Shown: positions 1 to 64,000 of the stretch, in pieces
Numbering within the stretch: position 1 is the first letter of the stretch
Layout of the letters: each line of letters opens with the position of its first letter
Source of the DNA: Nitrospirota bacterium
GTDB taxonomy: Bacteria > Nitrospirota > 9FT-COMBO-42-15 > HDB-SIOI813
Assembly: GCA_016212215.1 (NCBI GenBank)
Contig: JACRGV010000009.1
Location: forward strand, 63 to 64,062
Length of the DNA stretch: 64,000 nt
Reading direction: 5' to 3'
Position numbers and translations under genes: made by a program
The notes under the pieces: model-generated
What the model was told of the DNA's origin: nothing
The model's database searches: none
What the model saw: only the letters and a program-made list of their open reading frames with translations

Positions 1-121
1 CACAAGTCTCAAGAGTATAACCTGATAATAATATGTGTAATATGAGTTACAAAATGCGTAATATTAAGAACTAACATCTTCAAAATTGCGTAATTAAGCT
101 AAGCTAAAGGTGGTATGATAA

Positions 122-1270
122 TTGCAGTTAAACATTAAAGGCATGCCAATACAACAGGTAAAACAGAGATTATTACAGGTTGCTTTTCTGGCAAAGATGG
201 GGTTTCGCCTTATTATCAGAAGACAGCTTACTGTAAAAAAGCTAATAAACCTATTCCAAAACATGTTTTACGGTGCACTGCGAATCCCGCGCACTACCGG
301 ATACCCATCCCTGATACAGGTGGACATTAATAATATCTGTAATCTGAAATGTACAGCCTGCCCGACAGGTTTAAGGGAACAGGCTACGCAAACAGGTCAG
401 ATGAACATATCTTCATTTAAAAATATGATTGATGAGGTAAAGGACCATGTTTTTTTGATTATTCTTTATAATTCCGGTGAACCATTTCTTCATCCGGATG
501 CCTTTGAGCTTATTCAATATGCAGTATCCAACGGAGTAGCTGTAATGACAAGTTCAAACGGGCATCTGATAAATTCTGATGAAAAGGCAGAACGGCTTGT
601 TAAGGCCGGACTTGATACTTTGATTATCTCTGTTTCAGGAACGACTCAGGATATTTATTCAAAGTATCATGTTGGAGGAGAGTGTGACACTGTATTTTCA
701 AATATTAAACGGATTGTTAATGCTAAAAATAGGCTTCACAGCGGAACTCCGAGGATAATTTTAAGGTATCTTGTTTTCGACCACAATTTGAAAGATACGA
801 GTAAAGTTAAGGGGTTGGCTAAGGAGCTGGGCGTTGATCAATACCATTTAAGGTTAGCTTGCAAAGAGCTTAAATTTGCTAACGATTCAGAAACCTCAGC
901 CGAAACAGGTTACACTGTTAATCATGATGATAATGGAAATACAAAAAATAAGAATCACTGTTACTGGCTCTGGATGCTTCCGGTTGTAAACTATGATGGG
1001 AATGTGATCCCATGCTGTCACATTAATCTTTCCCCGCCTGTACTTGGGAATGTCTTTAATGGGAGCTCCCTATCCGAAGTTTGGTCAGGTAAAAAATATT
1101 CAGATTTCAGAAGGAAGATACTGCATGCGAAGAATGATATTAATGCCTGCAGAAATTGTGTATCTTTCCCGGGCTTTCAGGATAAATTTAATGAACAACA
1201 GGAATTTGTTATACAACTTTCCAGATCACGAAAAAGGGAAAAGAAGAATATTGAGACCGCCAAATATTGA
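122..1270 (+). CDS. Radical SAM / SPASM-domain enzyme
   Basis: CNLKCTACP = CX3CX2C radical-SAM cluster motif near the N-terminus. C-terminal Cys-rich region (CCHINL...NACRNCVSF) is typical of SPASM/twitch domains. Start is uncertain; alternative ATGs at 143 and 197. Confidence 0.7.
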   Translation: MQLNIKGMPIQQVKQRLLQVAFLAKMGFRLIIRRQLTVKKLINLFQNMFYGALRIPRTTGYPSLIQVDINNICNLKCTACPTGLREQATQTGQMNISSFKNMIDEVKDHVFLIILYNSGEPFLHPDAFELIQYAVSNGVAVMTSSNGHLINSDEKAERLVKAGLDTLIISVSGTTQDIYSKYHVGGECDTVFSNIKRIVNAKNRLHSGTPRIILRYLVFDHNLKDTSKVKGLAKELGVDQYHLRLACKELKFANDSETSAETGYTVNHDDNGNTKNKNHCYWLWMLPVVNYDGNVIPCCHINLSPPVLGNVFNGSSLSEVWSGKKYSDFRRKILHAKNDINACRNCVSFPGFQDKFNEQQEFVIQLSRSRKREKKNIETAKY

Positions 1271-1286
1271 ATATGGAGGTAGTTAA

Positions 1287-3017
1287 TTGAAGATGATGTA
1301 CAGTGGAAAACCTAAGATATTTATAATAGGGATTGATGGAGGTACTTTTGATCTTATTGAGCCGTGGGTAAATGAAGGACTTCTTCCTAATTTTGCAAGA
1401 TTGATGAAAGAAGGCTATTGGGGAAATCTTGAATCCACAATGCCCCCGATAACTGCCCCTGCATGGACATCCTTTATGACAGGTAAAAATCCGGGCAAGC
1501 ATGGACTGTTCCATTTTATAGAACCCGAGCCTGGACGTTATGAGATGCGGTACACAAATGCACTTTCAAGAAGGGCAAAAACATTATGGGCGATTCTCAA
1601 TGAAGCGGGTTTGAGTACAGGTGTGTTTAATGTACCTATGACATATCCGCCTGAGAAGTTGAATGGTTACTGTATTTCCGGATTGGATGCACCGGAAGAA
1701 AGCAGCAGGATATTTTATCCGGAATCATTGTATAAAGAGTTACAAAAAACATTTAACCGCAAAAAACTCGGTTTTCTTGGTGTTCAGTTTTTGGGTGAAA
1801 CAAGGTCCGACAACAAGCGTGATCAGTTTATCAAACGTTCTATGGAGGTTGAGGACTTTAAGACAGATATGATACTCCACTTAATGGAGACACACCCTAC
1901 GGATGTTGTTATGATGGTATTTCGTGCAACTGATCATTTTCAGCATCTGTTTTGGCATTTTATGGATCCTGCTCACCCGCGTTTTGACGCTGTTGGAGCA
2001 ATAAAATATAACAATGCAATACTTAAAATTTATCAGAATGTGGATATGAATATACAACGAATATTATCTTCTCTTTCAGATGATACATCTGTTGTCATGC
2101 TGTCAGATCATGGGGCAGGTGCAACGCCGCAGCGTGTTTTTTATGTTAATAGATTCCTGCAGGAAATAGGAATGCTTCATCTCAAGGGCGGCAATAATAG
2201 AGATGCCGGTTTAATTAATTATGGTGTTAAAAAAATGGATAAGGTTCTTCGAACTTTTCTACCTTCAGATACAAAGGCAACGCTTGTGAATAATTTCCCT
2301 ACTCTGAGGAGGAAATGGGAAGAACGTTCTACTCTTTTTTCTTCTATAGACTGGTCAAAGACAAGGGCATATTGTCATGAAGTGTTAACCAACCCTTCGA
2401 ATATTTGTATAAATGTAAAAGGAAAGATGCCTGAGGGTATTGTAAATCCTGGGAAAGAATACAAAGAAATAATTGAAAATATACGTGAACAACTCTACTC
2501 TCTGAAAGAGCCAAGGAGCAATGAACAGGTTATAAAAAAGGTTTATACAAAAGAAGAACTCTACAATGGCCCTTATTTAGAAGAAGCTCCTGATCTTACT
2601 CTTGCATGGTGGGAGGAAAATTCCTTTGTAGGGAGACCAAGTTTCGGAGTAACTTGCAAAGGTTCAGTGGATTATGTGGAGGATAAAATATCCACTGGAA
2701 CTGAGTGGAGCGGCACCCACAAGATGAATGGGGTATTTCTTCTAAAAGGACCTGGATTTAAAAAAGATACAGGCAAATATAACGCAAGTATTATGGACCT
2801 GACTCCAACACTTTTATATAGAATGGGTGTTCCGGTACCGAGAGATATGGACGGCAGGGTCTTAAAAGAGGCTTTCACAGATGATTTTATATCGTCCAAT
2901 CCGGTTAAATACTCAGATAACAGCGGTTCTCAGTTTGAACAACAGGAAGTGACTTATGAAGATGATGAGGCTGAGATGGTGAAAGCCAGGCTCAGAGACC
3001 TTGGATATGTGCAGTAA
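1287..3017 (+). CDS. Alkaline-phosphatase-superfamily protein (type I phosphodiesterase / nucleotide pyrophosphatase-like)
   Basis: N-terminal 'IIGIDGGTFDLI...LPN...PPITAPAWTSFMTGKNPGKHG' metal-binding/Thr-nucleophile block and 'MLSDHGAG' block are typical of the PF01663-like AP superfamily. Tandem paralog of the next gene. Confidence 0.65.
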   Translation: MKMMYSGKPKIFIIGIDGGTFDLIEPWVNEGLLPNFARLMKEGYWGNLESTMPPITAPAWTSFMTGKNPGKHGLFHFIEPEPGRYEMRYTNALSRRAKTLWAILNEAGLSTGVFNVPMTYPPEKLNGYCISGLDAPEESSRIFYPESLYKELQKTFNRKKLGFLGVQFLGETRSDNKRDQFIKRSMEVEDFKTDMILHLMETHPTDVVMMVFRATDHFQHLFWHFMDPAHPRFDAVGAIKYNNAILKIYQNVDMNIQRILSSLSDDTSVVMLSDHGAGATPQRVFYVNRFLQEIGMLHLKGGNNRDAGLINYGVKKMDKVLRTFLPSDTKATLVNNFPTLRRKWEERSTLFSSIDWSKTRAYCHEVLTNPSNICINVKGKMPEGIVNPGKEYKEIIENIREQLYSLKEPRSNEQVIKKVYTKEELYNGPYLEEAPDLTLAWWEENSFVGRPSFGVTCKGSVDYVEDKISTGTEWSGTHKMNGVFLLKGPGFKKDTGKYNASIMDLTPTLLYRMGVPVPRDMDGRVLKEAFTDDFISSNPVKYSDNSGSQFEQQEVTYEDDEAEMVKARLRDLGYVQ

Positions 3018-3039
3018 AATTGTGTAGAGACAGGGTACA

Positions 3040-3107
3040 TGGTTTTATTCCCCCTCCCTTGACTGGAGGGGGTTAGGGGGAGGGTGAGCTATGGAGATTT
3101 TCGGATG
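3040..3107. repeat. GC-rich palindromic mosaic repeat unit (REP/BIME-like)
   Basis: 'ccccctcccttgactggagggggttagggggagggtgagctatggagattttcggatgaa'. Hairpin plus the terminal ATG module that supplies the start of gene 3105. Confidence 0.8.
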
Positions 3108-4811
3108 AATAAGTTACTAATCATTGGCCTTGATGGCGGTACATTCGATTTAATAAAGCCCTGGGCAGGGAATGGGAAACTTCCCAATCTTTCGAGATTA
3201 TTAAATGAAGGCGTACATGCAAGGTTGAACAGCACTATCCCTCCGATGACATTTCCTGCATGGAATACATTTATGACAGGAAAGAATCCCGGGAAACATG
3301 GTGTTTATGATTTTACAGAGCGTAAACAGGGGAGCTATGAGGTACAGTTTGTAAATGGAGGGATGAGAAGAAGCAAGACCATCTGGCAGATTATGAATGA
3401 AGCAGGTAAGAATGTCGGTATAATGGCAGTACCTGCAACTTATCCGCCGGAAGAGGTCAAACATTTTATGATCAGCGGGTTTGATACTCCTGGTATGACA
3501 TCCCCTAAAGGCAAAGCCACATCAATGTATCCTCAGGAACTATTTGAGGAGTTAAACAAAGAGGTTGGGGAATATGTTGTTACATCAAATGTTCACGGAG
3601 ATATTGCAAAGGGTAACCTGGATATTGCAGAACAAAAAATCCTTGCAACAATTGAGAGAAAGGCGGCAAATGCCAAATATCTTTATAAGAAATATCAGCC
3701 CAACTGTTTCATGATTGTTTTTGGTGAGACAGATTTAGTGAGCCACAGTTTCTGGCATTTCTATGACCCTCGTTCTCCTCTTCATAATAAAGGTGAAGGT
3801 AGAAAATACAAGGATACTATACTTCATATTTATGAGAAGGTGGATGAAAAGATCGGCGAACTCTTATCCATGTCTTCAAAAGATACCGTGGTTATGATTA
3901 TGTCGGACCATGGATTTGGAGGGAGCGGGAATAAGGCAGTTTATCTTAACAATTGGCTGGCAGAAAATGGATTACTTGCTTTCAGGGATACGTCTTATTC
4001 ATCAATGAAAAATGACCTGCTTCAGGGGGTTAAACGTGCAGGGATAAAGTTCGTTCCGGCCAAATTAAAGGGGATATTGATGCGCAGTAACTCAGTAAAA
4101 TTTGTCAACAAGCTCGAATCCTCTTTAAGATTTTCACAAATAGAATGGTCCGGGACAATGGCATTTTCAGAAGAGACCCCTCATTTTCCTTCAATATGGG
4201 TAAATGTGAGAGGAAGGGACCCTGAAGGGATAGTAGCGCCGGGTGCAGAATATGAGAAAGTAAGAGATGAGATTATTCAGAAACTTTATAGTTTTAAAGA
4301 TCCGTATACATGTCAGCCTGTAGTCAATAAGGCATATCGCAGGGAAGAGGTTTATAAAGGGAATTATACTCAAAAGTCCCCGGATATTGTGATTGATTGG
4401 GCACTGACTGAAGGCTATACCTATCTCAGTGAACAGAGTAAGCCGAACAAGTTCAATGAATCTATAAGAAAACTAAGCCCATCGGAAGTTCATACTGCGA
4501 GGTTCGGGAGCCACCGTCAGCATGGCATCTTTATACTGCACGGAGGTCCGATTAAAAGAAACTTAGAGATTACAAATGCTAATATTGCAGACCTTGCCCC
4601 CACTGCCCTCTATTTACTTGACATCCCTGTGCCTGATGATATGGATGGGGTTGTCCTGAAGGATGCCATCAAAAAGGATTATATAACAGATCATCCATTG
4701 AAAATTGTAAACAACACCGGCGATTCTAACATTGAAAAAGATCCTGCAGGATATTCACAGGATGAAGAAGATGCAGTCAGGGATCGTCTTGCTGATATGG
4801 GTTACATATAA
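3105..4811 (+). CDS. Alkaline-phosphatase-superfamily protein, paralog of 1287-3017
   Basis: Same conserved blocks (LIIGLDGGTFDLI, PPMTFPAWNTFMTGKNPGKHG, MSDHGFG). The ORF track starts at GTG 3084 inside a repeat unit. ATG 3105 (MNKLLIIGLDGG) aligns with the paralog's N-terminus. Confidence 0.65.
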   Translation: MNKLLIIGLDGGTFDLIKPWAGNGKLPNLSRLLNEGVHARLNSTIPPMTFPAWNTFMTGKNPGKHGVYDFTERKQGSYEVQFVNGGMRRSKTIWQIMNEAGKNVGIMAVPATYPPEEVKHFMISGFDTPGMTSPKGKATSMYPQELFEELNKEVGEYVVTSNVHGDIAKGNLDIAEQKILATIERKAANAKYLYKKYQPNCFMIVFGETDLVSHSFWHFYDPRSPLHNKGEGRKYKDTILHIYEKVDEKIGELLSMSSKDTVVMIMSDHGFGGSGNKAVYLNNWLAENGLLAFRDTSYSSMKNDLLQGVKRAGIKFVPAKLKGILMRSNSVKFVNKLESSLRFSQIEWSGTMAFSEETPHFPSIWVNVRGRDPEGIVAPGAEYEKVRDEIIQKLYSFKDPYTCQPVVNKAYRREEVYKGNYTQKSPDIVIDWALTEGYTYLSEQSKPNKFNESIRKLSPSEVHTARFGSHRQHGIFILHGGPIKRNLEITNANIADLAPTALYLLDIPVPDDMDGVVLKDAIKKDYITDHPLKIVNNTGDSNIEKDPAGYSQDEEDAVRDRLADMGYI

Positions 4812-4916
4812 AAATGAGGTCTGCTGAGTGCATGGTGAAGTGGAAAAAGTCATAAAGGCCGTCCGATTAAACCCTCAAATCCTTGTTCACTTGAATATTA
4901 TTAAAGAGGTGCTCTA

Positions 4917-6269
4917 ATGAAGAATGGTCTCTCAGTTGCTATGGTTGTTGCATCCCCTTTTCCTGCCAATCATGGTACCCCCGGCAGTATAAAAGAGATG
5001 GTGGATGCCCTAATGAAACTTGGACATAATATCCATCTTGTCACATATCATCAGGGTGAAAAGGATATTAATATTGATGGAGTGAATATCCACCGGATAC
5101 CATTTCCAGGATTCAGCAGAAATATAAAGGTAGGGCCTACTTTTGATAAACCATTCCTTGATATTTTACTTGCCCATAAACTTTTACAGGTGGTCAGGAG
5201 CGAGAATATAGACCTGGTACATGCACATAATTATGAAGGACTTCTTTCTGCTGTTGTTGCAAGACCGTTTATTAAGAAACCGGTAATTTACCATGCTATT
5301 AATACAATGAGCGATGAATTGCCGTCCTACAATTTTATCCGCCCTAAGGTACTGGCTGTGGCACTTGCAAGGATGCTTGATAAAAGTGTTCCGGTCAGGG
5401 CAGATCATCTGATTGCTATCTCTTCAGAGTTAAAGGATTTCCTGGTTAACGAAGGTGTGCGTAAAGAGAAGATTAGCAGAATACCGCTCGGTGTTAACGG
5501 CGGAATATTCCTTAGGGGTAACAGACAGCAGATCAGAGATATGTACGGCATCGGCAGCAGGCCTCTCGTACTCTATACAGGACTGCTTAACTCATTTCAA
5601 CGGCTTGATTACCTTGTGATTGCTATGAAACGTGTTGTTTCTCAGATTCCTGACGCTCTCCTGATGATTGTCCCGAATCTTCTTAATGGAAAGGAGTTGC
5701 AGGTACTAAACGATTTAATAGACCGGAACGGACTGGGAAAAAATGTTATAATTACTGACCGTGTCTCTTTCACAGAAATACCTGATTATCTTGCAGCAGC
5801 AGATGTTACAGCATTGCCGAGGCCTAATACACCCGGTTTTCCTGTAAAATTGCTGAATTATATGGCCGCAGGAAAAGCCATTGTATGTTTTACCGGTTCA
5901 GCAAAAGGATTAATAAACAGGGAGAGCGCCATAGTAGTAGATGACCACGATAGTAATGCTTTTGGAGAAGGGATTACTATCCTGCTGAAGGATAATGAAC
6001 TTCGCGAGTATGTAGCACGGGGGGCGAGAGCACTCTTTTTCCGTGAATTTGACTGGAAAAATGTGGCAAAAAAGATTGACGGATTATATAATTATGTACT
6101 CACAAAGAAGGTTCCTGTAGACTTAAAAGATGCTATAAGCTATTATGACAGGAGAGATAATGGGCATAATGGTGAATCCAACATTACCCAAAATAGAAAC
6201 GGCGACAGGAGAAAGTATCTTAAAAATATTGATTTTCCTGAACGGAGGAGGATAATACTTTTTGATTAA
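4917..6269 (+). CDS. Glycosyltransferase family 4 (group 1) with C-terminal extension
   Basis: GT4-like fold blocks (VASPFPANHGTPGS ... E(x7)E-like region 'NSFQRLDYL...PRPNTPGFPVKLLNYMAAGKAIV'). About 70 aa extension beyond the typical GT4 length. Confidence 0.65.
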   Translation: MKNGLSVAMVVASPFPANHGTPGSIKEMVDALMKLGHNIHLVTYHQGEKDINIDGVNIHRIPFPGFSRNIKVGPTFDKPFLDILLAHKLLQVVRSENIDLVHAHNYEGLLSAVVARPFIKKPVIYHAINTMSDELPSYNFIRPKVLAVALARMLDKSVPVRADHLIAISSELKDFLVNEGVRKEKISRIPLGVNGGIFLRGNRQQIRDMYGIGSRPLVLYTGLLNSFQRLDYLVIAMKRVVSQIPDALLMIVPNLLNGKELQVLNDLIDRNGLGKNVIITDRVSFTEIPDYLAAADVTALPRPNTPGFPVKLLNYMAAGKAIVCFTGSAKGLINRESAIVVDDHDSNAFGEGITILLKDNELREYVARGARALFFREFDWKNVAKKIDGLYNYVLTKKVPVDLKDAISYYDRRDNGHNGESNITQNRNGDRRKYLKNIDFPERRRIILFD

Positions 6270-6283
6270 TCTGAGGTGTATTA

Positions 6284-7420
6284 ATGCGCAGTAAATGGTG
6301 GATTGCCGGAGGGATATTTGTTGCGGCAATACTTTTAATTTTATTTGTTATAATCCCTGTAGGTAAACGTAAGATTACAACTGATCCAAAGATGTCCAGA
6401 ACGGTGCTTGGAAAGGTCCCTGTTGAGGTCGTTTCTGTTAAAGATTATAATATTGAGGATATAATCGGTGCAAGCGGTGAGATCAGGGAAATATCTACCA
6501 TACATCTTTCTTCAAAGGTTTCTGCAAGGGTAAGAGGCGTATATGTAGACCTCGGAAGTATGGTAAAGACAGATCAGGTACTCCTTGATTTTGACACTAC
6601 TCTTATAGAAGCAGGTCTTTTAAGCGCAAGAGATTTCGTAGGTAAGACTAAAATGGATCTTGATAACAAAAAGACCTTTCTTAGCAGAATCAGGGCATTA
6701 TATGAAAAAGGTATTGTGGCGCTTGCGGAACTGGAGAGTGCAGAAAGTGATTATAAAGATGCTATTTACAATCATAGTGATGCACTATTTAAACTGCAGA
6801 AAGCTGAATCAGACCGCAGTAATGCAAAAGTAACTGCACCTGTGGCAGGTGTCATTATGGAACGTGCAATTAATCCTGGTGAAGTACCTGCTGCTAATCA
6901 AAGCCTTTTTACCATTGGACGTATTGACAATGTATTATTGGCTGCCAGGGTTTCACAGGACCGTGTAGGTGACATTTATAATGGACAGGAGGCAGAGGTC
7001 ACATTTGATGCTTATCCTAATTTGATTTTAAAGGGGGTAATTGTAAAGATAGATCCTATGAGTGATTCCAAGACCAGGACATTTTCAGCCTTTGTAAAAT
7101 TGAATAACCCGGGTCTTAAGTTAAAGCCGGGGCTGAGCGGTTTTGCAAGGATTAAGAAATCCATTAAAGGACTCGCTATACCGAGTATTGCTATTATTGC
7201 GCCTGTCGGTTCAGGAGAGGCAACAGTTTTTGTTGTAGATAAAGAATATGTTGTACATCTTAAAAGGGTAAGTCCCGGCGTTAGTTCCAATGGTATGACA
7301 GAGATACTCGGCGGTCTGCAAACAGGAGATACAGTTGTAACAGTTGGACAGCTTAATCTCAGAGATGGAGACAAGGTATCGCTGGATACAAAAAAAACAC
7401 TTTCAATAAGTCGAAAATGA
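6284..7420 (+). CDS. HlyD-family periplasmic adaptor (membrane fusion protein)
   Basis: N-terminal TM anchor, coiled-coil central region, beta-barrel/lipoyl-like ends (VTAPVAGVI..., GLKLKPGLSGFARI). Confidence 0.7.
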   Translation: MRSKWWIAGGIFVAAILLILFVIIPVGKRKITTDPKMSRTVLGKVPVEVVSVKDYNIEDIIGASGEIREISTIHLSSKVSARVRGVYVDLGSMVKTDQVLLDFDTTLIEAGLLSARDFVGKTKMDLDNKKTFLSRIRALYEKGIVALAELESAESDYKDAIYNHSDALFKLQKAESDRSNAKVTAPVAGVIMERAINPGEVPAANQSLFTIGRIDNVLLAARVSQDRVGDIYNGQEAEVTFDAYPNLILKGVIVKIDPMSDSKTRTFSAFVKLNNPGLKLKPGLSGFARIKKSIKGLAIPSIAIIAPVGSGEATVFVVDKEYVVHLKRVSPGVSSNGMTEILGGLQTGDTVVTVGQLNLRDGDKVSLDTKKTLSISRK

Positions 7421-8751
7421 GATTCCTGAAGATAATAATTTTCTTCTTAATCCTCTTTCATTCCTCTTATGCCTTCCCGATTACATGTAATATTGAAGGT
7501 TATATAGAATTTGCACTTGAACATAATCCACAACTCAGGATAGAAAAGACAAGGGAGCATTATGCTGAGGGAGATTATGCTATACATGAGGCAGAGCAGA
7601 GACTTAGACTGAACTGGAAAGGAGAATTAGGGTATCTCAATGGTAAGCCTCCTTCCCCTTATTCACTGGTATCAGGCAGAACAGAAGATTCAATTAAAGT
7701 CAACGGTACGGATGGGTCATATTATAATACCGGTATTAGTTTAAACTTACCTCTTTATCAAAACGGGACATGGCTCGGTAAGGAATCTCCCTTAATCTCC
7801 GGCGCAAAATACAGGGTCGAAGAGTCTAAATATAAATACAATGTCATGGAAGAAGATATCCTCTATCGTGTAACAGGGCTTTACTATTCTGCCCTGAAGA
7901 TTATGGAAGATATAAAAGTACAGGAGCTTCGCGATAAGGAATATGAAAGAGAATATAAGGCTAGGGAGGCAAGATTGCAGTTAGGCTTAATCACTCAAAG
8001 TGAGTTGTTTGATCTTGAGAGCAAATGGGTTGCAGCGGACCATGACCTCTTTCGTTCACGTCAGGCATTATCACTTCTGAAAAAAGAGCTTGCTTCTGTC
8101 ATAGGTATTGATATGAATGAAGAAGTCATAATTGAACCGCCGTCAGATCTTATTCCTGACAGACCATCTCTGGAATCTCTGATAACTATTTCAGCAGAAA
8201 ATCATCCGGCTATAAAATCTGTCCGGAGCTTTATTAAGCAAATAGAATCCGAGCTTGATCTTGTGAGAAAAGCAAAACAGCCGGTGCTTGATTTAAATAT
8301 GTCTTACTCTCTTGGAGATGACTTTGGCCCGCCTATACATACCTACTGGACTACCTCGCTCAATGCAAGTGTGCCGCTCTTTGATTCCGGGTTAACAAGG
8401 GCAAAAGAGATGTCAGTGCAGTCAAAACTTAATGAAGCTCAGTTATTGTTACTACAACTCAGCAGGGAGACGATTCTTAATATCAACCGTCTGTATGGGA
8501 ATATACTTGAAGTAGAAGACCGCATTTCCTATCTGGAAAAGGATATTGTTGTCGCAAGGCAGTCTCTTACACTTACTCAGGAAAGGGTTAAGGAACATCT
8601 TTCTCCTGAAAGCATAGTTCATGAGGCTGAACTCACTCTGGCAGAGAAAGAGAAACTCCTTGTTCAGGCACGATATGACTGGAGAATTGCCTTCAGTGAG
8701 TTAAGGAAAGAGGTTGGAGGTATGACAGCACCGGCCCGGTATAAGGAATAG
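7417..8751 (+). CDS. TolC-like outer membrane efflux protein
   Basis: Signal peptide, two repeated alpha-helical/coiled-coil halves typical of outer-membrane factors. Start overlaps the HlyD gene stop (ATGA), suggesting coupling. Confidence 0.6.
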   Translation: MRFLKIIIFFLILFHSSYAFPITCNIEGYIEFALEHNPQLRIEKTREHYAEGDYAIHEAEQRLRLNWKGELGYLNGKPPSPYSLVSGRTEDSIKVNGTDGSYYNTGISLNLPLYQNGTWLGKESPLISGAKYRVEESKYKYNVMEEDILYRVTGLYYSALKIMEDIKVQELRDKEYEREYKAREARLQLGLITQSELFDLESKWVAADHDLFRSRQALSLLKKELASVIGIDMNEEVIIEPPSDLIPDRPSLESLITISAENHPAIKSVRSFIKQIESELDLVRKAKQPVLDLNMSYSLGDDFGPPIHTYWTTSLNASVPLFDSGLTRAKEMSVQSKLNEAQLLLLQLSRETILNINRLYGNILEVEDRISYLEKDIVVARQSLTLTQERVKEHLSPESIVHEAELTLAEKEKLLVQARYDWRIAFSELRKEVGGMTAPARYKE

Positions 8752-8760
8752 TAATAATAT

Positions 8761-11304
8761 ATGGTTAGGAATTTATTAAACATTCTTGGGTTGATATTAA
8801 TATACTATCCTTTCAGATGGATTTGTTCCTGCCTTTCATTTAGTAAAGCAATATATTTCGCTGAAGTTATTGCGATGATTCACTCAAAACTCAATGTTAC
8901 CCCTGTACCGCAGATTAAAAAGGGTATTAATAGTATTATGGAGAACAGATGGTCTTCAAAACAGGTTAATGATGTTATTATTGCAAATCTGACTACAAGG
9001 TATATTCATCTTGTAGAGTTATTTCTTGCCGGCAGGGTTTCCGCAGATAATATAGATGTCAGGGTCAGTTCTATATGCGGACTTGAGCATCTTGATTCTG
9101 CCATAAAACTTAATAAGGGAGTAATTTTATTGAGTTTTCACTTAGGGTCCTACGGGATACCGCTTGCGGCCTTAGGATATAAAGGATATTCTTTATTTCA
9201 ACATATAGTAGATTGGCAAGACACTCCATTAATAACACCGGATATACTCAAATATAAAGACAACACATTTTATCAACAGAATGCACCTTCTGATTTTTAT
9301 CCGGGAAGATACATCGGGACTATTGAGAAGTCAATCCTTGGAATAAAAAAACGGTGTCATTCTTTTTTGCCTGTTAAGATGCTGTATCATAAAGAGAAAC
9401 ATTATGCAAGGAATCTATTGAGGTGTTTAGGAGAAAACAGCATACTTTCAATTATGGGTGATGGATCAAAGGGGTCGCGTTTTACTAATGTAGATTTTCT
9501 GGGAAAGAAGATTTCATTTTCAACAGGGCCTGCTTCTCTTGCGGCTATAACCGGCGCTGCAATACTGCCTGTATTTACAATCAGAGAGAATGATAGGAGA
9601 CACAAGGTAATAATTCACTCACCTATATTTGTGAAAAGGAAGGATTCCGATTCAATAGAAGATGCTGTAGCCGCGTATACAGCACTACTTGAAAATTATG
9701 TAATGGAGTATCCAGGTCACTGGTATACATGGGATAGATTAACTGTAACGAGAGATTCAGCCGGCGAGGAGGTAATTCAGCCTGTTGTAAAGAAGAGTTT
9801 TTCTGATGAGACTATTTTGAGTCAGAATCCACCTATGAAACAGTCTCAACGTATAGCAAAGAATATTGTAACAGGAGTACTTGGTGAGGCATTAGGTGCA
9901 GTTCTACATCTCCTGACCATTGTGTCCATTGCCCGTTATCTTGGGACCTCCGGTTTTGGAGAATATGCATTTGTAATGGCATTTGTCGGTATTTTTGAGA
10001 TTGCTGCCGACCTCGGCCTGCGCAATATTTTTATCAGAGAGATTGCTGTTGATAAGGAGAATGTATCCCGTCATCTCGGGATTATGAAATTGATGATATG
10101 GGCCTTTTCTATTTTATCTTTTTTATTGATTGTCATTATAATAAACATTGTATCTTCGTCACATGAAATTATTATATCCAGTTATATTGCAGGGCTTGCA
10201 GCCCTTTCTACATTTCATGCGGTGGGATACGGGGCTGTATGTCGAGCCTTTGAAGACATGGAATACAATGCCGTTGGTTTTACCTTACATAAAACCGTGC
10301 TCTTTGGATTGATCTCTCTTGCAATATGGTTTCATACCAATATGTCGCAGATGTTCTTCGCCTATCTAGGGGCAAATATATTTTTATGGATTTATTATTA
10401 TTTGGTTGTAAGGTTTAAGTATGTAAAACCACGGATGATCTGGGATCCGAGAGGCGCATGGTACATGTTCAGGGAGGCTGTCCCGCTTGGAATTGCCGAA
10501 ATTATCCGTAAGGTAACATGGCAGGTAGATACTATCATTCTTTCGATGATTAGTACCTCGACAGCGGTGGGCCTATTCAATGCTGCTTACAAGGTAATAC
10601 AGGCGATTAATCTGATCCCGATTACTCTTGCCCATCCTCTATTTCCAATGTTTGCACGTCTGGGAAAAGAATCTCCCAGGAAGCTATTTGAGGCACATGA
10701 CAAGGCTATAAAGATGTTATTCTCAATAGGGTTACCTATGGCAGTCATACTCACTGTTTATGCTGATTTGACGATAGCCCTTCTGTTCGGCCCTAAGTTC
10801 CATGACGCAGTACCTGCACTTCAGCTTATGAGTTGGGCACTGTTCTTTCTATTCCCGACATCGTTGTATGTTTATCTTTTTACCTCGATTGGAAAACAGA
10901 AATTATTTACCGTTGCCTCTTTCTCATGCCTCGGCATTAACATTCTTATAGATTTCCTGCTGATTCCATATATGAGCTTCATCGGGGCCTGTTTCGGTAC
11001 GCTATTGTCAGAGGCGACACTATGCGGTGTTGGTGTTTATTTTATTCATAAAATGGGTCATAAAGTATCATGGTCCGGTATTGCAGGAAAACCTTTTATT
11101 GCAGGATTGTTATTAGTTGTTTTACTGTATTTCACAAGACACCTTCCGTTAATATGGCAGGTCTCAGGTTTTGTATCCGGAATGGGTGTATATGTATACG
11201 CGCTGTTTATTATGAATGTATTTTCAAAGAATGAGATAGATATGATTATCGAGGGTGCCTCTTTCGGTCTAAAGAAGGTCAGGACGTCTTCCATAATAAA
11301 ATAA
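8761..11304 (+). CDS. Fusion ORF: LpxL/HtrB-like lipid acyltransferase (N) + Wzx/MOP-family polysaccharide flippase (C)
   Basis: N-terminal ~350 aa has the lysophospholipid/lipid A acyltransferase 'HLGS' block region. From internal ATG 9835 (MKQSQRIAKNIVTGVLGEALG...LGTSGFGEY) onward it is a 12-14 TM MOP flippase. No stop between domains; either a true fusion or the flippase initiates at 9835. Confidence 0.6.
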   Translation: MVRNLLNILGLILIYYPFRWICSCLSFSKAIYFAEVIAMIHSKLNVTPVPQIKKGINSIMENRWSSKQVNDVIIANLTTRYIHLVELFLAGRVSADNIDVRVSSICGLEHLDSAIKLNKGVILLSFHLGSYGIPLAALGYKGYSLFQHIVDWQDTPLITPDILKYKDNTFYQQNAPSDFYPGRYIGTIEKSILGIKKRCHSFLPVKMLYHKEKHYARNLLRCLGENSILSIMGDGSKGSRFTNVDFLGKKISFSTGPASLAAITGAAILPVFTIRENDRRHKVIIHSPIFVKRKDSDSIEDAVAAYTALLENYVMEYPGHWYTWDRLTVTRDSAGEEVIQPVVKKSFSDETILSQNPPMKQSQRIAKNIVTGVLGEALGAVLHLLTIVSIARYLGTSGFGEYAFVMAFVGIFEIAADLGLRNIFIREIAVDKENVSRHLGIMKLMIWAFSILSFLLIVIIINIVSSSHEIIISSYIAGLAALSTFHAVGYGAVCRAFEDMEYNAVGFTLHKTVLFGLISLAIWFHTNMSQMFFAYLGANIFLWIYYYLVVRFKYVKPRMIWDPRGAWYMFREAVPLGIAEIIRKVTWQVDTIILSMISTSTAVGLFNAAYKVIQAINLIPITLAHPLFPMFARLGKESPRKLFEAHDKAIKMLFSIGLPMAVILTVYADLTIALLFGPKFHDAVPALQLMSWALFFLFPTSLYVYLFTSIGKQKLFTVASFSCLGINILIDFLLIPYMSFIGACFGTLLSEATLCGVGVYFIHKMGHKVSWSGIAGKPFIAGLLLVVLLYFTRHLPLIWQVSGFVSGMGVYVYALFIMNVFSKNEIDMIIEGASFGLKKVRTSSIIK

Positions 11305-11307
11305 ATA

Positions 11308-12588
11308 ATGAAAAAAGCGGTTTTGATATTTGCAGTAATTTGCTTAATGGGGGCAAGCATACTCTCATGGTTCACCCCCCCGCTGATAAGTCCTGTTAAT
11401 GGCTTTGATATTTCTCTTAGTCCGGTAGTATCTTTAAATACACATTCCTCCGTAATATCATCCTTTAGTATCCTGTTAATTATAATGGCTATAGGTGTTA
11501 TCCTGAGTTTATGGTCATCATACTCGTATATAGTTTTTCATATTTCCATGGGGTGTATTTTCACAACACTGTATTTTATACTCAAGGCGGCCTTCCTTGA
11601 CCATGTTTTTCTTGAGGATGTATTGTATTTACATCAACAGCATCTCAATATGATAAAATTTTCATCTATTCTTCCCGTTAATGTAGGGTTTGAACCCACG
11701 CTTGCCCCGCGTCTTTTGATTGATGGTCTTTTTACAAGAATATATGTTTTATTTTATTTCCTTTCTTATGGATGGTATCTGACCTTCATTACAGGGATTA
11801 TGCTCTTATTTTATTGTTTCCGGAGTGTTAAAAATCCTGATAAAGGTAAAAGGGGTTTAAGGGCAGTTACACGTACAGTAATAATCTGGGGCTTTGCATT
11901 TATAGGAATAGTTGCTTATAGTGTAGCTCCTTATATTATCTCAGAGTATTATGTTATCAATGGTGATAAATATATGGAGGCAGGCAATCCTGTTATAGCA
12001 GAAAAGGCATATAGGAAGATACTTGATAGAAACGATATTTTTGATACGGACAGTGAATTCCAAAATCGTCTCGGTGTTATTGCCTTCTCCTTAGGCAAAA
12101 GAAATAATACTGAGTATCATTTCTACATGGGAAACCTGTATTCAGAACAGAGAAGGTATGATATGGCAGAATTTGAATATAAAAAGGCATTAGAATTGAG
12201 CAGCGGTGATATGCATAAACTTTTGATCCGGTCTCTGGAAGAACTATACAATGTAGCCGGTCTGATAGAGTACACCAGGGGAAACAGCAGTTATGGCGTA
12301 CAAATGTGGGAGAAGGCCCAGCAGTTAAATCCTTCAGGGATTCAGACCTATTATTATTTATCAAAGGCGTACTATGATTCAGGAAATTATCAGAAGGCAA
12401 TGAGCTATGGAGAAAAGTTTCTTTCACTTTCCGGAAACAATATCCTGAATTCCAATATTAATGCAACAATAGGTGATTGTTATTATAAACTGGGAGATCC
12501 TGTCAAGGGACGCACCTATTATGAGAAGGCAAAGGCTCTGGATTTATTCGGGAACTACAGGATATTGAAAAGTCTTGGGGGAACGTAA
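11308..12588 (+). CDS. Polytopic membrane protein with C-terminal TPR repeats
   Basis: Several hydrophobic helices followed by TPR-like 34-aa repeats (YHFYMGNLYSEQRRYDMAEFEYKKALEL ... YYYLSKAYYDSGNYQKAMSYGEKFL). Confidence 0.5.
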   Translation: MKKAVLIFAVICLMGASILSWFTPPLISPVNGFDISLSPVVSLNTHSSVISSFSILLIIMAIGVILSLWSSYSYIVFHISMGCIFTTLYFILKAAFLDHVFLEDVLYLHQQHLNMIKFSSILPVNVGFEPTLAPRLLIDGLFTRIYVLFYFLSYGWYLTFITGIMLLFYCFRSVKNPDKGKRGLRAVTRTVIIWGFAFIGIVAYSVAPYIISEYYVINGDKYMEAGNPVIAEKAYRKILDRNDIFDTDSEFQNRLGVIAFSLGKRNNTEYHFYMGNLYSEQRRYDMAEFEYKKALELSSGDMHKLLIRSLEELYNVAGLIEYTRGNSSYGVQMWEKAQQLNPSGIQTYYYLSKAYYDSGNYQKAMSYGEKFLSLSGNNILNSNINATIGDCYYKLGDPVKGRTYYEKAKALDLFGNYRILKSLGGT

Positions 12589-12599
12589 GTTATTTACGA

Positions 12600-15500
12600 A
12601 TGAGACATCTTAGAACAGCATTATTTATAGTTATAATATTCGGAGTTGTTTCCGGTTATTTTGTTTGGAAGACTTTTTTTGCAATTCCTCCCAGGCTTTA
12701 TCCACAGATATTTAATAAGGCAGTTTGGATTTCATCACCTTCACAACAGCCTGTGGCATATTTCAGAAAGGTATTATTTATACCTGAAAAAATTAAAGAG
12801 GGATGGATTAAGATAAGTGCCCCGGATAAATTTATTCTTTATATCAACGGCCGGGTAGTCGGTAAGGAGACTTTTCCTTCTGTTAATGCTGCAGGTATTT
12901 ACGATATCGGCGGAAGTTTGCAGCACGGCAAAAATGTCATTGCAGTATTCGTATACAGGATGAGTTCCGGCAGTGCGACTGACATTGCAATGGAAGGAAA
13001 TTACACAGATGTTTCAGGCCATCAGCATGCCTTTTCCTCTGATAAATCATGGCGCGTTTCAAATCAGGAATCTTATGCATCTTCCGGTACAAATATATCT
13101 GCCTGGTATGAACAGGATTTTGATGACACTAACTGGAAATATGCTTCAGAGATAAGCCCTGCCCAAGGTTATGATAATGGGTTTCTTACTACCAATCCGG
13201 CAGTTTTCACAAGACCATTCCGTGGTAATATTATATGGCACCCCGATGCCCCTTCCTCTACAATATTATTCAAAAAGGACATCATAATCTCAAGAGAGCC
13301 TCTCAGGGAGGTGTGGGTCCGCATCTACTCGGGTTTGTCTTATACGCTTACAGTAAACGGATTCCGTCTGGATGGAGTTGCATTTATTACTCCCATGGTA
13401 GATATGTTGAAGATTACTCCATTGATACATAATGGTAATAATGTTATTACGCTCGAAGTATCCGGAGAAGGCAATACTCAGGGCATAGCTGTTGATTGTA
13501 TAGTGGAGATGGCAGATGGGAAGATTATAAGTCTTGCATCTGACCGTTCATGGATGGCAGGCAGTTATGCCTATATTTCAGGTGAAGGGAAAAGGGATAT
13601 TATCTGGAAACCTGCTATCACAGTAGTTTCAGGAACAGCATCTATCTCAACTGCCCAGATACAGAAGCGGATACTCGGACCGATAAATCTGCCTCAGGGA
13701 TATTATACATACAGATTTATGAGGATGACAGCGGTTATATTTCTTAACACCGTGTTGTTAATTCTTGCATGGCTTGTACTTTCTGTTATAAGAAAGAAGG
13801 TACTCATCATTGATACATCGCTGATTGAGCATTTACAGATAACTTCATATTTATTTCTCCCATCACTGCTCTTTTTCGGAATAATCTATCTCCTTTCTTT
13901 TGATATTAAGTATGAGCCTTCAGTTATATTTAATCCATGGGCGTTTTATGTATCCGGCGGCATATTTGTTTTTCTTTTTTTATTATCATTTTTGAGGCTA
14001 AAGCATTATGCCTTGAAAGATTCTACAGGTTTTTCTTCTTATTCAGAAATATTACAGAAGAAGTATGCTGTCTTCCTTATACTTCTCATAATACTCTGCC
14101 TCACAGGATTTCTTATAAGACTTCAATCACTCGGGTCAAGGTCTTTCAGTCATGATGAAGTAGCTATGGTGCGATTTGCACAGGGGATTCTTGAACATGG
14201 TTATTCATCTAAGATGCTGGGAGAACTTGAAAAGCCGCTCACTACCTACGAGGCCGTGCCGTTTCCAATAGCCTTTTCTATAAAGATGTTCGGAGACACT
14301 GAAACCGCTGCAAGAGTTCCTGCTGTTATCTTTGGTACAGTAACGATACTCCTTGTGGGTTTGTTTGCAGGGCGTTTATTCGGATATGCTGTAGGGCTGT
14401 ATGCAGCTATTCTTTATACCTTCTCACCGCTTGCCATAGCGTGGGCACAGGATTGTTATTTTCCCCAGCAGGTACAGATGTTCACCCTCCTCACAGTTTA
14501 TCTGTTTTACATCTATCTTGAGAGATATGATAAACAACCACGGTATGCCTATTATATTGCAATTTCATTCCTGCTGACATATCTTAGCTGGGAGGTTTCA
14601 GGCTTTCTCCTGCCTGCCCTCCTGATTGCAGGAATCCTATACAAAGGTAAGGATTTATCCTGGCTGAAAAACAGGCATATATGGCTTGCTGTGGGTATAG
14701 TGGTTGCCGGTGTGTTTCTACAGACAGCCAGAAGGACGTATTATCAAATCCCATATATCGTTGTTGGAATAGGCACCTCTGACGTAACCACCCCTTTACC
14801 GGTTTTTTTGTATCCTATGTATGACCCGTTTTTTTATGTAACAAACTTCCTCCTTCAGGAGAACCACGTTATTTTCACTTTATTGCTCGTTTGTGGAATA
14901 ATATTTCTGAGAAAATATAAAGGACTACGCTACCTCTATGCAATTATTATAATTATACTTCTTGAGCTGGCAAATCTACTGCCTTATTATACTTCACGAT
15001 ACATCTACTTCAGCCAGCCTTTTTTGATAATCATTGCCGCTTGTGTTTCAATTTTAAGTTTTTCATGGATGGCAGAGAAGATTAAAGGACTGCGGCTGCC
15101 AATCCTGTCTCCGGTTATATGGGGTACATGCTCTGTATTTCTGGTTGTTGTCTTTATCTCTTCCAACAGCTTATTTCTGAAACTCTACCGTCTTTCTTAT
15201 GACCCTACTCAGCCGGCTTTTCACACGCGGTCCGGTGTTATTGATTATGACTACAGGGATGTCGGTGCTTTCATAAAAAGTAATTTACAGAAAGGAGATA
15301 TTGTTATTGCAGTTATGTCACATACCATTGAGTACTATTCAGACATTACACCTGATTATTATATACAGAGTTATACAGACAGGCAGGTCTTTTACGACAT
15401 CGGAAGATCAGGAAATCCATCCCCTTATTATCTTGACAGGTATGTTGGACGTCCGGTAATAAGGAGTGTATCTGATCTTAAAAATGTTTTTAACAATAAT

Positions 15501-15638
15501 CGTCGTGTATGGATTGCCGCTGTAAACTATCGCACATTTGTTGCTTTTGATGATAAGGAGATGTTAGATTATATTCAATTAAACAGTAAGCCGGTTTACC
15601 GGGGTTATAATGCAGCAGTATATCTTTGGGAAAGATAG
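12600..15638 (+). CDS. Large membrane glycosyltransferase, ArnT/PMT (GT39/GT83)-like core with N-terminal periplasmic jelly-roll-like domain
   Basis: The central multi-TM region (…RSFSHDEVAMVRFAQGILEHGY…ETAARVPAVIFGTVTILLVGLFAGRLFGYAVGLYAAILYTFSPLAIAWAQDCYF) resembles the phospholipid-carrier-dependent GT fold. The last 103 bp is duplicated at 17110-17212. Confidence 0.5.
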   Translation: MRHLRTALFIVIIFGVVSGYFVWKTFFAIPPRLYPQIFNKAVWISSPSQQPVAYFRKVLFIPEKIKEGWIKISAPDKFILYINGRVVGKETFPSVNAAGIYDIGGSLQHGKNVIAVFVYRMSSGSATDIAMEGNYTDVSGHQHAFSSDKSWRVSNQESYASSGTNISAWYEQDFDDTNWKYASEISPAQGYDNGFLTTNPAVFTRPFRGNIIWHPDAPSSTILFKKDIIISREPLREVWVRIYSGLSYTLTVNGFRLDGVAFITPMVDMLKITPLIHNGNNVITLEVSGEGNTQGIAVDCIVEMADGKIISLASDRSWMAGSYAYISGEGKRDIIWKPAITVVSGTASISTAQIQKRILGPINLPQGYYTYRFMRMTAVIFLNTVLLILAWLVLSVIRKKVLIIDTSLIEHLQITSYLFLPSLLFFGIIYLLSFDIKYEPSVIFNPWAFYVSGGIFVFLFLLSFLRLKHYALKDSTGFSSYSEILQKKYAVFLILLIILCLTGFLIRLQSLGSRSFSHDEVAMVRFAQGILEHGYSSKMLGELEKPLTTYEAVPFPIAFSIKMFGDTETAARVPAVIFGTVTILLVGLFAGRLFGYAVGLYAAILYTFSPLAIAWAQDCYFPQQVQMFTLLTVYLFYIYLERYDKQPRYAYYIAISFLLTYLSWEVSGFLLPALLIAGILYKGKDLSWLKNRHIWLAVGIVVAGVFLQTARRTYYQIPYIVVGIGTSDVTTPLPVFLYPMYDPFFYVTNFLLQENHVIFTLLLVCGIIFLRKYKGLRYLYAIIIIILLELANLLPYYTSRYIYFSQPFLIIIAACVSILSFSWMAEKIKGLRLPILSPVIWGTCSVFLVVVFISSNSLFLKLYRLSYDPTQPAFHTRSGVIDYDYRDVGAFIKSNLQKGDIVIAVMSHTIEYYSDITPDYYIQSYTDRQVFYDIGRSGNPSPYYLDRYVGRPVIRSVSDLKNVFNNNRRVWIAAVNYRTFVAFDDKEMLDYIQLNSKPVYRGYNAAVYLWER
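15536..15638. repeat. Direct repeat copy A (3' end of gene 12600-15638), left flank of ATPase insertion
   Basis: 103 bp, ~88% identical to 17110-17212. In frame, encodes the C-terminus of the host protein. Confidence 0.85.
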
Positions 15639-17109
15639 AAAGGGAAATTAACAACCATAAATACGTCCACCTTACTTCAAATAATCTTTCATGTCTTCCA
15701 GACTCAATCCCAGCCATTTGACTTTGTAGCCTGAATATATATTGAGCAAACCTCCGGCCTTTGTCTTTAAGGCATTAAGGTTTATCTTTCCTCTGTCGAG
15801 CTTGATGTCGGCCATAGTGATTTCCTTTTTCAAATCGTTGATTGCAAGAAGATCAATTTCATTCTGATTTCCTTTTTCCCAGTACGAACCGATCACATTA
15901 TAGTTTCCTGTTTCGGCAAAAATCTGATGAAAAAATCTTTCGAGAATACGTCCTGAATAACTCGAATAATCCCTGTTTATGATTTCCTTAATATAAGAAT
16001 AATTTTCTGTTTCAGCAGCGGATAGGTTTCGGAAAATGAACCGGAACCAGAAGTTAAGGAAGTTGTCTGTTATTTTATATTTTTGAAGACGTGAACCCGG
16101 TTTGGCGCCTACCGGCTTATGCCTTGAGATTAGTGCATAGTCATTCTCAAGTCTTGCTAAATAGGCGCCTGCATGTATCTCTAAAACAGATTCAATCTCT
16201 GTCCTTGCTGTCTTGCCGATAGATATAAGCTCGAGGATAGAAAAATACGTTCCATATTCTTTCCCGAACTCTTCTATAAGCAGGTTTTTCCCCTCGTTTA
16301 TAAAGGGAGAATTCGGTGTGAGCATAAAATTAAGTATATCTTTGTAAGATAAAGCATCATTCGATGTCAATATATCCAGATACTTAGGCATTCCGCCGGT
16401 AAGTACGTAACAATCAAAAAGCGACCGCATATCAGATGCCCTGTGATCTGATAATACTCTATAGGTATCTTTTATGGTAAATGGTTTAAGGAAAAGTATC
16501 CTGTCCGCCCTCCCGAATAAAGGCTCTTTTGATTCTTCAAAAATCTTATGCATTAACGAATAAACAGAGCCTATACAGATGAGATTCATTTTACATTTTG
16601 ATTTATTCAAATCCCATAGACGCTGAATCTCTGAATATGCTGCTGAATTTACATTGTAGAATTCCTGAAATTCGTCAATAATCAGGATGAACCGCTCTTT
16701 TTTTGAAAGGTCAAGAAGAAGGGCAAAGACATCCTTAAAAAATTTAATATCTCCAATGACAGGCAGTGGAAAATGTTTTTTTATCTCCTCAATATATTCC
16801 ATACAAAGCAGATGCTCTGACTTCCTGGAGACAAACAGGTAAATAAACTTATGCTTACCGGCAAATTCCAGTGCAAGCATTGTTTTACCGACACGCCGAC
16901 GCCCTGTAATCACAGTCATACGTGCGGTATCTTTTGACTGATTGTAAAGCCTGTTAAGTTCATGGAGTTCCTGTTTGCGATTATAAAACTTCATGGTTCA
17001 TATTCCCATATAATATATATATCGTTACTCTGGCGTAACTCTGGTTACGGTAATAAATATTACGATATATTGAAAAAAGTTTCAATACTCAAGTTTATTA
17101 CTATCTTAT
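15639..17109. mobile_element. Putative single-gene insertion carrying a DUF234-type AAA ATPase, flanked by a 103-bp direct duplication of the host-gene 3' end
   Basis: Bounded by repeats 15536-15638 and 17110-17212. No transposase or integrase is present. The ATPase gene sits antisense, convergent with the host gene. Confidence 0.45.
15672..16994 (-). CDS. AAA+ ATPase (Arch_ATPase/DUF234 family) with C-terminal PD-(D/E)xK-like motif
   Basis: Walker A GRRRVGKT and Walker B LIIDEF. C-terminal 'EIDLLAI...ADIKLD' matches a D...(D/E)xK nuclease-like signature. Paralog of 61484-62929. Confidence 0.75.
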   Translation of the reverse strand: MKFYNRKQELHELNRLYNQSKDTARMTVITGRRRVGKTMLALEFAGKHKFIYLFVSRKSEHLLCMEYIEEIKKHFPLPVIGDIKFFKDVFALLLDLSKKERFILIIDEFQEFYNVNSAAYSEIQRLWDLNKSKCKMNLICIGSVYSLMHKIFEESKEPLFGRADRILFLKPFTIKDTYRVLSDHRASDMRSLFDCYVLTGGMPKYLDILTSNDALSYKDILNFMLTPNSPFINEGKNLLIEEFGKEYGTYFSILELISIGKTARTEIESVLEIHAGAYLARLENDYALISRHKPVGAKPGSRLQKYKITDNFLNFWFRFIFRNLSAAETENYSYIKEIINRDYSSYSGRILERFFHQIFAETGNYNVIGSYWEKGNQNEIDLLAINDLKKEITMADIKLDRGKINLNALKTKAGGLLNIYSGYKVKWLGLSLEDMKDYLK

Positions 17110-17212
17110 ATTTGTTGCTTTAGATGATAAATAGATGTTAGATTATATTGAACTATAGAGTAACCCTGTTTACCAGGGTTATAATGCAGCAGTATATCTT
17201 TGGGAAAGATAG
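17110..17212. repeat. Direct repeat copy B (degenerate duplicate of gene 12600-15638 3' end)
   Basis: Aligns base-for-base with 15536-15638 with ~12 mismatches. Contains in-frame stops (taaatag), so it is non-coding. Confidence 0.85.
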
Positions 17213-17221
17213 GATGATTAC

Positions 17222-18328
17222 ATGACAACAAAAAAAATAGCGGTTTTAATAGTTCTTCTTATTGCAATAATTTTAAGTACAGAATTCATTTCAACAGGAA
17301 AGGCACTATCTGTCCAGCCGGCCCCTGCGACTGACCTGAAAATAGCGGGAGATGATATATCCGGGATATGGGCTTTTTTTATGCTTGACATGAAGGCTGA
17401 ATCCCTTCAATTACTGAATAATGATGATATAGATAATATGTTGCAGGTGAAGCATCCGTATGTTAAAGGGATTGCACCCAGATTTGTCTGGTCTACACTT
17501 AACCCCGCCCCTGGTGAATATAATTGGACGCCTGTTGATAAGGTTATTGAAAGGGCAAGTGCGTATAATAAAAAAGTTGTAATAAGGATTATCGGCGGAG
17601 GCAGGTCTGAGTGGACGCCTGGTTGGCTCTGGCTAAAAACAAAATATGTAGATCACCTTTGTATAACGAAACAAGCCGAATGTAGGTTACCCATAATTTG
17701 GGATACTGAATATCTCTCGGCATGGACTACCTTTGTTAAGGCATTAGGTTCACGGTACGATTCCAATCCGCGTGTGCAACGTGTTGCCATTACCAACGGG
17801 TCCGGCGGGGAGCTATATTATCTACGCGGCGACCTTATGACAAATGATCAAATAAACCAGGTGGTTAATTCCGGTTTAGGTGATAATTTCGTTCAGACAT
17901 GGAATAATATTTTAGATAATTATGCAGTATCATTTCCAACAAAGCCGTTGTTTATGGACTTGGCACCTACGATCAAAGATATTCCAAATATGAAGGGTGA
18001 CGATAAAGAAGAAGTTATTGCAAATTACGCTATATCAAAGTTCGGTCATAGACTTTATCTTCAACAGGATGGACTACACGAAAATACAGATACTTCAGGG
18101 ACTTTTATTAGCCATGCAATTATGAAAAACCATGCTGTAAACGGTAATATTATAGGATTTCAAACATTGGCACCGGATGCGCATGGAAATTTAAGGATGG
18201 CATTTGAAAAGGCACTATCCTATCCTATCCATTATATTGAGGTTTTTACTAAGGACCTTCAGGACCCTGATCAGCAGGATGCAATCCGATTTCTGTATGA
18301 AAGACTTAAAGCTATTCCTCCTCATTGA
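17222..18328 (+). CDS. Secreted TIM-barrel-like protein, possible glycoside hydrolase
   Basis: Signal/TM anchor, then 'HPYVKGIAPRFVWSTLNPAPGEYNW...VVIRI' reminiscent of a GH-type (beta/alpha)8 N-terminal strand. Weak assignment. Confidence 0.4.
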   Translation: MTTKKIAVLIVLLIAIILSTEFISTGKALSVQPAPATDLKIAGDDISGIWAFFMLDMKAESLQLLNNDDIDNMLQVKHPYVKGIAPRFVWSTLNPAPGEYNWTPVDKVIERASAYNKKVVIRIIGGGRSEWTPGWLWLKTKYVDHLCITKQAECRLPIIWDTEYLSAWTTFVKALGSRYDSNPRVQRVAITNGSGGELYYLRGDLMTNDQINQVVNSGLGDNFVQTWNNILDNYAVSFPTKPLFMDLAPTIKDIPNMKGDDKEEVIANYAISKFGHRLYLQQDGLHENTDTSGTFISHAIMKNHAVNGNIIGFQTLAPDAHGNLRMAFEKALSYPIHYIEVFTKDLQDPDQQDAIRFLYERLKAIPPH

Positions 18329-20249
18329 TAGTCATAAATTGATCAGCCTTGATGTTTGTTAATTTCTGTACAATTCCAGAAGGCCATTGTATTGTAAGAG
18401 TATCAATTGATGAGGCGGTTCCGGTTCCGAAATGCACCGGGCCGCTTCCCTGAGAACGAAGTTCCCCTCCTCCGCCTCCGTTTACTTCCCTGAATTGATT
18501 TTTCCCGTTAATTGTCAAGGTAAGTTTCGCTCCAATTCCAAGACGGTTACTTTTCTTCCCTGCCAATTGAACCTTTAGATAGTGATTAATTTTATTCCTG
18601 TTATTCTTATAAAGAATCACAGGTCCATAAGCTAATGGGTATAGCTCACCAACGCCGTTCTTCAGGATAAGGTCAAGGAAACCGTCGTTGTTATAGTCCC
18701 CCCATGCAGCCCCGAAGTGCCGGTATGAGGCTTTATTATCATCAGTTCCTGTATTGCCTGCAACATCTGTAAATGTCCCATCACCATTATTTTTAAATAA
18801 TATATTAGGGGCACCCCCGGAAATATCTCCTCCATCTACAACGTATAAATCCATGAGGCCGTCATTATCGTAATCACCCCATAAGGCTGTTGAATGTGAT
18901 CCAATTTTATCCATACCGGATATAGTTGTTACATCACTGAAAGTCCCATCTTTATTATTTTTATATAGCGTATCTATGAAACCGGTATCAACGGGTTTAA
19001 AATTTGTTTTGATATTAGTTAAGCTGTTGTCACCTGTTATTTTACCGTAGAATATATTCAGGTTACCGTTACTGCTGTAATATACATGCCAGACATCAGA
19101 CTCATCTTTCCAAATATAAAAACCTATTTCTGATACCGGCAGGATAGTGGGAACACCTGTAAGCCGTTCATCATCTCTTGTTAAAGTAAAAGGCACTGTA
19201 GAAGGGGTTGTTTTCCCGCCCCCTAAAAATATTTTGTTGGGTTGATGTGTATTTTTAATTAATAGATCAAAAGTAACATTACTGCTTTGAGTCTCAAATT
19301 TAATTTCTCCTGCTAATAATTCTATCTCATCTTTAAAATGTATTTCTGATGGTTTTGAAACTAAATTGTGGTAATTAGTGTGAACACCCCGTGCAATGTA
19401 TAAGTCCATATAGCCGTCATTATCGTAATCACCCCAGGAAACACCATTCCCTATTTTCTTCAAAAAACCGGATTCTGATGTTGTTTCAGTAAATGTATGT
19501 GAAGACGGATTATTTTTAAATAACCGGTCATTGTTGATACCTACAACAATCAGATCCATTGTGCCATCATTATTATAATCCGCCCACGAACAAGTCTGGC
19601 CATCAATATTGTCTAACCCGGTTTCTTTTGTTACATCTGTAAATGTTCCATTTCCATTATTTTTATATAATACGCTGGTAGATGCATAGTTTAAAACAAA
19701 CAGGTCAAGAAATCCGTCGTTGTCATAGTCAACCCAGAATGCACTCCTGCCGCGTCCATCGGCATTTTCAACTCCGGCAGTCAAAGTTACATTTGTAAAA
19801 TTTCCATGTCCATCGCCTTTCCAGAGTTCATCAGTTTTGCTGCCGGAGCAATTACCGTGACACCCGCCGTTTGTTATGAACATGTCTAAATTCCCATCGT
19901 TATCGTAGTCACCAATGGCTATGCCGTGACGGTCCTTGCCTCCCACAGGACTAATGCCTGTATTTTTTGTAATATTTTTAAATTTATCATTCCCCTTATT
20001 ATCATAAAAGGTTAGCTTTTCCCAATGTTGATGTATAAGTATGTCCGGTTGATTATTATTATTGAAGTCTGCCCAGATTGGGTTAATAAAACTTAGGCCG
20101 GTCTTTGCCTTACCCAGCACTGTTAATGATGTGACATCTGAAAAGGTTGTTTGCGAATCCTCATTTTTTGGATCATTTAAACACCCGTAGATTAAAATTG
20201 GAAGTATGAGCAGAATAGAAAGATAATACAATGTATTAATATTCTTCAT
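18312..20249 (-). CDS. CRTAC1-family protein (FG-GAP/VCBS repeats + ASPIC/UnbV C-terminal domain), lipoprotein
   Basis: Repeated 'WGDYDNDGxxDLxV' FG-GAP-like blocks. C-terminal 'LKVQLAG...SNRLGIGAKLTLTINGK...REV...GGGELRSQGSGPVHFGTG' is an ASPIC/UnbV domain. Start chosen at ATG 20249 (MKNINTLYYLSILLILPILIYGC, lipobox) to avoid overlap with the upstream paralog. Confidence 0.7.
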   Translation of the reverse strand: MKNINTLYYLSILLILPILIYGCLNDPKNEDSQTTFSDVTSLTVLGKAKTGLSFINPIWADFNNNNQPDILIHQHWEKLTFYDNKGNDKFKNITKNTGISPVGGKDRHGIAIGDYDNDGNLDMFITNGGCHGNCSGSKTDELWKGDGHGNFTNVTLTAGVENADGRGRSAFWVDYDNDGFLDLFVLNYASTSVLYKNNGNGTFTDVTKETGLDNIDGQTCSWADYNNDGTMDLIVVGINNDRLFKNNPSSHTFTETTSESGFLKKIGNGVSWGDYDNDGYMDLYIARGVHTNYHNLVSKPSEIHFKDEIELLAGEIKFETQSSNVTFDLLIKNTHQPNKIFLGGGKTTPSTVPFTLTRDDERLTGVPTILPVSEIGFYIWKDESDVWHVYYSSNGNLNIFYGKITGDNSLTNIKTNFKPVDTGFIDTLYKNNKDGTFSDVTTISGMDKIGSHSTALWGDYDNDGLMDLYVVDGGDISGGAPNILFKNNGDGTFTDVAGNTGTDDNKASYRHFGAAWGDYNNDGFLDLILKNGVGELYPLAYGPVILYKNNRNKINHYLKVQLAGKKSNRLGIGAKLTLTINGKNQFREVNGGGGGELRSQGSGPVHFGTGTASSIDTLTIQWPSGIVQKLTNIKADQFMTINEEE

Positions 20250-20289
20250 TATGTACTGCGTTGCTTTCAACTTAGCTTGCACTAAATGA

Positions 20290-22197
20290 TTACTCAACAA
20301 CTCTTAAAGTTTGGTTCGCCGGTATGTTTGTTAAAATTTGAGTTAATCCGGATGGCCACTTAATTATAAGAGAATTTACGGCCGTTGCAGCACCTGTTCC
20401 GAAATGCACCGGTACGTTGCCTTGAGAATGTAATTCACCGCCGCTGTTAACTTCCCTGTACTGGATTTGACCGTTAATATTTAATATCAACTTTGCACCA
20501 ATGGCAGACCGGTTACTTTGAGTCCCGGTTAACTTAACCTTTAGCCAGTGGCTATTATTTCCATTATTCCTGTAAAGGACATCACTGCCTGTTGCGAGGG
20601 GATATGACATTCCCACACCATTTTTCATGAACAGGTCTAAAAAACCATCATTATTATAATCACCCCATGCAGCACCGAAATGGCGGCTCTGAATATTGCC
20701 CGCATCAATACCATTATAAACAGCGACATTCGTAAATGTACCATTACCATTATTTTTATACAGGAGATTAGGTTTACTTCCTGAAATGTCTCCAGCCTCT
20801 ACAGTATATAGATCTATGAAACCGTCATTATTAAAATCTCCAAAGGCAGATGTTTGATGATTACCAAACTTCCCAACACCTGCTGAATCAGTAACATCAG
20901 TAAAAGTGCCGTTACCGTTATTTTTGTAAAGTGTATCTTTAAATTGAAGTCTTGCAGGGGTAAATGTCGGGACAACTGAGGTAAAACTACCATTACCTGT
21001 TATGACGCCATAATATACAGGCCACTTGTTATATCCGCTGTACCTCAGATGCCATGTGCCTGTATTATCTTTCCAGATATAATAACCTGTGTCTACTCCA
21101 CGGGTGTAAGCAGGCATTCCATCAAGCAAGGGGTCTGATGCAGATATTGTAAATGGCAGAGATGCAGGATTGGTTTTATTCCCTCCGATAAAAATCATGC
21201 CTTTTTGCGCGAGGTTACTAATATAAAGGTCAAAGGTTACACTTCCACTATTGGTAGTAAAATCAACGCCGTCTTCCAAGTTTTCCTCATCTAAGAATGT
21301 AATTTTAGATGCATTCCAGATTAAGACATCCCTCATCTTTTCTATCCCCCGTGAGACATGAAGGTCAGGCAGGCCGTCATTATTATAATCTCCCCAAGCT
21401 GTTCCCATTCCTATCCTCGGGAGAAGACCTGCTTGCGTTGTTATATCAGTGAAGATATGGGAAATGGGGTCATTTCTGAATAACCTGTCCTTTACAACCC
21501 CGGTTACAAGAATGTCCATCGCACCGTCATTATTATAATCTGCCCATGAACAGACCTTACCTGTTATTTTCATTAGGCCGGTTGCTGATGCAACGTTTGT
21601 AAATGTCCCATTGCCGTTATTCCTGTACATTACACTGTTAGTATTATAATTCAAGACAAACAGGTCTAAGAGTCCGTCATTATTATAGTCAACCCAGTAG
21701 GCACTCCTTCCTCGACCGGAGGAGTTTGCAACACCGGCGGCGGTTGTAACGTTTATAAACTTCCCCTGCCCGTTTCCTTTCCATAGTTCATCGCTCTTAC
21801 CGCCTATGCAGTTACCCATGCAGGCTCCATCTGTAATGTATATATCCAAGTTCCCGTCATTATCATAATCTCCCCATGCCATACCATGCCTGTCTACGCC
21901 TGTCACAGGAGTAATGCCTGAAGTTCCAATTATGTTAATAAACTTACCGGAACCATTATTCAGATAAAGAGATAGAGGCCCTACGTGGTGTTGAATAAGA
22001 ATATCAGGATTATCATCATTATTAAAATCACCCCACATCGGGTTATCGTAACTCGCCCCAACCTTCCCGAGTCCTGCTGAAGCAGTAACATTTGTAAAAG
22101 TTGCTGATGCATTAGTTACCTCAAATCCATAATTGATCAAGACAGATATGACGAAAGTAATCGAGCAAATAATAAAACGACACAGTTGTTTCTTCAA
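20290..22197 (-). CDS. CRTAC1-family protein (FG-GAP repeats + ASPIC/UnbV), tandem paralog
   Basis: Same architecture and motif blocks as 18312-20249 (WGDFNNDDNPDIL, ASPIC/UnbV C-terminus). N-terminal signal peptide. Confidence 0.7.
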   Translation of the reverse strand: MKKQLCRFIICSITFVISVLINYGFEVTNASATFTNVTASAGLGKVGASYDNPMWGDFNNDDNPDILIQHHVGPLSLYLNNGSGKFINIIGTSGITPVTGVDRHGMAWGDYDNDGNLDIYITDGACMGNCIGGKSDELWKGNGQGKFINVTTAAGVANSSGRGRSAYWVDYNNDGLLDLFVLNYNTNSVMYRNNGNGTFTNVASATGLMKITGKVCSWADYNNDGAMDILVTGVVKDRLFRNDPISHIFTDITTQAGLLPRIGMGTAWGDYNNDGLPDLHVSRGIEKMRDVLIWNASKITFLDEENLEDGVDFTTNSGSVTFDLYISNLAQKGMIFIGGNKTNPASLPFTISASDPLLDGMPAYTRGVDTGYYIWKDNTGTWHLRYSGYNKWPVYYGVITGNGSFTSVVPTFTPARLQFKDTLYKNNGNGTFTDVTDSAGVGKFGNHQTSAFGDFNNDGFIDLYTVEAGDISGSKPNLLYKNNGNGTFTNVAVYNGIDAGNIQSRHFGAAWGDYNNDGFLDLFMKNGVGMSYPLATGSDVLYRNNGNNSHWLKVKLTGTQSNRSAIGAKLILNINGQIQYREVNSGGELHSQGNVPVHFGTGAATAVNSLIIKWPSGLTQILTNIPANQTLRVVE

Positions 22198-22254
22198 TAC
22201 TTAGCCTCCTTTGTTATTAAAATAACCTTAGGTAAAAAAGGAATGGCAGTCACT

Positions 22255-24405
22255 CTATTTGACTTTATATCCAAGCAGCCATGCACTTGATTGGAATGAA
22301 GGAGACACTGTAAGGCTTTCATTGCTGATTACCTCTACAGCTCCTATGTGGATTTCTCCTGACACCTTGTTCCCGATATTAAATGTTTTAGAATAGGTTG
22401 AACCATTTGATATTAATTTGGACACGCTTTTCCCATCATCATAGAACAGGTAGGCATTAACAGGTACTGATGCAGGGGTAAATATTTCCATCTCAACTGT
22501 GACCTCATTGTTTTTATTCAAGATTGGTAATCCATCGGGTATATTACGGAGTTCTCGGGAGATGCCTGTTTCCCAAAAGACAACCCCTTCCTGATTTTTG
22601 ATTTTAACCCATTTTATTTTGAATTCCGGGTCCGGAGTTCCTGATGATGTCATAATGATTTCATTAGGCGAAATATGTGATACACTCCAGCTTCCATCAT
22701 CATTCTCATGGGCCTTAATATTGGATTTAATAGATATGTTGATATGTTTAGTAGTTGTGCCTAACTTTGCTTCGCCTGCCCCAATCCTTTCGACTTCAAC
22801 GTTTGCTATGGAACCATTGGCATCACCGGCTATATTCTGGAAAGAGATGTCTCCTGACAGGGTTCTTGTCAGTTCAGGCTGAGATGGTATTGTTATTTCA
22901 AAAAGGCTGTTGATTTTCAACAGCTTTTCTAAACTTATTGCATCCTTGATCTTATCAAGGGCTATATTTGACATTGTGCTTCCAGTCGTAAATGTCCATG
23001 AATAGTTATTTACCAATGCATTACCTGCAACGTCTTGAACCCCTGTAGTGATGGTTGCTGTGTATTGAATTTCGTAGCTAAGCGGGGCTGATGGTTTAAA
23101 TGTAGCAGTGCCGTTATTATAAGTAACATTTCCTGCTATCGTGCTGCCATCCGTTTTTTTCAAAGTAAATGTTTCTGTTGTTATGGTAAGTGGGTTCATA
23201 GCTTCAGAGAAGGTTGCAGAGACAGATGTATCAGCACTTATACCGGTAGAATTACCGGCAGGAGCAAACGAATCAAGAATTACTGCCGGTGGTGTGGTAT
23301 CCGGGGTTATGCCTGTAGTAAAGCTCCATGATTTGTTGGATGCCATATAATTGCCGGCCAGGTCCTTTACCCCTGTTGTGATTGTTGCATTGTAGGGAGA
23401 AGAGTCATCGAGAGAGACTGATGGGTTAAAAGTAGCAGTCATTCCATTGTAAGAGACATCTCCTGTAACATCGCTCCCGCCTGATTTAGCCAGAGTGAAT
23501 GTTGTTGTATTTACAGTGGATGTATTAATTGATTCGGAGAATGTTGCTGATATAGAAATGTTAGAAGGAATATCAGTTGTATTATTCTCAGGATATGTAG
23601 AGCTTACAGAAGGTGGTGTAGTATCCTCATCTAAAGCAGAACCGGTAGTGAAAGTCCATGTATAATCATTTGTCATCCCATTTCCTGCTGAATCTTTTAC
23701 TGCGGATGTAATATTTGCAGTGTAGTCAGTTAAATAACTTAATGGGGCTAATGGTTTAAAAGTAGCAGTATTTCCATTATAAGAAACCTCTCCTGTAACA
23801 CTGCTGCCGTCTGTTTTAGTTAAAGTAAATGTTGCTGTTGTTATTGTAGATGGATTGATAGGTTCCGAGAATGTTGCTGTTAAAGAAGCATTGGAAGCAA
23901 CACCTGTAGTATTTCTTTCAGGAGCTGTAGAATTTATAGAAGGAGGTGTAGAATCAGGCGCCGCATCTGTAGTAAAGCTCCATGAGAAACTATTGGTCAT
24001 GTTATTGCCTGATATGTCTTTTATGCCTGTAGTAATTGTTACTGTGTAAGTATTGGAGTGCAAAAGTGAGGCTGTTGGTGTAATGGTAACAGAGGTTCCA
24101 TTATATGTAACTATAATGGGTATATTAGTACCATTTGATGTCATTATAAAATTTGCTGTAATTAATGTGGATGGGTTAATCTGCTCACTGAATACAGCAG
24201 AGATAATTGTATTAATACCTACATCAGTTGAATTATTTGCAGGGGTTGTGGAAGTTACAGCCGGTGGAGTAGTATCAGAAGGTGAGGCACCTGCTGTGGA
24301 ATTTTGTGCACCTCCATTAATAGAACCACAGCCTCCGAACAGAGTCCCCAGAAATAATAATATGATTAAAACCTGTGCATAGGATAAAAGTGACCTCTTT
24401 TTCAT
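22255..24405 (-). CDS. Surface lipoprotein with five tandem bacterial Ig-like (SbsA/Big_5-type) domains + C-terminal beta-rich domain
   Basis: Five ~95-aa repeats 'DTTPP...ST.P..N.T.V....I.A.FSE.INPST...A.F.L.....S.V.G.VSYNG.TATF.P...L...T.Y.A.IT...KD..GN....N.SW.FTT'. Start at ATG 24405 (MKKRSLL...LFGGCGS lipobox) is preceded by a GGGGGA RBS. The track's ORF start at 24492 looks like an artefactual extension. Confidence 0.65.
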   Translation of the reverse strand: MKKRSLLSYAQVLIILLFLGTLFGGCGSINGGAQNSTAGASPSDTTPPAVTSTTPANNSTDVGINTIISAVFSEQINPSTLITANFIMTSNGTNIPIIVTYNGTSVTITPTASLLHSNTYTVTITTGIKDISGNNMTNSFSWSFTTDAAPDSTPPSINSTAPERNTTGVASNASLTATFSEPINPSTITTATFTLTKTDGSSVTGEVSYNGNTATFKPLAPLSYLTDYTANITSAVKDSAGNGMTNDYTWTFTTGSALDEDTTPPSVSSTYPENNTTDIPSNISISATFSESINTSTVNTTTFTLAKSGGSDVTGDVSYNGMTATFNPSVSLDDSSPYNATITTGVKDLAGNYMASNKSWSFTTGITPDTTPPAVILDSFAPAGNSTGISADTSVSATFSEAMNPLTITTETFTLKKTDGSTIAGNVTYNNGTATFKPSAPLSYEIQYTATITTGVQDVAGNALVNNYSWTFTTGSTMSNIALDKIKDAISLEKLLKINSLFEITIPSQPELTRTLSGDISFQNIAGDANGSIANVEVERIGAGEAKLGTTTKHINISIKSNIKAHENDDGSWSVSHISPNEIIMTSSGTPDPEFKIKWVKIKNQEGVVFWETGISRELRNIPDGLPILNKNNEVTVEMEIFTPASVPVNAYLFYDDGKSVSKLISNGSTYSKTFNIGNKVSGEIHIGAVEVISNESLTVSPSFQSSAWLLGYKVK

Positions 24406-24653
24406 TCTCAGTCCCCCGCTTATTACCGTTGATTCATGTTGTATTTTAAGGGTTAACCATTCCAATTCTTTTAGTAATAAAATAGTATGCAAATCTTATG
24501 CCCGAATGTTGCCGGATATTATATGGCAAATGCTAATTATTTTGATATTTTTTGCAGGGGCGAAGAGGGTTTTTTACTGGAATATTTATCAGAGGCGGTG
24601 TTTATGGCATCCGCCTCTGATAAATTATTAAAGAATTTTATGGCAGATACGTT

Positions 24654-25256
24654 CTATTGAGCTACGCGAATTGGCTGAACCTGTATTATGTCAATGCTTT
24701 CTACATCTGTGGTTACATCAGGTATTCCACTTGCATTATTCCGGTGTCTTGCTGTGTATTTTCCCCACACATCAAGCTCTCTAACCATTCCGGAGGCTGC
24801 ATCCGGTGTAACCATTATGACTACAAATCCTTCAATATGTGTATTAAGAGTTACACCCGATGGAAATAGTGACCTGATATCCTGACAATCCACTTCCATG
24901 GCCTGGTCCGAATCCAGAAACTCCTGTTTAATATTTGATATTGGTCCTTTTGTTGTTGATCGTTCAGGAAATGCAACCACGGCCTTTTTAAAGAAATCTA
25001 CCCGTTTTGCTTGTGGATTATGGATGTTTACTGCGGTCTTATACATCCCCTTTACCACATCCGTTCCTTCGATTGTTGCTGTAGATGGATTTGGAGTTGA
25101 CCCGCATACGAACTTGGTAGCATAAGAAAGATATGGTGGGTTGATTACTACTGCGGCTGACGGGTCTACCGCACTGCTTGGAGTAACAACTCCTAGTAAT
25201 CCTATGAGTGTACCTGCCAGAGTAAGACTTAAAGCTAATTTACCTTTTTTATTCAT
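24654..25256 (-). CDS. Secreted hypothetical protein
   Basis: Clear N-terminal signal peptide (MNKKGKLALSLTLAGTLIGLLGVVTPSSA). No recognisable domain. Preferred over the overlapping + strand ORFs. Confidence 0.5.
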   Translation of the reverse strand: MNKKGKLALSLTLAGTLIGLLGVVTPSSAVDPSAAVVINPPYLSYATKFVCGSTPNPSTATIEGTDVVKGMYKTAVNIHNPQAKRVDFFKKAVVAFPERSTTKGPISNIKQEFLDSDQAMEVDCQDIRSLFPSGVTLNTHIEGFVVIMVTPDAASGMVRELDVWGKYTARHRNNASGIPDVTTDVESIDIIQVQPIRVAQ

Positions 25257-25931
25257 GTGTCTCTCCTTTCCTATTTAACTGTATAATTTCCATCTTGGAA
25301 ATAAATAAGGCAATAATTAATGATGAAGCACCTCTGTCCGTTTCACCCCCTTTCTAATAACATTTCCTATATCCTAATAAAAGATAATGCATTTTTAATG
25401 CCAATATAATATAATCAAAAAGCCCTTATTCATTCGGCTGGTAAGTGTTTGAACTTGATTGAGGTTATAACACCTCAAAAAATGTATCGTGAATGTAACT
25501 GTTAAAATAAATTACACCTCTCAATTTATTGCATATCTAATTGATATATAAGAATAATAATATATAAGTTAAATTGAAAAAGGCTCTTTTATAATAATTA
25601 AGTGACAGAAAAATTAACACTAATAGTATCGTTTATAACTAATTGAAAATGCAGTAGAATTAGTTATTAATTGAGAGAAATATATGTTTAAGGGGGGTGT
25701 TTATATGTATTTAAGTGACAGCTTTTTTTACAGTTCAATTATGAGCATGTTGGTCAAAGAAAAAATATTCTTTATAAATCAATAGATTATGTTTATAATA
25801 ATATCTGGTATAAAAAATGCATCAAAAATATTTATAAATTCAGCTATAGAGTTTCAGCATAAGACTCTGCTGAACGGGTAAAATATAAATAATGTTTAAC
25901 AATGAAGAATTTTCAACAAGGGGGATTGAAC

Positions 25932-26729
25932 ATGCGAGGTATTTGGAAAAAGACTATAGTTATTGCGGGGGTTATATTTGGACTTTCATCGGGAATATCG
26001 TATGCTGTTCCAACTGTCCCTCATGAGTTGCTCACAAACGGTGATTTTGCCAGCGGGGCTTTAAGTCCTTGGACTAAAGCATCTGTGGCAGTTGGTACAA
26101 CTGATCCGAATGTAAAAACATTATTAGATAGTGAAATCACATTGATGGATAGTGTTGATAATGCCCCTAATTCTATTGTTGATGCAGGGGGGCATCATGT
26201 CCATGGTCCGGTTTATGTAAGAAGCGGGAGTAGTGATAATTATTTTGTAAGAGGCGGGATACCCAGTAATGAAACCGGTACTCCTCAATTGACAGGCTAT
26301 AGAGTTATTCAATCAAATGACTTCACTATCCCTACCCACACAATAAATACAGATGTATCTTTCTATTGGCGGCTTATGACATGGGATTCAAGTGCTAATG
26401 ATACTACTTGGGCAGTTATAAGAAAATCAGATGATAGTTACGTTGCCCAACCTTGTGGTCAAAAAGGGGGGCTTGATAGAGGAGGACTCCAGGACACTGG
26501 ATGGAAGAATTGTAGTAAGACGTATGATACTACAATATTGACCCCAGGTGAAACATATTTCCTTAGGATGACGCTTTTTACCAACAATGATACTTCTTAT
26601 CCTTCATGGGGTTATGCTGATAGTGTGTCAGTAAAAGCTAATGTTGTACCGGAACCTGCAACGATATTATTACTTGGCGGGGCGTTAGTTGGAATGGGAT
26701 TACTTAAAGGAAGAAGGAAGAATAGTTAG
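25932..26729 (+). CDS. PEP-CTERM sorting-domain protein (exosortase substrate)
   Basis: C-terminus VPEPATILLLGGALVGMGLLKGRRKNS = PEP motif + TM + basic tail. Signal peptide starts at ATG 25932 with a GGGGGA RBS; the track starts at 25902. Confidence 0.7.
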   Translation: MRGIWKKTIVIAGVIFGLSSGISYAVPTVPHELLTNGDFASGALSPWTKASVAVGTTDPNVKTLLDSEITLMDSVDNAPNSIVDAGGHHVHGPVYVRSGSSDNYFVRGGIPSNETGTPQLTGYRVIQSNDFTIPTHTINTDVSFYWRLMTWDSSANDTTWAVIRKSDDSYVAQPCGQKGGLDRGGLQDTGWKNCSKTYDTTILTPGETYFLRMTLFTNNDTSYPSWGYADSVSVKANVVPEPATILLLGGALVGMGLLKGRRKNS

Positions 26730-26761
26730 TTCTTACTTATAAACATTAGAGGAGAAAATGC

Positions 26762-27550
26762 ATGCCGAGCATTAGTCTTGTATTTCCAGCTTATAATGAA
26801 GAAGAGAATATAGTTCAGGCAGTGAAGCAGGCACAGAAGGTTCTCAGCAGGATTGCATCGCCTTGGGAAGTTATAGTTGTTAATGATGGTAGTAAGGACA
26901 AAACAGGAGAGATTATTAATAAACTCTCTAAAAACGACAGCCATGTAAAACCGATTCATCATCCGACTAATTTCGGTTATGGGGCAGCGTTAAAGTCTGG
27001 AATCACTGCGGCCAGATATGATTATGTATTTTTTTGTGATTCTGACCTGCAGTTTGATCTGAAGGAGCTGCCTACTTTTTTAAAACTTATCAGTGATTGC
27101 GACATTGTTATAGGCTACCGTGCAAAACGTCAGGACCCATTTCATAGAAAATTTAATGCATGGGGCTGGAAGATGTTAATCAGGCTTGTGCTTGGGTTGA
27201 AGGTTAAAGATCTTGACTGTGCCTTCAAGCTATTCAGGAGAGAAGTTTTTGACACGATCAAGATTGATGCGGTAGGTGCTATGGTAAATACAGATATACT
27301 TGTACAGTCTCAGAGGTATGGGTTTGAAATGAAACAACATCCTGTGACACATTATCCCCGTTTAAATGGAAAACAGACAGGTGCCAATATCAAGGTGGTA
27401 ATGAAGGCATTCCGTGAATTATGTTCTTTGTATAAAAAATTAAAAGATATCAAACCTGTTGAAGTGCTTGAGTATAAGTTAACAAGAATGGAGGGTGCAA
27501 GATTTAGCAGCGCAAATAGAAGAAAAATCGACAGGAAAGTTGCTGGTTAG
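26762..27550 (+). CDS. GT2 glycosyltransferase, dolichyl/polyprenyl-phosphate mannose(glucose) synthase-like
   Basis: 'SLVFPAYNEEENI...VIVVNDGSKDKTGEI...CDSDLQ...' DxD GT-A fold blocks typical of DPM1-like enzymes. Confidence 0.75.
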   Translation: MPSISLVFPAYNEEENIVQAVKQAQKVLSRIASPWEVIVVNDGSKDKTGEIINKLSKNDSHVKPIHHPTNFGYGAALKSGITAARYDYVFFCDSDLQFDLKELPTFLKLISDCDIVIGYRAKRQDPFHRKFNAWGWKMLIRLVLGLKVKDLDCAFKLFRREVFDTIKIDAVGAMVNTDILVQSQRYGFEMKQHPVTHYPRLNGKQTGANIKVVMKAFRELCSLYKKLKDIKPVEVLEYKLTRMEGARFSSANRRKIDRKVAG

Positions 27551-27644
27551 CATTTCTCCTTCAAATTCAGTAGAATGGACACAGGTGATCAGTTATCACC
27601 AGATAAATCATTAAAACAGCGAAAAAAATATAGGGGGGCGTAAT

Positions 27645-28091
27645 ATGAAAAAGAAAAAGATTTTATTGTTTAGTATATTTGTTTTATTAGTTTCATTGTG
27701 GTCTGTTGATAGTCATGCAGTTACAAGACGTGTAGGCAGCCTTGAATTTACCTGCAATGGACCTTGTGCGCCGGTTGGAATGGTTATCTTGAATCACTTA
27801 GATACACTAAGGCCATCTATAAACTTCCCTTTATCATCAGGTTCTACAGGAGTCGGTGAATTTACAACTCCTTGGGGAATAGTTATTCAAGGAAGTGTTA
27901 TTATTGGCGACACACTAATTAATATAACTAACACAGATAATCTGCTGCCTCTTAGTATAAATGTAAAATTGTATGATAAAGATGGGGTTATTGGTACTGG
28001 TTGCAGTAAAACTCTTAATATCGGTGCAAATAAAACGATCTTACTCGCTACAAGGACTTGGATGTCAACATGTCCGTTAGTTATTCCTTAG
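27645..28091 (+). CDS. Small secreted Cys-containing hypothetical protein
   Basis: Signal peptide MKKKKILLFSIFVLLVSLWSVDSHA. No known domain recognised. Confidence 0.45.
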   Translation: MKKKKILLFSIFVLLVSLWSVDSHAVTRRVGSLEFTCNGPCAPVGMVILNHLDTLRPSINFPLSSGSTGVGEFTTPWGIVIQGSVIIGDTLINITNTDNLLPLSINVKLYDKDGVIGTGCSKTLNIGANKTILLATRTWMSTCPLVIP

Positions 28092-28182
28092 TTTAGTAAT
28101 AATATTATGCGGCAAATGACCTAAACTATGCGGTATGGTTTCCATGAGATGTATTTAGTAAGGAAAATACAGTGGATTAAAT

Positions 28183-29166
28183 GTGTGTTTAATCTATAAA
28201 ATAACAAGCAGATGTTTGCTAAGGTTTTACATATTAATTATTGTTGCAGGTATATCTTTTGCTCATTCGGCAGAAGGGGCAACAAGCAATAGTAATGTTT
28301 TTCTAAAAACTAACAATAACTTATACACTGTTAAGGCAACAGATGTATCACTTTTAAAACTCCTCCAGGAAATTACAACACAAACCGGGATAAAGGTATA
28401 TGGGGATACAAGCCTTTCATCTGAAATTATTACAGTAGATATTAGTGATGCTGCAATTGATGACCTTTTAAAGAAGATATTAGATAAATACAATTTTGCC
28501 TTTGTATTCTCATCAAAAGACATAGTTAATGGCAATTCAAACCCAGTCAGACTAAAAGAGGCATGGATATTCTCAAATGATAAAAAAGGGGGTGGAGGCG
28601 CCCCTTTCAGAGAGATTGCTTCCAGACAAGAGACATATACTTACCAGCCTCCAAAAGAAGTTTCAGATAGACCTAATGACACGGTTTTTAACCAGAATCT
28701 AAAGTTAAGAGAAATTCAGAATGTTAATAATCAGGACCCTGCGAGTATTCCGGCTCTATTAAATTTACTTAAAGATCCCAATCAGTCTGTCCGGCTTGCA
28801 GCTATGGACACACTCAGCAATTTTGGGCCTCTGATCCCGGTGGATCAATTGGTAAATATAGCATTTAATCATGAAGACCCTCAGATGAGGATTGCAGTAT
28901 TGGGAATGGGTATAGACATACCGAATGAGGCTATTGTAGAACATGTTCTTCATGACCCATCTCCGCAGGTAAGGCTTGAGGCCCTTCAGATACTTGGCGG
29001 TAGTGAGAACATTGAAGAGGTGGCAAGGCATGCACTGAATGACCCTGACCCGTCTGTCCAGGATGCAGCAAGAGAGATATTAAGAGGTATTTCCGAAGAA
29101 AATTCCGCACCTCCCCAAGAGGAAGAGGATTTGAATATCACAGATGGTATGGATGAAGAGCATTAA
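28183..29166 (+). CDS. HEAT/PBS-lyase-repeat protein with N-terminal STN-like domain
   Basis: Four 'DP(N/S/D)xxVRxxA...LG' HEAT-like repeats (DPNQSVRLAAMDTL, EDPQMRIAVLGMG, DPSPQVRLEALQILG, DPDPSVQDAAREILRG). The N-terminal 'LLKLLQEITTQTGIKVY...DAAIDDLLKKIL' resembles a secretin/TonB N-terminal domain. Confidence 0.55.
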   Translation: MCLIYKITSRCLLRFYILIIVAGISFAHSAEGATSNSNVFLKTNNNLYTVKATDVSLLKLLQEITTQTGIKVYGDTSLSSEIITVDISDAAIDDLLKKILDKYNFAFVFSSKDIVNGNSNPVRLKEAWIFSNDKKGGGGAPFREIASRQETYTYQPPKEVSDRPNDTVFNQNLKLREIQNVNNQDPASIPALLNLLKDPNQSVRLAAMDTLSNFGPLIPVDQLVNIAFNHEDPQMRIAVLGMGIDIPNEAIVEHVLHDPSPQVRLEALQILGGSENIEEVARHALNDPDPSVQDAAREILRGISEENSAPPQEEEDLNITDGMDEEH

Positions 29167-29513
29167 TCAAATCCCCACTACCCACCTTTTCTAAATGGGG
29201 AGCGTCTCCCGTGTTACTCATTCCTCATAAACCATCAACCATCAACCGTCTTAAACCGTAACCGTTCACAGTTATCAGTTTACGGTTCACGGTTTTTCAA
29301 CGAGTTATGTAACGCTTGGAGCATTTTTGAAATTGACTTCAATTCTTGAATGAGTTCTTTCGCATCACTATTAGAAAATACCTCTTACTTTTATATTTTT
29401 CTTAACCCTTAACTGTAAACTGTCAACTGTGAACGGTTACCTTAAACCTTTCTTGCTTTTTAAACCCTATCCATTTAAAATCATGCTTTAAAATAATCTG
29501 GGTCTATCAGTAT

Positions 29514-32500
29514 ATGAAATTTCCCTCCACACTTTTACAAAAGTCTGTTATTGCTATCCTGATAATACTGCTTCCTGTAGTCGTCAGCTTTGTCTTTGAC
29601 TATTACAAGAACAAAGAGAATCTTAAGGAAGGTATACTGCGGGAGATGACGGTAATAGCAGAAGGTGTTGAAGGGCAGGTGTATAACTTCCTTGAGATGT
29701 CGAGGAGAAGGGCTTATGACTTCTCTACTGACGGATACATAAGAGACTCGTTACTTAAAATAAAGAAGGGCGACAAGGATGCACGATTTGCATTGAACCG
29801 TCACCTTCTTTTATATAAGAAACCTGTTGATGAAACTTTAAGCCGGATAAATATTATTTCAACTGATGGAAAGATTGTTGCGGCAACTGATTTTTCCTCT
29901 ATGGGGCTTGATGTATCAAATGAGGAATACTTCATAAAAGGAAGAGAAGGTTTAAATATTTCTGAGAATTTTCATGTCTCCAATGGCCTTCCTGAACTTG
30001 CAGTAACTGCACCTATTAAGAGCAATATTAATAATGGGACCATTGGCATCCTGGTTAATTTTATTACTTTATCAGAACTTAATGATGTCCTTTCCGGAGA
30101 GTTAAGCAGAAAATTCGGTGCCATATCATCAACACTTGGAAGACACAAGACAATGGAAATCTATCTTGCAAACAAAGATAGGTACATGATAACAGAGTCA
30201 AGGTTTATAAAAGACGCAGTATTAAAACAAAAGGTTAATTCTCTTCCTATTGAATTATGTTTGAATTCAAATAAGGAGTTTACAGGCTTCTATAAAGACT
30301 ACCGCGGGATAGAGGTTGCCGGTGCATCCATGTGCGTGCCTAAGTTGAAGTGGGTTTTATTAATTGAGACTGATACAAGCGAGACCTTTGCACCACTTTC
30401 AATTATGCGTAAAAGTGCCATTACCAGCGGAGGGGTTGTTGTTAGCATAATACTCATGGTTCTGTTATATATCTTTAAAAAATTTGTAATTCCTCTTCGA
30501 AAGGTATACACAGCAGCGGAAGACATTGCACAAGGGAACTACGATATTCGGATTCCTGTGGTTACAAGTGATGAAATAGGTATTGTTTCTTCTTCCATCA
30601 ACAGGATGGCAAGGGATATAAAAGAGCGGACTAAATTACTTGAAGAAAATGAGGGGCAGATCAGGGTAATCATAGATAATTCCACTGCGGTTATATATCT
30701 TAAGGACAGGGAGGGTAGGTACATACTTATAAATAAAAGATATGAAGAGCTGTTTCATATAACAAAGGAATATATTAAAGGAAAAACAGATTTTGACATA
30801 TTCCCTGAAGATATTGCATCTGCATTTAAAGCGAATGATGTCGAGGTCTTGAATGTCAAACAGCCGCTTCAGTTTGAAGAGATAGCCCCACACGATGATG
30901 GGCTTCATTACTACTTATCTATTAAAGTGCCAATATTTGATTCTTATGGATTCCCTTATGGAACTTGCGGTATCTCTACAGATATAACTGAACGTAAGCT
31001 TATGGAAAATGAGATCAATCTTCTCAAAAACATTTCTATTTCAATCGGAAAATCAGAAGACTTCGATTCTGCCCTCAGGGAGGTACTCGCAAGGGTATGC
31101 GAGTTTACAGGGTGGGTCTTTGGTGAGGTTTGGTTCCCAAATCAAGAAGGGACCTTATTGGAATACGGTTCCATCTGTTACGGAAAAGACAACAGGTTGA
31201 AAAGTTTCTGTGATGCAAGTAAACAGTATACTTTTTCAAAGGGGACAGGACTGCCGGGACGTGTCTGGTTAACGAACAAACCGGAATGGATCAGGGATGT
31301 AACCATAAATAACACTGGGTTTCTAAGACCGGACCTCGCTTTAAAGGCCGGTATTAAAGCAAGCCTCGGCGTTCCGATTATAGCCGGTGAAGATGTCCTC
31401 GCTGTCATTGTATTCTTTGTGTCCAATGTACGGGAAGAGGACAGACAGCTTATCAGTATAATCTGGGCTGTTGCATCTCAGCTTGGTCCTATTTTCCAGC
31501 GTAAGCATACAGAGGATTTACGTTCAGAATTACAGCAGAGGTATGAAGGGCTTGTGAACAGCCTTGATGTTGGGGTTTACAGACATACGCTTGACGGCCG
31601 GTTCACAGAGGTAAATCAGGGGGCAATCAGACTGGCAGAGGCGGAATCTGAAGATGAGCTTTTAATCCATAATGCAGAAGAATTAGTCTACAATAAAAAA
31701 ACTTATGCAGAGCTTATAGAAAAATTATCACAGAAAGGTTTTATTAAAAATCTTGAAGTTGAGTGTATAACATTAAAAGGCAGGAGATTCTGGGCATCTA
31801 TCTCAGCAGTCTTAAAAAAGGATGAAAATGGGATAACCTTTATTGATGGACTTATAGAAGACATTACACTAAATAAGAGCCTTGAAGAACAGCTTATACA
31901 GGCCCAAAAGACTGAGGCTATTGGACGGCTCGCCGGTGGTATTGCACATGACTTTAATAATATACTTACCGCAATAATAGGTTATGGCACCATCCTGCGA
32001 ATGAAGCGTGGAGATGATGAACTGTTGAACAAGAATATCAGCAATATACTTACTCTCTGTGAAAGGGCAGCTAACCTGACTCAGGGACTCCTCACCTTCA
32101 GCAGAAGACAATATATGAATGTAGGTATTTATAATCTGAATGAGATTGTTAAGAGCTCAGAAAAGATGTTATCAAGAATTATTGGTGAGGATATTACTAT
32201 AAACTCAATACTGCATGAAAAAGAACTTATGGTGAAGGCTGATTTTGCACAGATAGAGCAGGTACTCTTAAACCTTGCCACAAATTCTATAGATGCCATG
32301 CCTGCAGGCGGGACATTAACTATCAGGACAAGTCTCACAGCCCTTGATGACAAATATATAGAGAAACACGGATATGGTGAGTCAGGAGATTATGCATCAA
32401 TATTGTTTTCTGACACTGGAACCGGCGTAAGCGAAGATGTTATGCAGAAGATGTTTGACCCTTTTTATACAACAAAAGAGGTAGGTAAGGGGACAGGGCT

Positions 32501-33047
32501 TGGGTTATCCATAGTATCCGGCATAGTTAAACAGCATAATGGTTTTATTGATGTAAATAGTGTGCCGGGTACAGGAACGACATTCAGTATATATATTCCC
32601 ATTACAAAGTTGTTAACTGAGAAAAAAGGATTTTCTGAGGTAATGATTCAAAAAGGGAAAAAGATGCTAATACTCCTCGCAGAGGATGAGGAGGAGGTAA
32701 GAAAGGTAACTGCAAATGCACTGAGGGAATTCGGTTATACAGTGATTGAGGCAGTTGACGGAGAAGATGCATTAATTAAGTTTATGGAAAACAAAGATTC
32801 TATTCATCTGTTATTTTTTGATATTGTTATGCCGCACAAGGGTGGTCTGGATGCTTATGAAGAGATAATTAAGTCAAGGCCTGAATTAAAGGCTATATTT
32901 ACAAGCGGGTATACATTAGAGATGGATAATATGAACAAAATCCATGAATATGGTTGTGACTTTATCCCTAAACCTATCTCGCCAACACTCCTTTATAAGA
33001 AGGTCAGTGATGCATTGAATTCAATAACATCGCAGATTAAGGAATAA
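29514..33047 (+). CDS. Hybrid sensor histidine kinase / response regulator (Cache-like sensor, HAMP, PAS, GAF, PAS, HisKA, HATPase_c, REC)
   Basis: TM, periplasmic region, second TM and HAMP (…NRMARDIKERT…), then PAS (RVIIDNSTAVIYLKD…) and GAF. H-box 'AHDFNNILTAI', N/G boxes 'DTGTGV…GTGLGLS', then C-terminal receiver with D (FDIVMPH…). Confidence 0.8.
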   Translation: MKFPSTLLQKSVIAILIILLPVVVSFVFDYYKNKENLKEGILREMTVIAEGVEGQVYNFLEMSRRRAYDFSTDGYIRDSLLKIKKGDKDARFALNRHLLLYKKPVDETLSRINIISTDGKIVAATDFSSMGLDVSNEEYFIKGREGLNISENFHVSNGLPELAVTAPIKSNINNGTIGILVNFITLSELNDVLSGELSRKFGAISSTLGRHKTMEIYLANKDRYMITESRFIKDAVLKQKVNSLPIELCLNSNKEFTGFYKDYRGIEVAGASMCVPKLKWVLLIETDTSETFAPLSIMRKSAITSGGVVVSIILMVLLYIFKKFVIPLRKVYTAAEDIAQGNYDIRIPVVTSDEIGIVSSSINRMARDIKERTKLLEENEGQIRVIIDNSTAVIYLKDREGRYILINKRYEELFHITKEYIKGKTDFDIFPEDIASAFKANDVEVLNVKQPLQFEEIAPHDDGLHYYLSIKVPIFDSYGFPYGTCGISTDITERKLMENEINLLKNISISIGKSEDFDSALREVLARVCEFTGWVFGEVWFPNQEGTLLEYGSICYGKDNRLKSFCDASKQYTFSKGTGLPGRVWLTNKPEWIRDVTINNTGFLRPDLALKAGIKASLGVPIIAGEDVLAVIVFFVSNVREEDRQLISIIWAVASQLGPIFQRKHTEDLRSELQQRYEGLVNSLDVGVYRHTLDGRFTEVNQGAIRLAEAESEDELLIHNAEELVYNKKTYAELIEKLSQKGFIKNLEVECITLKGRRFWASISAVLKKDENGITFIDGLIEDITLNKSLEEQLIQAQKTEAIGRLAGGIAHDFNNILTAIIGYGTILRMKRGDDELLNKNISNILTLCERAANLTQGLLTFSRRQYMNVGIYNLNEIVKSSEKMLSRIIGEDITINSILHEKELMVKADFAQIEQVLLNLATNSIDAMPAGGTLTIRTSLTALDDKYIEKHGYGESGDYASILFSDTGTGVSEDVMQKMFDPFYTTKEVGKGTGLGLSIVSGIVKQHNGFIDVNSVPGTGTTFSIYIPITKLLTEKKGFSEVMIQKGKKMLILLAEDEEEVRKVTANALREFGYTVIEAVDGEDALIKFMENKDSIHLLFFDIVMPHKGGLDAYEEIIKSRPELKAIFTSGYTLEMDNMNKIHEYGCDFIPKPISPTLLYKKVSDALNSITSQIKE

Positions 33048-33059
33048 CCTTAGCCTCAT

Positions 33060-33125
33060 ATTTCCCCTCCCCTTGCGGGAGGGGATTAAGGGGAGGGTTA
33101 GGGTGGGGATGGGGTTATTTTCGGA
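33060..33125. repeat. REP/BIME-like unit
   Basis: 'ttcccctccccttgcgggaggggattaaggggagggttagggtggggatggggtt'. Confidence 0.8.
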
Positions 33126-33214
33126 ACATAATTAACTCATTCCATCTGTTGACGCTCATTGAGCAATTGTGTTAGTATGTAGCAATTTTAAAGGGGCCAT
33201 AATAGGGGCCAAAA

Positions 33215-34993
33215 TTGGGGAACAACATGAAAATGAGCGGGGCAGAGATACTTATAGAGTCGTTAAAAAAGGAAGGCGTTGATACTGTATTTGGAATGCC
33301 CGGCGGAGTTGTCCTGCAGATATTTGATGTCCTTTATAACGAAAAGAATCTCAAATTTATATTAACACGCCATGAACAGGGCGCGGCCCATGCGGCTGAT
33401 GGTTATGCACGCGCAAAGGGGAAACCAGGGGTCGCCCTTGTTACATCAGGGCCCGGTGCAACGAATACAGTTACCGGTATTGCCAATGCCCACATGGATT
33501 CTATTCCGCTTATAGTTATTACAGGTCAGGTTGCAACAAGGATGATCGGTAATGATGCATTCCAGGAGGCGGATATTGTCGGAATAACAAGGCCGTGCAC
33601 AAAATATAATTTTCTTGTAAAGAGTGTTGATGAGCTTGCAAAGACGATTAAAGAGGCATTTTATATTGCAAGTACAGGCCGGCCCGGTCCTGTACTTATT
33701 GATTTACCAAAAGATATTTCAGGTGCAAGGACTGATTTCGAGTATCCTGAAAAGGTCTCAATGCGGAGTTATAATCCGACTTATTACGGTAATAAATGGC
33801 AGATTAAGCAGGCAGCTCAGGCAATCCTGAGGGCAAAACGGCCGGTAATATATGCCGGCGGCGGCGTTATCCTCTCAAATGCATCTGGAGAGCTGAAAGA
33901 ACTTGCAGAGTTAAACAGGATACCTGTTACCCTCACGCTAATGGGGCTTGGCGGGTTTCCGGGTACGCATCCTCTGTTTCTTGGAATGCTTGGGATGCAT
34001 GGTACTTATGCGGCAAACATGAGTGTGCATGATGCAGACCTTGTTATTGCCATAGGGTCACGGTTTGATGACCGTGTTACCGGCAAGGTAAGCGAGTTTG
34101 CGCCAAAGGCTAAGTTTATTCATATAGACATTGACCCCACAAACATAAGAAAGAATATCCATGTTGATATTCCTATTGTTGGTGATGTGAGAAATGTCCT
34201 TGTGGAATTAAATAAGGAGCTTAAGACACTGGAAGAAAACCGGAACCAGTTAATAAGGGAAAGAGATCCGTGGTATTCACAGATAAAAGAATGGGAGAAG
34301 GGGCACCCGCTTTCATATAAAAAGAGTAATAAGGTGATAAAACCACAGTACGTTATAGAAAAGATATATGAGCTTTCAGGCGGTGATGCAATTGTGGCAT
34401 CAGATGTGGGACAACATCAGATGTGGGTAGCCCAGTTTTTCAAATATGACAGACCGAGGACATCCATTACTTCAGGCGGGTTGGGGACAATGGGATTCGG
34501 TCTTCCTGCTGCTATTGGCGCACAGTTTGCGTGTCCGGATAAACTTGTATTCAATGTTGCAGGGGACGGCAGTTTCCAGATGAATGTTCAGGAACTCGCA
34601 ACTATTGCTGTAAACAAATTACCAATAAAGATAGTTATCATAAATAATGGTTCTCTTGGAATGGTGAGGCAGTGGCAGGAGTTATTCTTTAATCAGCATT
34701 ATTCAGGCAGCATTATAAAAGATATGCCGGACTATGTAAAACTTGCTGAGGCATACAGTATTAAAGGCTTGAGGGCAACTAATCCATCGGAAGTAGAAGG
34801 GATAATTAAAGAGGCGATTAACACAGATGGGCCTGTGCTGATGGATTTCATAGTAGACCCCGGAGAAAACGTATTTCCAATGGTACCGGCGGGCGCAGCG
34901 AACTCAGAGATGATCTTCGGAGAATCTGCAAAGAGTGTAAAAGACAAGACAGCGGCTAAGAAAGAGAAGAAAAACTCGGTGCTGCCGGCATGA
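33215..34993 (+). CDS. ilvB: Acetolactate synthase large subunit
   Basis: TPP-enzyme blocks ([38 protein letters not shown]). Probable true start at ATG 33227 (MKMSGAEIL). Confidence 0.85.
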
Positions 34994-35042
34994 CAAACAG
35001 TAAGCAGGTAGCAGGAAGCAGTAAAAAAAAGAATTCCCTCCC

Positions 35043-35100
35043 CTTCAAGGGGAGGGTTAGGGTGGGGATGGGGTTTATTCTTCGATGAATCAGGAGACAC
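35043..35100. repeat. REP/BIME-like unit
   Basis: 'ccctccccttcaaggggagggttagggtggggatggggtttattcttcgatgaa'. Confidence 0.8.
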
Positions 35101-35107
35101 AATTCTT

Positions 35108-35629
35108 ATGCAGCATATAATAAGCATTTTAGTAGAAAATAAATTCGGTGTGCTTTCAAGGGTGGCTGGGCTGTTCAGCGGCAGGGGGTTTAATATCGAG
35201 AGTATATCAGTCGGCACGACACTTGATTCTTCTACATCTCAGATTACAGTTGTGACTATGGGTGATGATCGGATCATAGAGCAGATAATCAAGCACCTGA
35301 ATAAGCTGATTGATGTTATAAAGGTCATTGACCTTTCTGAGAAGGATTATATTGTAAGGGAGGCAGCACTGATCAAGATACACACAAGCAGGCCGGAGGA
35401 CAGGAGCGAGGCATTAAGGATTACAGAAATATTCAGGGCAAGGGTCGTTGATTCTACACCATCAACATATACTGTTGAGATTACGGGTGATGAGAATAAG
35501 ATAGAGGCAATCATAAACCTGCTCCGCCCACTCGGCATAAAAGAGATCGTCAGGACAGGAAAGATAGCAATAGCAAGGGAAGACATGAAACAGACCGCCA
35601 TGCAGGAGTTGAAGAAGGTAAGAGCGTAA
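35108..35629 (+). CDS. ilvN: Acetolactate synthase small (regulatory) subunit
   Basis: ACT domain start 'HIISILVENKFGVLSRVAGLFSGRGFNIESISVG', adjacent to ilvB. Confidence 0.85.
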   Translation: MQHIISILVENKFGVLSRVAGLFSGRGFNIESISVGTTLDSSTSQITVVTMGDDRIIEQIIKHLNKLIDVIKVIDLSEKDYIVREAALIKIHTSRPEDRSEALRITEIFRARVVDSTPSTYTVEITGDENKIEAIINLLRPLGIKEIVRTGKIAIAREDMKQTAMQELKKVRA

Positions 35630-35713
35630 TAGGGATGAGCATAGAGCAGAAGTAAGAAGCAAGAAATTAGAAGTAAGAAGATTGTACTGATAATAAACAC
35701 TAAGGGGGAATGA

Positions 35714-36727
<1,014 letters not shown>

Positions 36728-36742
36728 CGGATAACGCAAAAA

Positions 36743-37195
36743 GCCCCCCCTCCCCTTAATCCCCTCCCGCAAGGGGAGGGGAGACATAAGAGAGATTCCT
36801 TACCCTGGGGGGAGCGGGTACATAGAATATGCTCAAGGGAGAGGGTACTAAGTTTATCCCCCCTCCCTTGACGGGAGGGGGTTAGGGGGAGGGTGAGCTA
36901 TGGTGATTTTCGGATGAACTCCCATGAGCGGGGCGATCACAAAGGGCAATGAAAACCCCACCCTCACCCTAACCCTCTCCCTGAGGGAGAGGGGGCTACG
37001 TTGATTCCCTCCCCTTCAAGGGGAGGGGTAGGGTGGGGATGGGGTTGATTTTCGGATGAACTCACATGAACCAGGGTTCACGAATGGCAATGAAAATCAA
37101 CGGGACAAGAATGTCCCGCCTATCCTCATAGATATGGATAGGCGGGGTTTTCTTACCCCGCCGGAAGGATTTTCGAGTGAGTTCAATCAGGAGGA
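36743..37195. repeat. Composite BIME-like cluster (at least 5 units in alternating orientation) + three-hairpin 75-bp module
   Basis: Alternating 'ccctcccc..ggggaggg' and inverse 'caccctcaccctaaccctctccctgagggagaggg' units joined by 'catga(a/g)cNNNgNtcacaaagg.catgaaaa' linker hairpins. Ends with 'cgggacaagaatgtcccgcctatcc…ggataggcggggttttcttaccccgcc'. Confidence 0.8.
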
Positions 37196-37207
37196 TGAAA
37201 ACAATAA

Positions 37208-37852
37208 ATGGATCGTAACAGTGCCCCGTTAGCAGCAGAAGGGGTGCCTTTTGTAATTATTTCCGGGGTTATATCCATTTTGCTCTTTCTTCCGGGATGG
37301 TTGATACCCGGCATTATTTCTTCTCTGCTTTTTCTTTTTATAGTATGGTTTTTCCGTAATCCTCAGCGGAGTATTCCGACCGGGAAAAATTTGGTTGTCT
37401 CTCCTGCGGACGGTAAGATCATTGTAATAAAGAAAGGCGAAGTTGACCGTGTTCTGAAAAAGAAGATGGTGAAGATAAGCATATTCATGAATGTCTTTAA
37501 TGTCCATGTGAACAGGATACCGTGCAAAGGAAAGATAGTTGATATACTCTACAATCCCGGGAAATTTGTATCTGCCAATTTAGATAAGGCATCCCTTGAG
37601 AATGAGCAGAATGCCGTTGTAATGGAGACTGAGAAAGGGGAGAAGGTACTTTTTATACAGATAGCAGGATTGATTGCAAGGAGGATCGTCTGCCGTCTCA
37701 AAACCGGTCAACGTGTTGAAAGGGGAGAGCGGTTCGGATTAATAAGGTTCGGGTCAAGGGTGGATGTGTATCTGCCTGAGACTGCTGATATTAAGGTATC
37801 AATAGGACAAAAGGTGAAAGGAGGCGAGAGTATTCTCGCGGCACTGAAATAA
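37208..37852 (+). CDS. psd: Phosphatidylserine decarboxylase (short-form proenzyme)
   Basis: PSD family signature around 'GERFGLIRFGSRVDVYLP' (GS cleavage/pyruvoyl site). Membrane N-terminus. Immediately upstream of pssA. Confidence 0.7.
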   Translation: MDRNSAPLAAEGVPFVIISGVISILLFLPGWLIPGIISSLLFLFIVWFFRNPQRSIPTGKNLVVSPADGKIIVIKKGEVDRVLKKKMVKISIFMNVFNVHVNRIPCKGKIVDILYNPGKFVSANLDKASLENEQNAVVMETEKGEKVLFIQIAGLIARRIVCRLKTGQRVERGERFGLIRFGSRVDVYLPETADIKVSIGQKVKGGESILAALK

Positions 37853-38631
37853 TGGAAAATACTAATCCCCAAAATCCCCAAAATCAAAAGATAGGTGTGT
37901 TTATCATACCAAGCCTGCTTACTTTGGCAAACCTGTTTTGCGGTTTCTATGCAATTATAGGGATTCAGAAGTCCGACTACACGCTTGCTGCATGGGCCAT
38001 TCTCTTAGGGATGTTGTTTGACAGCTTTGACGGCAAGATAGCGAGACTTACAAATTCAACCAGCCGTTTCGGTATTGAGCTTGATTCCCTTGCTGACCTT
38101 GTTTCATTCGGCGTTGCGCCCGGTCTGTTGATTTATTCATGGGCATTAAACGGTTACGGCAAGATAGGATGGCTTGCAGTGTTCCTGTTTGTAGCATGCG
38201 GGGCTATCAGGCTTGCAAGGTTCAATACACAGGCAACAAGTTCTGCAAGCAATTATTTTACGGGATTACCAATTCCAGCGGCAGCCGGTCTCATAGCTAC
38301 CACAGTTATTTTTGATAGCCATATACTTGAGATGGGTAACGAGGTAAGGCCGATTGTAGTGCTTCTTATGACTTACATCCTTGCATACCTTATGGTGAGC
38401 ACAATAGGGTACCGGAGTTTCAAAAATGTTCACCTTGGAGAAAAGAAGTCTGTGTCTGCCCTTGTTGCAGCAGTTCTTGTAATTATTATTATAATTGCAG
38501 AACCGCAGATAATGCTGTTTGTAATCTTTGCTTTATATGCATCATTAGGGCCTTCAGAGAGGGTTCTTCTGCCGTTGATAAAGGCTATTCGTCATAAGGT
38601 GCATCATAAGGGGGAAGGGAAAGTTGCGTAG
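37852..38631 (+). CDS. pssA: CDP-diacylglycerol--serine O-phosphatidyltransferase (CDP-alcohol phosphatidyltransferase family)
   Basis: Motif DG(x2)AR(x8)G(x3)D(x3)D present: '[28 protein letters not shown]'. Start overlaps the psd stop (TAATGG), and the 3' end overlaps the leuA start. Confidence 0.75.
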
Positions 38632-40135
38632 AATTAAGATATTTGATACCACACTGAGAGACGGGGAACAGTGTCCCGGCGCCAGTATGAATAAGGAGGA
38701 AAAGCTTACAGTTGCAAGACAACTGGCCAGGCTTAATGTAGATATAATTGAGGCAGGTTTTCCAATTGCATCAGAAGATGATTTTGATGCGGTAAGACTC
38801 ATTGCAGGGGATGTAAAAGGGCCTGTGATTGCAGGGCTTGCAAGGGCGAGAAAAGAAGATATAGAGCGTGCGGCCGAGGCGGTAAAGATTGCTGAACGTT
38901 CAAGGATACATACATTTATTGCAACATCTGAGATACATATACAACAGAAACTTAGGATGAGCCGTGAGGAGGTTATCGAAGCCGCTGTTGCTGCGGTCAG
39001 ACTTGCGAGACAGTTTACAGATGATGTGGAATTTTCTGCAGAGGACGCCTCAAGGAGTGATATAGATTTTCTGTGCAGGGTGGTGGAAGCGGCCATTAAT
39101 GCAGGTGCATCCACTATAAATATACCGGATACTGTCGGCTATGCACTCCCTGATGAGTTTGGTGAATTAATCGGCAGTATAATGAACAGAGTTCCCAATG
39201 TTGATAAGGCGGTGATAAGTGTTCATTGCCATAATGATCTGGGGCTTGCAGTTGCAAATTCCTTATCCGCTGTCCTTGCAGGGGCAGGTCAGGTGGAGTG
39301 TACTATAAATGGTATTGGAGAGAGGGCCGGCAATGCCTCTATGGAAGAGGTTGTTATGGCCTTAAAGACGAGGGGACAATATTTTAGTGCGGACACCGGT
39401 ATTACTACGCAGGAGATTTATAAATCAAGCAGACTTGTGAGCACAATAACCGGCATGGTTGTTCAGCCGAATAAGGCGATCGTCGGGGCTAATGCCTTTG
39501 CCCATGAGTCCGGAATCCATCAGGACGGGCTGTTGAAAGATAAAAGGACCTATGAGATAATGACGCCTGAATCTGTTGGAATATCTGAGCACAAATTAGT
39601 GCTTGGAAAACATTCAGGCAGGCACGCATTCAAGAATAAACTCGTGGAGATGGGATACAACATCTCAGAGGATGAGATAAACAAGGCGTTTGAACGATTC
39701 AAGAAGCTTGCTGACCAGAAGAAAGAGGTCTTTGAGGAAGATTTGGACGCAATTGTAACTGAGGAGGTTTACCGGATACCTGAGAGATTTGTATTGAAAA
39801 ATTTACATGTGGAAAGCGGCAGTAATGTAACCCCTGCGGCAATGGTTGAACTTGAGATAGACGGCAGGAGTGTTACGAACAAATCGTCCGGAGACGGGCC
39901 GGTAGACGCCACCTACAGGACTATAAAAGAGATGGTAAAGACAAACAGCATCCTGTTGTCTTATGAAGTCAAAGCTATAACAGGCGGGACAGACGCACTC
40001 GGCGAAGTTACAGTAAGACTTGAAGAAAATGGAAGAACAGTAGTCGGCCAGGGTGCAGACACAGATATTATAATAGCCAGTGCAAAGGCATATCTGAATG
40101 GACTGAACAGGATGGAGAGCAGGAAAAAGCAGTGA
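38624..40135 (+). CDS. leuA: 2-isopropylmalate synthase
   Basis: '[11 protein letters not shown]' and '[12 protein letters not shown]' signatures, plus the C-terminal LeuA dimerisation domain. Confidence 0.9.
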
Positions 40136-40560
40136 ATCGTGATTAGTGAATGGTGAATAGTAAAGGCCCCCTCACCCGGAGCCTCTCCCTGAGGGGGAGG
40201 GGGCTACGTTGATTCCCTCCCCTTCAAGGGGAGGGGTAGGGTGGGGATGGGGTTGATTTTCGGATGAACTGTCATGAAACGGAGGTTTCACAAAGGAGGA
40301 TGAAAACCACCCCCCCAATCCCCCCCTTGTTAAGGGGGGGAAAGTTCCTTTGGTGCTCAATGGCCAACGGCAATCCCCCCCTTTGTTCAAGGGGGGGCAT
40401 GGGGGGGTCATTTTCGGATGAACCCACATGAACCAGGGTTCACAAAGGGACATGAAAATCAGCGGGACAAGAAAGTCCCGCCTATCCTCGTAGAGATGGA
40501 TAGGCGGGGTTTTCTTACCCCGCCGGAAGGGATTTTCGGATGAATGCAAATGAGGTTAAA
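40126..40560. repeat. Composite BIME-like cluster incl. 3' 'cagtgaat' module, variant C-tract hairpins and three-hairpin module
   Basis: Starts at leuA's last codons ('aaagcagtgaatcgtgattagtgaatggtgaatag'). Contains 'cccccctt gttaa gggggg' variant hairpins. Ends with the 75-bp module before leuC. Confidence 0.8.
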
Positions 40561-40562
40561 CT

Positions 40563-41861
40563 ATGCCAATGACTTTAACAGAAAAAATATTAGCGAGACA
40601 TGCACACAGAGACAGTGTAAAACCCGGAGATAATGTATGGGTTGATGTAGATGTCCTTATGACCCATGATGTCTGCGGCCCGGGCACGATAGAGATTTTT
40701 AGACGTGAATTCGGGGCAGGGGCAAAGGTTTGGGATCGTGAACGGGTTGTAATTATCCCTGACCACTACATTTTTACGGAAGATGTTTATGCAAGAAGAA
40801 ATATAGATATCCTGCGTGAGTTTGCAATAGAACAGGGGATTAAAAACTTCTATGACGTGGGTTCTCCTAATTATAAGGGAGTTTGTCATGTAGCCCTATC
40901 AGAGGAAGGGCATACAAGACCCGGTGAAGTCCTGTTCGGTACTGACTCTCACACATGCACGGCAGGTGCATTCGGTGAATTTGCAACAGGCATAGGAAAT
41001 ACTGATGCCGCCTTTATCCTTGGAACCGGTAAGCTCTGGGTTAAGGTGCCTCCGACAATGAGATTTGTGTTTGAAGGAGAGATACCGCCGTATCTGATGG
41101 CAAAGGATTTGATACTCCATATTATCGGCGATATTGGTGTGGATGGAGCAACTTATAAGGCAATGGAATTTGCAGGAGAGGGGATTTCAGGACTCTCAGT
41201 AGAAGAACGTATGACGATCTGCAATATGGCCATCGAGGCAGGTGGAAAGAACGGGATAATTGCACCTGATGACAAGGCTGTTGCCTTTGTGAAGCAGAGG
41301 ACAAAAATACCTTTTCAGCCGCTTTATGGAGATGCTAATGCAGTTTATGAATCTGTAAAGGTTTATAAGATGAAAGACCTTGAACCTGTTGTTGCAAAAC
41401 CCCATTCACCTGATAACAAGGCCCTTGTTAGAGAGGTAAAAGGTACCAGGGTTGACAGGTGTTATATCGGTTCCTGTACCGGAGGGAAGTTAGAGGACTT
41501 CATGGCTGCTGCAAGGATATTTAAGAGGAACAATGCAAAAGTGGAGACATATATAGTACCATCAACCACAGAGGTCGAAAGGCGTTTAAAAGAGGAAAAG
41601 ATTGATGGAGAAACCCTCTATTCTATCTTCCAGAGGGCGGGAGTAAAGATTTCTGATAATGCATCCTGTGCCGCATGTCTCGGCGGACCGCCGGACACCT
41701 TTGGACGGCTCAGCGGGGATGAGGTATGTATCTCTACAACCAACAGAAATTTCCCCGGCAGAATGGGTTCAAAAGGTTCTCAGGTATACCTTGCATCACC
41801 ACTGACAGTAGCAGCATCAGCAGTCAGGGGTGTGATAACAGACCCGCGGGAGTTTGTGTGA
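40563..41861 (+). CDS. leuC: 3-isopropylmalate dehydratase large subunit
   Basis: Aconitase-family blocks and Fe-S cysteines (…GSCTGG…, …NASCAACLG…). Confidence 0.9.
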   Translation: MPMTLTEKILARHAHRDSVKPGDNVWVDVDVLMTHDVCGPGTIEIFRREFGAGAKVWDRERVVIIPDHYIFTEDVYARRNIDILREFAIEQGIKNFYDVGSPNYKGVCHVALSEEGHTRPGEVLFGTDSHTCTAGAFGEFATGIGNTDAAFILGTGKLWVKVPPTMRFVFEGEIPPYLMAKDLILHIIGDIGVDGATYKAMEFAGEGISGLSVEERMTICNMAIEAGGKNGIIAPDDKAVAFVKQRTKIPFQPLYGDANAVYESVKVYKMKDLEPVVAKPHSPDNKALVREVKGTRVDRCYIGSCTGGKLEDFMAAARIFKRNNAKVETYIVPSTTEVERRLKEEKIDGETLYSIFQRAGVKISDNASCAACLGGPPDTFGRLSGDEVCISTTNRNFPGRMGSKGSQVYLASPLTVAASAVRGVITDPREFV

Positions 41862-41875
41862 AAATAACCTCTTAG

Positions 41876-42063
41876 ATTTCCCTCCCCCTTGAGGGGGGAG
41901 GGGCAGGGTGGGGGTGAGCTATGGAGATAATCAGATGAACTCCCATGAAACAGGGTTTTACAAAGGGGCATGAAAATCAGCGGGACAAGAATGTCCCGCC
42001 TATCCTCAATTTACACATGGATAGGCGGGGTTTTCTTACCCCGCCGGAGGAATTTTTCGAATG
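41876..42063. repeat. BIME-like cluster + three-hairpin module ending in leuD start codon
   Basis: 'ccctcccccttgaggggggaggggcagggtgggggtgagctatggagataatcagatgaactcccatgaaacagggttttacaaaggggcatgaaaatcagcgggacaag…ttttcgaATG'. Confidence 0.8.
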
Positions 42064-42621
42064 AAAGATATTATCAGGGGTAAAGCCTACGTTCTATGCA
42101 ATGACATTGATACTGACCAGATTATTCCGGCACAGCATCTTGTGTACAGCCTGAGTGACCATGAAGAGAGGAAGATGTACGGACGGTTTGCATTATCAAG
42201 CGTCCCGGATTCTCTGGCCGGTCTGCCTGATGGACATATCAGGTTTGTTAAAGATGATACCTTTAAATCAGAGTTTAATATAATTATAGCCGGTAAGAAT
42301 TTCGGATGCGGCTCATCGCGTGAACATGCACCGATTGCTTTGAACATAGCAGGGGTCGAGGCAGTTGTTGCTGAATCTTATGCAAGGATTCATTACAGAA
42401 ACGTTGTTGACGGCGGTTTCTTTATCCCCTTTGAAATAAATCAGCATATTTATAAGGAAGCAAAAACAGGGGATGACATTGAAATTGATGTAAAGAAAGG
42501 CATCCTTAAAAACCTTTCACAGGACAAGGAATATAAACTTCAGCCATTGGGTGATGTAGAAGCAATACTGCGGGCCGGTAGTATATTTGAGTATGCCAGG
42601 CAAGAGGGGATGCTGAAGTAA
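42061..42621 (+). CDS. leuD: 3-isopropylmalate dehydratase small subunit
   Basis: Aconitase swivel-domain blocks (IIAGKNFGCGSSREHAP). Its ATG lies inside the terminal 'ttttcgaATGaaa' module of the upstream repeat. Confidence 0.85.
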   Translation: MKDIIRGKAYVLCNDIDTDQIIPAQHLVYSLSDHEERKMYGRFALSSVPDSLAGLPDGHIRFVKDDTFKSEFNIIIAGKNFGCGSSREHAPIALNIAGVEAVVAESYARIHYRNVVDGGFFIPFEINQHIYKEAKTGDDIEIDVKKGILKNLSQDKEYKLQPLGDVEAILRAGSIFEYARQEGMLK

Positions 42622-42697
42622 GAAGATTGATGCTATAGGCAAGAATTAAGAAGTAAGAAGCAAGAAGATAGAGACACAAGTTAGAGAAAAAAAGATA

Positions 42698-42800
42698 CCC
42701 ACCCTCACCCGGACCCTCTCCCTGAGGGAGAGGGTGCTTAGATTATTCCCTCCCCTTCAAGGGGAGGGTTAGGGTGGGGATGGGGTTATTTTCAGGAGAT
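42698..42800. repeat. BIME-like pair of units
   Basis: 'cccaccctcacccggaccctctccctgagggagagggtgctt…ccctccccttcaaggggagggttagggtggggatggggtt'. Confidence 0.8.
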
Positions 42801-42808
42801 AATTCACA

Positions 42809-43894
42809 ATGACTACTACTTACAAGATAGCGGTTTTTCCGGGTGATGGGATTGGGAGGGAGATTGTTCCTCAGGCGGTCAGGGTTCTAAAGGCCATCAG
42901 TAATAAGTATAATATTAATCTTGAATTGCAGGAGGCATTGGTCGGGGGCAGTGCGATTGATGCGTACGGGATACCTCTGCCGGAGGAGTCGCTGAATATT
43001 GCACTTCACAGCGATGCAGTATTGCTTGGTGCTGTAGGGGGGCCAAAATGGGAGGGGTTAGATTATTCCATCAGGCCTGAAAGGGCATTGCTTGGACTAA
43101 GGGAGAAGCTCGGATTATTTGCGAATCTGAGACCGGCAAGGCTCTTCTCATCTCTTGCTGATGCTTCTACACTAAAGAGGTCAGTAATAGACGGTATTGA
43201 TATAGTAGTTATAAGAGAATTAACCGGCGGGATATACTTTGGTAAGCCGAGGGGTATAGAAAAGATTGATGGAGAGGAAAGGGGTATAAATACAGAGGTA
43301 TATACAACCCATGAAATTGAACGTATTGCAAGGCTTGGCTTCCAGGTTGCAAAAAGCAGGCGCGGTAAATTATGCTCTGTTGATAAGGCAAATGTACTGG
43401 AGTCTTCAGAGCTTTGGAGAAGGGTGGTAATCGGCATACACAAGGAATATGAAGAGGTGGAGTTGTCTCATATATATGTAGATAATTGTGCCATGCAGTT
43501 GATAAGGAATCCACGGCAATTCGATGTCATATTAACCAGCAATATGTTCGGCGATATCCTGAGTGATGAGGCGGCTATGCTTACAGGGTCAATCGGTATG
43601 CTTCCATCTGCAAGTATCGGCGGTGAGACAGGGATGTACGAACCTATTCATGGGAGCGCCCCGGATATTGCCGGTCAGGACAAGGCAAATCCAATTGCCA
43701 CAATACTCTCAGTGGGGATGATGTTGAAATATTCATTCGGCCTGGACATTGCTTATGAGGAGATTGAGTCTGCTGTTAACAGGGTTCTGGAAAAAGGCTA
43801 TCGTACTGCAGACATATATTCTGAGGGGGCGCAGGATACCCGGCTTGTCGGCACAATTGAGATGACAGATATTATTCTAAATGAACTTACGTAA
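42809..43894 (+). CDS. leuB: 3-isopropylmalate dehydrogenase
   Basis: '[13 protein letters not shown]', '[25 protein letters not shown]' IMDH/ICDH family signature. Confidence 0.9.
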
Positions 43895-44321
43895 TCCTCT
43901 GGAATCCTTGTACAATAAAAAACAACTTTTTATTTCAGTTGTAAGTATTCTTATACTACTTGTATCTGTTGTTACAGGCTGTGCAACTGTTGAGGTGAAT
44001 GAGAGCAATGATGGTCCATATATAGTATCTACTTATCCTTCCTCAGGTGATTTTAATATATCAAGACTTACAGACATTAGTATAAGATTCAGTGAGTCAA
44101 TGGACACAGAAACCCAGGCTGAATTCAGGATGTTATTAAGCGGTTCAAAGGTGGATGGTGAGACGAGGTGGATGGATTCAAATACCATGCTTGCATTCAG
44201 GCCGTACAAGCCTCTTGAGGCAAACAGCCTGTATCAGTGCATTTTAGGGATAGGGAAGTCTAAGGAAGGTAAGGGGCTAAGAGGGGCGCCGTATATATGG
44301 ATGTTCAGCACCGGGAACTGA
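43881..44321 (+). CDS. Small lipoprotein with Ig-like (SbsA-type) domain
   Basis: Lipobox 'VVTGCATV'. '[29 protein letters not shown]' resembles the N-terminal strand region of the Ig-like repeats in 22255-24405. Confidence 0.45.
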
Positions 44322-44344
44322 CAAGTGCAGTGTGCGGAATGAGC

Positions 44345-44475
44345 AAAACCCCACCCTCACCTTAATCCTCTCCCTGAGGGAGAGGAAATTTCCCACCCAT
44401 TTAAGGGGGAAGTTAGTGTGCCATGCTTAAATTCCCTCCCCTTCAAGGGGAGGGTTAGGGTGGGGATGGGGTTAT
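44345..44475. repeat. BIME-like pair of units
   Basis: Same two unit types as 42698-42800. Confidence 0.8.
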
Positions 44476-44506
44476 ATAGTAAGAACAAGTTAGCCGGAGG
44501 TTATTA

Positions 44507-45520
44507 ATGCTAAAAAAAGATAAATATACTGTGGCGGTTGTCGGGGCTACCGGTGCGGTGGGGAAGGAGATGATTCAGGTTCTGGAGGAGAGGCGGTTTC
44601 CGGTTGGGAAACTCAGGCTGTTTGCCTCTATGAGATCTGCAGGGGATTCCCTTTCATATAGGGACGAAGACCATAGGGTGGAACTGCTTCAGGATAATTC
44701 ATTTGAGGGTGTGGATATTGCATTATTTTCTGCAGGGGAAAAGATTAGTCTTGAGTTTGCACCAAAGGCAGTGGAGAGCGGGGCAATTGTTATTGATAAT
44801 AGTTCTGCCTTCCGTATGACACCTGAAGTGCCTTTAGTTGTTCCTGAGGTTAATCCTGATGCAGTTAAACAACATAAAGGCATAATAGCGAACCCCAACT
44901 GTTCAACCATTCAAATGGTGGTTGCCTTAAAACCTTTGCATGAAAAGGCAACAATAAAAAGGGTTGTTGTCACCACATTTCAATCTGTATCAGGAAAAGG
45001 GAAAGAGGCGATGGATGAACTATTTGAACAGACAAAGGCGATCGTGAGTTTTCAGGATCCTGTAATTGAAGTCTTCCCCTATCAGATTGCATTCAACTGT
45101 CTTCCGCACATAGATGTATTTCTTGACAACGGCTATACAAAGGAAGAGATGAAGATGGTCAATGAGACAAAGAAGATATTGGAAGATGACAGCATAAGGG
45201 TTACAGCAACAACGGTCCGTGTGCCGGTATACATTTGTCATTCAGAGGCCGTAAATGTTGAGACAGAAGAAAAGATAACTGCAAATGAGGCAAGGGCATT
45301 ATTGTCCGAAACACCAGGAATAATTGTCTTCGATGACCCACAGAAAAATATTTACCCGGTACCTCTTGAAGTATCAGGAAAAGACGAGGTATACGTCGGC
45401 AGAATACGAGAAGATGAATCAATAGAGAACGGATTAAACCTCTGGGTCGTTGCGGACAACCTGAGAAAAGGCGCCGCCACAAATGCGGTTCAGATTGCCG
45501 AATTGTTGATAAAACCATGA
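44507..45520 (+). CDS. asd: Aspartate-semialdehyde dehydrogenase
   Basis: 'VAVVGATGAVG' NAD(P) fold. Active-site 'IANPNCSTIQMVVALKPL' (Cys) and 'RVPVYICHSEAV' (His) blocks. Confidence 0.85.
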   Translation: MLKKDKYTVAVVGATGAVGKEMIQVLEERRFPVGKLRLFASMRSAGDSLSYRDEDHRVELLQDNSFEGVDIALFSAGEKISLEFAPKAVESGAIVIDNSSAFRMTPEVPLVVPEVNPDAVKQHKGIIANPNCSTIQMVVALKPLHEKATIKRVVVTTFQSVSGKGKEAMDELFEQTKAIVSFQDPVIEVFPYQIAFNCLPHIDVFLDNGYTKEEMKMVNETKKILEDDSIRVTATTVRVPVYICHSEAVNVETEEKITANEARALLSETPGIIVFDDPQKNIYPVPLEVSGKDEVYVGRIREDESIENGLNLWVVADNLRKGAATNAVQIAELLIKP

Positions 45521-45555
45521 TGAGTTACAGCTTACAAATGATGATAAATATAAAG

Positions 45556-45730
45556 CCCCCTCACCCGGTGCCCCCCCCGCCTGCCTCCCCCCGCAAAGGA
45601 GGGGGGAGGAATTTGGTAGGAATTTAATTGCAGCTCTCCCGCCAGGGGAGAGGGAGGCTAACGTTTATTCCCCCTCCCTTGACGGGAGGGGGTTAGGGGG
45701 AGGGTGAGCTACGAAGATTTTCAGGAGAAC
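45556..45730. repeat. BIME-like cluster
   Basis: 'cccctcacccggtgcccccccgcctgcctccccccgcaaaggaggggggag…ccccctcccttgacgggagggggttagggggagggtgagctacgaagattttcaggaga'. Confidence 0.8.
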
Positions 45731-45732
45731 TA

Positions 45733-46893
45733 ATGAACAGAATATACCTTGACCATGCAGCGACTACTCCAATAAGGCCGGAAGTTATTGAGGCTATGCA
45801 GCCTTATTTCAGCAATTTCTTTGGGAATCCATCGAGCCTCCATTATTTCGGGAAGGAGACTGCAAATGCTATTAAAGACGCAAGAGAGAAGATTGCGGCA
45901 ATAATAGGGGCGCGTTGGGATGAGATTGTCTTTGTAAGCGGCGGGACAGAATCGGACAATCTTGCCATATTCGGTACCGCCTTTGCGAACAGGGATAAGG
46001 GAAGGCATATAATAACATCATGTATTGAACATCATGCTGTTCTTGAACCATGTCGCTTCCTTGAGAGGGAGGGATGGAAGGTCACGTATCTTCCGGTAGA
46101 CAGATATGGGATGGTAAATCCTGAAGATGTAAAAGATGCAATTACTGATGAGACATTTTTAATCTCAATTATGCATGCTAATAATGAAATAGGCACTATT
46201 CAGCCTATGAAGGAGATAGGGGCAATTGCAAAGGAGAGGGGTGTCATATTTCATTCAGATGCTGTTCAGACGTTTTCCCATATTCATGTAAATGTTGACG
46301 AACTTAATGTAGACCTGCTTTCTTTCTCCGGTCATAAATTCTATGGTCCTAAAGGTATCGGTGGTCTTTATGTAAGAAAAGGTACTGCAATATCTCCTCA
46401 TATACATGGGGGGTATCAGGAGTTTAAACTCAGGGCCGGTACAGAAAATGTTGCAGGGATTGTAGGTGTTGCAAAGGCAGTACAGCTTGCATCTCTTGAG
46501 ATGGTTGCACAGACCGCTTATGTAATGTCCCTGAGGGACAGGCTTGTTGAGTCCATTCTTGAGATAGATGGTATTAAACTTAACGGGCATCCAGGGAACA
46601 GGCTCCCCAATAATATAAATATTACTGTTGATTTTGTTGACGGAGAGGCAATGCTGATAAACCTTGATTTCAAAGGTATTGCAGTATCCACAGGCTCTTC
46701 ATGCAGGTCTGCGATTAAAGGGCCGTCACATGTGTTAACCGCTATCGGCAGGACGTATGAAGAGGCGAGGAGCGCCGTTAGAATCACACTCGGTAAGGAT
46801 AACACTGAAAAAGAGATTGTCTACTTTATTGAGGTTTTTAAAGATATTTTAACTAACCTGAGAAAGATGTCGCCGGTGTATCAAAAGCAGTGA
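45733..46893 (+). CDS. Cysteine desulfurase (NifS/IscS family, class V aminotransferase)
   Basis: 'IYLDHAATTP', PLP-Lys region 'FSGHKFYGPKGIGGLYVR', catalytic Cys loop 'STGSSCRSA'. Confidence 0.8.
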   Translation: MNRIYLDHAATTPIRPEVIEAMQPYFSNFFGNPSSLHYFGKETANAIKDAREKIAAIIGARWDEIVFVSGGTESDNLAIFGTAFANRDKGRHIITSCIEHHAVLEPCRFLEREGWKVTYLPVDRYGMVNPEDVKDAITDETFLISIMHANNEIGTIQPMKEIGAIAKERGVIFHSDAVQTFSHIHVNVDELNVDLLSFSGHKFYGPKGIGGLYVRKGTAISPHIHGGYQEFKLRAGTENVAGIVGVAKAVQLASLEMVAQTAYVMSLRDRLVESILEIDGIKLNGHPGNRLPNNINITVDFVDGEAMLINLDFKGIAVSTGSSCRSAIKGPSHVLTAIGRTYEEARSAVRITLGKDNTEKEIVYFIEVFKDILTNLRKMSPVYQKQ

Positions 46894-46925
46894 ATAGTGA
46901 ACAGTGAACAGTGAATAGTTAACTA
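46886..46925. repeat. 3' 'cagtgaat' tandem module overlapping the NifS-like gene stop
   Basis: 'aaagcagtgaatagtgaacagtgaacagtgaatagttaac', ~80% identical to the 40126-40165 module after leuA. Confidence 0.7.
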
Positions 46926-46994
46926 CTCAACAGAACAACCAGTGAGAAGCAAGAATAGCATGTAATACCTCCAACTTACACATCCCTTAAGGTC

Positions 46995-47090
46995 ATCCCT
47001 ATCCAGCCAGGGGAGAGGGTGTTAAGTTTATTCCCCCTCCCTTGACGGGAGGGGGTTAGGGGGAGGGTGAGCTATGGATATTTTCACATG
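46995..47090. repeat. BIME-like units upstream of queA
   Basis: 'ccagccaggggagagggtgttaagtttattccccctcccttgacgggagggggttagggggagggtgagctatggatattttcacATG'. Confidence 0.8.
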
Positions 47091-48122
47091 ACATATACAT
47101 TATCAGATTTTGATTATACATTTGATCCTTCACTCATAGCACAGTATCCACTGCCTGAACGGGATAGCTCAAGGCTATTGGTTTTAGATAGAAAGCACAA
47201 TAGGATTGAACACAGGAGGTTCTACGAAATAGGTGAGTATCTGAGAGAAGGTGATATGCTCATTGTGAATAATACCCGTGTAATCCCTTGCAGGCTTATC
47301 GGTAAGAAAGAGCATACCGGCGGGATGACCGAACTTCTGCTGATAAAAAGGATTGAAGAAGATGTTTGGGAAGTAATGTTAAAGGGAAGAGCAAAGAAAG
47401 GTAATAAGATCATTTTCTCTTCCTCATTAAATTGTGATGTGCAGGACCGTAGAGATGCCCGTAAAGATGAATATACAATCGTTAAGTTTAATTATTACGG
47501 TGACTGGGATACAATACTTTCAGAAACCGCTAACATACCCATTCCCCCTTATATAAGGAGGAAACCGGTTGAAGGAGATAAGGAATGGTATCAGACGGTT
47601 TTCGCCTTATATAAAGGTTCTATTGCAGCGCCGACTGCCGGGCTGCATTTTACAGAAAAATTGCTGTTTGATTTAAAATCAAAAGGTATTATAATAGCCG
47701 CTGTTACGCTGCATGTCGGTGTAGGGACATTTAAACCTGTTAATGTTGAAAGTATTGATGATCATAAAATGCATCCTGAATATTTTGATGTCAGTAAAGA
47801 GCTTGCTGATACCATAAGAAGGGTTAAAGCAAACGGTGGAAGGATAATTGCCGTCGGCACTACATCAGTCCGTGCATTGGAACATGCGGCAATAAGCGGA
47901 GAGGTAATGGCCGGAAAAGGTGAAACCGGCATATTTATTCATCCCGGATTTAAATTTAATGTTATAGATGCAATGGTAACCAACTTTCACCTTCCTAAAT
48001 CAACCCTTTTAATGCTTGTAATGGCATTAGCAGGGAGGGAAGGTATATTAACTGCATATTCAGAGGCAGTCTCATTGCGTTACCGTTTTTATAGTTATGG
48101 TGACGCAATGTTGATTTTATAA
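47088..48122 (+). CDS. queA: S-adenosylmethionine:tRNA ribosyltransferase-isomerase
   Basis: QueA blocks (DFDYTFDPSLIAQYP, LIVNNTRVIPCRL, TAGLHFT, VGTTSVRALE). The track start 47067 is a GTG inside the repeat; ATG 47088 is the likely start. Confidence 0.85.
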   Translation: MTYTLSDFDYTFDPSLIAQYPLPERDSSRLLVLDRKHNRIEHRRFYEIGEYLREGDMLIVNNTRVIPCRLIGKKEHTGGMTELLLIKRIEEDVWEVMLKGRAKKGNKIIFSSSLNCDVQDRRDARKDEYTIVKFNYYGDWDTILSETANIPIPPYIRRKPVEGDKEWYQTVFALYKGSIAAPTAGLHFTEKLLFDLKSKGIIIAAVTLHVGVGTFKPVNVESIDDHKMHPEYFDVSKELADTIRRVKANGGRIIAVGTTSVRALEHAAISGEVMAGKGETGIFIHPGFKFNVIDAMVTNFHLPKSTLLMLVMALAGREGILTAYSEAVSLRYRFYSYGDAMLIL

Positions 48123-48136
48123 GAAGAAAGGCAATA

Positions 48137-48853
48137 TTGAGAAATTTCAGAAATAGTGGAACAAGGTTCGGGAAAAGGGACAGCGGTTTTAATCCAAGAT
48201 ATTTGTTTTTTTTAATAATTGCTGCGGCAATAATTGTGACTATTGCGGTGACTGTTTCAAAAGTAAAGACAAAGACCCTTGCTTCTGATATTACCCCGGG
48301 AAAGATACTTCTAAAAGAGATTGGACAGACAAGGAAGGCTCCACACACTGAAGATAACAGCGGAGTTAAGCCATTAGATGGTCAGGCAGATGGTCAGGTT
48401 AATAATGATAAGAAAGAGGGAGAAACGACGCCGGATTCTTTTACCTTCTATAAATCCCTGAACGGCAGGGAAGGTAAGATTATTCCTTTGAGCGGCGCTG
48501 TTGAAAAGGCTGAAAAAGAGAAAAAGGGTGAAGATGCAGAGGTAAAGACTATTCAGCCGGAAAAGATTTTGCAGGTAGAAGAGAAGATAGATAAAAATAT
48601 TGAGAAGATTGTAAAAAAAGAAAATATTTTTTCAGTTCAAATAGCTGCATTCAGCAGTGAGTCAACAGCAAGCGATATTATCAACAGGCTGAAACAATTC
48701 GGTCATTCCCCTTATCTTGTAAGAGAAGAGGATAAGAATGGAAAGAAATTAATAAAGGTTCGAGTCGGAAGATTCGCTTCAATGACAGAAGCCCAGTCAG
48801 TAGCAAATGCATTGAAGAAAGATGGATATGATACGTATGTAATAAAGAATTAA
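48137..48853 (+). CDS. SPOR-domain protein (septal peptidoglycan-binding)
   Basis: N-terminal TM helix, low-complexity linker, C-terminal SPOR fold 'FSVQIAAFSSESTASDIINRLKQFG...KLIKVRVGRFASMTEAQSVANALKKDGYDTYV'. Confidence 0.6.
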   Translation: MRNFRNSGTRFGKRDSGFNPRYLFFLIIAAAIIVTIAVTVSKVKTKTLASDITPGKILLKEIGQTRKAPHTEDNSGVKPLDGQADGQVNNDKKEGETTPDSFTFYKSLNGREGKIIPLSGAVEKAEKEKKGEDAEVKTIQPEKILQVEEKIDKNIEKIVKKENIFSVQIAAFSSESTASDIINRLKQFGHSPYLVREEDKNGKKLIKVRVGRFASMTEAQSVANALKKDGYDTYVIKN

Positions 48854-48972
48854 GTAGACCCCGCCTTATCTTCAAAATATCAATAAAACCAAAAAAATAT
48901 TGTAAAGAAACACCCACTAAAAAATAAAATAAATTAAAGTCTTTATTTGTGGCATTCGTCTTATTCGTGAGA

Positions 48973-49045
48973 AAACCAGCGGGACAAGAAAGTCCCGCCT
49001 ATCCTAAGTAGAAATGGATAGGCGGGGTTTTCTTACCCCGCCGTA
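48973..49045. repeat. Three-hairpin 75-bp module (copy 4)
   Basis: 'cagcgggacaagaaagtcccgcctatcctaagtagaaatggataggcggggttttcttaccccgcc'. Confidence 0.8.
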
Positions 49046-49073
49046 GGTAACCCATTATATTCGGAGGTGATTT

Positions 49074-50612
49074 ATGCTTGCACGGGTCTTCAGTAGTCTG
49101 TTATTCGGCATGGATGCATCAGTAGTGGAAGTAGAAGTTGATATGGTATTCGGTCTCCCGTTGTTTACTATTGTCGGTCTTCCTGATACTGCTGTCAGGG
49201 AGAGTAAAGAGCGGGTCAGGGCAGCATTACGCAATGCGGGTTTTAAATTTCCTACCAAGAAAATAACCGTAAACCTTGCACCTGCCAACATAAAAAAGGA
49301 AGGCGCCCTCTATGACCTGCCTGTAGCTGTTGCAATCTTGTGTGCTGAAGAGATTATTGATGTAAACAAGGTTAAAGATTTTATGCTGATAGGTGAGCTT
49401 TCATTAGATGGCCGCATAAAACCGGTGAGGGGTGCATTATCAATTGCGATATTGGCAAAGGATAAAGGATTTAAGGGTTTGTTGATCCCGGAGAGTAATG
49501 CAGCAGAGGCCGGCCTGATCAAGGATATAAATATTTACGGTGTCGAATCCCTGTCACAGGTTATCAGTTTTTTTAATAACAGCATTAATCTGAATTCCAG
49601 CAGAACAGATGTTGAGAAATTCTTTTCAGAGCCGGATATTAATGCAGAAGATTTATCTGATGTAAAGGGGCAGGATTATGCAAAAAGGGCATTGGAGGTT
49701 GCTGCAGCAGGCGGTCATAATATTCTTATGATCGGCCCTCCAGGTTCCGGTAAGACCATGCTTGCAAAAAGGTTCACCACTATCCTTCCTCAAATGAGAT
49801 TTGACGAGGTCATTGAGACGACAAAATTATACAGCCTTACCGGCAGTCTGAATAGTAAAATGCCCTTACTTGCTGTAAGGCCTTTCAGGGTTCCTCATCA
49901 CACGATCTCTTATGCAGGGATGGTCGGCGGAGGTCACATCCCAAGACCTGGTGAGATAAGTCTTGCACACAATGGCGTCTTATTTATTGATGAACTCCCA
50001 GAGTTCAGGAGAGATGTTTTGGAGGTATTAAGACAGCCTGTTGAAAATGGATATATTACAGTAACAAGGTCTGCAGGTTCAGTGACGTATCCATCCAGAT
50101 TTATTTTAGTATGTGCAATGAATCCATGCCCCTGCGGCCATTTTATGGATTATGGAAAGGAATGTAAATGTACTGCCCTTCAGATCCGGAGATACCGCAG
50201 TAAAGTTTCCGGTCCTCTCTTGGACAGGATTGACATGCACATCAGCCTCCCCCCTGTTTCTCTAAGAGAAATAATGTCATCAAGGTCAGGTGAGCCGTCA
50301 GTTAATGTAAGAAACAGGGTAGATAAGGTACGGGATGTACAGTTAAAAAGGTATTATAATGAGAAGGGTGTTTCCTCTAATGCGGAAATGAAAGGGCATC
50401 ATGTTGATAAATTTTGCAGGATTAACAAGGCAGGGATGGAGATACTTGAGACTGCAATAAGCAGGCTCGGGTTGAGTGCAAGGGCTTATGATAAGGTCTT
50501 AAAGGTCTCAAGGACAATAGCAGACCTTGATTCAAGGGAAGAGATAATGCCTCAGGATATTTCAGAGGCTATCGGTTACAGGGCATTAGACAGAGGATTG
50601 GATGGTATATAA
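49074..50612 (+). CDS. comM: YifB/ComM-family Mg-chelatase-like AAA+ ATPase
   Basis: N-terminal ChlI-like domain, Walker A 'GPPGSGKTM', and the 'NPCPCG' zinc-ribbon-like motif characteristic of YifB/ComM. Confidence 0.85.
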   Translation: MLARVFSSLLFGMDASVVEVEVDMVFGLPLFTIVGLPDTAVRESKERVRAALRNAGFKFPTKKITVNLAPANIKKEGALYDLPVAVAILCAEEIIDVNKVKDFMLIGELSLDGRIKPVRGALSIAILAKDKGFKGLLIPESNAAEAGLIKDINIYGVESLSQVISFFNNSINLNSSRTDVEKFFSEPDINAEDLSDVKGQDYAKRALEVAAAGGHNILMIGPPGSGKTMLAKRFTTILPQMRFDEVIETTKLYSLTGSLNSKMPLLAVRPFRVPHHTISYAGMVGGGHIPRPGEISLAHNGVLFIDELPEFRRDVLEVLRQPVENGYITVTRSAGSVTYPSRFILVCAMNPCPCGHFMDYGKECKCTALQIRRYRSKVSGPLLDRIDMHISLPPVSLREIMSSRSGEPSVNVRNRVDKVRDVQLKRYYNEKGVSSNAEMKGHHVDKFCRINKAGMEILETAISRLGLSARAYDKVLKVSRTIADLDSREEIMPQDISEAIGYRALDRGLDGI

Positions 50613-50726
50613 ATTGCATTATTTTCCACTGGGTTATTTAATATCCTTGACAAATTGACTCAAGGTTATTAACATTGTATACGTTTTTTAAATCTTAACA
50701 ACAGGAACAAAAAAGAGGAGGAACAG

Positions 50727-51281
50727 ATGAGAAAGAAACAGATTAAAAGACTATTACTGGCAGGCATAATGACAGCTTGTGTTGCAGGTGTTACCATGAG
50801 CGGTAATTCTTTTGCAGCAGAAGGGACAAATGCCGCAGAAGAAAATCAGGCAATCATGATACTCGAATCAGTAAGGCAGAATTACCTTGCAAGTGTTAGG
50901 TTAGAGTCGCTCAAATCAAAGAACACATTACCATCAAAGAGCCACGCAGACAGCCCTGCTCAGGCATGGTTAAAGAGGGTAAAACCGAGTGAAGTTAATA
51001 TGGTAACCAATAGATATACACAATCGGAACAGAGCGCAGTCCGGATGGAAGGTAAATTGTATTTTACCTCCGGCGATGCATACATTACTAATCTAAAGCA
51101 GAATCCATCAATCCGTTTTGCAAAAGACCCGATTTCAGGGCGGACAGTAGACAAGGCAGAGGCAGCGATATATATTGATGCATCCGGAAGGGCATTATAT
51201 TTCAAGACAGATGATTCATTTAAAAACTTTATAGCCCTTGCTGATACTGGAACAGTGTTCGGGTATTCACAACCAAGGTAG
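50727..51281 (+). CDS. Exported hypothetical protein
   Basis: Signal peptide (MRKKQIKRLLLAGIMTACVAGVTMSGNSFAAEG). No confident domain; the 3' end abuts a repeat cluster. Confidence 0.45.
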   Translation: MRKKQIKRLLLAGIMTACVAGVTMSGNSFAAEGTNAAEENQAIMILESVRQNYLASVRLESLKSKNTLPSKSHADSPAQAWLKRVKPSEVNMVTNRYTQSEQSAVRMEGKLYFTSGDAYITNLKQNPSIRFAKDPISGRTVDKAEAAIYIDASGRALYFKTDDSFKNFIALADTGTVFGYSQPR

Positions 51282-51294
51282 AACTAACGAAAAC

Positions 51295-51410
51295 AACCCC
51301 CATCCCCACCCTAACCCTCCCCTTGAAGGGCAGGGAAATTTCCTCTCCCTCAGGGAGAGGATTAAAGCTTGCCCCCGAAGTAGTTATCGGGGGGGTGAGG
51401 GTGGGGTTTT
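51295..51410. repeat. BIME-like units (inverse-type)
   Basis: 'ccccatccccaccctaaccctccccttgaagggcaggg…ctctccctcagggagagg…gggggtgagggtggggtt'. Confidence 0.75.
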
Positions 51411-51431
51411 CTTTGCCCTTATATTAGAGGA

Positions 51432-51680
51432 GTGAAAATGGGTAACAATGTCTCCGACAAATTATCTATAATTGAAATCCTCGAAGAAGCCATCAAAAAA
51501 GAGCATGCATCCTGTGAGTTTTACAACAATGCTGCTTCTTCCGCTCTAAAACCTTCATCAAAAAAGATGTTCCATAAACTCGCAGAGATGGAGATGGGAC
51601 ATGCCAATGAACTTAAAAGGCACCTGTTAGATGTTGAGGCTCAGTTGCTCATTGACAAGGCTTTAACATCGAATTTCTGA
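51432..51680 (+). CDS. Small ferritin/rubrerythrin-like protein
   Basis: Two E-x2-H diiron-type motifs (EAIKKEH..., EMEMGHANE) in an 82-aa helical protein. Low confidence. Confidence 0.4.
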   Translation: MKMGNNVSDKLSIIEILEEAIKKEHASCEFYNNAASSALKPSSKKMFHKLAEMEMGHANELKRHLLDVEAQLLIDKALTSNF

Positions 51681-51682
51681 TA

Positions 51683-52040
51683 AACCCTCATGAGCGAGGC
51701 GCTCACAAAGGACAATGAAAACCCCACCCTCACCCTAACCCTCTCCCTGAGGGAGAGGGGGCTATGTTGATTCCCTCCCCTTCAAGGGGAGGGGTAGGGT
51801 GGGGATGGGGTTGATTTTTGGATGAACCGCCATGAGCCTTCGGCTCACAAAGGTACATGAAAATGAGGCCCCCTCACCCGGAGCCCCCCTCCTGCCTCCC
51901 CCCGCAAAGGAGGGGGGAGAAATTTGGTAGGAATTTAATTGCAGCTCTCCCGCCAGGGGAGAGGGATGCTAAGTTTTTCCCCCTCCCTTGACGGGAGGGG
52001 GTTAGGGGGAGGGTGAGCTATGGAGATTTTCGGATGAACT
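51683..52040. repeat. Composite BIME-like cluster (at least 5 units)
   Basis: Linker hairpins with compensatory stems (tgagcg-ag-gcgctca; tgagcc-ttc-ggctca). Ends with the 'gattttcggATGaa' module. Confidence 0.8.
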
Positions 52041-52076
52041 TTCAATTACTCAGCAAATCAACAATTCTAAGAGGAG

Positions 52077-53054
52077 GTGAGGAAGATGGATATTGAAAAG
52101 AGAGACCTTCTTCAGTTGTACTACTATCTTAAATTGACCCGGAGCGTTGAAAACCGTGTTACAGCATTATACCGGCAGGGAAAGATCCTTGGCGGGGTAT
52201 GGACCAGCAATGGTATGGAGGCCATATCTGTCGGATACTCATACGCCCTTGGGATTAATGATGTCATTGCACCATATTTCCGGGACATGGGGGCATACCT
52301 TGTAAGGGGCATAACCCCTAAAAGGATTTTTGCACAGTACTTAGGTAAGAAGACCGGCGTAACAGGCGGCAAAGAGGGAAATGTGCATGTCGGTGATATT
52401 AACCTGAATGTTCTGGGTTATCCGAGTCATCTTGCTGATAACTATCCTGTTGCAGTCGGGGTTGCCCTTTCATTTAAGGTTAGAAATGAAAAACGTGTTG
52501 TTGCCGCATGTACAGGAGATGGGGGCACAAGCAGGGGTGATTTCCATGAGGCATTGAATATGGCATCTGTATGGAAGGTGCCTGTAGTATTTTTCTGCAA
52601 TAACAATCAGTATGCCTATTCAACCCCATTGAAATTGCAGATGGCTATTGAAAATGTCGCTGACCGTGCATTGGCTTATGGAATCCCATCGGAGGTTGTG
52701 GATGGCAATGATGTTATTGCAGTGTATAATGCCGCAAAGAATGCTTATGATAGGGCACGGTCAGGTGAAGGGCCTTCCTTTATTGAATGTAAGACCATGC
52801 GTATGCACGGACATTCAGAACACGATGCAGCAAAATACGTCCCGCTGGAGCTTTTGGAAGAGTGGAAGAAAAAAGACCCTGTAATTAAAATGGAACATTA
52901 TTTAACAACTAACAAAATAGCAACACAAGAGGAGCTTTTGGTCTTGGACGAACGCATAAAAAATGAGATTCAGGCCGCAGAAGAGTTTGCTGAAAACAGC
53001 CCGCTTCCTGAAGGAAGGGATGCATTGGAAGGGGTGTATGCAACGGCATTGTAG
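52077..53054 (+). CDS. 2-oxoacid dehydrogenase E1 component alpha subunit (TPP-dependent; pyruvate / branched-chain / acetoin type)
   Basis: TPP-binding 'GDGGTSRGDFHEALNMASVWKVPVVFFCNNNQYA'. The phospho-loop-equivalent region is 'MRMHGHSEHD'. Confidence 0.8.
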   Translation: MRKMDIEKRDLLQLYYYLKLTRSVENRVTALYRQGKILGGVWTSNGMEAISVGYSYALGINDVIAPYFRDMGAYLVRGITPKRIFAQYLGKKTGVTGGKEGNVHVGDINLNVLGYPSHLADNYPVAVGVALSFKVRNEKRVVAACTGDGGTSRGDFHEALNMASVWKVPVVFFCNNNQYAYSTPLKLQMAIENVADRALAYGIPSEVVDGNDVIAVYNAAKNAYDRARSGEGPSFIECKTMRMHGHSEHDAAKYVPLELLEEWKKKDPVIKMEHYLTTNKIATQEELLVLDERIKNEIQAAEEFAENSPLPEGRDALEGVYATAL

Positions 53055-53140
53055 AGATGAGCGTAGGGGAGAAGTAAGAAGTTAGAAGTAAGAAGTTAGA
53101 AGCAAGAAGTAAGAAGTTAGAAGTAAGAAGGCTGAAGACT
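53055..53140. repeat. Heptamer tandem repeat (gtaagaa/gttagaa)n, about 11 units
   Basis: 'gaagtaagaagttagaagtaagaagttagaagcaagaagtaagaagttagaagtaagaaggctgaag', immediately after the E1alpha stop. Confidence 0.8.
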
Positions 53141-53289
53141 GGAGGTAGGAGTCCGGAACAAGATTTTTTAACTCAGACAGGACCATCTGTCATCCCCGAG
53201 TTCCTCTATCGGGGATATAGCTTATATAAAAACAGATTCCCGCTTAATGACTGCGGGAATGACAATAGAGGTACGAAAATTGGAGGGTT

Positions 53290-54261
53290 ATGGAGATTAC
53301 ATATCTTGAGGCAATACGGCAGGCTTTGGATGAAGAGTTAGCACGGGATAAGGATGTGTTTCTGCTTGGTGAGGATATTGGAAACTATGGTGGGGCATTC
53401 CGTGTTACAGAGGGGTTTTATGAGAAGTATGGGAGGTGGAGGATTATTGATACGCCGCTTTCTGAATAAGGCTTTACCGGCGCTGCGATAGGTGCGGCAT
53501 TGATGGGGATGAGACCGGTTGTTGAGATGCAGTTTGCAGATTTTATCTCCTGTGCCTTTGACCAGATTGTAAATGTGGCGGCAAAAAATTATTACAGGTG
53601 GGGAGGTAAAACACCAATGGTTATCAGGGCGCCTTTTGGAGGAAATGTACACGGCGGTGCATTCCACTCACAGTGTCCGGAAGGGTGGTTCTTCAATGTA
53701 CCGGGATTAAAGATCGTGGCCCCATCCAACCCTTATGATGCAAAGGGGCTTTTGAAATCTGCAATCAGGGATGATGACCCTGTTATATATTTTGAACACA
53801 AGTTTCTTTATCGCAGGATAAAAGGGGATGTCCCTGATAATGATTATGTAGTCCCCCTTGGAAAGGTAAATGTTGTAAGGGAAGGTGAGGATATTTCTAT
53901 AATAACTTATGGTGCAATGACGCACATTGCCTTAGAGGCATCAAAGACCCTTGGAGATGACGGGATAAGTGCAGAGATAGTGGATTTAAGGACACTTTTA
54001 CCGCTTGATAAAGAAGGAATTTATAAATCTGTTAAAAAGACCAACAAGGTCATTGTCCTGTATGAAACAGCAAAGACAGGCGGTATCGGCGCTGAGGTCT
54101 CAGCATTAATTGCAGAGGATATGTTTGAATACCTTGACAGCCCCGTAGTCCGCATCGCTGCACCCGATACACCGGTACCATTCAGTCCCCCATTAGAAGA
54201 ATTCTATCTGCCTAAGGCAGAAGATGTGGTGAAGGCCGCGAGGAGACTGGCAGCTTATTAA
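53290..54261 (+). CDS. 2-oxoacid dehydrogenase E1 component beta subunit, interrupted by an in-frame TAA at 53467-53469 (possible pseudogene, sequencing error or recoding)
   Basis: 53290-53466 encodes [59 protein letters not shown], the canonical E1beta N-terminus. After the TAA the same frame continues [25 protein letters not shown]... (transketolase-like Pyr domain) to 54261. Confidence 0.7.
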
Positions 54262-54332
54262 GCATAGGCTGAAGGCTGAAGGTAGAAGCAAGAGGCAAGA
54301 AGTTAGAAGTTAGATTGCTATATGATCTAAAA

Positions 54333-54380
54333 TTCCCTCCCCTTCAAGGGGAGGGTTAGGGTGGGGATGGGGTTGTTTTT
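54333..54380. repeat. REP/BIME-like unit upstream of E2
   Basis: 'ccctccccttcaaggggagggttagggtggggatggggttg'. Confidence 0.8.
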
Positions 54381-54382
54381 CA

Positions 54383-55723
54383 ATGCATGAAATAATAATG
54401 CCACAGATGGGTGAAAGCGTTGTTGAAGGGACGATATTAAAGTGGCTTGTTGATGAAGGTCAGCGAGTAGAGAAAGACCATCCCCTTGTTGAAATCAGTA
54501 CAGATAAGATTGACACTGAAATACCGTCACCTTTCTCAGGGATATTAAAAACCATAGTTCACAAGCAAGATGAGACCGTTCCTGTAGGGAAAGTTATTGC
54601 GTTTATTGAGGAATTTAAGGATGATGAAAAAATACCCCCTCCCCTTAATCCCCTCCCGCGAGGGGAGGGGAAATTAATGGTGCAAACGGGGGGAGAGGGT
54701 GCTAAGCTTATCTCACCTCCCTTGAGGGGAGTTCCTTCGTTTGTCCCCTCCCCCTTGACGGGGGAGGGCCAGGGTGGGGGTGAGCAAGAGCAAAGAAATA
54801 TATTTACCCCTCTCGTAAAACGCCTCTCCAGAGAATACGGTATTGACCTGGATGAGATTAATAAGATTACCGGTACAGGTGCAGGGGGCAGGATTACGAA
54901 AGATGATATTCTGGACTATGTTGAGAGAACCCAAAAGATGCCGCTTATTGCTATTGCAAAACCATCTCCTGTTGAGGCAATAAAACCTGAAACAAGAGAA
55001 GAGATTATTCCTTTGAGCAATAAGCGAAGGATCATTGCAGAGAGGATGGTTAAAAGTAAAACAGAGATACCTCATGTCACAACAACATTCGAAGCAGACC
55101 TGACAGGTATCACCCGATTCAGGTCTTTGAATAAAGACATCATATTAAAAGAACATGGTGTTCACCTCACCTTTCTTCCTTTTATTATTAATGCTGTTAC
55201 TTCAACGATCAGGAAGTATCCCATACTTAATGCTATGTGGAATGGAAATGAGATTATAATTAAAAAATATATAAATATCGGGATAGCTGTTTCATTGGAG
55301 GACGGCCTTATAGTCCCTGTTATTAAAGATGCTGATAAAAAGGGACTGGTAGAGCTTGCAAGAGAGAGCCAGGAACTCGCAAAGCGTGCACGAGAGAAGA
55401 ACCTCGGATTGGAAGACCTGCAGGATGGGACGTTTACTATCACTAACTATGGCATTGGAGGGAGTCTGTTTGGGACTCCAATAATTCTGCCGTCACAAAC
55501 AGCAATACTAGGAATCGGTGCAATTATGAAGAGGGCTGTTGTTATAGGTGATGCCATAGCAATCAGGGACATGGTTTATCTAAGCCTCTCATTTGACCAC
55601 CGCGTTATTGACGGTGCACAGGCTGACCGGTTCATGGCAGATGTTAAAGAAGATCTGGAAGGATGGAGAGGTAAGATTGAAAAGGTGTCTGCTGATGCGT
55701 CCGGGTTTGGTGGAGTATGGTAA
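54383..55723 (+). CDS. Dihydrolipoamide acyltransferase (E2) with lipoyl domain, PSBD and catalytic domain
   Basis: Lipoyl-Lys motif 'EISTDKIDTEI', PSBD 'PLVKRLSREYGIDLDEINKITGTGAGGRITKDDI', catalytic 'SLSFDHRVIDGA'. The linker (54636-54785) is encoded by GC-rich repeat units. Confidence 0.8.
   Translation: MHEIIMPQMGESVVEGTILKWLVDEGQRVEKDHPLVEISTDKIDTEIPSPFSGILKTIVHKQDETVPVGKVIAFIEEFKDDEKIPPPLNPLPRGEGKLMVQTGGEGAKLISPPLRGVPSFVPSPLTGEGQGGGEQEQRNIFTPLVKRLSREYGIDLDEINKITGTGAGGRITKDDILDYVERTQKMPLIAIAKPSPVEAIKPETREEIIPLSNKRRIIAERMVKSKTEIPHVTTTFEADLTGITRFRSLNKDIILKEHGVHLTFLPFIINAVTSTIRKYPILNAMWNGNEIIIKKYINIGIAVSLEDGLIVPVIKDADKKGLVELARESQELAKRAREKNLGLEDLQDGTFTITNYGIGGSLFGTPIILPSQTAILGIGAIMKRAVVIGDAIAIRDMVYLSLSFDHRVIDGAQADRFMADVKEDLEGWRGKIEKVSADASGFGGVW
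54636..54785. repeat. BIME-like units located INSIDE the E2 coding sequence (lipoyl-PSBD linker), in frame
   Basis: 'ccccctccccttaatcccctcccgcgaggggaggggaaa…ggggggagagggtgctaagc…cctcccttgaggggag…cccctcccccttgacgggggagggccagggtgggggtgagc', translated as PPPLNPLPRGEGK…GGEGAKLISPPLRGVPSFVPSPLTGEGQGGGE. Confidence 0.8.
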
Positions 55724-56342
55724 GGCATGGGATATCCAGAGAGAACTATTCTTTGCAAGGTCCAACAATGAGATTGAAGATACCTTAGTCCTGCTGCAGC
55801 ATCCCCCGACTTACACGTTCGGCCGTTCAAGTGAGCGTCCAAGTGAGATAGCACAACCGTTGCTCAAAGAGTCTCCTCAGAAAGGAGACGTTAATAGCGC
55901 ATCTATCTATTTTGTAGACAGGGGAGGAGGTGCTGCCTACCACGGGCCAGGCCAGATATTGGGGTATCCTATTCTATATTTAAAGTCTTACACCCCTGAT
56001 TTTCATACATACCTGAGGATGCTTGAAGATGTAATTATAAAAACCCTTAAAGACTTTCAGATTGAATCACAAAGGATAAATGGATATACAGGTGTGTGGG
56101 TGGATAACAAAAAAATAGGTTGTATCGGCGTCAGGATTATAAAGGGGTTCACTATGCATGGGTTTTCAATAAACGTAAACAATGACCTGAGTCCTTATGA
56201 AAAGATAATTCCATGCAATATTAAAGATGTAAAGATGATGTCTATTCAAGAAATTATTGAGAGAGTGCCGGATATATCAACTGTTGAGGAAAGAATAATA
56301 AGGAATTTTTCTGAAGTATTTCATGTAATGTTTGAGATATAA
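55695..56342 (+). CDS. lipB: Octanoyltransferase (lipoyl(octanoyl) transferase)
   Basis: LipB blocks 'LLQHPPTYTFG', 'RGGGAAYHGPGQ', 'KIGCIGVRIIKGFTMHGFSINV'. Start ATG 55695 is chosen within the longer track ORF (55593); it overlaps the E2 3' end by 29 nt. Confidence 0.75.
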   Translation: MRPGLVEYGKAWDIQRELFFARSNNEIEDTLVLLQHPPTYTFGRSSERPSEIAQPLLKESPQKGDVNSASIYFVDRGGGAAYHGPGQILGYPILYLKSYTPDFHTYLRMLEDVIIKTLKDFQIESQRINGYTGVWVDNKKIGCIGVRIIKGFTMHGFSINVNNDLSPYEKIIPCNIKDVKMMSIQEIIERVPDISTVEERIIRNFSEVFHVMFEI

Positions 56343-56557
56343 TATACAAAAAGGAGGATAGTGCCATGAAAAAGAAGCTAATAGTATTATCCCTGTTACT
56401 TTCAGGGATTACAGGTAGTTTTTTCATACCGCAAAAAGGCTATTCACAGACGGCCCCGGAGGCATCTTCAGTTTCTTAAGAAACAATTTCAAGGGATGCA
56501 GATGTTAATACAGAACTGCCGGCATCGGCAATCTTTTCTACAGGAGAGATTGAGGCT

Positions 56558-57019
56558 GTGCGTCAGCAATGGCTTGACCAGCGGGAGTTGATAGATTCAA
56601 TGGTTGATAATAGTCCGGCAAGTCCTGCAGGTCTTCCATTAAAGAAAGGCAGGGAGGTCAACCTGATTGACCCTGCTATAATGGAAATACCAAGTACGAT
56701 TACTATAAGCCGAAATAACAAAAATACCATTGCCAATGGTGCAGGAGGAAGTGTTCTTGCTGAACCTGCTGCTGCAAGCGAAGGGGCAGAAGTTTTTTAT
56801 ACAGGAAATAATTATGCATCATATTCTACAAATGGCGGCGCTATATGGGTTAATGTTCCTATACCGGCAGGTCCTGCCGATGCCTCGCTCCCATGCTGTG
56901 ATAATGATGTAATCCATGACAAAGGGCAGCAAGAAGTTAGAAGCAAGAAGTTAGAAGTAAAGATTGGCTGCCACTTCCCTATTTTTAGCTTTCCCCCCTC
57001 CATTGACGGGAGGGGTTAG
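56558..57019 (+). CDS. Hypothetical protein (possible 3' part of a disrupted secreted-protein gene beginning at 56366)
   Basis: The track ORF starts at GTG. It is in the same frame as the signal-peptide ORF 56366-56477, separated by a single TAA. The 3' end runs into a heptamer/GC-hairpin repeat. Confidence 0.3.
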   Translation: MRQQWLDQRELIDSMVDNSPASPAGLPLKKGREVNLIDPAIMEIPSTITISRNNKNTIANGAGGSVLAEPAAASEGAEVFYTGNNYASYSTNGGAIWVNVPIPAGPADASLPCCDNDVIHDKGQQEVRSKKLEVKIGCHFPIFSFPPSIDGRG

Positions 57020-57050
57020 GGGGAGGGTGAGCTATGGGTATTTCCGAGTG
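56990..57050. repeat. REP/BIME-like unit with GTG variant of the terminal start module
   Basis: 'ccccctccattgacgggaggggttagggggagggtgagctatgggtatttccgaGTGaaa'. Confidence 0.75.
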
Positions 57051-57320
57051 AAACATAAGATTATACATATCTCAATCTTATTCTCAATCTCAATCCTTAC
57101 CTTATTTTCCACCTCCTGCAATTATCAGTCAAAAGAAAAGAATGTTGATTCAATCAAAAATCTTCATAAACAAACAGAAGGCACTTATCCTTTAAATAAA
57201 GAAGAGATTAAACAGGATACAAATGTTGACTATGAGAAACCTGCCCCGCCTCTCACCCCTGAGGAAAGACAAAGATTAATTGACAGTACAGAAAAAGAAG
57301 ACAAGGACGATAAGAAATAG
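57048..57320 (+). CDS. Small lipoprotein (hypothetical)
   Basis: GTG start inside the repeat-terminal module ('tttccgaGTGaaa'). 'ILFSISILTLFSTSC' lipobox, followed by a low-complexity Lys/Glu-rich tail. Confidence 0.4.
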   Translation: MKHKIIHISILFSISILTLFSTSCNYQSKEKNVDSIKNLHKQTEGTYPLNKEEIKQDTNVDYEKPAPPLTPEERQRLIDSTEKEDKDDKK

Positions 57321-57363
57321 TAACTGGTACTGTAATTGCAGTAATTTAATAATGACTTTACTA

Positions 57364-57393
57364 ATTGACATGCTGTATTATGGGCATATATAA
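57364..57393 (+). promoter_or_regulatory. Near-consensus sigma70-type promoter (TTGACA-N18-TATAAT)
   Basis: ttgaca at 57364-57369, tataat at 57388-57393. Lies ~25 nt upstream of the 57419 gene. Confidence 0.5.
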
Positions 57394-57418
57394 TCTGTTC
57401 AACTTATTTCAGAATTAA

Positions 57419-58417
57419 TTGGGGTTATCAGTGAATAATAAGCTCCGGATTATACTCATCTTTTCTGTTTTTTATTTTGCTGTAAGTGTCGGTACCGCAT
57501 TCTGTTCTGAGATTGCTGTTATCAAAAGTCAGGATTTGCCTATTTATCAGCAGGCATTGGATGGCTTTAAGAAGATATATAGGGGAAAGGTAAGTGAGTA
57601 TGACCTGAAAGGCAGGCCGGATGAATCTGCTGATATTATTATCGCATTAAAGAAAGACCCTCCTGACCTTATACTTACGATTGGACTATATGCAGCTAGG
57701 ATGGCGAAAGAAAATTTTTCTCAAACTCCGGTTGTTTATTGCATGGTTTATGATCCGCTGCGTTTATCTCTGTCAGGGGGAAATATAACAGGAGTAAGTC
57801 TGGAAACCAATCCAATGGACACCTTTATGAGAATAAAGGATTTTTTCCCTTCATCAAAAAGAATAGGAGTTTTATTTGATCCGGTTAAATCCGGAAAGAC
57901 TGTGAATCAGGCTATGATTGCTGCTCAAAGGTCAGGCTTAACACTTATAGCAGAAGAGGTAACATCTGAAAAACAGATTCCGGATGCGCTCAGGGCTATT
58001 CAGCATAAAATAGATCTCCTCTGGATGATTCCCGACAGCACTGTTGTTACAGCAGAATCCATTGACTTTATATTTTTGACTGCCCTTGAAAACAACACCC
58101 CTGTAATATCCTTTTCAGATGAAATGGTAAGGAAGGGGGCTGTTATGGCAATTTTACCTGATTATCATTCAGTTGGGGAACAGGCCGGCCGTCTGGCAAT
58201 TGATATTCTAAGGGGTAAGAGCCCGGCAAAGATTCCGGTGACCCTTTCAGAAAAGATACGGACATTGATTAATCCCGGCATTGCTAAAAAGATAGGCATT
58301 GAAATTAACGCAGACCATGTTCGTTCCACAAAGTCATACCGGATAGAGTTGTATACGCCGGAGACGAATGTAGGTAAAATCCAGCGGCAATCTAATACTA
58401 AGAAGATATATGAATAA
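57419..58417 (+). CDS. ABC-transporter-type periplasmic substrate-binding protein (PF04392-like, sensor-associated)
   Basis: Signal peptide plus a periplasmic-binding-protein fold. This family is typically found upstream of membrane sensors. Confidence 0.6.
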   Translation: MGLSVNNKLRIILIFSVFYFAVSVGTAFCSEIAVIKSQDLPIYQQALDGFKKIYRGKVSEYDLKGRPDESADIIIALKKDPPDLILTIGLYAARMAKENFSQTPVVYCMVYDPLRLSLSGGNITGVSLETNPMDTFMRIKDFFPSSKRIGVLFDPVKSGKTVNQAMIAAQRSGLTLIAEEVTSEKQIPDALRAIQHKIDLLWMIPDSTVVTAESIDFIFLTALENNTPVISFSDEMVRKGAVMAILPDYHSVGEQAGRLAIDILRGKSPAKIPVTLSEKIRTLINPGIAKKIGIEINADHVRSTKSYRIELYTPETNVGKIQRQSNTKKIYE

Positions 58418-59186
58418 ATATTCACTAAAAATAAAGATACTCATTCTCTCAGGTTTGGTAATAACAGCGGCCTGTGCAGTTCTTACATTCGTATCTTTTT
58501 ACCAAATCAGAAATACTATGAAGGAAAATTTTATTAACCAGGGGTTTAATCTGGCAAAGAACCTCGCACATAACAGTAGATACGGGGTTTATTCTGAAGA
58601 CAGGGTTATGCTTGAGGAATTAGTGCTTGGGGTACTGCAGGTCGAGGAGGTTATAAATGTCAGTATTTTAAATTCTGAAGGTAAACTTCTTATCCGGAAG
58701 GACATCTTAGGTTCAACATACAACAAGAAAAATGGATTAGTATCCACAACTCATTGGAAGAAGGTTATTGATTCAGAAACCCCTGTTAGTGAACTTGTTG
58801 CCTCAGGTAAGGGTGATGATATTTATTATTTTTATGTGCCGGTAACATCATCATGGATCCACGCAAGCAGTGTCCCTGAGTGGCTCCTTGAGGAAAACAA
58901 TATTTCAAAATCAAAGAATACGGGACTAATGAAGCTTGGTTTAGTGCAGATAGGGTTGTCCACGGCCCCTTTAAACAAACAGATCAGAAGGATTTTTCTT
59001 TTACTGTTCGGGCTTACCATCTTATGTGCAGGCGGAGCAGTCTGTTTGATATATCTTATTTATACGGCTTATGTCAGGCCGCTTGAAATACTGACTATAG
59101 CTGACCTTCAGTTTTCAGGAGATAACATCTCTAATCCTGTAGTCAACGAGGTCAGGGAAGAAGCAGGTGTACTCACCCATAAATAA
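58410..59186 (+). CDS. Membrane sensor N-terminal fragment (TM, periplasmic domain, TM, partial HAMP), truncated
   Basis: Ends 'YVRPLEILTIADLQFSGDNISNPVVNEVREEAGVLTHK*', i.e. mid-HAMP. No transmitter domain follows. Confidence 0.5.
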   Translation: MNKYSLKIKILILSGLVITAACAVLTFVSFYQIRNTMKENFINQGFNLAKNLAHNSRYGVYSEDRVMLEELVLGVLQVEEVINVSILNSEGKLLIRKDILGSTYNKKNGLVSTTHWKKVIDSETPVSELVASGKGDDIYYFYVPVTSSWIHASSVPEWLLEENNISKSKNTGLMKLGLVQIGLSTAPLNKQIRRIFLLLFGLTILCAGGAVCLIYLIYTAYVRPLEILTIADLQFSGDNISNPVVNEVREEAGVLTHK

Positions 59187-59361
59187 TCTTGCCTCTTTCA
59201 ATAAGAAAATATATAATCCTTCCACTTTGAAAAACCATTTCTCACACAAAGACACAAAGGGACTGAAAATTAAATTATCCTTCGACAGGCCTGTCCTGAG
59301 CGAAGCCGAAGGGCTCAGGATGACATCCATGGTGTCATGGTGAACCTGTCGAACCATGACA

Positions 59362-59447
59362 AGAAAATCAGCGGGACAAGAATGTCCCGCCTATCCTCAT
59401 AGATATGGATAGGCGGGGTTTTCTTACCCCGCCGGAGGGGGCGGATG
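59362..59447. repeat. Three-hairpin 75-bp module (copy 5) supplying the TonB receptor ATG
   Basis: 'cagcgggacaagaatgtcccgcctatcctcatagatatggataggcggggttttcttaccccgccggagggggcggATGaac'. Confidence 0.8.
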
Positions 59448-61364
59448 AACACTATTGTAAAACGATTACTGCAAATTAAGCTGTTTGTTATACTATCCAT
59501 TCTTCTCTCATACTCATATTCTTATGCCGGTGATATAAGCGGTGATATGGAGGATTTACTTGCACTTTTTTCAGAAGAAAAGATGGTAATTACCCCCTCT
59601 AAATATTTACAGCCGGTGAGTGAATCCCCATCAACCACAACCGTTATTACATCTGAAGAGATTATGCACTCAGGGGCAACAACGATTCCTGATATTTTGA
59701 GAATGGTACCTGGTATGGAAGTTATGCAGACAAGCACCCCGGAATTTAATCTTAGTATCAGAGGAGACAATCAGTTACTTGCCGACAAACTCCTTGTCCT
59801 TATAGACGGCCGTACATTTCAGGAAGAGGTGCAGAATACAGTAATATGGAGCGCGATCCCCATATCACTGGAAGAGATTGACCATATAGAAATAATCCGG
59901 GGGCCAGGCTCAGCCATGTGGGGGGCGAATGCCTTTGACGGTGTAGTGAATATAATTACAAAACGACCCGGCAGTATGAAAGGTACAACTATATCAGCAG
60001 TCGGCGGGCAGGTTGGGACAGGTATAGGGAATCTGATTCATGAAGGGGAAAATAATGGGATAGCCTACAGATTTTCTGTTGGTTATAGCCGGGCAGATAC
60101 ACTTCCAGGCAGGGAAGATGCAAGGTTTCATGTAGATGGCCGTGAACAGGGGCTTGATGTCTCACGCGGCAATGTAATGATTGAATACCGGCTTTCCCAA
60201 AAAAGAAGGGCCATTCTTGCCGGCGGAAAAAGTGAGCTTCCGGTTTATGATGGACCAAGGTTTGATGACGGTTGGGGTGATACGGATATTCAATATGACT
60301 ATCTGCAATTCAATTATGAGGGGGAAAATTCACAATTCAGGGCTTACTGGAATAAATATGACATCAAGATAAATTATTTGGATATAAGCGGGCAAAACGA
60401 CCCGGATAATCCATTACCATTTGTTGTTGACATTAACTCTGAACTATATAACCTTGAGTGGAATTATAGATTGGACTTAGGGAATTCACACCAGATAATT
60501 GGCGGGGTTAATTATCGTCATAATGATGCAGGAGGACCTTTCATAGATCCTGCTACACGCCGCCCATTGAGTATGACCGGACTTTTTCTACAGGAAGAGT
60601 GGCGGCCTGTGAAACCGGTTACTGTGATAATCGGTGCAAGATATGATCGCCATACAATCTTTGATAATACCATAAGCCCAAGGGCAGCAATTCTTTATCA
60701 ACCGGTGCCCCATAATACCTTTCGTATATCTTCCGGTATGGCATACAGGTCACCTACCCCATTTGAAATATTTGCTCTTTATGGTGCAAATCCTGATCTT
60801 GCTTATGAAAAGATTCTTACGTATGAGGCAGGATATTCCACGCTTTTATTTCAAAGGTTGAAAGGAGATGTTAACTTCTTCTATAACAGATTAACTGACC
60901 TGATAGATGTAGAGGCAGACCCTAATATTAATAAATTTAATTATGGGGTTTACGGCGGTGAAATCAACGGGGAGCTATTATTAAATGAACGGTTTACAAC
61001 CTTCTTTAATTATTCAAATCAAAAGTTACATAGATATAATAATAAAAGGGTGATACGAAACAATCCTGCACATAAGGTTAATGGCGGAATCCGTCTTCAT
61101 ATCAGTGACTCTTTATCAGCAAATCTGATGATACATTACGTCTCAAAGATTGAATATGATTCAAACATGCCGCCAAAACTTTTAGTATCTGATACAACAG
61201 ACCCTTATACACTTGCTAATCTACAGATTAAATATAGTGTATTAAAAAATAAGATGGATATTGCTTTATCAGTATTCAATCTGTTTAACAATGTCCACAG
61301 GGAACACTGGTTCGGTGATGAAATAGGTACCCGTGTGCTGGCGCATATTACTTACCGTATGTAA
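59445..61364 (+). CDS. TonB-dependent outer membrane receptor
   Basis: Signal peptide, plug domain with TonB box-like 'EKMVITPS', 'IEIIRGPGSAMWGANAFDGVVNIITK' block, and C-terminal beta-barrel ending in aromatic 'HITYRM'. The ATG is supplied by a repeat module. Confidence 0.8.
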   Translation: MNTIVKRLLQIKLFVILSILLSYSYSYAGDISGDMEDLLALFSEEKMVITPSKYLQPVSESPSTTTVITSEEIMHSGATTIPDILRMVPGMEVMQTSTPEFNLSIRGDNQLLADKLLVLIDGRTFQEEVQNTVIWSAIPISLEEIDHIEIIRGPGSAMWGANAFDGVVNIITKRPGSMKGTTISAVGGQVGTGIGNLIHEGENNGIAYRFSVGYSRADTLPGREDARFHVDGREQGLDVSRGNVMIEYRLSQKRRAILAGGKSELPVYDGPRFDDGWGDTDIQYDYLQFNYEGENSQFRAYWNKYDIKINYLDISGQNDPDNPLPFVVDINSELYNLEWNYRLDLGNSHQIIGGVNYRHNDAGGPFIDPATRRPLSMTGLFLQEEWRPVKPVTVIIGARYDRHTIFDNTISPRAAILYQPVPHNTFRISSGMAYRSPTPFEIFALYGANPDLAYEKILTYEAGYSTLLFQRLKGDVNFFYNRLTDLIDVEADPNINKFNYGVYGGEINGELLLNERFTTFFNYSNQKLHRYNNKRVIRNNPAHKVNGGIRLHISDSLSANLMIHYVSKIEYDSNMPPKLLVSDTTDPYTLANLQIKYSVLKNKMDIALSVFNLFNNVHREHWFGDEIGTRVLAHITYRM

Positions 61365-61369
61365 TTTCT
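61320..61369. repeat. Direct repeat copy A (3' end of TonB-dependent receptor gene)
   Basis: 50 bp, 48/50 identical to 63287-63336. Confidence 0.85.
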
Positions 61370-61483
61370 TACATTGTAATTATGTGGAGTTATGGGGGGA
61401 TTTTCTGTTTTAGGCTGATCATTATGCTTCTTTAAATCTGCTCTCGCTTTGACCTCATCCCATTCAAATGTGATTTATACAAC

Positions 61484-62929
61484 TTAACCGGATAAGTCAG
61501 GATTACCTTTCTCCTGAATCAGTTCGTCAGGCCCGATTAACATCACCTCTCCTCTCGTACTTGCCTCCCGTAGTTCCTTTGAAAAAAGACCGCGCCCTGA
61601 AAATAGGGCAAGCCTTACCTCATGATCCGCTATCAGGGACTTCACACGTATCCTGAGTTTTTCCAGGTAACCGTAGGTAATCGGTTCACCCCACTTGCAC
61701 TCACCCATGATCAGTGAACCGTCTCCGAGTTCTGCACAGATATCAATATCAAAATCCCTGTCCCAGTGCCTCCCAATCCGCTTAATATACAATTCACTTT
61801 TTGGTAACCAGTCATAAACCAGAAAATCCCTGCAAAGGGATTCAAATGCATCGCCCATGAAATCATCAAGAAATGGGAGTACACCATTTTTTACCACTGC
61901 TTTTCCGCTCATAGATCTTATTGCAGTCTGGTTCGGCAGTACGAACCTGTACCAGAACCTGATAAAATGGTCTGAAATGCGGTAACGATTGTTGCGTGAT
62001 TTTTCCGGCGCACGTGAGAAGAAGGGCGCTGTCTTTTCCACTATTCCAAGCTCAATCAGGGTCGTCAGGTAGCGGGCAGCCGTTGGGGTATTTTCACACC
62101 CGGATATGTTTGCGATCTCCCCTATGGATGTCTTGCCTTCAGCAAGTGCCCTCAGCACTGAATTGTATCTGGCCGGTTCCCGTAACTCCTGCTGGAGGAT
62201 GAAAAAAACCTCGTTGTACAGGAACCCTGTAGGAGAAAAGGCAGTTGCTGTAAGCATATCCGCGAGTTTGGTTTTTTCTTCAATCAGGTTAAGGTAAGCA
62301 GGGATGTTCCCAAAAATTCCATAAGTTTTAAGGCGGTCACGTACAGGCCACCCTTCGGAAAACTTAAAAACAGAGGCCGGTCTCAGCCCCTCTAGCTTCA
62401 ACTGACCTGTACGTCTTCCAAAAAGCGGTGACCTTTCTCCCAGTACCTCGTCTTCCATGAAAGATACGGACGAACCGCAAAGGATAAGGAACATCTTCGT
62501 GTGGCGGCCTGTGTTATCCCAAAACCTCTGGATGATGGACGGAAGAGCCGGATTCCCCTTGCACAGATACGGGAACTCATCTAATATGACGAGAAGACGT
62601 TCTGTCCTTGCCCTCTCTGCAAGCAAAGTCAAAGCCCCGTGCCAGTCATGGAATGCGACACCGGAAAGCACAGCATCCCCGGGAAGGGACGACACAACGC
62701 TATGCTGAAAGTCCCTCAGGTTTAAAGCCTCATCCTGCAGCGAAGCCTCATAATAGACATGCCGCCGCCCTTTTGCCCCTTTTGCCCGTTTTGCCCCATT
62801 TGCAATGTGCAGCAACAATTCGGATTTGCCTATTCTGCGTCTGCCGTACATTATAAAAAGTTCGGCTTTGCCACTATCATATCGTTGGATTAAGGCTTCA
62901 AGTTCATTCTCACGTCCGATAAATCGCAT
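61484..62929 (-). CDS. AAA+ ATPase (Arch_ATPase/DUF234 family) with C-terminal PD-(D/E)xK-like motif
   Basis: Walker A GRRRIGKS and Walker B ILDEFPYL. C-terminal 'DFDIDICAEL...GECKWG' fits a D...ExK signature. Diverged paralog of 15672-16994. Confidence 0.75.
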   Translation of the reverse strand: MRFIGRENELEALIQRYDSGKAELFIMYGRRRIGKSELLLHIANGAKRAKGAKGRRHVYYEASLQDEALNLRDFQHSVVSSLPGDAVLSGVAFHDWHGALTLLAERARTERLLVILDEFPYLCKGNPALPSIIQRFWDNTGRHTKMFLILCGSSVSFMEDEVLGERSPLFGRRTGQLKLEGLRPASVFKFSEGWPVRDRLKTYGIFGNIPAYLNLIEEKTKLADMLTATAFSPTGFLYNEVFFILQQELREPARYNSVLRALAEGKTSIGEIANISGCENTPTAARYLTTLIELGIVEKTAPFFSRAPEKSRNNRYRISDHFIRFWYRFVLPNQTAIRSMSGKAVVKNGVLPFLDDFMGDAFESLCRDFLVYDWLPKSELYIKRIGRHWDRDFDIDICAELGDGSLIMGECKWGEPITYGYLEKLRIRVKSLIADHEVRLALFSGRGLFSKELREASTRGEVMLIGPDELIQEKGNPDLSG

Positions 62930-63044
62930 GATATAAAGACCTCCTGTTGCTATTATACGATATATTATAAAATACGATTAATTAAATCAAGAGTTATTTA
63001 TGATTTTGTCTTGACCCGGGGGATTCTGGGGACATCCATGATAA

Positions 63045-63225
63045 GGGTCTGTCATGAAATAACTTGTGCATTTAGGCGCTCAGATTTCGGTCAGGTTTGA
63101 GTGCGACCGATTGAGCAAACCCGAAGGCGTAGTTGAATCTACGCTGAGGGGTTGCGATTGATGAGCACACAAAGATGGCCGGAAGATGAGATGCATAAAT
63201 GTATAGGTTATTTTATGACAGACCC
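63045..63225. repeat. 181-bp element bounded by 18-bp inverted repeats (gggtctgtcatgaaataa / ttattttatgacagaccc)
   Basis: Near-perfect terminal inverted repeat. Internal hairpin gcgtagttgaatctacgc. Could be a MITE or a structured 5' leader. Confidence 0.5.
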
Positions 63226-63286
63226 TAAGTATAGAATCAAGAATCTGAATTTAAAATGGATGTCCGCAGAATCCATCGGGTTGTTA

Positions 63287-63336
63287 GAAATAGGAACCCG
63301 TGTGCCGGCGCATATTACTTACCGTATGTAATTTCT
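63287..63336. repeat. Direct repeat copy B (duplicate of TonB receptor 3' end)
   Basis: 48/50 identical to 61320-61369, including a non-functional copy of the receptor's stop codon context. Confidence 0.85.
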
Positions 63337-63426
63337 GACGTTTGCTTACCAATTTTACTTCTGTTATATTTAGCCGTACGTTTAACCTTTCCTTTTTTTT
63401 CATTTAGCATCAACACGGGGTGATTT

Positions 63427-64000
63427 ATGAAGTTATCATCAGCATTGAGAAAAAGGCTTGCTGAAACACTGAAGGAAAAGGACTATCTTGAGACAATATT
63501 AAATGGAATAAAACACAGGATAATACTTATAAACAGGGAGTATAAGATACTCCATTTTAATAAGGCTGCTTTAGGAGATCGCAGGGATTTAATAGAGAAT
63601 AATGAACTGTATTGTTACAGAATATTTGAGAACCGAGATTCAATCTGTCCTGACTGTCCTGCAACAACCACATTTGTAACCGGAGAAGTAGTTCACATTC
63701 AGAGGCAATATAAAAACAGTTCAGGAGATGAATTAAGTTATAAGATATCTTCATATCCTGTAATGAACAGAAACGGACATGTTGAGAATGCAATATTAGC
63801 CGCAAGAGACATAACAGAGATTTACAAAGCAGAGCAGATGAAGAATGACCTGCTTAGAATGTTGACACATGATATAAGAAACCCTGTACTTGCAACTGCA
63901 CATACACTTGAGACCCTTCTTAATTGTTCATCCACACAAAAGAAATTTGAAACCCCTGTTCAGGAGATTTTATGTGAGACAAGGGATAACTGTGAACTGT
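63427..64000 (+). CDS. PAS-domain sensor histidine kinase (5' partial; continues beyond the window)
   Basis: Open frame from ATG 63427 to the window end. PAS-like region, then an H-box 'LTHDIRNPV'. Absent from the ORF track because no stop falls inside the window. Confidence 0.6.
   Translation, partial: MKLSSALRKRLAETLKEKDYLETILNGIKHRIILINREYKILHFNKAALGDRRDLIENNELYCYRIFENRDSICPDCPATTTFVTGEVVHIQRQYKNSSGDELSYKISSYPVMNRNGHVENAILAARDITEIYKAEQMKNDLLRMLTHDIRNPVLATAHTLETLLNCSSTQKKFETPVQEILCETRDNCEL

Follow-up and report, generated by a model that had tools for sequence, protein, structure and literature searches.

A single in-frame TAA at codon 60 of an otherwise intact E1-beta gene in an uncultured Nitrospirota bacterium

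The dehydrogenase operon and its E1-beta frame

The window, the whole 64,000-nucleotide stretch of DNA analysed here, carries a 2-oxoacid dehydrogenase operon in which E1-alpha, E1-beta and E2 are followed by lipB (Table 1). It represents a housekeeping region that also contains ilvBNC, leuA/CD/B, asd and queA, in an uncultured source bacterium with a GC content of about 40%. By E1-beta and IlvC, its nearest named relatives are MAGs that carry the label Nitrospira sp. or Nitrospirota; uncultured MAGs from groundwater and sediment come next. The gene order around the operon is the same as in the relative L003. The flanking E1-alpha, E2 and lipB genes, described as intact in the sequence-only reading of this DNA, are uninterrupted and retain full-length domains; E2 additionally carries an in-frame, repeat-derived insertion in a linker. 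The maximal lipB ORF begins at 55593, and the LipB proteins of relatives have 213 residues. Against NCBIfam models, E1-beta passes the cutoff of the PDH E1-beta subfamily, and none of the equivalog cutoffs is reached by E1-alpha or E2.

The E1-beta frame extends from ATG 53290 to the TAA at 54259–54261 and comprises 323 codons, with one internal stop and no frameshift. This internal TAA replaces codon 60, lies immediately 3' of the codon for Glu59 and is the sole break in the frame. Pfam assigns the 59-residue piece to positions 2–57 of the Transket_pyr profile and the downstream piece to positions 59–173, indicating that exactly one E1-beta codon has been replaced, and a complete Transketolase_C domain (1–124 of 124) follows in the downstream piece. 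Judged from these matches, the unbroken E1-beta homology on both sides of the TAA cannot be due to chance. The ORF and Pfam data thereby bear out three elements of the sequence-only reading, namely that the frame from ATG 53290 encodes an E1-beta N-terminus, that it stays open past the TAA as far as 54261, and that one stop has taken the place of one codon without a shift of frame.

With Ser restored at position 60, the repaired protein scores 371.5 bits against the NCBIfam subfamily model PRK09212.1 (cutoff 321) and aligns over its whole length with solved beta subunits of the alpha2-beta2 E1 type, with E-values of 1e-94 to 1e-98. Its PDB matches are 1UM9 (T. thermophilus 2-oxo acid dehydrogenase), 3DUF/1W85 (G. 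stearothermophilus PDH E1p) and 1IK6. Both domains are full length and in the expected order, and the protein shares with known E1 beta subunits Glu59, Phe85, the TPLSE-x-G motif and the usual E1-alpha/E1-beta/E2 operon, here joined by lipB. Unlike them, it is not encoded by a single uninterrupted full-length ORF, the frame being broken at codon 60. Glu59 and the stacking residue Phe85 are invariant columns in an alignment of the 27 closest relatives. In G. stearothermophilus E1p, ThDP is activated by the invariant glutamate E59-beta, and the active site also includes F85-beta and H128-beta (PMC2663715).

Table 1. Features of the dehydrogenase operon, in window coordinates.
Feature	Position	Strand	Evidence
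E1-alpha, 322 aa, intact	52086–53054	+	Pfam E1_dh 4–297/300; exact protein on Logan contig L004
E1-alpha/E1-beta spacer, 235 nt (8–9 nt in L003), with 14-nt tandem repeat at 53057–53161	53055–53289	+	
E1-beta codons 1–59, the last encoding invariant Glu59	53290–53466	+	Pfam and alignment; Logan contig L005 calls the 59-aa product as a gene of its own
Premature TAA in place of Ser60 (putative C-to-A change at 53468, from TCA)	53467–53469	+	Codon comparison with relatives
E1-beta codons 61–323 and natural TAA, same frame, undamaged	53470–54261	+	Pfam, dN/dS, invariant columns
Fortuitous Shine-Dalgarno-like AGGTG (53490–53494), then TTG 53500 and ATG 53503	53490–53505	+	Sequence; Logan gene caller chose ATG 53503
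E1-beta/E2 spacer, 121 nt (20 nt in L003), with both repeat families	54262–54382	+	
E2 dihydrolipoamide acyltransferase, 446 aa, intact	54383–55723	+	Full-length domain matches
lipB octanoyltransferase, likely from ATG 55695 (215 aa), overlapping the E2 end	55695–56342	+	Pfam LplA-B_cat; NCBIfam LipB above cutoff

Residue 60 in relatives and in a second assembly

A search of about 5.8 billion protein sequences returned only intact E1-beta relatives of 323–334 residues, the two closest being 94% and 89% identical to the window protein. In the alignment of the 27 best homologues, position 60 is Ser in every sequence and sits in the invariant context TPLSE-S-GFTGAA. Among the 73 species-representative genome loci listed, the best of which is 77% identical to the window E1-beta, the position is occupied by Ser (64), Ala (5), Thr (2) or Gly (2), a small residue in all 73, and wherever these loci encode Ser60 the codon is TCN. 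A fully degenerate DNA pattern laid across the motif retrieved 57 metagenome contigs or genes, none closer than about 75% nucleotide identity; all 57 encode Ser60, 54 with TCN and three with AGC. A strict DNA pattern around codon 60 gave no match in the metagenome collection.

The earlier expectation that other E1-beta proteins have exactly one residue at the TAA site thus holds, with Ser in each of the 27 closest homologues and in each of the 57 metagenome matches. No stop occurs at codon 60 in more than 150 orthologous sequences, the sole exception being L005, the window's own counterpart in the Logan assemblies. The comparison with orthologues proposed in the sequence-only reading therefore finds Ser or another small residue at codon 60 and a stop that is not shared, and a clade-wide division of the gene into two polypeptides, looked for in the same orthologues, was not seen. 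As in nonsense pseudogenes, an in-frame stop stands where intact orthologues carry a sense codon.

In the sister lineage nearest to the window, which is about 89% identical in nucleotide sequence and represented by four other sequencing runs, codon 60 reads TCT, TCA, TCA and TCG, and in the next clade out it reads TCA. With TCA, TCT and TCG in the nearest lineages, TAA can be reached by one C-to-A step from TCA. From this codon comparison, the simplest history would be a single transversion at 53468 that converted TCA into TAA.

An error of sequencing or consensus would give the same picture if the true codon 60 were TCA, the gene were intact, and the A at 53468 had been miscalled and carried into the assembly. 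Consistent with this, E1-beta is otherwise flawless and the stop is a singleton among the more than 150 orthologues. The organism, moreover, is seen in run SRR12113407 only, and the window assembly and the Logan contigs probably share reads. Several observations oppose such an error. Logan contig L005, from that run, is 100% identical to the window over its 1061 bp, crosses the TAA site without a break and contains the same TAA, with the 59-residue and 252-residue products called as separate genes. Two further Logan contigs of the run carry the window's E1-alpha (L004) and a cysteine-desulfurase-like gene; they match the window at 100% identity or code for precisely the same protein. Two different assemblies therefore agree base for base, and the recovery of the same TAA by a second assembler from raw reads argues against an artefact of assembly or polishing; an assembler artefact is unlikely to be the source of the stop. 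Additionally, the genes of the 64-kb window contain no other stop or frameshift of the kind expected from a poor consensus. Substitution errors are rare in a multi-read consensus, and typical long-read errors are homopolymer indels, which the clean transversion at 53468 does not resemble. The Logan assembly thus weakens the error explanation put forward in the sequence-only reading, and a miscalled base, although it keeps an appreciable minor share of the probability, is an unlikely origin of the TAA. The population could also be mixed at 53468. An exact look-up of the repaired Ser60 protein found it absent from a collection of about 15 billion proteins, exact look-ups of the neighbouring proteins gave no record for E2 and a short Logan contig alone for E1-alpha, and a full-text literature search found no paper for run SRR12113407.

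Selection on E1-beta and decoding of the internal stop

Nei–Gojobori comparison of the window E1-beta with its nearest intact relative, at a dS of 0.48, gives a dN/dS of 0.063, next to 0.046–0.060 for pairs of intact genes. The ratio is 0 over the 59 codons before the TAA and 0.070 after it. Among the neighbours, E1-alpha has values of 0.076 against L001 and 0.057 against L003, E2 and LipB range from 0.10 to 0.18, and flanking genes lie near 0.09. No indels are seen in E1-beta, and the TAA is the only window-specific change at columns that are invariant in 27 relatives. The relaxed selection and further lesions of an established nonsense pseudogene are accordingly absent, and a low dN/dS combined with no second lesion fits only a very young pseudogene or a polymorphism.

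The same values constrain the age of the change. Neutral drift over a fraction f of the window's branch would raise the pairwise dN/dS by about f/2; because the E1-beta ratio is not above that of E1-alpha, we infer that f is at most a few percent. Judged by these ratios, E1-beta appears to have been under strong purifying selection until very recently, a statement about its past, as dN/dS cannot show the present state. At a dS of about 0.48–0.5, the low ratio mostly records history before the mutation, and, more generally, a gene that combines one internal stop with a low ratio is not thereby proven to be read through.

Programmed read-through, a further explanation offered in the sequence-only reading, is not supported at any point tested: the stop is not conserved, its context is not a leaky one, and no stimulatory RNA structure or recoding element accompanies it. 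Specifically, TAA terminates 24 of the 45 long ORFs in the window, including E1-beta itself, and TAAG, the same tetranucleotide as at codon 60, ends eight window genes, so that UAA-G is a genuine terminator in this DNA. The 106 nt around and after the TAA fold no better than shuffled sequences (z = +0.51), and Rfam has no family match near the site; the downstream signature of read-through suggested as a check was thus looked for by folding and Rfam and not found. A promoter and terminator scan gave nothing above shuffled expectation, and there are no tRNA genes in the 64-kb window. Neither programmed read-through nor a reassigned code is borne out by any of the features open to testing.

A change of genetic code, by which the organism would read TAA as an amino acid, has nothing in its favour beyond the single codon. 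The frequent use of TAA as a terminator, at the end of E1-beta as elsewhere, opposes it, as does the lack of an in-frame TAA in any other conserved gene of the window; stop-codon usage refutes it within the window, and it deserves practically no credence. A systematic scan for same-frame ORF pairs split by one stop, together with Pfam analysis of essentially all long ORFs, revealed no other interrupted gene. Two same-frame junctions were considered and set aside, one at 11302 that separates two unrelated genes and one at 63421 that has no domain support. The overlapping plus-strand ORFs at 56558–57320 (153 and 118 aa), 3' of lipB, were also considered as a frameshifted gene; they have no Pfam match, span repeat copies and are probably spurious. 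Three other routes were considered and do not fit the site: selenocysteine and pyrrolysine insertion, which use UGA and UAG and not UAA; translational bypassing or hopping, for which matching take-off and landing codons are missing and exactly one codon is replaced; and phase-variable contingency switching, as no repeat tract lies at the TAA site.

Among bacterial stop codons, UAA is the one least prone to leakage. Tolerated read-through would leave the gene maintained as a 'pseudo-pseudogene' if near-cognate decoding or a suppressor tRNA yielded enough full-length E1-beta. The low dN/dS on both sides of the TAA and the intact partner genes are compatible with this, and position 60 accepts Ser, Ala, Thr or Gly among the genome loci listed. 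A low level of translation has been documented for many bacterial genes that contain an in-frame stop (PMC9122581, PMC7918605), and the E1-beta gene resembles the stop-disrupted 'pseudo-pseudogenes' of Salmonella Typhi and Paratyphi A in that its transcription and low-level translation could continue (PMC9122581). It differs from them in its context, a UAA preceded by A at -1 and followed by G at +4, whereas the read-through of in-frame stops detected experimentally in Salmonella is mostly at UAG with C at -1 and +4 (Feng et al. 2022, PMC9122581). At a dS of 0.48, the low dN/dS stems from the time before the recent mutation and does not bear on the present; TAAG terminates other genes of the window; and neither RNA structure, Rfam element, window tRNA nor conservation of the stop supports suppression. 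Tolerated read-through is accordingly quite improbable. The more specific proposition, that UAA is read through at a useful rate which keeps the complex working and is selectively maintained, with Ser, Gln, Lys, Tyr or a similar residue inserted at codon 60, must be regarded as distinctly doubtful; if true, an uncultured lineage would be maintaining, under selection, a natural read-through of UAA in one of its core metabolic enzymes.

A functional split gene would require the 59-residue peptide and a separately initiated protein of 252 or 253 residues to form an active beta subunit together. Gene callers do call both pieces, and the AGGTG lies 5–8 nt upstream of the TTG and ATG, about 30 nt after the TAA. 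These start signals, however, are codons of the conserved IGAALMGM peptide and are present in intact relatives as well; being coding sequence there, AGGTG and ATG 53503 are not an evolved start. No split relative occurs among the 27 homologues, the genome loci listed, the 57 metagenome matches or the sister lineage. In addition, the nearly invariant residues 60–71 belong to neither piece, and Glu59 would be parted from Phe85 and the active-site histidine. With neither a conserved split nor a dedicated ribosome-binding site and start that spare the protein's residues, a working two-piece subunit is highly improbable.

The most probable interpretation, to which we assign a probability of about 0.72, is that the TAA is a genuine and very recent nonsense mutation or allele in one sampled population. 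Of the explanations listed in the sequence-only reading, the recent pseudogenising point mutation is thus the favoured one, on account of the one-step path from TCA to TAA, the restriction to a single population and the otherwise full signature of purifying selection. Lone in-frame stops have been reported to occur widely in bacterial genes, most of them lasting only about as long as population polymorphisms (Belinky et al. 2021, PMC7918605). The E1-beta stop resembles them in being a single nonsense substitution in an otherwise intact gene, with sense codons in the orthologues, a low historical dN/dS and confinement to one sampled population. It differs from the persistent stops of that survey, for which read-through was argued from persistence, in that it occurs in no orthologue (PMC7918605), and its codon is TAA. 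Most likely, the TAA is therefore an ordinary event of an already known kind and involves no new decoding mechanism. A pristine gene with a single stop is, at the same time, also the expected appearance of a base error or of a gene that is still translated.

Under the favoured reading of a recent nonsense allele, a C-to-A transversion would have changed codon 60 of E1-beta, a gene in an alpha2-beta2-type 2-oxoacid dehydrogenase operon, from the Ser codon TCA to TAA. Translation would then stop at codon 60 and leave a 59-residue peptide whose last residue is the catalytic Glu59; a restart at ATG 53503, if it occurred, would give a 252-residue fragment without residues 1–71. Since the ThDP site needs Glu59, Phe85 and the active-site histidine within one folded PYR domain, neither product is expected to form it. 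From this structural and functional knowledge, a null or near-null allele is expected as far as the complex is concerned, and polar effects on E2 and lipB are possible. The variant would then be a young loss of function, which is either passing through the population as a polymorphism or beginning to turn the gene into a pseudogene. Its age would be no more than a few percent of the time elapsed since the 89%-identical sister lineage split off.

For annotation, the gene is best flagged as a disrupted E1-beta, with "internal stop, verify with reads" as the minimum, and metabolic reconstructions should not assume a working 2-oxoacid dehydrogenase complex unchecked. If the allele proved to be fixed and persistent, it would constitute a small natural experiment on whether the lineage can dispense with the complex, and not a new mechanism.

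Repeat families and further observations around the operon

Two repeat families occupy the operon and its surroundings, and both are found only in the 34000–56000 part of the window, as against 1–34000. The GC content rises between the same two parts, from about 0.39 in 1–34000, which holds cell-envelope and polysaccharide genes, to about 0.44–0.48 in 34000–56000, which holds the ilv/leu and dehydrogenase operons.

The first family is a GC-rich palindromic repeat with the core CCCTCCCCTTCAAGGGGAGGG, followed by TAGGGTGGGG; eight core matches are present where 0.01 would be expected by chance. Copies occur at 35036, 37007, 40215, 42748, 44434, 51289–52018, 54328–54381 and 56988–57052, and they occupy many of the spacers between genes in the housekeeping operons, from about 35 to 57 kb. 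Further copies lie inside the E2 ORF at 54624–54790, within the flexible linker that connects the lipoyl domain to the E3-binding domain, where they add about 30 in-frame residues (PPPLNPLPRGEGKLMVQTGGEGAKLISPPLRGVPSFVPSPLTGEGQGGGEQ). The E2 proteins of L002 and L003, at 424 and 419 residues respectively, are without this insertion, which on the basis of its sequence looks like a REP/MITE-like element tolerated in a coding linker. Weak, sub-threshold 'miRNA' matches in Rfam at 51.7–52.0 kb arise from the palindromic family. The short-read Logan contigs of the source organism appear to break at the palindromic repeats, and L004 and L005 break inside the E1-alpha/E1-beta spacer.

The second family is a purine-rich, low-complexity tandem repeat of 14 nt, GAAGTAAGAAGTTA and variants, that fills the spacers on either side of E1-beta. 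Besides the copies between E1-alpha and E1-beta (Table 1), it is present at 54271–54319, 56926–56974, 35656 and 42643–42667. The 89%-identical sister lineage L001 carries a similar but shorter repeat in the E1-alpha/E1-beta spacer.

Upstream of the operon, positions 2996–3607 of L003 encode a 203-residue protein, between a 184-residue ORF and a small rubrerythrin-like ORF. The corresponding window interval, 51281–51432, consists of about 150 nt of repeat-rich DNA, and judging from this comparison of the two sequences the gene seems to be missing from the window.

Among the relatives, a 577-bp NCBI contig in the cluster of the 59-residue fragment (P0127) encodes 88 residues with a near-identical E1-beta N-terminus and an intact Ser60, and diverges to unrelated sequence after GFTGAAIGA. 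It may be a chimera formed at a contig end, or may reflect an insertion in a different close relative. Finally, anammox Planctomycetota (Scalindua, Brocadia, Kuenenia and Loosdrechtia MAGs; L007, L008, L012, L027, L029 and L038) have E1-beta proteins that, among the loci listed, are 70–77% identical to that of the window, and many MAGs labelled Nitrospira or Nitrospiraceae have E1-beta proteins in a like range of 69–77%. These similar identities may be a sign that the operon was exchanged horizontally between anammox Planctomycetota and the Nitrospira-labelled MAGs.

What the first reader, a model, noticed from the sequence alone, without database searches (positions are those of the whole stretch)
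54636..54785. Mosaic repeat units inserted in frame in the E2 lipoyl-PSBD linker and translated
The E2 gene is continuous. But 150 bp of its linker is composed of two or three of the same GC hairpin units found in intergenic regions. They encode PPPLNPLPRGEGKLMVQTGGEGAKLISPPLRGVPSFVPSPLTGEGQGGGEQEQ, a Pro/Gly-rich stretch that functions as an unusually long (~60 aa) flexible linker. This is a case of a non-coding repeat family being exapted as coding sequence, or of a repeat insertion tolerated only where it creates linker. The frame is preserved across it.
Basis: seen in the sequence. Interest (0 to 1): 0.65.

Follow-up and report, generated by a model that had tools for sequence, protein, structure and literature searches.

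The report
Hairpin repeat translated as enzyme linker
A 150-base palindromic "junk" repeat that normally sits between genes lies in frame inside a metabolic enzyme gene and now encodes most of the flexible tether between two of its domains; this kind of event is known from Rickettsia but is seen here in a different phylum, with a different repeat family, and with related genomes each carrying a different repeat at the same spot.

Summary
Window 54635-54785 lies inside an intact 2-oxoacid dehydrogenase E2 gene (54383-55723) and is one copy of a ~150-nt composite GC-hairpin repeat. Its parts match intergenic copies at 97%, 88% and 95%, and the whole aligns end to end with the intergenic element at 36746-36900 (81%). 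Only the E2 frame is stop-free on the sense strand. The insert encodes residues 85-135 of the ~66-residue lipoyl-PSBD linker, which AlphaFold2 predicts as disordered. Typical homologues have unrelated linkers with no repeat signature that are about 25 residues shorter. The three nearest relatives each carry a repeat at the same site: the same element collapsed by 99 nt, an unrelated palindrome, and a C8/G7 hairpin unit. The native linker sequence has therefore been replaced, not merely extended. The same repeat types also sit in E2/E3 linkers of Burkholderiales and Brocadiia. The window's exact 38-nt unit is found in frame in UvrB, DNA polymerase I and an MmeI-type enzyme in other metagenome contigs. 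This is the Rickettsia-palindromic-element phenomenon with a different repeat family and host. Translation and function are inferred, not shown. In passing: the unit is very widespread and tightly brackets DUF559 endonuclease genes.

The parts
54383..55723 (+). 2-oxoacid dehydrogenase E2 (dihydrolipoamide acyltransferase) gene, 446 aa, intact
   Evidence: ORF. Pfam hits Biotin_lipoyl, E3_binding and 2-oxoacid_dh. 100% match to an NCBI 'MAG: Nitrospirae bacterium' E2. Lipoyl-Lys K42 and catalytic H406/D410 are invariant in alignment A2.
54386..54607 (+). lipoyl domain (aa 2-75)
   Evidence: Pfam PF00364, E 8e-21. AF2 pLDDT 81-90.
54635..54785 (+). in-frame composite GC-hairpin repeat element (aa 85-135 of E2), the subject of the finding
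   Evidence: Collinear with the intergenic composite 36746-36900: 81% identity, score 130 against shuffles -26 +/- 11. The E2 frame is the only sense frame open. RNA fold -87 kcal/mol, z -3.5. pLDDT below 50 across aa 80-139.
54635..54671 (+). left module: C-rich tail CCCCCTCCCC, TTAAT, then hairpin CCCCTCCC-GCGA-GGGGAGGGG (read as PPPLNPLPRGEG)
   Evidence: 97% identical to 36746-36782; the overlapping stretch 54637-54674 is 97% identical to 33060-33097 on the minus strand. Conserved in the L001 ortholog.
54686..54731 (+). degenerate middle unit (half hairpin GGGGGGAGAGGG, spacer TGCTAAGCTTAT, weak hairpin CACCTCCC-TTGA-GGGGAG)
   Evidence: 54691-54731 is 88% identical to 36837-36877, and 54690-54731 is 86% identical to 47010-47051. 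It lies within the 99 nt that are absent from L001.
54744..54785 (+). right module: hairpin CCCTCCCCC-TTGAC-GGGGGAGGG plus G-rich tail CCAGGGTGGGGGTGAGC (read as PSPLTGEGQGGGE)
   Evidence: 54746-54785 is 95% identical to intergenic 41880-41919. The G-tail is conserved in L001. Most intergenic copies have TTAGGG here, which would be TAG in this frame; the E2 copy has CCAGGG.
54806..54913 (+). peripheral subunit-binding domain (aa 142-177)
   Evidence: Pfam PF02817, E 3.6e-14.
54995..55663 (+). catalytic acyltransferase domain (aa 205-427)
   Evidence: Pfam PF00198, E 3.5e-81.
36746..36900 (+). intergenic sister copy of the whole composite element (between ilvC-like and psd-like genes)
   Evidence: Folds as one long hairpin, z -4.2. 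None of its six frames is open. Neighbouring genes identified.
54335..54372 (+). canonical 38-nt unit CCCTCCCCTTCAAGGGGAGGGTTAGGGTGGGGATGGGG in the E1beta-E2 spacer
   Evidence: This spacer is only a few nt long and repeat-free in ortholog L001.
41880..41919 (+). intergenic unit closest to the right module of the E2 insert
   Evidence: 95% of 40 nt.

Best explanation
Window 54635-54785 is one copy of a ~150-nt composite palindromic repeat. It consists of two GC hairpins with an outward C-rich tail on the left and a G-rich tail on the right, around a degenerate middle unit. It belongs to a dispersed family that otherwise fills intergenic spacers in this Nitrospirota genome. An ancestor of this clade acquired the element inside the DNA encoding the disordered tether between the lipoyl domain and the E1/E3-binding domain of E2. 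A copy can survive there only if it adds a multiple of three bases and is read in a stop-free frame. This copy meets both conditions, and the resulting Pro/Gly/Glu-rich peptide (PPPLNPLPRGEG...GEGQGGGEQ) is compatible with a linker whose requirements are length and flexibility (the linker's role is established knowledge of 2-oxoacid dehydrogenase complexes). The native linker sequence was then lost, so the repeat-derived 51 residues now supply most of the ~66-residue swinging-arm tether. The site keeps turning over. One sister lineage collapsed the element by a 99-nt deletion between the direct GGGGAGGG repeats of the two hairpins. Another replaced it with an unrelated palindromic repeat. Shown here: the repeat identity, the frame, the domain context, the ortholog states and the predicted disorder. 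Inferred: that the insert is translated, that it serves as the tether, the order of events, and the mobilisation mechanism, which is unknown; a DUF559 endonuclease partner is only a lead.
For: Repeat identity to intergenic copies. The intact gene has all three domains and invariant catalytic and lipoyl residues. Only the E2 frame is open on the sense strand, whereas the intergenic sister copy is closed in all six frames. AF2 gives pLDDT below 50 and no secondary structure for residues 80-139, with folded flanks. Outside the linker, P0002 and P0003 are 93% identical to each other and 86-88% identical to the window, so the window is the outgroup. The element has identical left and right junctions in the window and in P0002, which makes it ancestral and makes the P0003 state a replacement. 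The non-repeat linker residues in the window number about 15, while most homologues have 34-45 aa of unrelated linker with no repeat signature. The phenomenon is general. GC-hairpin units sit in E2 and E3 linkers of Caenimonas, Ramlibacter and Piscinibacter, and in the second linker of a Brocadiia E2. The exact 38-nt unit lies in frame in UvrB, Pol I and an MmeI-type enzyme, with Pfam domains on both sides. In-frame palindromic repeats are an established phenomenon (RPEs; PMC10969869, PMC3184786).
Against: There is no direct evidence of translation or of enzyme activity. The direction of the 99-nt difference from P0002 (deletion there, or nested gain here) is not settled. At two nearby syntenic spacers the window has repeat copies that L001 lacks, which fits recent gain in the window lineage. 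Independent insertion of the same element at the same site in the window and P0002 lineages cannot be excluded if insertion is site-specific. Only three close relatives exist in the databases searched, all on short contigs. The unit count could be affected by short-read assembly of repeats.
Confidence: 0.82

Rival explanations
1. Neutral passenger: the repeat is merely tolerated extra length. The linker function is carried by the remaining native residues and the insert contributes nothing.
For: The window's linker is about 25 aa longer than usual. The genome shows recent repeat spread in neighbouring spacers. Turnover at the site suggests weak constraint on sequence.
Against: Only about 15 non-repeat residues remain between the lipoyl domain and the PSBD. 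In P0002 the 18-20 repeat-derived residues are essentially the whole linker. Without them the lipoyl domain would be joined almost directly to the PSBD.
Confidence: 0.2
2. Selected nucleic-acid element: the hairpins, or the G-rich tract with four or more G-runs on the sense strand, are kept because they act on the mRNA or DNA, for example as a translational pause after the lipoyl domain, an RNase barrier or a recombination site. The peptide would then be a by-product.
For: The insert folds better than shuffles (z -3.5). The hairpin arms are retained in P0002. In Burkholderiales the hairpin persists at the DNA level across genera.
Against: Sister lineages have unrelated sequences at the site and most homologues have none. 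No covariation test was possible with two sequences. Rfam finds no family in the window.
Confidence: 0.1
3. Chance resemblance: an ordinary Pro/Gly-rich linker that only looks like the repeats because of its composition.
For: E2 linkers are commonly Pro/Ala-rich (own knowledge). Low-complexity sequence inflates short matches.
Against: The matches are 95-97% identical over 37-40 nt, and the full-length collinear alignment scores far above shuffles. Inverted-repeat symmetry has no protein-level reason. The homologues' linkers are unrelated in sequence.
Confidence: 0.02
4. Assembly artefact: repeat-induced chimera or misjoin in a short-read MAG placed intergenic repeat sequence inside the gene.
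For: The source is a metagenome-assembled genome. Repeats of this family often end contigs in other assemblies.
Against: The frame is preserved and stop-free. Both junctions are reproduced in an independent ENA assembly (L001). The flanking E2 sequence is collinear with orthologs.
Confidence: 0.03
5. Not translated: the element is removed or bypassed, by RNA excision or translational hopping, so the mature protein has a short linker.
For: None specific. Bypass elements exist in other systems (own knowledge).
Against: The open frame and multiple-of-three length are exactly what translation requires and are unnecessary if the element were removed. The same holds for in-frame copies in UvrB, Pol I and MmeI.
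Confidence: 0.03

Closest known systems
Rickettsia palindromic elements (RPEs; Ogata et al. 2000, as summarised in PMC10969869 and PMC3184786)
   Same: Both are dispersed palindromic repeats of ~100-150 bp found in intergenic DNA and in frame inside unrelated housekeeping genes. Both encode an extra peptide placed where it does not disrupt the fold.
   Different: The host phylum is different (Nitrospirota) and the sequence family appears unrelated: it is built from ~40-nt GC hairpin modules. The peptide is a disordered Pro/Gly linker. The insert replaces a native linker and is itself replaced by other repeat families in sister lineages.
REP/BIME elements mobilised by RAYT (Y1) transposases (PMC3333891, PMC3733652)
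   Same: Both are short GC-rich imperfect palindromes of 20-40 nt. Both are clustered in mosaics in intergenic spacers between co-directional genes, in either orientation.
   Different: There is no GTAG or CGTC head: the unit starts TT|CCCTCCCC. No RAYT gene was seen. The exact 38-nt unit occurs on contigs of 40-67% GC, whereas REPs are typically species-specific. REPs are by definition extragenic.
Bacterial MITEs with in-frame fusions (ERIC, BOX, Correia-type; PMC10969869, PMC3184786, PMC2229807)
   Same: Both are non-autonomous small repeats with terminal inverted symmetry that can carry open frames and fuse to host ORFs.
   Different: No target-site duplication or parent IS was identified here. 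The only candidate partner seen is a DUF559 endonuclease cassette in other metagenome contigs, which is not a known transposase.
Canonical Ala/Pro-rich inter-domain linkers of 2-oxoacid dehydrogenase E2 chains (established biochemistry; own knowledge)
   Same: Same position (lipoyl to PSBD), a length within the range seen in the family, predicted disorder, and a sequence rich in Pro and small or charged residues.
   Different: The sequence comes from a mobile or repetitive DNA element, not from gradual divergence. Its DNA is an inverted repeat shared with intergenic copies.

Membership tests
In-frame palindromic repeat insertion (RPE-type phenomenon) | Belongs to a dispersed repeat family that also has intergenic copies | tested here: met
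   97%, 88% and 95% unit matches, and 81% full-length identity to 36746-36900.
In-frame palindromic repeat insertion (RPE-type phenomenon) | Palindromic, able to form a hairpin | tested here: met
   Inverted repeats I20 and I22 with 9-nt perfect arms. Fold z -3.5.
In-frame palindromic repeat insertion (RPE-type phenomenon) | Lies inside an otherwise intact ORF, preserves the frame, has no stop | tested here: met
In-frame palindromic repeat insertion (RPE-type phenomenon) | Orthologs exist that lack the insert | tested here: met
   Most of the 120 homologues have unrelated linkers with no repeat signature. The three nearest have a collapsed copy or other repeat families.
In-frame palindromic repeat insertion (RPE-type phenomenon) | Insert sits where it does not disturb the fold | tested here: met
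   It lies between Pfam domains and residues 80-139 are predicted disordered.
Rickettsia RPE sequence families (RPE-1 to RPE-10) | Sequence homology to an RPE consensus | not tested
   No RPE sequences were available in the tools. The GC-hairpin sequence and the non-rickettsial host make homology unlikely (inference).
REP/BIME | Conserved GTAG or CGTC tetranucleotide head next to the palindrome | tested here: not met
   Across 117 instances of the unit, only TT before and T after are conserved.
REP/BIME | Cognate RAYT (Y1 transposase) gene in the genome | not testable with these tools
   Only 64 kb of the genome is available. The ten ORFs next to repeat clusters that were scanned are housekeeping genes.
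MITE | Terminal inverted repeats | tested here: met
   The composite folds as one long hairpin with the left module pairing to the right module.
MITE | Target-site duplication and a parent IS with matching ends | tested here: inconclusive
   No duplication is evident at the E2 junctions or in the unit flanks. DUF559 ORFs bracketed by inverted units are a candidate parent, but in other organisms.
2-oxoacid dehydrogenase E2 (host gene) | Lipoyl domain with the lipoyl-lysine, PSBD, and catalytic domain with the DHRxxDG motif | tested here: met
   (three Pfam domains). (K42, H406 and D410 invariant). The operon context E1alpha, E1beta, E2, LipB appears and in the called genes of orthologous contigs.

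The most novel reading that the evidence does not exclude
The E2 insert may be one visible case of a larger, undescribed process. In this reading, a cross-phylum superfamily of ~40-nt GC hairpin modules repeatedly lands in, nests in and overwrites the same permissive disordered sites of housekeeping proteins, so that such linkers and loops are largely built from and renewed by mobile hairpins. The evidence for breadth is that the window's exact 38-nt unit occurs on >=120 metagenome stretches of 40-67% GC. The sites seen so far are E2/E3 lipoyl linkers in Nitrospirota, Brocadiia and Burkholderiales, and the IEVRP-QVDDL loop of UvrB in Geobacterales-like homologues. The mobilising partner may be small DUF559 endonuclease cassettes that the units bracket as inverted ends.
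Probability: 0.35. Interest if true: 0.8.

Novelty: new member of a known kind. Interest (0 to 1): 0.58.

Why it matters
The case shows, with an ortholog series, how non-coding selfish repeats become protein sequence. They are retained where a protein needs only a flexible spacer, they can take over that role completely, and they can be swapped for other repeats. That gives a concrete, testable route for the rapid sequence turnover of inter-domain linkers. It also bears on annotation: Pro/Gly-rich 'low-complexity' stretches such as PxPxxGEG in environmental proteins may be repeat footprints. The wide distribution of the exact unit and its tight association with DUF559 genes would, if confirmed, point to an uncharacterised mobile element.

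Tried and rejected
(1) I searched the 54-aa linker peptide against the 5.8-billion protein set to find other proteins with the same stretch. It returned only 2 weak candidates (E above 1) and not even the source protein, so the result is uninformative, probably because of low complexity.

(2) The genome-contig scan with E2 did not find the source genome or any relative above 55% identity, so it could not polarise the insertion history. It did reveal the Burkholderiales cases.

(3) An Rfam gathering scan of the whole window found no family.

(4) Megablast of an intergenic composite against PLSDB plasmids gave no match, possibly because of the low-complexity filter.

(5) A literature search for the unit's sequence or its peptide signatures gave 0 papers. 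The papers mentioning DUF559 gave no sign, from their titles and abstract openings, of a repeat or mobile-element link.

(6) A weak hairpin in the linker of Nitrospirota MAG196 E2 (L031) was judged possibly chance and was not counted.

(7) The L002-type palindrome is absent from the window.

(8) I considered that the TTAGGG to CCAGGG difference in the right module was a post-insertion repair of a stop codon. An intergenic copy at 41880 already has GCAGGG, so it may simply be a subfamily variant.

Full report
**Observation.** The ORF at 54383..55723 (+) is continuous and encodes a 446-aa protein with a lipoyl domain (aa 2-75), an E3-binding/PSBD domain (142-177) and the 2-oxoacid dehydrogenase acyltransferase domain (205-427). 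It is 100% identical to an NCBI entry named 'MAG: Nitrospirae bacterium 2-oxo acid dehydrogenase subunit E2', on a 67.7-kb contig.

**The repeat family is real.** The core CCCTCCCC-N3-12-GGGGAGGG occurs 9 times in the window and never in 100 shuffles. A looser pattern finds 28 units. By position against the ORF list, the 25 units between 33 and 57 kb lie between co-directional ORFs, apart from the two in E2. The ORFs scanned there are housekeeping genes: ilvB/N/C-, psd-, leuC/D-, asd- and aminotransferase-like.

**Identity of the insert.** blastn-short of the linker against the rest of the window gives three strong matches.
- 54635-54671 matches 36746-36782 (97% of 37 nt), and 54637-54674 matches 33060-33097 on the minus strand (97% of 38 nt).
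- 54691-54731 matches 36837-36877 (88% of 41 nt).
- 54746-54785 matches 41880-41919 (95% of 40 nt).

More tellingly, the whole 151 nt aligns end to end with the intergenic composite at 36746-36900. There are 115 identities in 142 ungapped columns, and the score is 130 against -26 +/- 11 for shuffles. The insert is therefore one copy of a ~150-nt composite element, with three parts:
- a left hairpin preceded by a C-rich tail;
- a degenerate middle unit;
- a right hairpin followed by a G-rich tail.

The intergenic copy folds as one long hairpin (z -4.2) and the E2 copy also folds better than shuffles (z -3.5). On the sense strand only the E2 frame is free of stops; the other two sense frames have three each. 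The intergenic sister copy is closed in all six frames. Most intergenic copies have TTAGGG in the right module, which would read TAG in this frame. The E2 copy has CCAGGG, and one intergenic copy (41880) has GCAGGG, so this may be a subfamily variant and not necessarily a repair.

**Protein context.** AlphaFold2 on a 17-sequence alignment gives a confident lipoyl domain (pLDDT 81-90) and catalytic domain. Residues 80-139 have pLDDT below 50 and no secondary structure, which coincides with the insert at aa 85-135. The lipoyl lysine (K42) and the catalytic His/Asp (H406, D410) are invariant across the alignment. Nothing suggests a pseudogene.

**Orthologs.** Among the 120 best homologues, the lipoyl-PSBD linker measured with one common yardstick is mostly 34-45 aa of Glu/Lys/Pro/Ala/Val-rich sequence unrelated to the insert. 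The window's linker measures 64 aa. The three closest relatives are the informative ones.
- **P0002** (ENA contig L001) has ...EEEK-TPPPLNPLPPGEGQGGGEQ-KIYTPLV. Its DNA, ACACCCCCTCCCCTTAATCCCCTTCCGCCAGGGGAGGGGCAGGGTGGGGGTGAGCAA, has the same left and right junctions as the window but lacks the inner 99 nt. In the window those 99 nt are bracketed by direct GGGGAGGG repeats.
- **P0003** (Logan contig L002) has a completely different linker, GIILRQAQDDNKQAQDDNKDVMVSLSNHDE. It is encoded by another palindrome (TTCGACAAGCTCA ... TGAGCTTGTCGAA) with a 21-nt tandem duplication, inserted between the same flanks.
- **P0004** (L083) has PPPPLEKGGMGGF..., encoded by a C8/G7 hairpin unit like the window's intergenic units at 40320/40375, including the TTTCGGAYGAAC tail.

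Outside the linker, P0002 and P0003 are 93% identical to each other and 86-88% identical to the window. The window is therefore the outgroup, and the GC element shared by the window and P0002 is most simply ancestral, with the P0003 state a later replacement.

In all three, almost nothing is left of the ~30 native residues seen in P0005-P0008; compare LKGDAA-IAATVPTPVIKPEKAATEKLTEEVPPEGIVT-KRIY. The repeat-derived peptide is therefore not an add-on. It is the linker.

**Which way did the 99 nt change?** I favour collapse in P0002 by deletion between the two hairpins. A single hairpin carrying both a C-tail and a G-tail is not a form seen among the intergenic copies. Two-hairpin composites with outward tails are the common form here and elsewhere. 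A nested gain in the window lineage is not excluded. The window has repeat copies in the E1beta-E2 spacer and downstream of lipB that L001 and L002 lack.

**Generality.** A 14-mer screen and follow-up over E2 loci from species-representative genomes gave further cases.
- The two inter-domain linkers of PDH E2 and the lipoyl linker of E3 in Caenimonas sp. SL110 each read SPSPQPSP..GEG/GRG...SPSP..GEGRGEG. They are encoded by a pair of inverted GC hairpin units.
- Ramlibacter, Piscinibacter and a Pseudomonadota MAG share the first unit.
- The Piscinibacter E2 also has the LSLSK/FDRLR-type palindrome in its other linker. These are the same two repeat types seen in the Nitrospirota trio.
- A Brocadiia E2 (L084) has CCCCCCTCACCCCAACCCTCTCCCACGAGGGGAGAGGG in the PSBD-catalytic linker, read as PSPQPSPTRGEG.

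By peptide signature, 7 of the 120 closest homologues and 5 of 80 species representatives carry such stretches.

**The family beyond this genome.** The contigs have 40-67% GC. Across 117 instances only TT before and T after the unit are conserved, so its borders are sharp.

Read on the other strand as PHPHPNPPLEGEG, the unit lies in frame in three kinds of enzyme:
- a UvrB, between UvrB_inter and Helicase_C;
- two related DNA polymerase I genes, where it splits the 3'-5' exonuclease domain hit;
- an MmeI-type enzyme, where it splits the methyltransferase domain hit.

That UvrB is Geobacterales-like (88% to Pelobacter propionicus). In the 113 of its 120 listed homologues where it could be measured, the IEVRP-QVDDL loop ranges from 6 to 47 aa. 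Most long versions carry peptides typical of several hairpin families. This looks like a second site with the same occupancy and turnover, though it is judged from peptides alone apart from L123.

**Comparison with what is known.** In-frame insertion of dispersed palindromic repeats into housekeeping genes is established for Rickettsia palindromic elements, and occasional in-frame fusions are known for ERIC, BOX and other small repeats (PMC10969869, PMC3184786, PMC2229807). The present case works like an RPE. I did not test sequence membership in the RPE families, and the GC-hairpin sequence and non-rickettsial host make it unlikely.

It resembles REP/BIME in size and mosaic clustering but lacks the GTAG/CGTC head (PMC3733652). 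It resembles a MITE in its terminal inverted symmetry, but no target duplication or parent IS was found.

No paper in the library holds the unit's sequence, and Rfam has no matching family in the window. I therefore file the finding as a new member of a known kind. What goes beyond the RPE picture is complete take-over of a functional linker and serial replacement by different families at one site.

**Limits.**
- Translation and function are inferred.
- The close relatives are few and sit on short contigs.
- The taxonomic breadth of the unit rests on contig GC content, sample diversity and one protein-based placement.
- The mobilisation mechanism is unknown.

Noticed in passing
Its borders are sharp (only TT before and T after are conserved) and the flanks are unrelated. 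That is far wider and more exact than expected for a species-specific REP-like repeat.
   Followed up: partly
L187 (inverted exact units at 3654-3691 and 4077-4114 bracketing the ORF), L157, L150, L125, L131, L094, L135, L167, L194, L183: All 10 DUF559 (PF04480) ORFs found in 871 kb of unit-containing loci lie within about 0-110 nt of the exact unit. Typically the unit sits 4-16 nt upstream in the same orientation and an inverted unit or hairpin follows just downstream, giving a ~450-bp cassette with inverted ends. This is a possible autonomous partner of the hairpin family. There is none in the window, and no paper was found on it.
   Followed up: partly
L123:3472-5610 (UvrB) and homologues P0123-P0242: In Geobacterales-like UvrB homologues the loop between IEVRP and QVDDL varies from 6 to 47 aa. 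Most long versions carry peptides typical of several different hairpin repeat families, including in Pelobacter propionicus DSM 2379. This looks like a second hot spot of in-frame repeat occupancy and turnover.
   Followed up: partly
L200:747-3656 (-), L202:2-2380 (+), L121:2061-4919 (+): The same unit, within two-hairpin composites, lies in frame in DNA polymerase I (splitting the 3'-5' exonuclease Pfam hit) and in an MmeI-type restriction-modification enzyme (splitting the methyltransferase hit).
   Followed up: partly
L053:9608-11332 and 11947-13803 (Caenimonas sp. SL110); L062, L073, L075, L077: Every lipoyl-domain linker of PDH E2 and of the lipoyl-bearing E3 reads SPSPQPSP..GEG ... SPSP..GEGRGEG, encoded by a pair of inverted GC hairpins. 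The first unit is shared across Burkholderiales genera. Within these ~20-kb loci nearly all hairpins of this type lie in those linkers, with none seen in intergenic DNA. The Piscinibacter E2 also carries an LSLSK/FDRLR-type palindrome in its first linker.
   Followed up: partly
L084:10620-10660 and L084:15264-15287: A Brocadiia E2 has a GC hairpin unit in its second (PSBD-catalytic) linker, read as PSPQPSPTRGEG and shared by P0051, P0060 and P0104. Another unit lies inside a called queA-like gene (PF02547) on the same contig.
   Followed up: no
window 56366-57030: The gene after lipB is a remnant. It matches only the first 199 aa of a 550-aa protein of the orthologous contig L002 (82% identity), contains an in-frame TAA, and breaks off at short AGAAGTTAGAAG-type repeats followed by a GC hairpin unit (56994-57030). 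This is a destructive repeat-associated event next to the tolerated one in E2.
   Followed up: partly
window 54262-54382, compared with L001:655-672 and L002:1-56: The E1beta-E2 spacer is in a different state in each of the three related genomes. It is 121 nt with GAAGG/AGAAG short repeats plus a canonical hairpin unit in the window, only a few nt in L001, and holds a different hairpin (CGTCGGGGATGAACCCCGACG, which has a CGTC head) in L002.
   Followed up: no
window 54761-54785 and the G-rich tails of the intergenic units: The G-rich tails (for example GGGGAGGGCCAGGGTGGGGGTG and GGGGAGGGTTAGGGTGGGGATGGGG) contain four or more G-runs, so they fit the usual G-quadruplex motif on the sense strand, competing with the hairpin. 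Not tested.
   Followed up: no
P0104 (L084:10001-11437), first linker: This Brocadiia E2 has an 80-aa first linker made by a tandem duplication of a ~40-aa segment (…PAPKPPEAVKEAIPK[R/K]EI.REEVEAVAEKRY, twice). This is a different route to a long linker.
   Followed up: no
window 1-33000 compared with 33000-57100: 27 of the 28 hairpin units detected lie in the 33-57 kb part of the window; only one (3050) lies in the first 33 kb. The cause (gene lengths, operon structure or local spread) was not examined.
   Followed up: no

Follow-up and report, generated by a model that had tools for sequence, protein, structure and literature searches.

How do solitary ATPase genes come to lie between two copies of the end of a neighbouring gene? 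The question is raised by a stretch of 64,000 nt (the window) from an uncultured Nitrospirota bacterium (GTDB lineage Bacteria; Nitrospirota; 9FT-COMBO-42-15; HDB-SIOI813), corresponding to positions 63 to 64,062 of the forward strand of contig JACRGV010000009.1 in assembly GCA_016212215.1. All positions given here are those of the 64-kb window.

Two ATPase genes between duplicated gene ends

The host gene of the arrangement that we called cassette 2 codes for an intact TonB-dependent receptor of 639 residues (59445..61364, + strand; Pfam Plug and TonB_dep_Rec_b-barrel), with orthologues in other Nitrospirota that are 86%, 67% and 47-49% identical to it. The final 45 nt of this gene including its TAA stop codon, together with the next 11 nt, constitute the left, proximal copy of a direct repeat (61320..61375), whose right, distal copy forms a pseudo-3'-end (63287..63342). 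The first-pass annotation of the window had reported a 50-nt repeat with two mismatches (61320-61369 versus 63287-63336). This was confirmed by blastn (50 nt at 96%), and a repeat search extended it to 56 nt at 93%, with a possible weak, non-significant extension to about 100 nt (p about 0.08). A comparison of translations showed that the right copy reads EIGTRVPAHITYRM followed by a stop, versus EIGTRVLAHITYRM followed by a stop, with one Leu-to-Pro change. Only two copies of the repeat were found in the 8-kb neighbourhood searched.

The 56-nt repeats surround 1,911 bp, in which the sole ORF, in antisense orientation, is that of ATPase 2 (61484..62929, - strand; 481 residues). The 108 nt that separate the left repeat from the ATPase 2 stop codon (61376..61483) are filler without a match in the 3' flanks of the other ATPase 2-clade copies. 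On the other side, the promoter/operator region of the gene (62930..63008, - strand) is the sole non-coding stretch that other copies of the gene have in common with this one, and homology between independent contexts ends 65-78 nt upstream of the ATG. Most of the 357 nt from the ATPase 2 start to the right repeat is occupied by a near-perfect hairpin element of 280 nt (63009..63286, + strand). Folded as RNA, the + strand has a predicted energy of -150.8 kcal/mol (z -16.5) and 14 G-U pairs, compared with -106 kcal/mol and a single G-U pair for the - strand. The hairpin has no Rfam match, and its inner arm has a 97.7% identical copy 3' of the TonB receptor stop codon in the relative L087. The hairpin is separate from the conserved ATPase unit. 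The downstream host gene codes for a PAS-domain sensor (63427..64000, + strand; Pfam PAS_9) and continues past the window edge.

The claim that the same architecture occurs twice in the window is also correct. In cassette 1, the host gene codes for an intact PMT_2 (GT39-type) glycosyltransferase of 1012 residues (12600..15638, + strand), identified by Pfam and by its 72% identical orthologue P0242. Its final 113 nt including the stop codon (15526..15638) recur at 17100..17212 with 88% identity in blastn, and the repeat search extends this match to 136 nt at 83%. The right copy is a decaying pseudo-3'-end with two in-frame stop codons, and it runs straight into the native junction with the next gene, a GH42-like gene (17222..18328, + strand). 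The 113-nt repeats surround 1,461 bp, with ATPase 1 (15672..16994, - strand; 440 residues) in antisense orientation. The upstream region of the latter (16995..17099, - strand) harbours a palindromic ATATATCGTTAC...GTAACGATATAT motif. Each cassette's repeat is present in two copies within the window.

As stated in the first-pass annotation, the two inserts have no other sequence in common at the DNA level (best blastn E 0.099). Each of them holds the ATPase ORF alone, and a Pfam domain search revealed no integrase or transposase in or beside either cassette. The genes nearby code for TPR, PMT_2, GH42-like, FG-GAP, ABC substrate-binding, sCache, TonB receptor and PAS proteins; both ATPase genes sit among housekeeping genes, outside a defence island.

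Predicted features of the ATPase-nucleases

Both proteins comprise an ATPase_2 domain followed by a DUF234 domain. For ATPase 2, the matches to ATPase_2 (PF01637; E 1.6e-20, 74.4 bits for a cut-off of 33.2) and DUF234 (PF03008; E 9e-17, 61.8 bits for a cut-off of 22.5) are accompanied by an IclR-type HTH. The scores of ATPase 1, 60.0 and 48.3 bits, are also above the gathering thresholds. The two proteins are 28% identical over 345 residues (E 1e-31), slightly less than the one-third initially estimated. They also match the PADLOC profile HMMs of PDC-S27, ATPase 2 with an E value of 1.7e-46 and ATPase 1 with one of 5.1e-43.

The Walker A and Walker B motifs are intact in ATPase 2 (GRRRIGKS and VILDEF) and in ATPase 1 (GRRRVGKT and IIIDEF). 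In an alignment of 86 homologues, residues G29, R31, R32, G34, K35, D117 and E118 (ATPase 2 numbering) are invariant. The Walker A and DIDICAEL...GECKW motifs first noticed in the antisense ORF are both present; in the latter motif, K412 is invariant, and D396 and E410 are present in at least 90% of the 86 sequences. ATPase 1 harbours a variant of this motif, EID...ADIK. DUF234 has been placed in the PD-(D/E)xK nuclease superfamily (PMC3424549). In the structural model of ATPase 2, helices 342-378 and 419-430 and strands 382-389, 394-401, 406-412 and 438-444 form the core of the C-terminal domain. According to this model, the domain has both the motif and the alpha-beta-beta-beta-alpha-beta core of the superfamily, which makes it a putative nuclease. 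Judging from its sequence, ATPase 2 is an ORC/STAND-like AAA+ ATPase with a winged HTH and a predicted PD-(D/E)xK (DUF234) nuclease, and a role in ATP-dependent, nuclease-based defence appears plausible for this candidate. The gene also contains a 9-nt tandem repeat (62768..62803), detected in the repeat search, whose translation is an additional loop of the AKRAKGAKG type following Walker A. The close homologues of ATPase 2 have 467 residues rather than 481, and the pLDDT of the model falls to 76 at residues 41-50.

Empty site and recurrence of the scar

Relatives lacking the insert had been suggested as a check on its history, and one was found for cassette 1. In L091, the PMT_2 orthologue (72% identity) is followed by 43 nt and then by the orthologue of the GH42-like gene (BLASTP 69% over 133 residues, E 2e-63), and the ATPase gene is absent. 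Both repeat copies of cassette 1 align to the single 3' end in L091, which has no duplication. With L091 as the outgroup, the two copies have 17 lineage-specific bases in common over 113 positions; the left copy has five private changes and the right copy six. These shared bases and the small numbers of private changes indicate that the duplication arose locally, from DNA already resident at the site. Thus, the empty site of cassette 1 is demonstrated, and its duplication formed in situ.

This result bears directly on the idea that one of the two host 3' ends was supplied by a site-specific or homing element, either as the att site of an integrase-mobilized island or as part of a homing-endonuclease cassette replacing the host C-terminus. 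Cassettes of the latter kind occur in some fungal mitochondrial genes. The architecture is superficially alike, with an intact gene end, an insert that encodes a putative nuclease and a displaced pseudo-end. However, the 17 lineage states common to both copies and the five versus six private changes show that the proximal copy is not foreign, there is no integrase nearby, and the repeats differ between loci, with no common core, many of them being intergenic terminators. The shared lineage states thus largely refute this explanation, which we consider highly improbable.

For cassette 2, the search for relatives was only partly successful. The ATPase gene is absent downstream of the TonB receptor orthologues in L088, L172 and L173, which are too diverged to define the insertion site. 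In L087, the closest relative, the ATPase gene is not at the junction and the arrangement differs; the contig stops 42 nt past the TonB receptor stop codon, inside the hairpin element. No exact empty site for cassette 2 was found among these four.

Several observations indicate that the gene is mobile. Homologues 73-87% identical to ATPase 2 are found in five or six unrelated contexts, with neighbours that include ABC-transporter, ADH/NrdD and PIN-toxin genes. [quoted passage not shown] That the unit ends nearly coincide among copies (-65 to -78 on one side, the stop codon on the other) could hint at a defined element; equally, neutral flanks could simply have lost their alignable signal at this level of identity, about 80%.

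We surveyed 120 DUF234 loci beyond the window in two independent samples, counting as flanking direct repeats those scoring above 40 bits. Such repeats, of 24-121 nt, are present at 14 loci (8/67 from GTDB and 6/53 from metagenomes), i.e. about 12% of the total, in two clades. Nearly all are two-copy within their own locus. The first-pass annotation had named a lack of flanking duplications at all other DUF234 copies as an argument against its own proposal; the survey shows that such duplications do occur. In the control with mismatched flank pairs, none of 500 scored above 31.5 bits, and among neighbouring genes, 7 of 236 have flanking repeats (Fisher OR 4.3, p = 0.0017 versus the DUF234 loci). 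This fourfold enrichment over neighbouring genes is modest, and it is confounded by age, since only recent acquisitions still show the scar. The inserts are of 1.4-2.7 kb, about one gene. In these loci, the scar also surrounds further genes for nucleases or defence proteins, for example AAA_14-DUF4143 (flanked by a 71-nt repeat in L085), HATPase-DUF4325 and YhcG. In L038, we observed an array of single-gene defence cassettes.

These frequencies can be set against mere coincidence, i.e. local tandem duplications of gene ends independent of the ATPase genes. Short tandem duplications do occur, and two of them in one window are possible by chance. However, the ATPase gene lies exactly between the copies in both cassettes and at the 14 further loci, none of the 500 mismatched flank pairs behaves in this manner, and L091 lacks both the ATPase gene and the duplication. 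The recurrence statistics together with the empty site thus refute coincidence, to which we give next to no probability. In contrast, the empty site in L091, the unrelated contexts and the recurrence at 14/120 loci versus 0/500 bear out the proposal of two independent insertions of a mobile gene.

The view that duplication of the host 3' end is a signature of this mobile family was not supported in this form. The duplicated targets vary: some are gene ends, others intrinsic terminators or ordinary intergenic DNA, and repeat lengths range from 17 to 136 nt overall, an eightfold spread. The repeats are completely different across loci, and the termini of 17 inserts compared have no shared motif and no inverted sequence. 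Other genes share the scar, and restriction-modification genes with such a scar had already been published (PMC2853133). Each repeat is a duplication of the target, copied from the DNA that happened to be at the insertion point.

Proposed insertion route and comparison with known systems

We propose, with a probability of roughly 0.68, that both cassettes are scars of the 'insertion with long target duplication' of a horizontally acquired unit by end-independent joining. The inserted unit would be one horizontally acquired gene with its own short promoter, joined to chromosomal DNA through illegitimate, end-independent recombination. Its left joint would be offset from its right joint, the distance being 113 bp in cassette 1 and 56 bp in cassette 2, so that the resident stretch between them would be left on both sides of the insert. 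The proximal copy would carry the last codons and the stop, so the host gene would stay whole, and the distal copy would maintain the native junction to the gene downstream before decaying. The repeats may end at the stop codon because only such events pass selection in tightly packed operons. The joints were probably made by the host repair or replication machinery rather than by the ATPase-nuclease; for example, a short tandem duplication or a template switch might create a novel joint at which a foreign fragment is captured. Nothing in the data demonstrates self-movement of the ATPase gene.

Alternatively, the gene might be an autonomous single-gene mobile element whose ATPase-nuclease promotes its own integration: the winged HTH would bind DNA, two offset nicks or breaks would be made in the target, and the host would fill the long overhangs. 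The roughly fourfold enrichment of flanking repeats speaks for this explanation, and the other scar-bearing genes, AAA_14-DUF4143 of L085, YhcG and HATPase-DUF4325, also code for nucleases or ATPase-nucleases; restriction enzymes, including the solitary mcrA, bear the scar as well (PMC2853133). In addition, the inserts correspond almost exactly to one gene, and the copies have in common a discrete unit that starts at -78 and ends with the stop codon. However, high turnover of defence genes can account for the enrichment, the insert ends have neither conserved terminal sequence nor inverted repeats, and the duplication lengths vary eightfold. A domain search of the ATPase protein revealed no DDE, tyrosine, serine or HUH strand-transfer domain, and the incoming gene would need to be expressed ahead of integration. 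We therefore regard self-promoted integration as unlikely. Its broader form, in which the DUF234 (PDC-S27) genes and their AAA_14-DUF4143 (PDC-S01) sisters are autonomous one-gene elements with their own nuclease making widely offset breaks, appears quite unlikely. If it were true, repeated hits on a duplicated terminator would yield arrays of single-gene defence cassettes such as that of L038, and the family would provide a recombinase-free route to defence islands.

Yet another conceivable route is Campbell-type homologous integration by RecA-dependent crossover of circles carrying one copy of the host 3' end. Such circles would arise by repeat-by-repeat excision in a sibling strain, and their integration would recreate the duplication. 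Repeats of 56 and 113 bp suffice in length for homologous recombination, both copies hold the lineage's own sequence states, as expected with a close-relative donor, and Furuta et al. proposed an amplification-and-release life cycle via the repeats (PMC2853133). Nevertheless, this route covers only spread between near-identical genomes and needs an earlier duplication-creating event. It leaves the many different targets across the family unexplained, and no circular form or tandem amplification was seen in the window. We consider it improbable as the origin of the cassettes.

Insertion with long target duplication by end-independent joining, our preferred reading, can be compared with other known systems. 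Classical transposons and integrative islands also leave direct repeats of target DNA after insertion, but the cassettes have no terminal inverted repeats, fixed short duplication, att core or conserved ends. A DNA transposon or insertion sequence was rejected on the basis of the missing transposase domain, the missing terminal sequence in 17 inserts and the 17-136-nt duplications. Similarly, an integrase island or homing cassette was rejected given that there is no integrase and that neither repeat copy is foreign. The related NTPase groups that we compared are Orc1/Cdc6 and STAND (NB-ARC, Avs). The archaeal ATPase_2 proteins PAB2304 (PDB 2qen) and SSO1545 (2fna), unlike the window ATPases, are devoid of a C-terminal DUF234 nuclease domain. 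An assignment to the STAND/Avs antiviral NTPases was rejected, as the large C-terminal sensor repeats of the latter are absent from the window ATPases. The PADLOC candidate defence systems PDC-S27 and PDC-S01 consist of an ATPase fused to a PD-(D/E)xK domain, and their distribution and phylogeny have been treated (PMC12988326). Both window proteins have the same domain plan as PDC-S27 and are encoded by solitary single genes, as in the family generally. In the literature on PDC-S27 and PDC-S01 genes, we found no paper describing how they insert.

The finding bears on how solitary defence genes enter chromosomes without a transposon, phage or integrase. A very abundant gene family repeatedly uses this insertion route, as about 12% of its loci are scarred and two events are found in one window. 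The DUF234 loci thus represent a large natural collection of junctions for the mechanism of this route, and a single gene in which the ATPase and nuclease residues to mutate are clear provides a simple experimental handle. For annotators, short gene-end fragments beside such genes are insertion scars rather than separately arisen pseudogenes.

[quoted passage not shown] 2000, as cited in Furuta et al. 2010 (NAR 38:2428; PMC2853133). The criteria of the latter are direct repeats >30 bp around an insert <20 kb, a single-copy empty site in a relative, no mobility gene and a repeat that is not multi-copy. The published cases have repeats of 46-423 bp, often across the stop codon, and no other mobile element (PMC2853133). 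Like the cassettes, they involve a small nuclease-encoding unit without a transposase or integrase, their repeats often extend across a stop or start codon, which leaves the target gene intact, and, as in cassette 1, the direct repeats are unique and correspond to one copy in a relative whose site is empty. A single-gene case, mcrA, is known, and flanking repeats are more common at restriction-modification genes than at average genes (PMC2853133). The cassettes are real new instances of this already described type of insertion. In contrast with the published cases, the cargo is an ATPase_2-DUF234 (PDC-S27) ATPase-nuclease rather than a restriction-modification system, the host is an uncultured Nitrospirota with two independent events in one 64-kb window, and the scar is documented at the scale of a family, in about 12% of 120 loci and in two clades.

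Two ATPase genes bracketed by direct repeats

The end of the TonB-dependent receptor gene (59445-61364; 639 aa, intact), including its TAA stop, is found twice in the window. As the first-pass annotation had reported, a copy of 61320-61369 with 2 mismatches lies at 63287-63336; the identity in fact extends to 56 nt at 93% (GAAATAGG...TAATTTCT). The left copy belongs to the receptor gene, and the right copy stands by itself as a fragment and carries one Leu->Pro substitution. The intervening segment (cassette 2) contains a 108-nt filler (61376-61483) and, as expected from that annotation, a single antisense ORF (61484-62929) coding for a 481-residue protein, ATPase 2. The latter matches the ATPase_2, DUF234 and IclR-type HTH domains. 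Its Walker A and Walker B motifs are intact, a D...ExK nuclease motif is conserved among 86 homologues, and its C-terminal ~100 residues are predicted to adopt the alpha-beta-beta-beta-alpha-beta layout expected for a PD-(D/E)xK nuclease. A 9-nt tandem repeat in the ORF (62768-62803; CCCTTTTGC, ~4 copies) codes for an extra AKRAKGAKG-like loop directly after Walker A, and, close to the 3' end, a 1-nt difference makes the ORF ~6 codons longer than those of the 467-aa homologues.

The other such arrangement, cassette 1, is also genuine. A 113-nt repeat (15526-15638 and 17100-17212, 88% identity) brackets the minus-strand gene of ATPase 1 (15672-16994; 440 aa, ATPase_2 and DUF234), which lies between the gene of a 1012-aa PMT_2 glycosyltransferase and a GH42-like gene. 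The two inserts have no DNA in common, as initially noted. The two ATPases are indeed diverged, and their identity is 28% rather than the one-third estimated by eye. ATATATCGTA-type motifs are present in the upstream regions of both genes (16995-17099 and 62930-63008), and that of cassette 1 belongs to a palindrome (ATATATCGTTAC…GTAACGATATAT); such a motif may be a candidate autoregulatory operator for the winged-HTH domain.

PADLOC assigns both proteins to class PDC-S27 (E 1.7e-46 and 5.1e-43), a single-gene candidate phage-defence system that joins an ATPase to a PD-(D/E)xK domain; most candidate systems of the PDC kind still await validation (PMC12988326). Homologues are found in 162 plasmid records and seven phage records, every one below 45% identity. 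NCBIfam and PDB sequence searches with the ATPase returned no matches.

Empty site of cassette 1 and surroundings of cassette 2

A related locus without the insert was identified for cassette 1. In contig L091, from a relative, 43 nt separate a PMT_2 orthologue (72%) from that of window gene 17222-18328 (69% over 133 aa, E 2e-63), with no ATPase gene in this interval. Both repeat copies align to one 3' end in L091. Over the 113 positions, both window copies have the same difference from L091 at 17; the left copy has five changes of its own and the right copy six. Two in-frame stops have arisen in the right copy. The duplication therefore arose in situ from sequence already resident in this lineage, and each copy has since drifted. 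This three-way comparison rules out that the element brought a foreign gene end with it, which excludes att-site or homing-cassette models with a foreign 3' end. Close to cassette 1, two adjoining FG-GAP/ASPIC-type genes (18312-22197, minus strand) harbour internal repeats of ~150 nt and ~550 nt (families D10, D14 and D18), and three 330-nt repeats encode Big_5 domains at 22982-23941.

For cassette 2, no exact empty site was found among the TonB orthologues and close ATPase 2 homologues examined. The contig with an 86% TonB orthologue (L087, 1,991 nt) ends 42 nt past the stop codon. A 67% orthologue (L088) and two at 47-49% (L172 and L173) have no ATPase gene downstream and are too diverged to define the insertion site. 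Three prime of the 67% orthologue, ~3 tandem copies of a ~110-nt unit (AAGTGACAGAAAATTTAAC…GGAGTATATCT…; L088:2040-2290) lie in a 700-nt non-coding gap.

Cassette 2 also contains a near-perfect 280-nt hairpin (63009-63286, plus strand) between the ATPase 2 promoter and the right repeat. The predicted RNA fold has an energy of -150.8 kcal/mol (z -16.5) for the plus strand versus -106 for the minus strand, with 14 and one G-U pairs, respectively; this excess of G-U pairs suggests that the hairpin has been selected as a plus-strand RNA. Rfam searches, of the whole window at gathering thresholds and of 61300-63450 at permissive thresholds, found no family bearing on the hairpin or the cassette; the sole matches were sub-threshold CRISPR-repeat look-alikes within the ORF. 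The hairpin occurs once in the window, and its core was not found in viral contigs or in 172 other loci. It is not part of the ATPase unit, as close homologues of ATPase 2 lack it and their homology ends at -78. The 43 nt right after the TonB stop in L087 (1949-1991; Logan SRR22387916) match the inner arm of the hairpin, in opposite orientation, at 97.7% identity, and the contig ends within this copy. The hairpin may be a separate MITE-like element or else belong to the inserted DNA. Two further relationships were considered and found not to be significant: an extension of the cassette-2 duplication by ~47 nt leftwards into the outer arm (score reached by 39/500 shuffles), and an origin of the left arm as an inverted copy of TonB sequence (214/500).

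Other repeats are scattered over the window. A ~115-nt intergenic element with two hairpins (…CAGCGGGACAAGAATGTCCCGCCTATCCTC.TAGATATGGATAGGCGGGGTTTTCTTACCCCGCCGGAGG…) is present in five copies (37069-37182, 40431-40544, 41949-42065, 48948-49062 and 59340-59453), each just upstream of a plus-strand gene, including that of the TonB receptor; it may serve as a regulatory leader common to these genes, or be a small mobile repeat. The intergenic spacers of 33000-57100 harbour at least 17 G/C-run palindromic repeats (CCCCCTCCCTTGACGGGAGGGGGTTAGGGGGAGGGTGAGC and relatives; e.g. 36859-36898, 45670-45709, 47033-47072 and 51979-52018), and AAGAAG-type 14-nt tandem runs are found at 35635-35697, 42615-42691 and 53057-53161.

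Recurrence of the flanking repeats and mobility of the genes

We retrieved two sets of 80 loci each, one of DUF234 genes in GTDB genomes and the other of the ATPase 1 clade in metagenomes, and searched the 1.2-kb upstream flank of each locus against its own downstream flank by BLAST, counting repeats above 40 bits. Flanking direct repeats of 24-121 nt were detected in 8/67 loci of the GTDB set and 6/53 of the metagenome set, while none of 500 mismatched flank pairs exceeded 31.5 bits. Thus, other DUF234 genes do carry flanking duplications, at a frequency of about 12% over the 120 independent loci. With one exception, the repeats are two-copy inside their own locus, and the inserts measure 1.4-2.7 kb, approximately one gene. 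The duplicated sequence may be a coding gene end (L076, L153 and L169, where it begins at the TGA of the neighbour gene), an intrinsic-terminator hairpin (L010, L054, L063 and L072) or plain intergenic DNA. Because of this variety, a 3'-end signature specific to the family, as first proposed, is not supported.

As a control, we took genes in the neighbourhood that code for 300 aa or more; repeats surrounded 7/236 of them (Fisher odds ratio 4.3, p = 0.0017). The repeat-carrying control genes are mostly of the same kind (among them two AAA_14-DUF4143 ATPase-nuclease genes, an HTH-HATPase-DUF4325 gene, a YhcG nuclease gene, a TnpB gene and a TOTE gene), so that the contrast with ordinary genes is understated, and the nuclease genes are not separable from other young genes.

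Several other solitary nuclease or ATPase genes located beside DUF234 genes have tight repeats of their own: AAA_14-DUF4143 genes (L085:1033-2265, 71 nt, 90%; L038:3400-4614, 32 nt), an HTH-HATPase-DUF4325 gene (L028:1985-2986, a 38-nt repeat at 95% abutting the ORF) and a YhcG gene (L053:2813-3829, 19 nt). In a Bacillota MAG (JAWSUV010000013.1; L038:3359-9548), a 52-nt terminator-like repeat (TGACGCAGGGGGACGGTTCCGGCTGCGTCTTTTT…) at 3359, 4684, 6399 and 9478, also present as an inverted copy, brackets three consecutive single-gene cassettes, coding for AAA_14-DUF4143, a DUF234 ATPase and a TOTE AEP-helicase-PLD protein. This array has the appearance of repeated insertions, one after another, at a terminator that was duplicated again.

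The proposal that these ATPase genes are mobile is supported by the homologues of ATPase 2 (73-87% identical), which adjoin unrelated genes in different loci: an ABC transporter and glycosyltransferases (L001), ADH/NrdD (L004 and L006), a PIN toxin-antitoxin pair (L005) and others (L089 and L090). Pairwise DNA homology ends at most ~78 nt upstream of the ATG and 5 nt beyond the stop codon, even in pairs for which 150-500 nt of flank are available. Six short-read contigs with such homologues (L001, L002, L003, L005, L089 and L090) end 48-154 nt 5' of the start, within or close beside the conserved promoter; breaks of this sort would be expected for a gene that occupies several contexts within one sample. 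The GC content of ATPase 2 is 0.48, versus 0.41 for the window.

Mode of insertion and known precedents

The termini of 17 repeat-flanked inserts have no common motif, inverted repeat or microhomology with the target, the length of the duplication varies eightfold, and no recombinase was found in or adjoining either cassette. Together, these features speak against a sequence-specific transposase or recombinase and point to end-independent joining, with the two joints offset. We favour passive capture, carried out by the repair or replication machinery of the host. A foreign fragment would be caught, e.g. at the new junction created by a short tandem duplication, and joined independently of its ends, with the left and right joints offset on the target; selection would act afterwards. 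Such selection accounts for the repeats of the window ending at a stop codon: the host genes of cassette 1 are only ~10-43 nt apart, and both stay functional only if the gene end is duplicated. It is unlikely that the ATPase-nuclease promotes its own integration. The modest enrichment of repeats around these genes does not decide between passive and self-promoted insertion, since the scar persists only in young insertions and the turnover of defence genes is rapid.

'Insertion with long target duplication' has been published for restriction-modification genes, including solitary mcrA, with repeats of 46-423 bp that often span the start or stop codon, without another mobile element and with no demonstrated mechanism; flanking repeats are commoner for these genes than for average genes (PMC2853133). 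Both cassettes of the window show the same pattern, and this known, mechanistically open kind of insertion is now extended to the DUF234/PDC-S27 family. The extension comprises two events within a single window, an empty site documented for one of them, and flanking repeats at ~12% of 120 independent loci. The DUF234/PDC-S27 insertions do not constitute a new category, yet they offer an abundant, tractable system in which to address a long-standing question.
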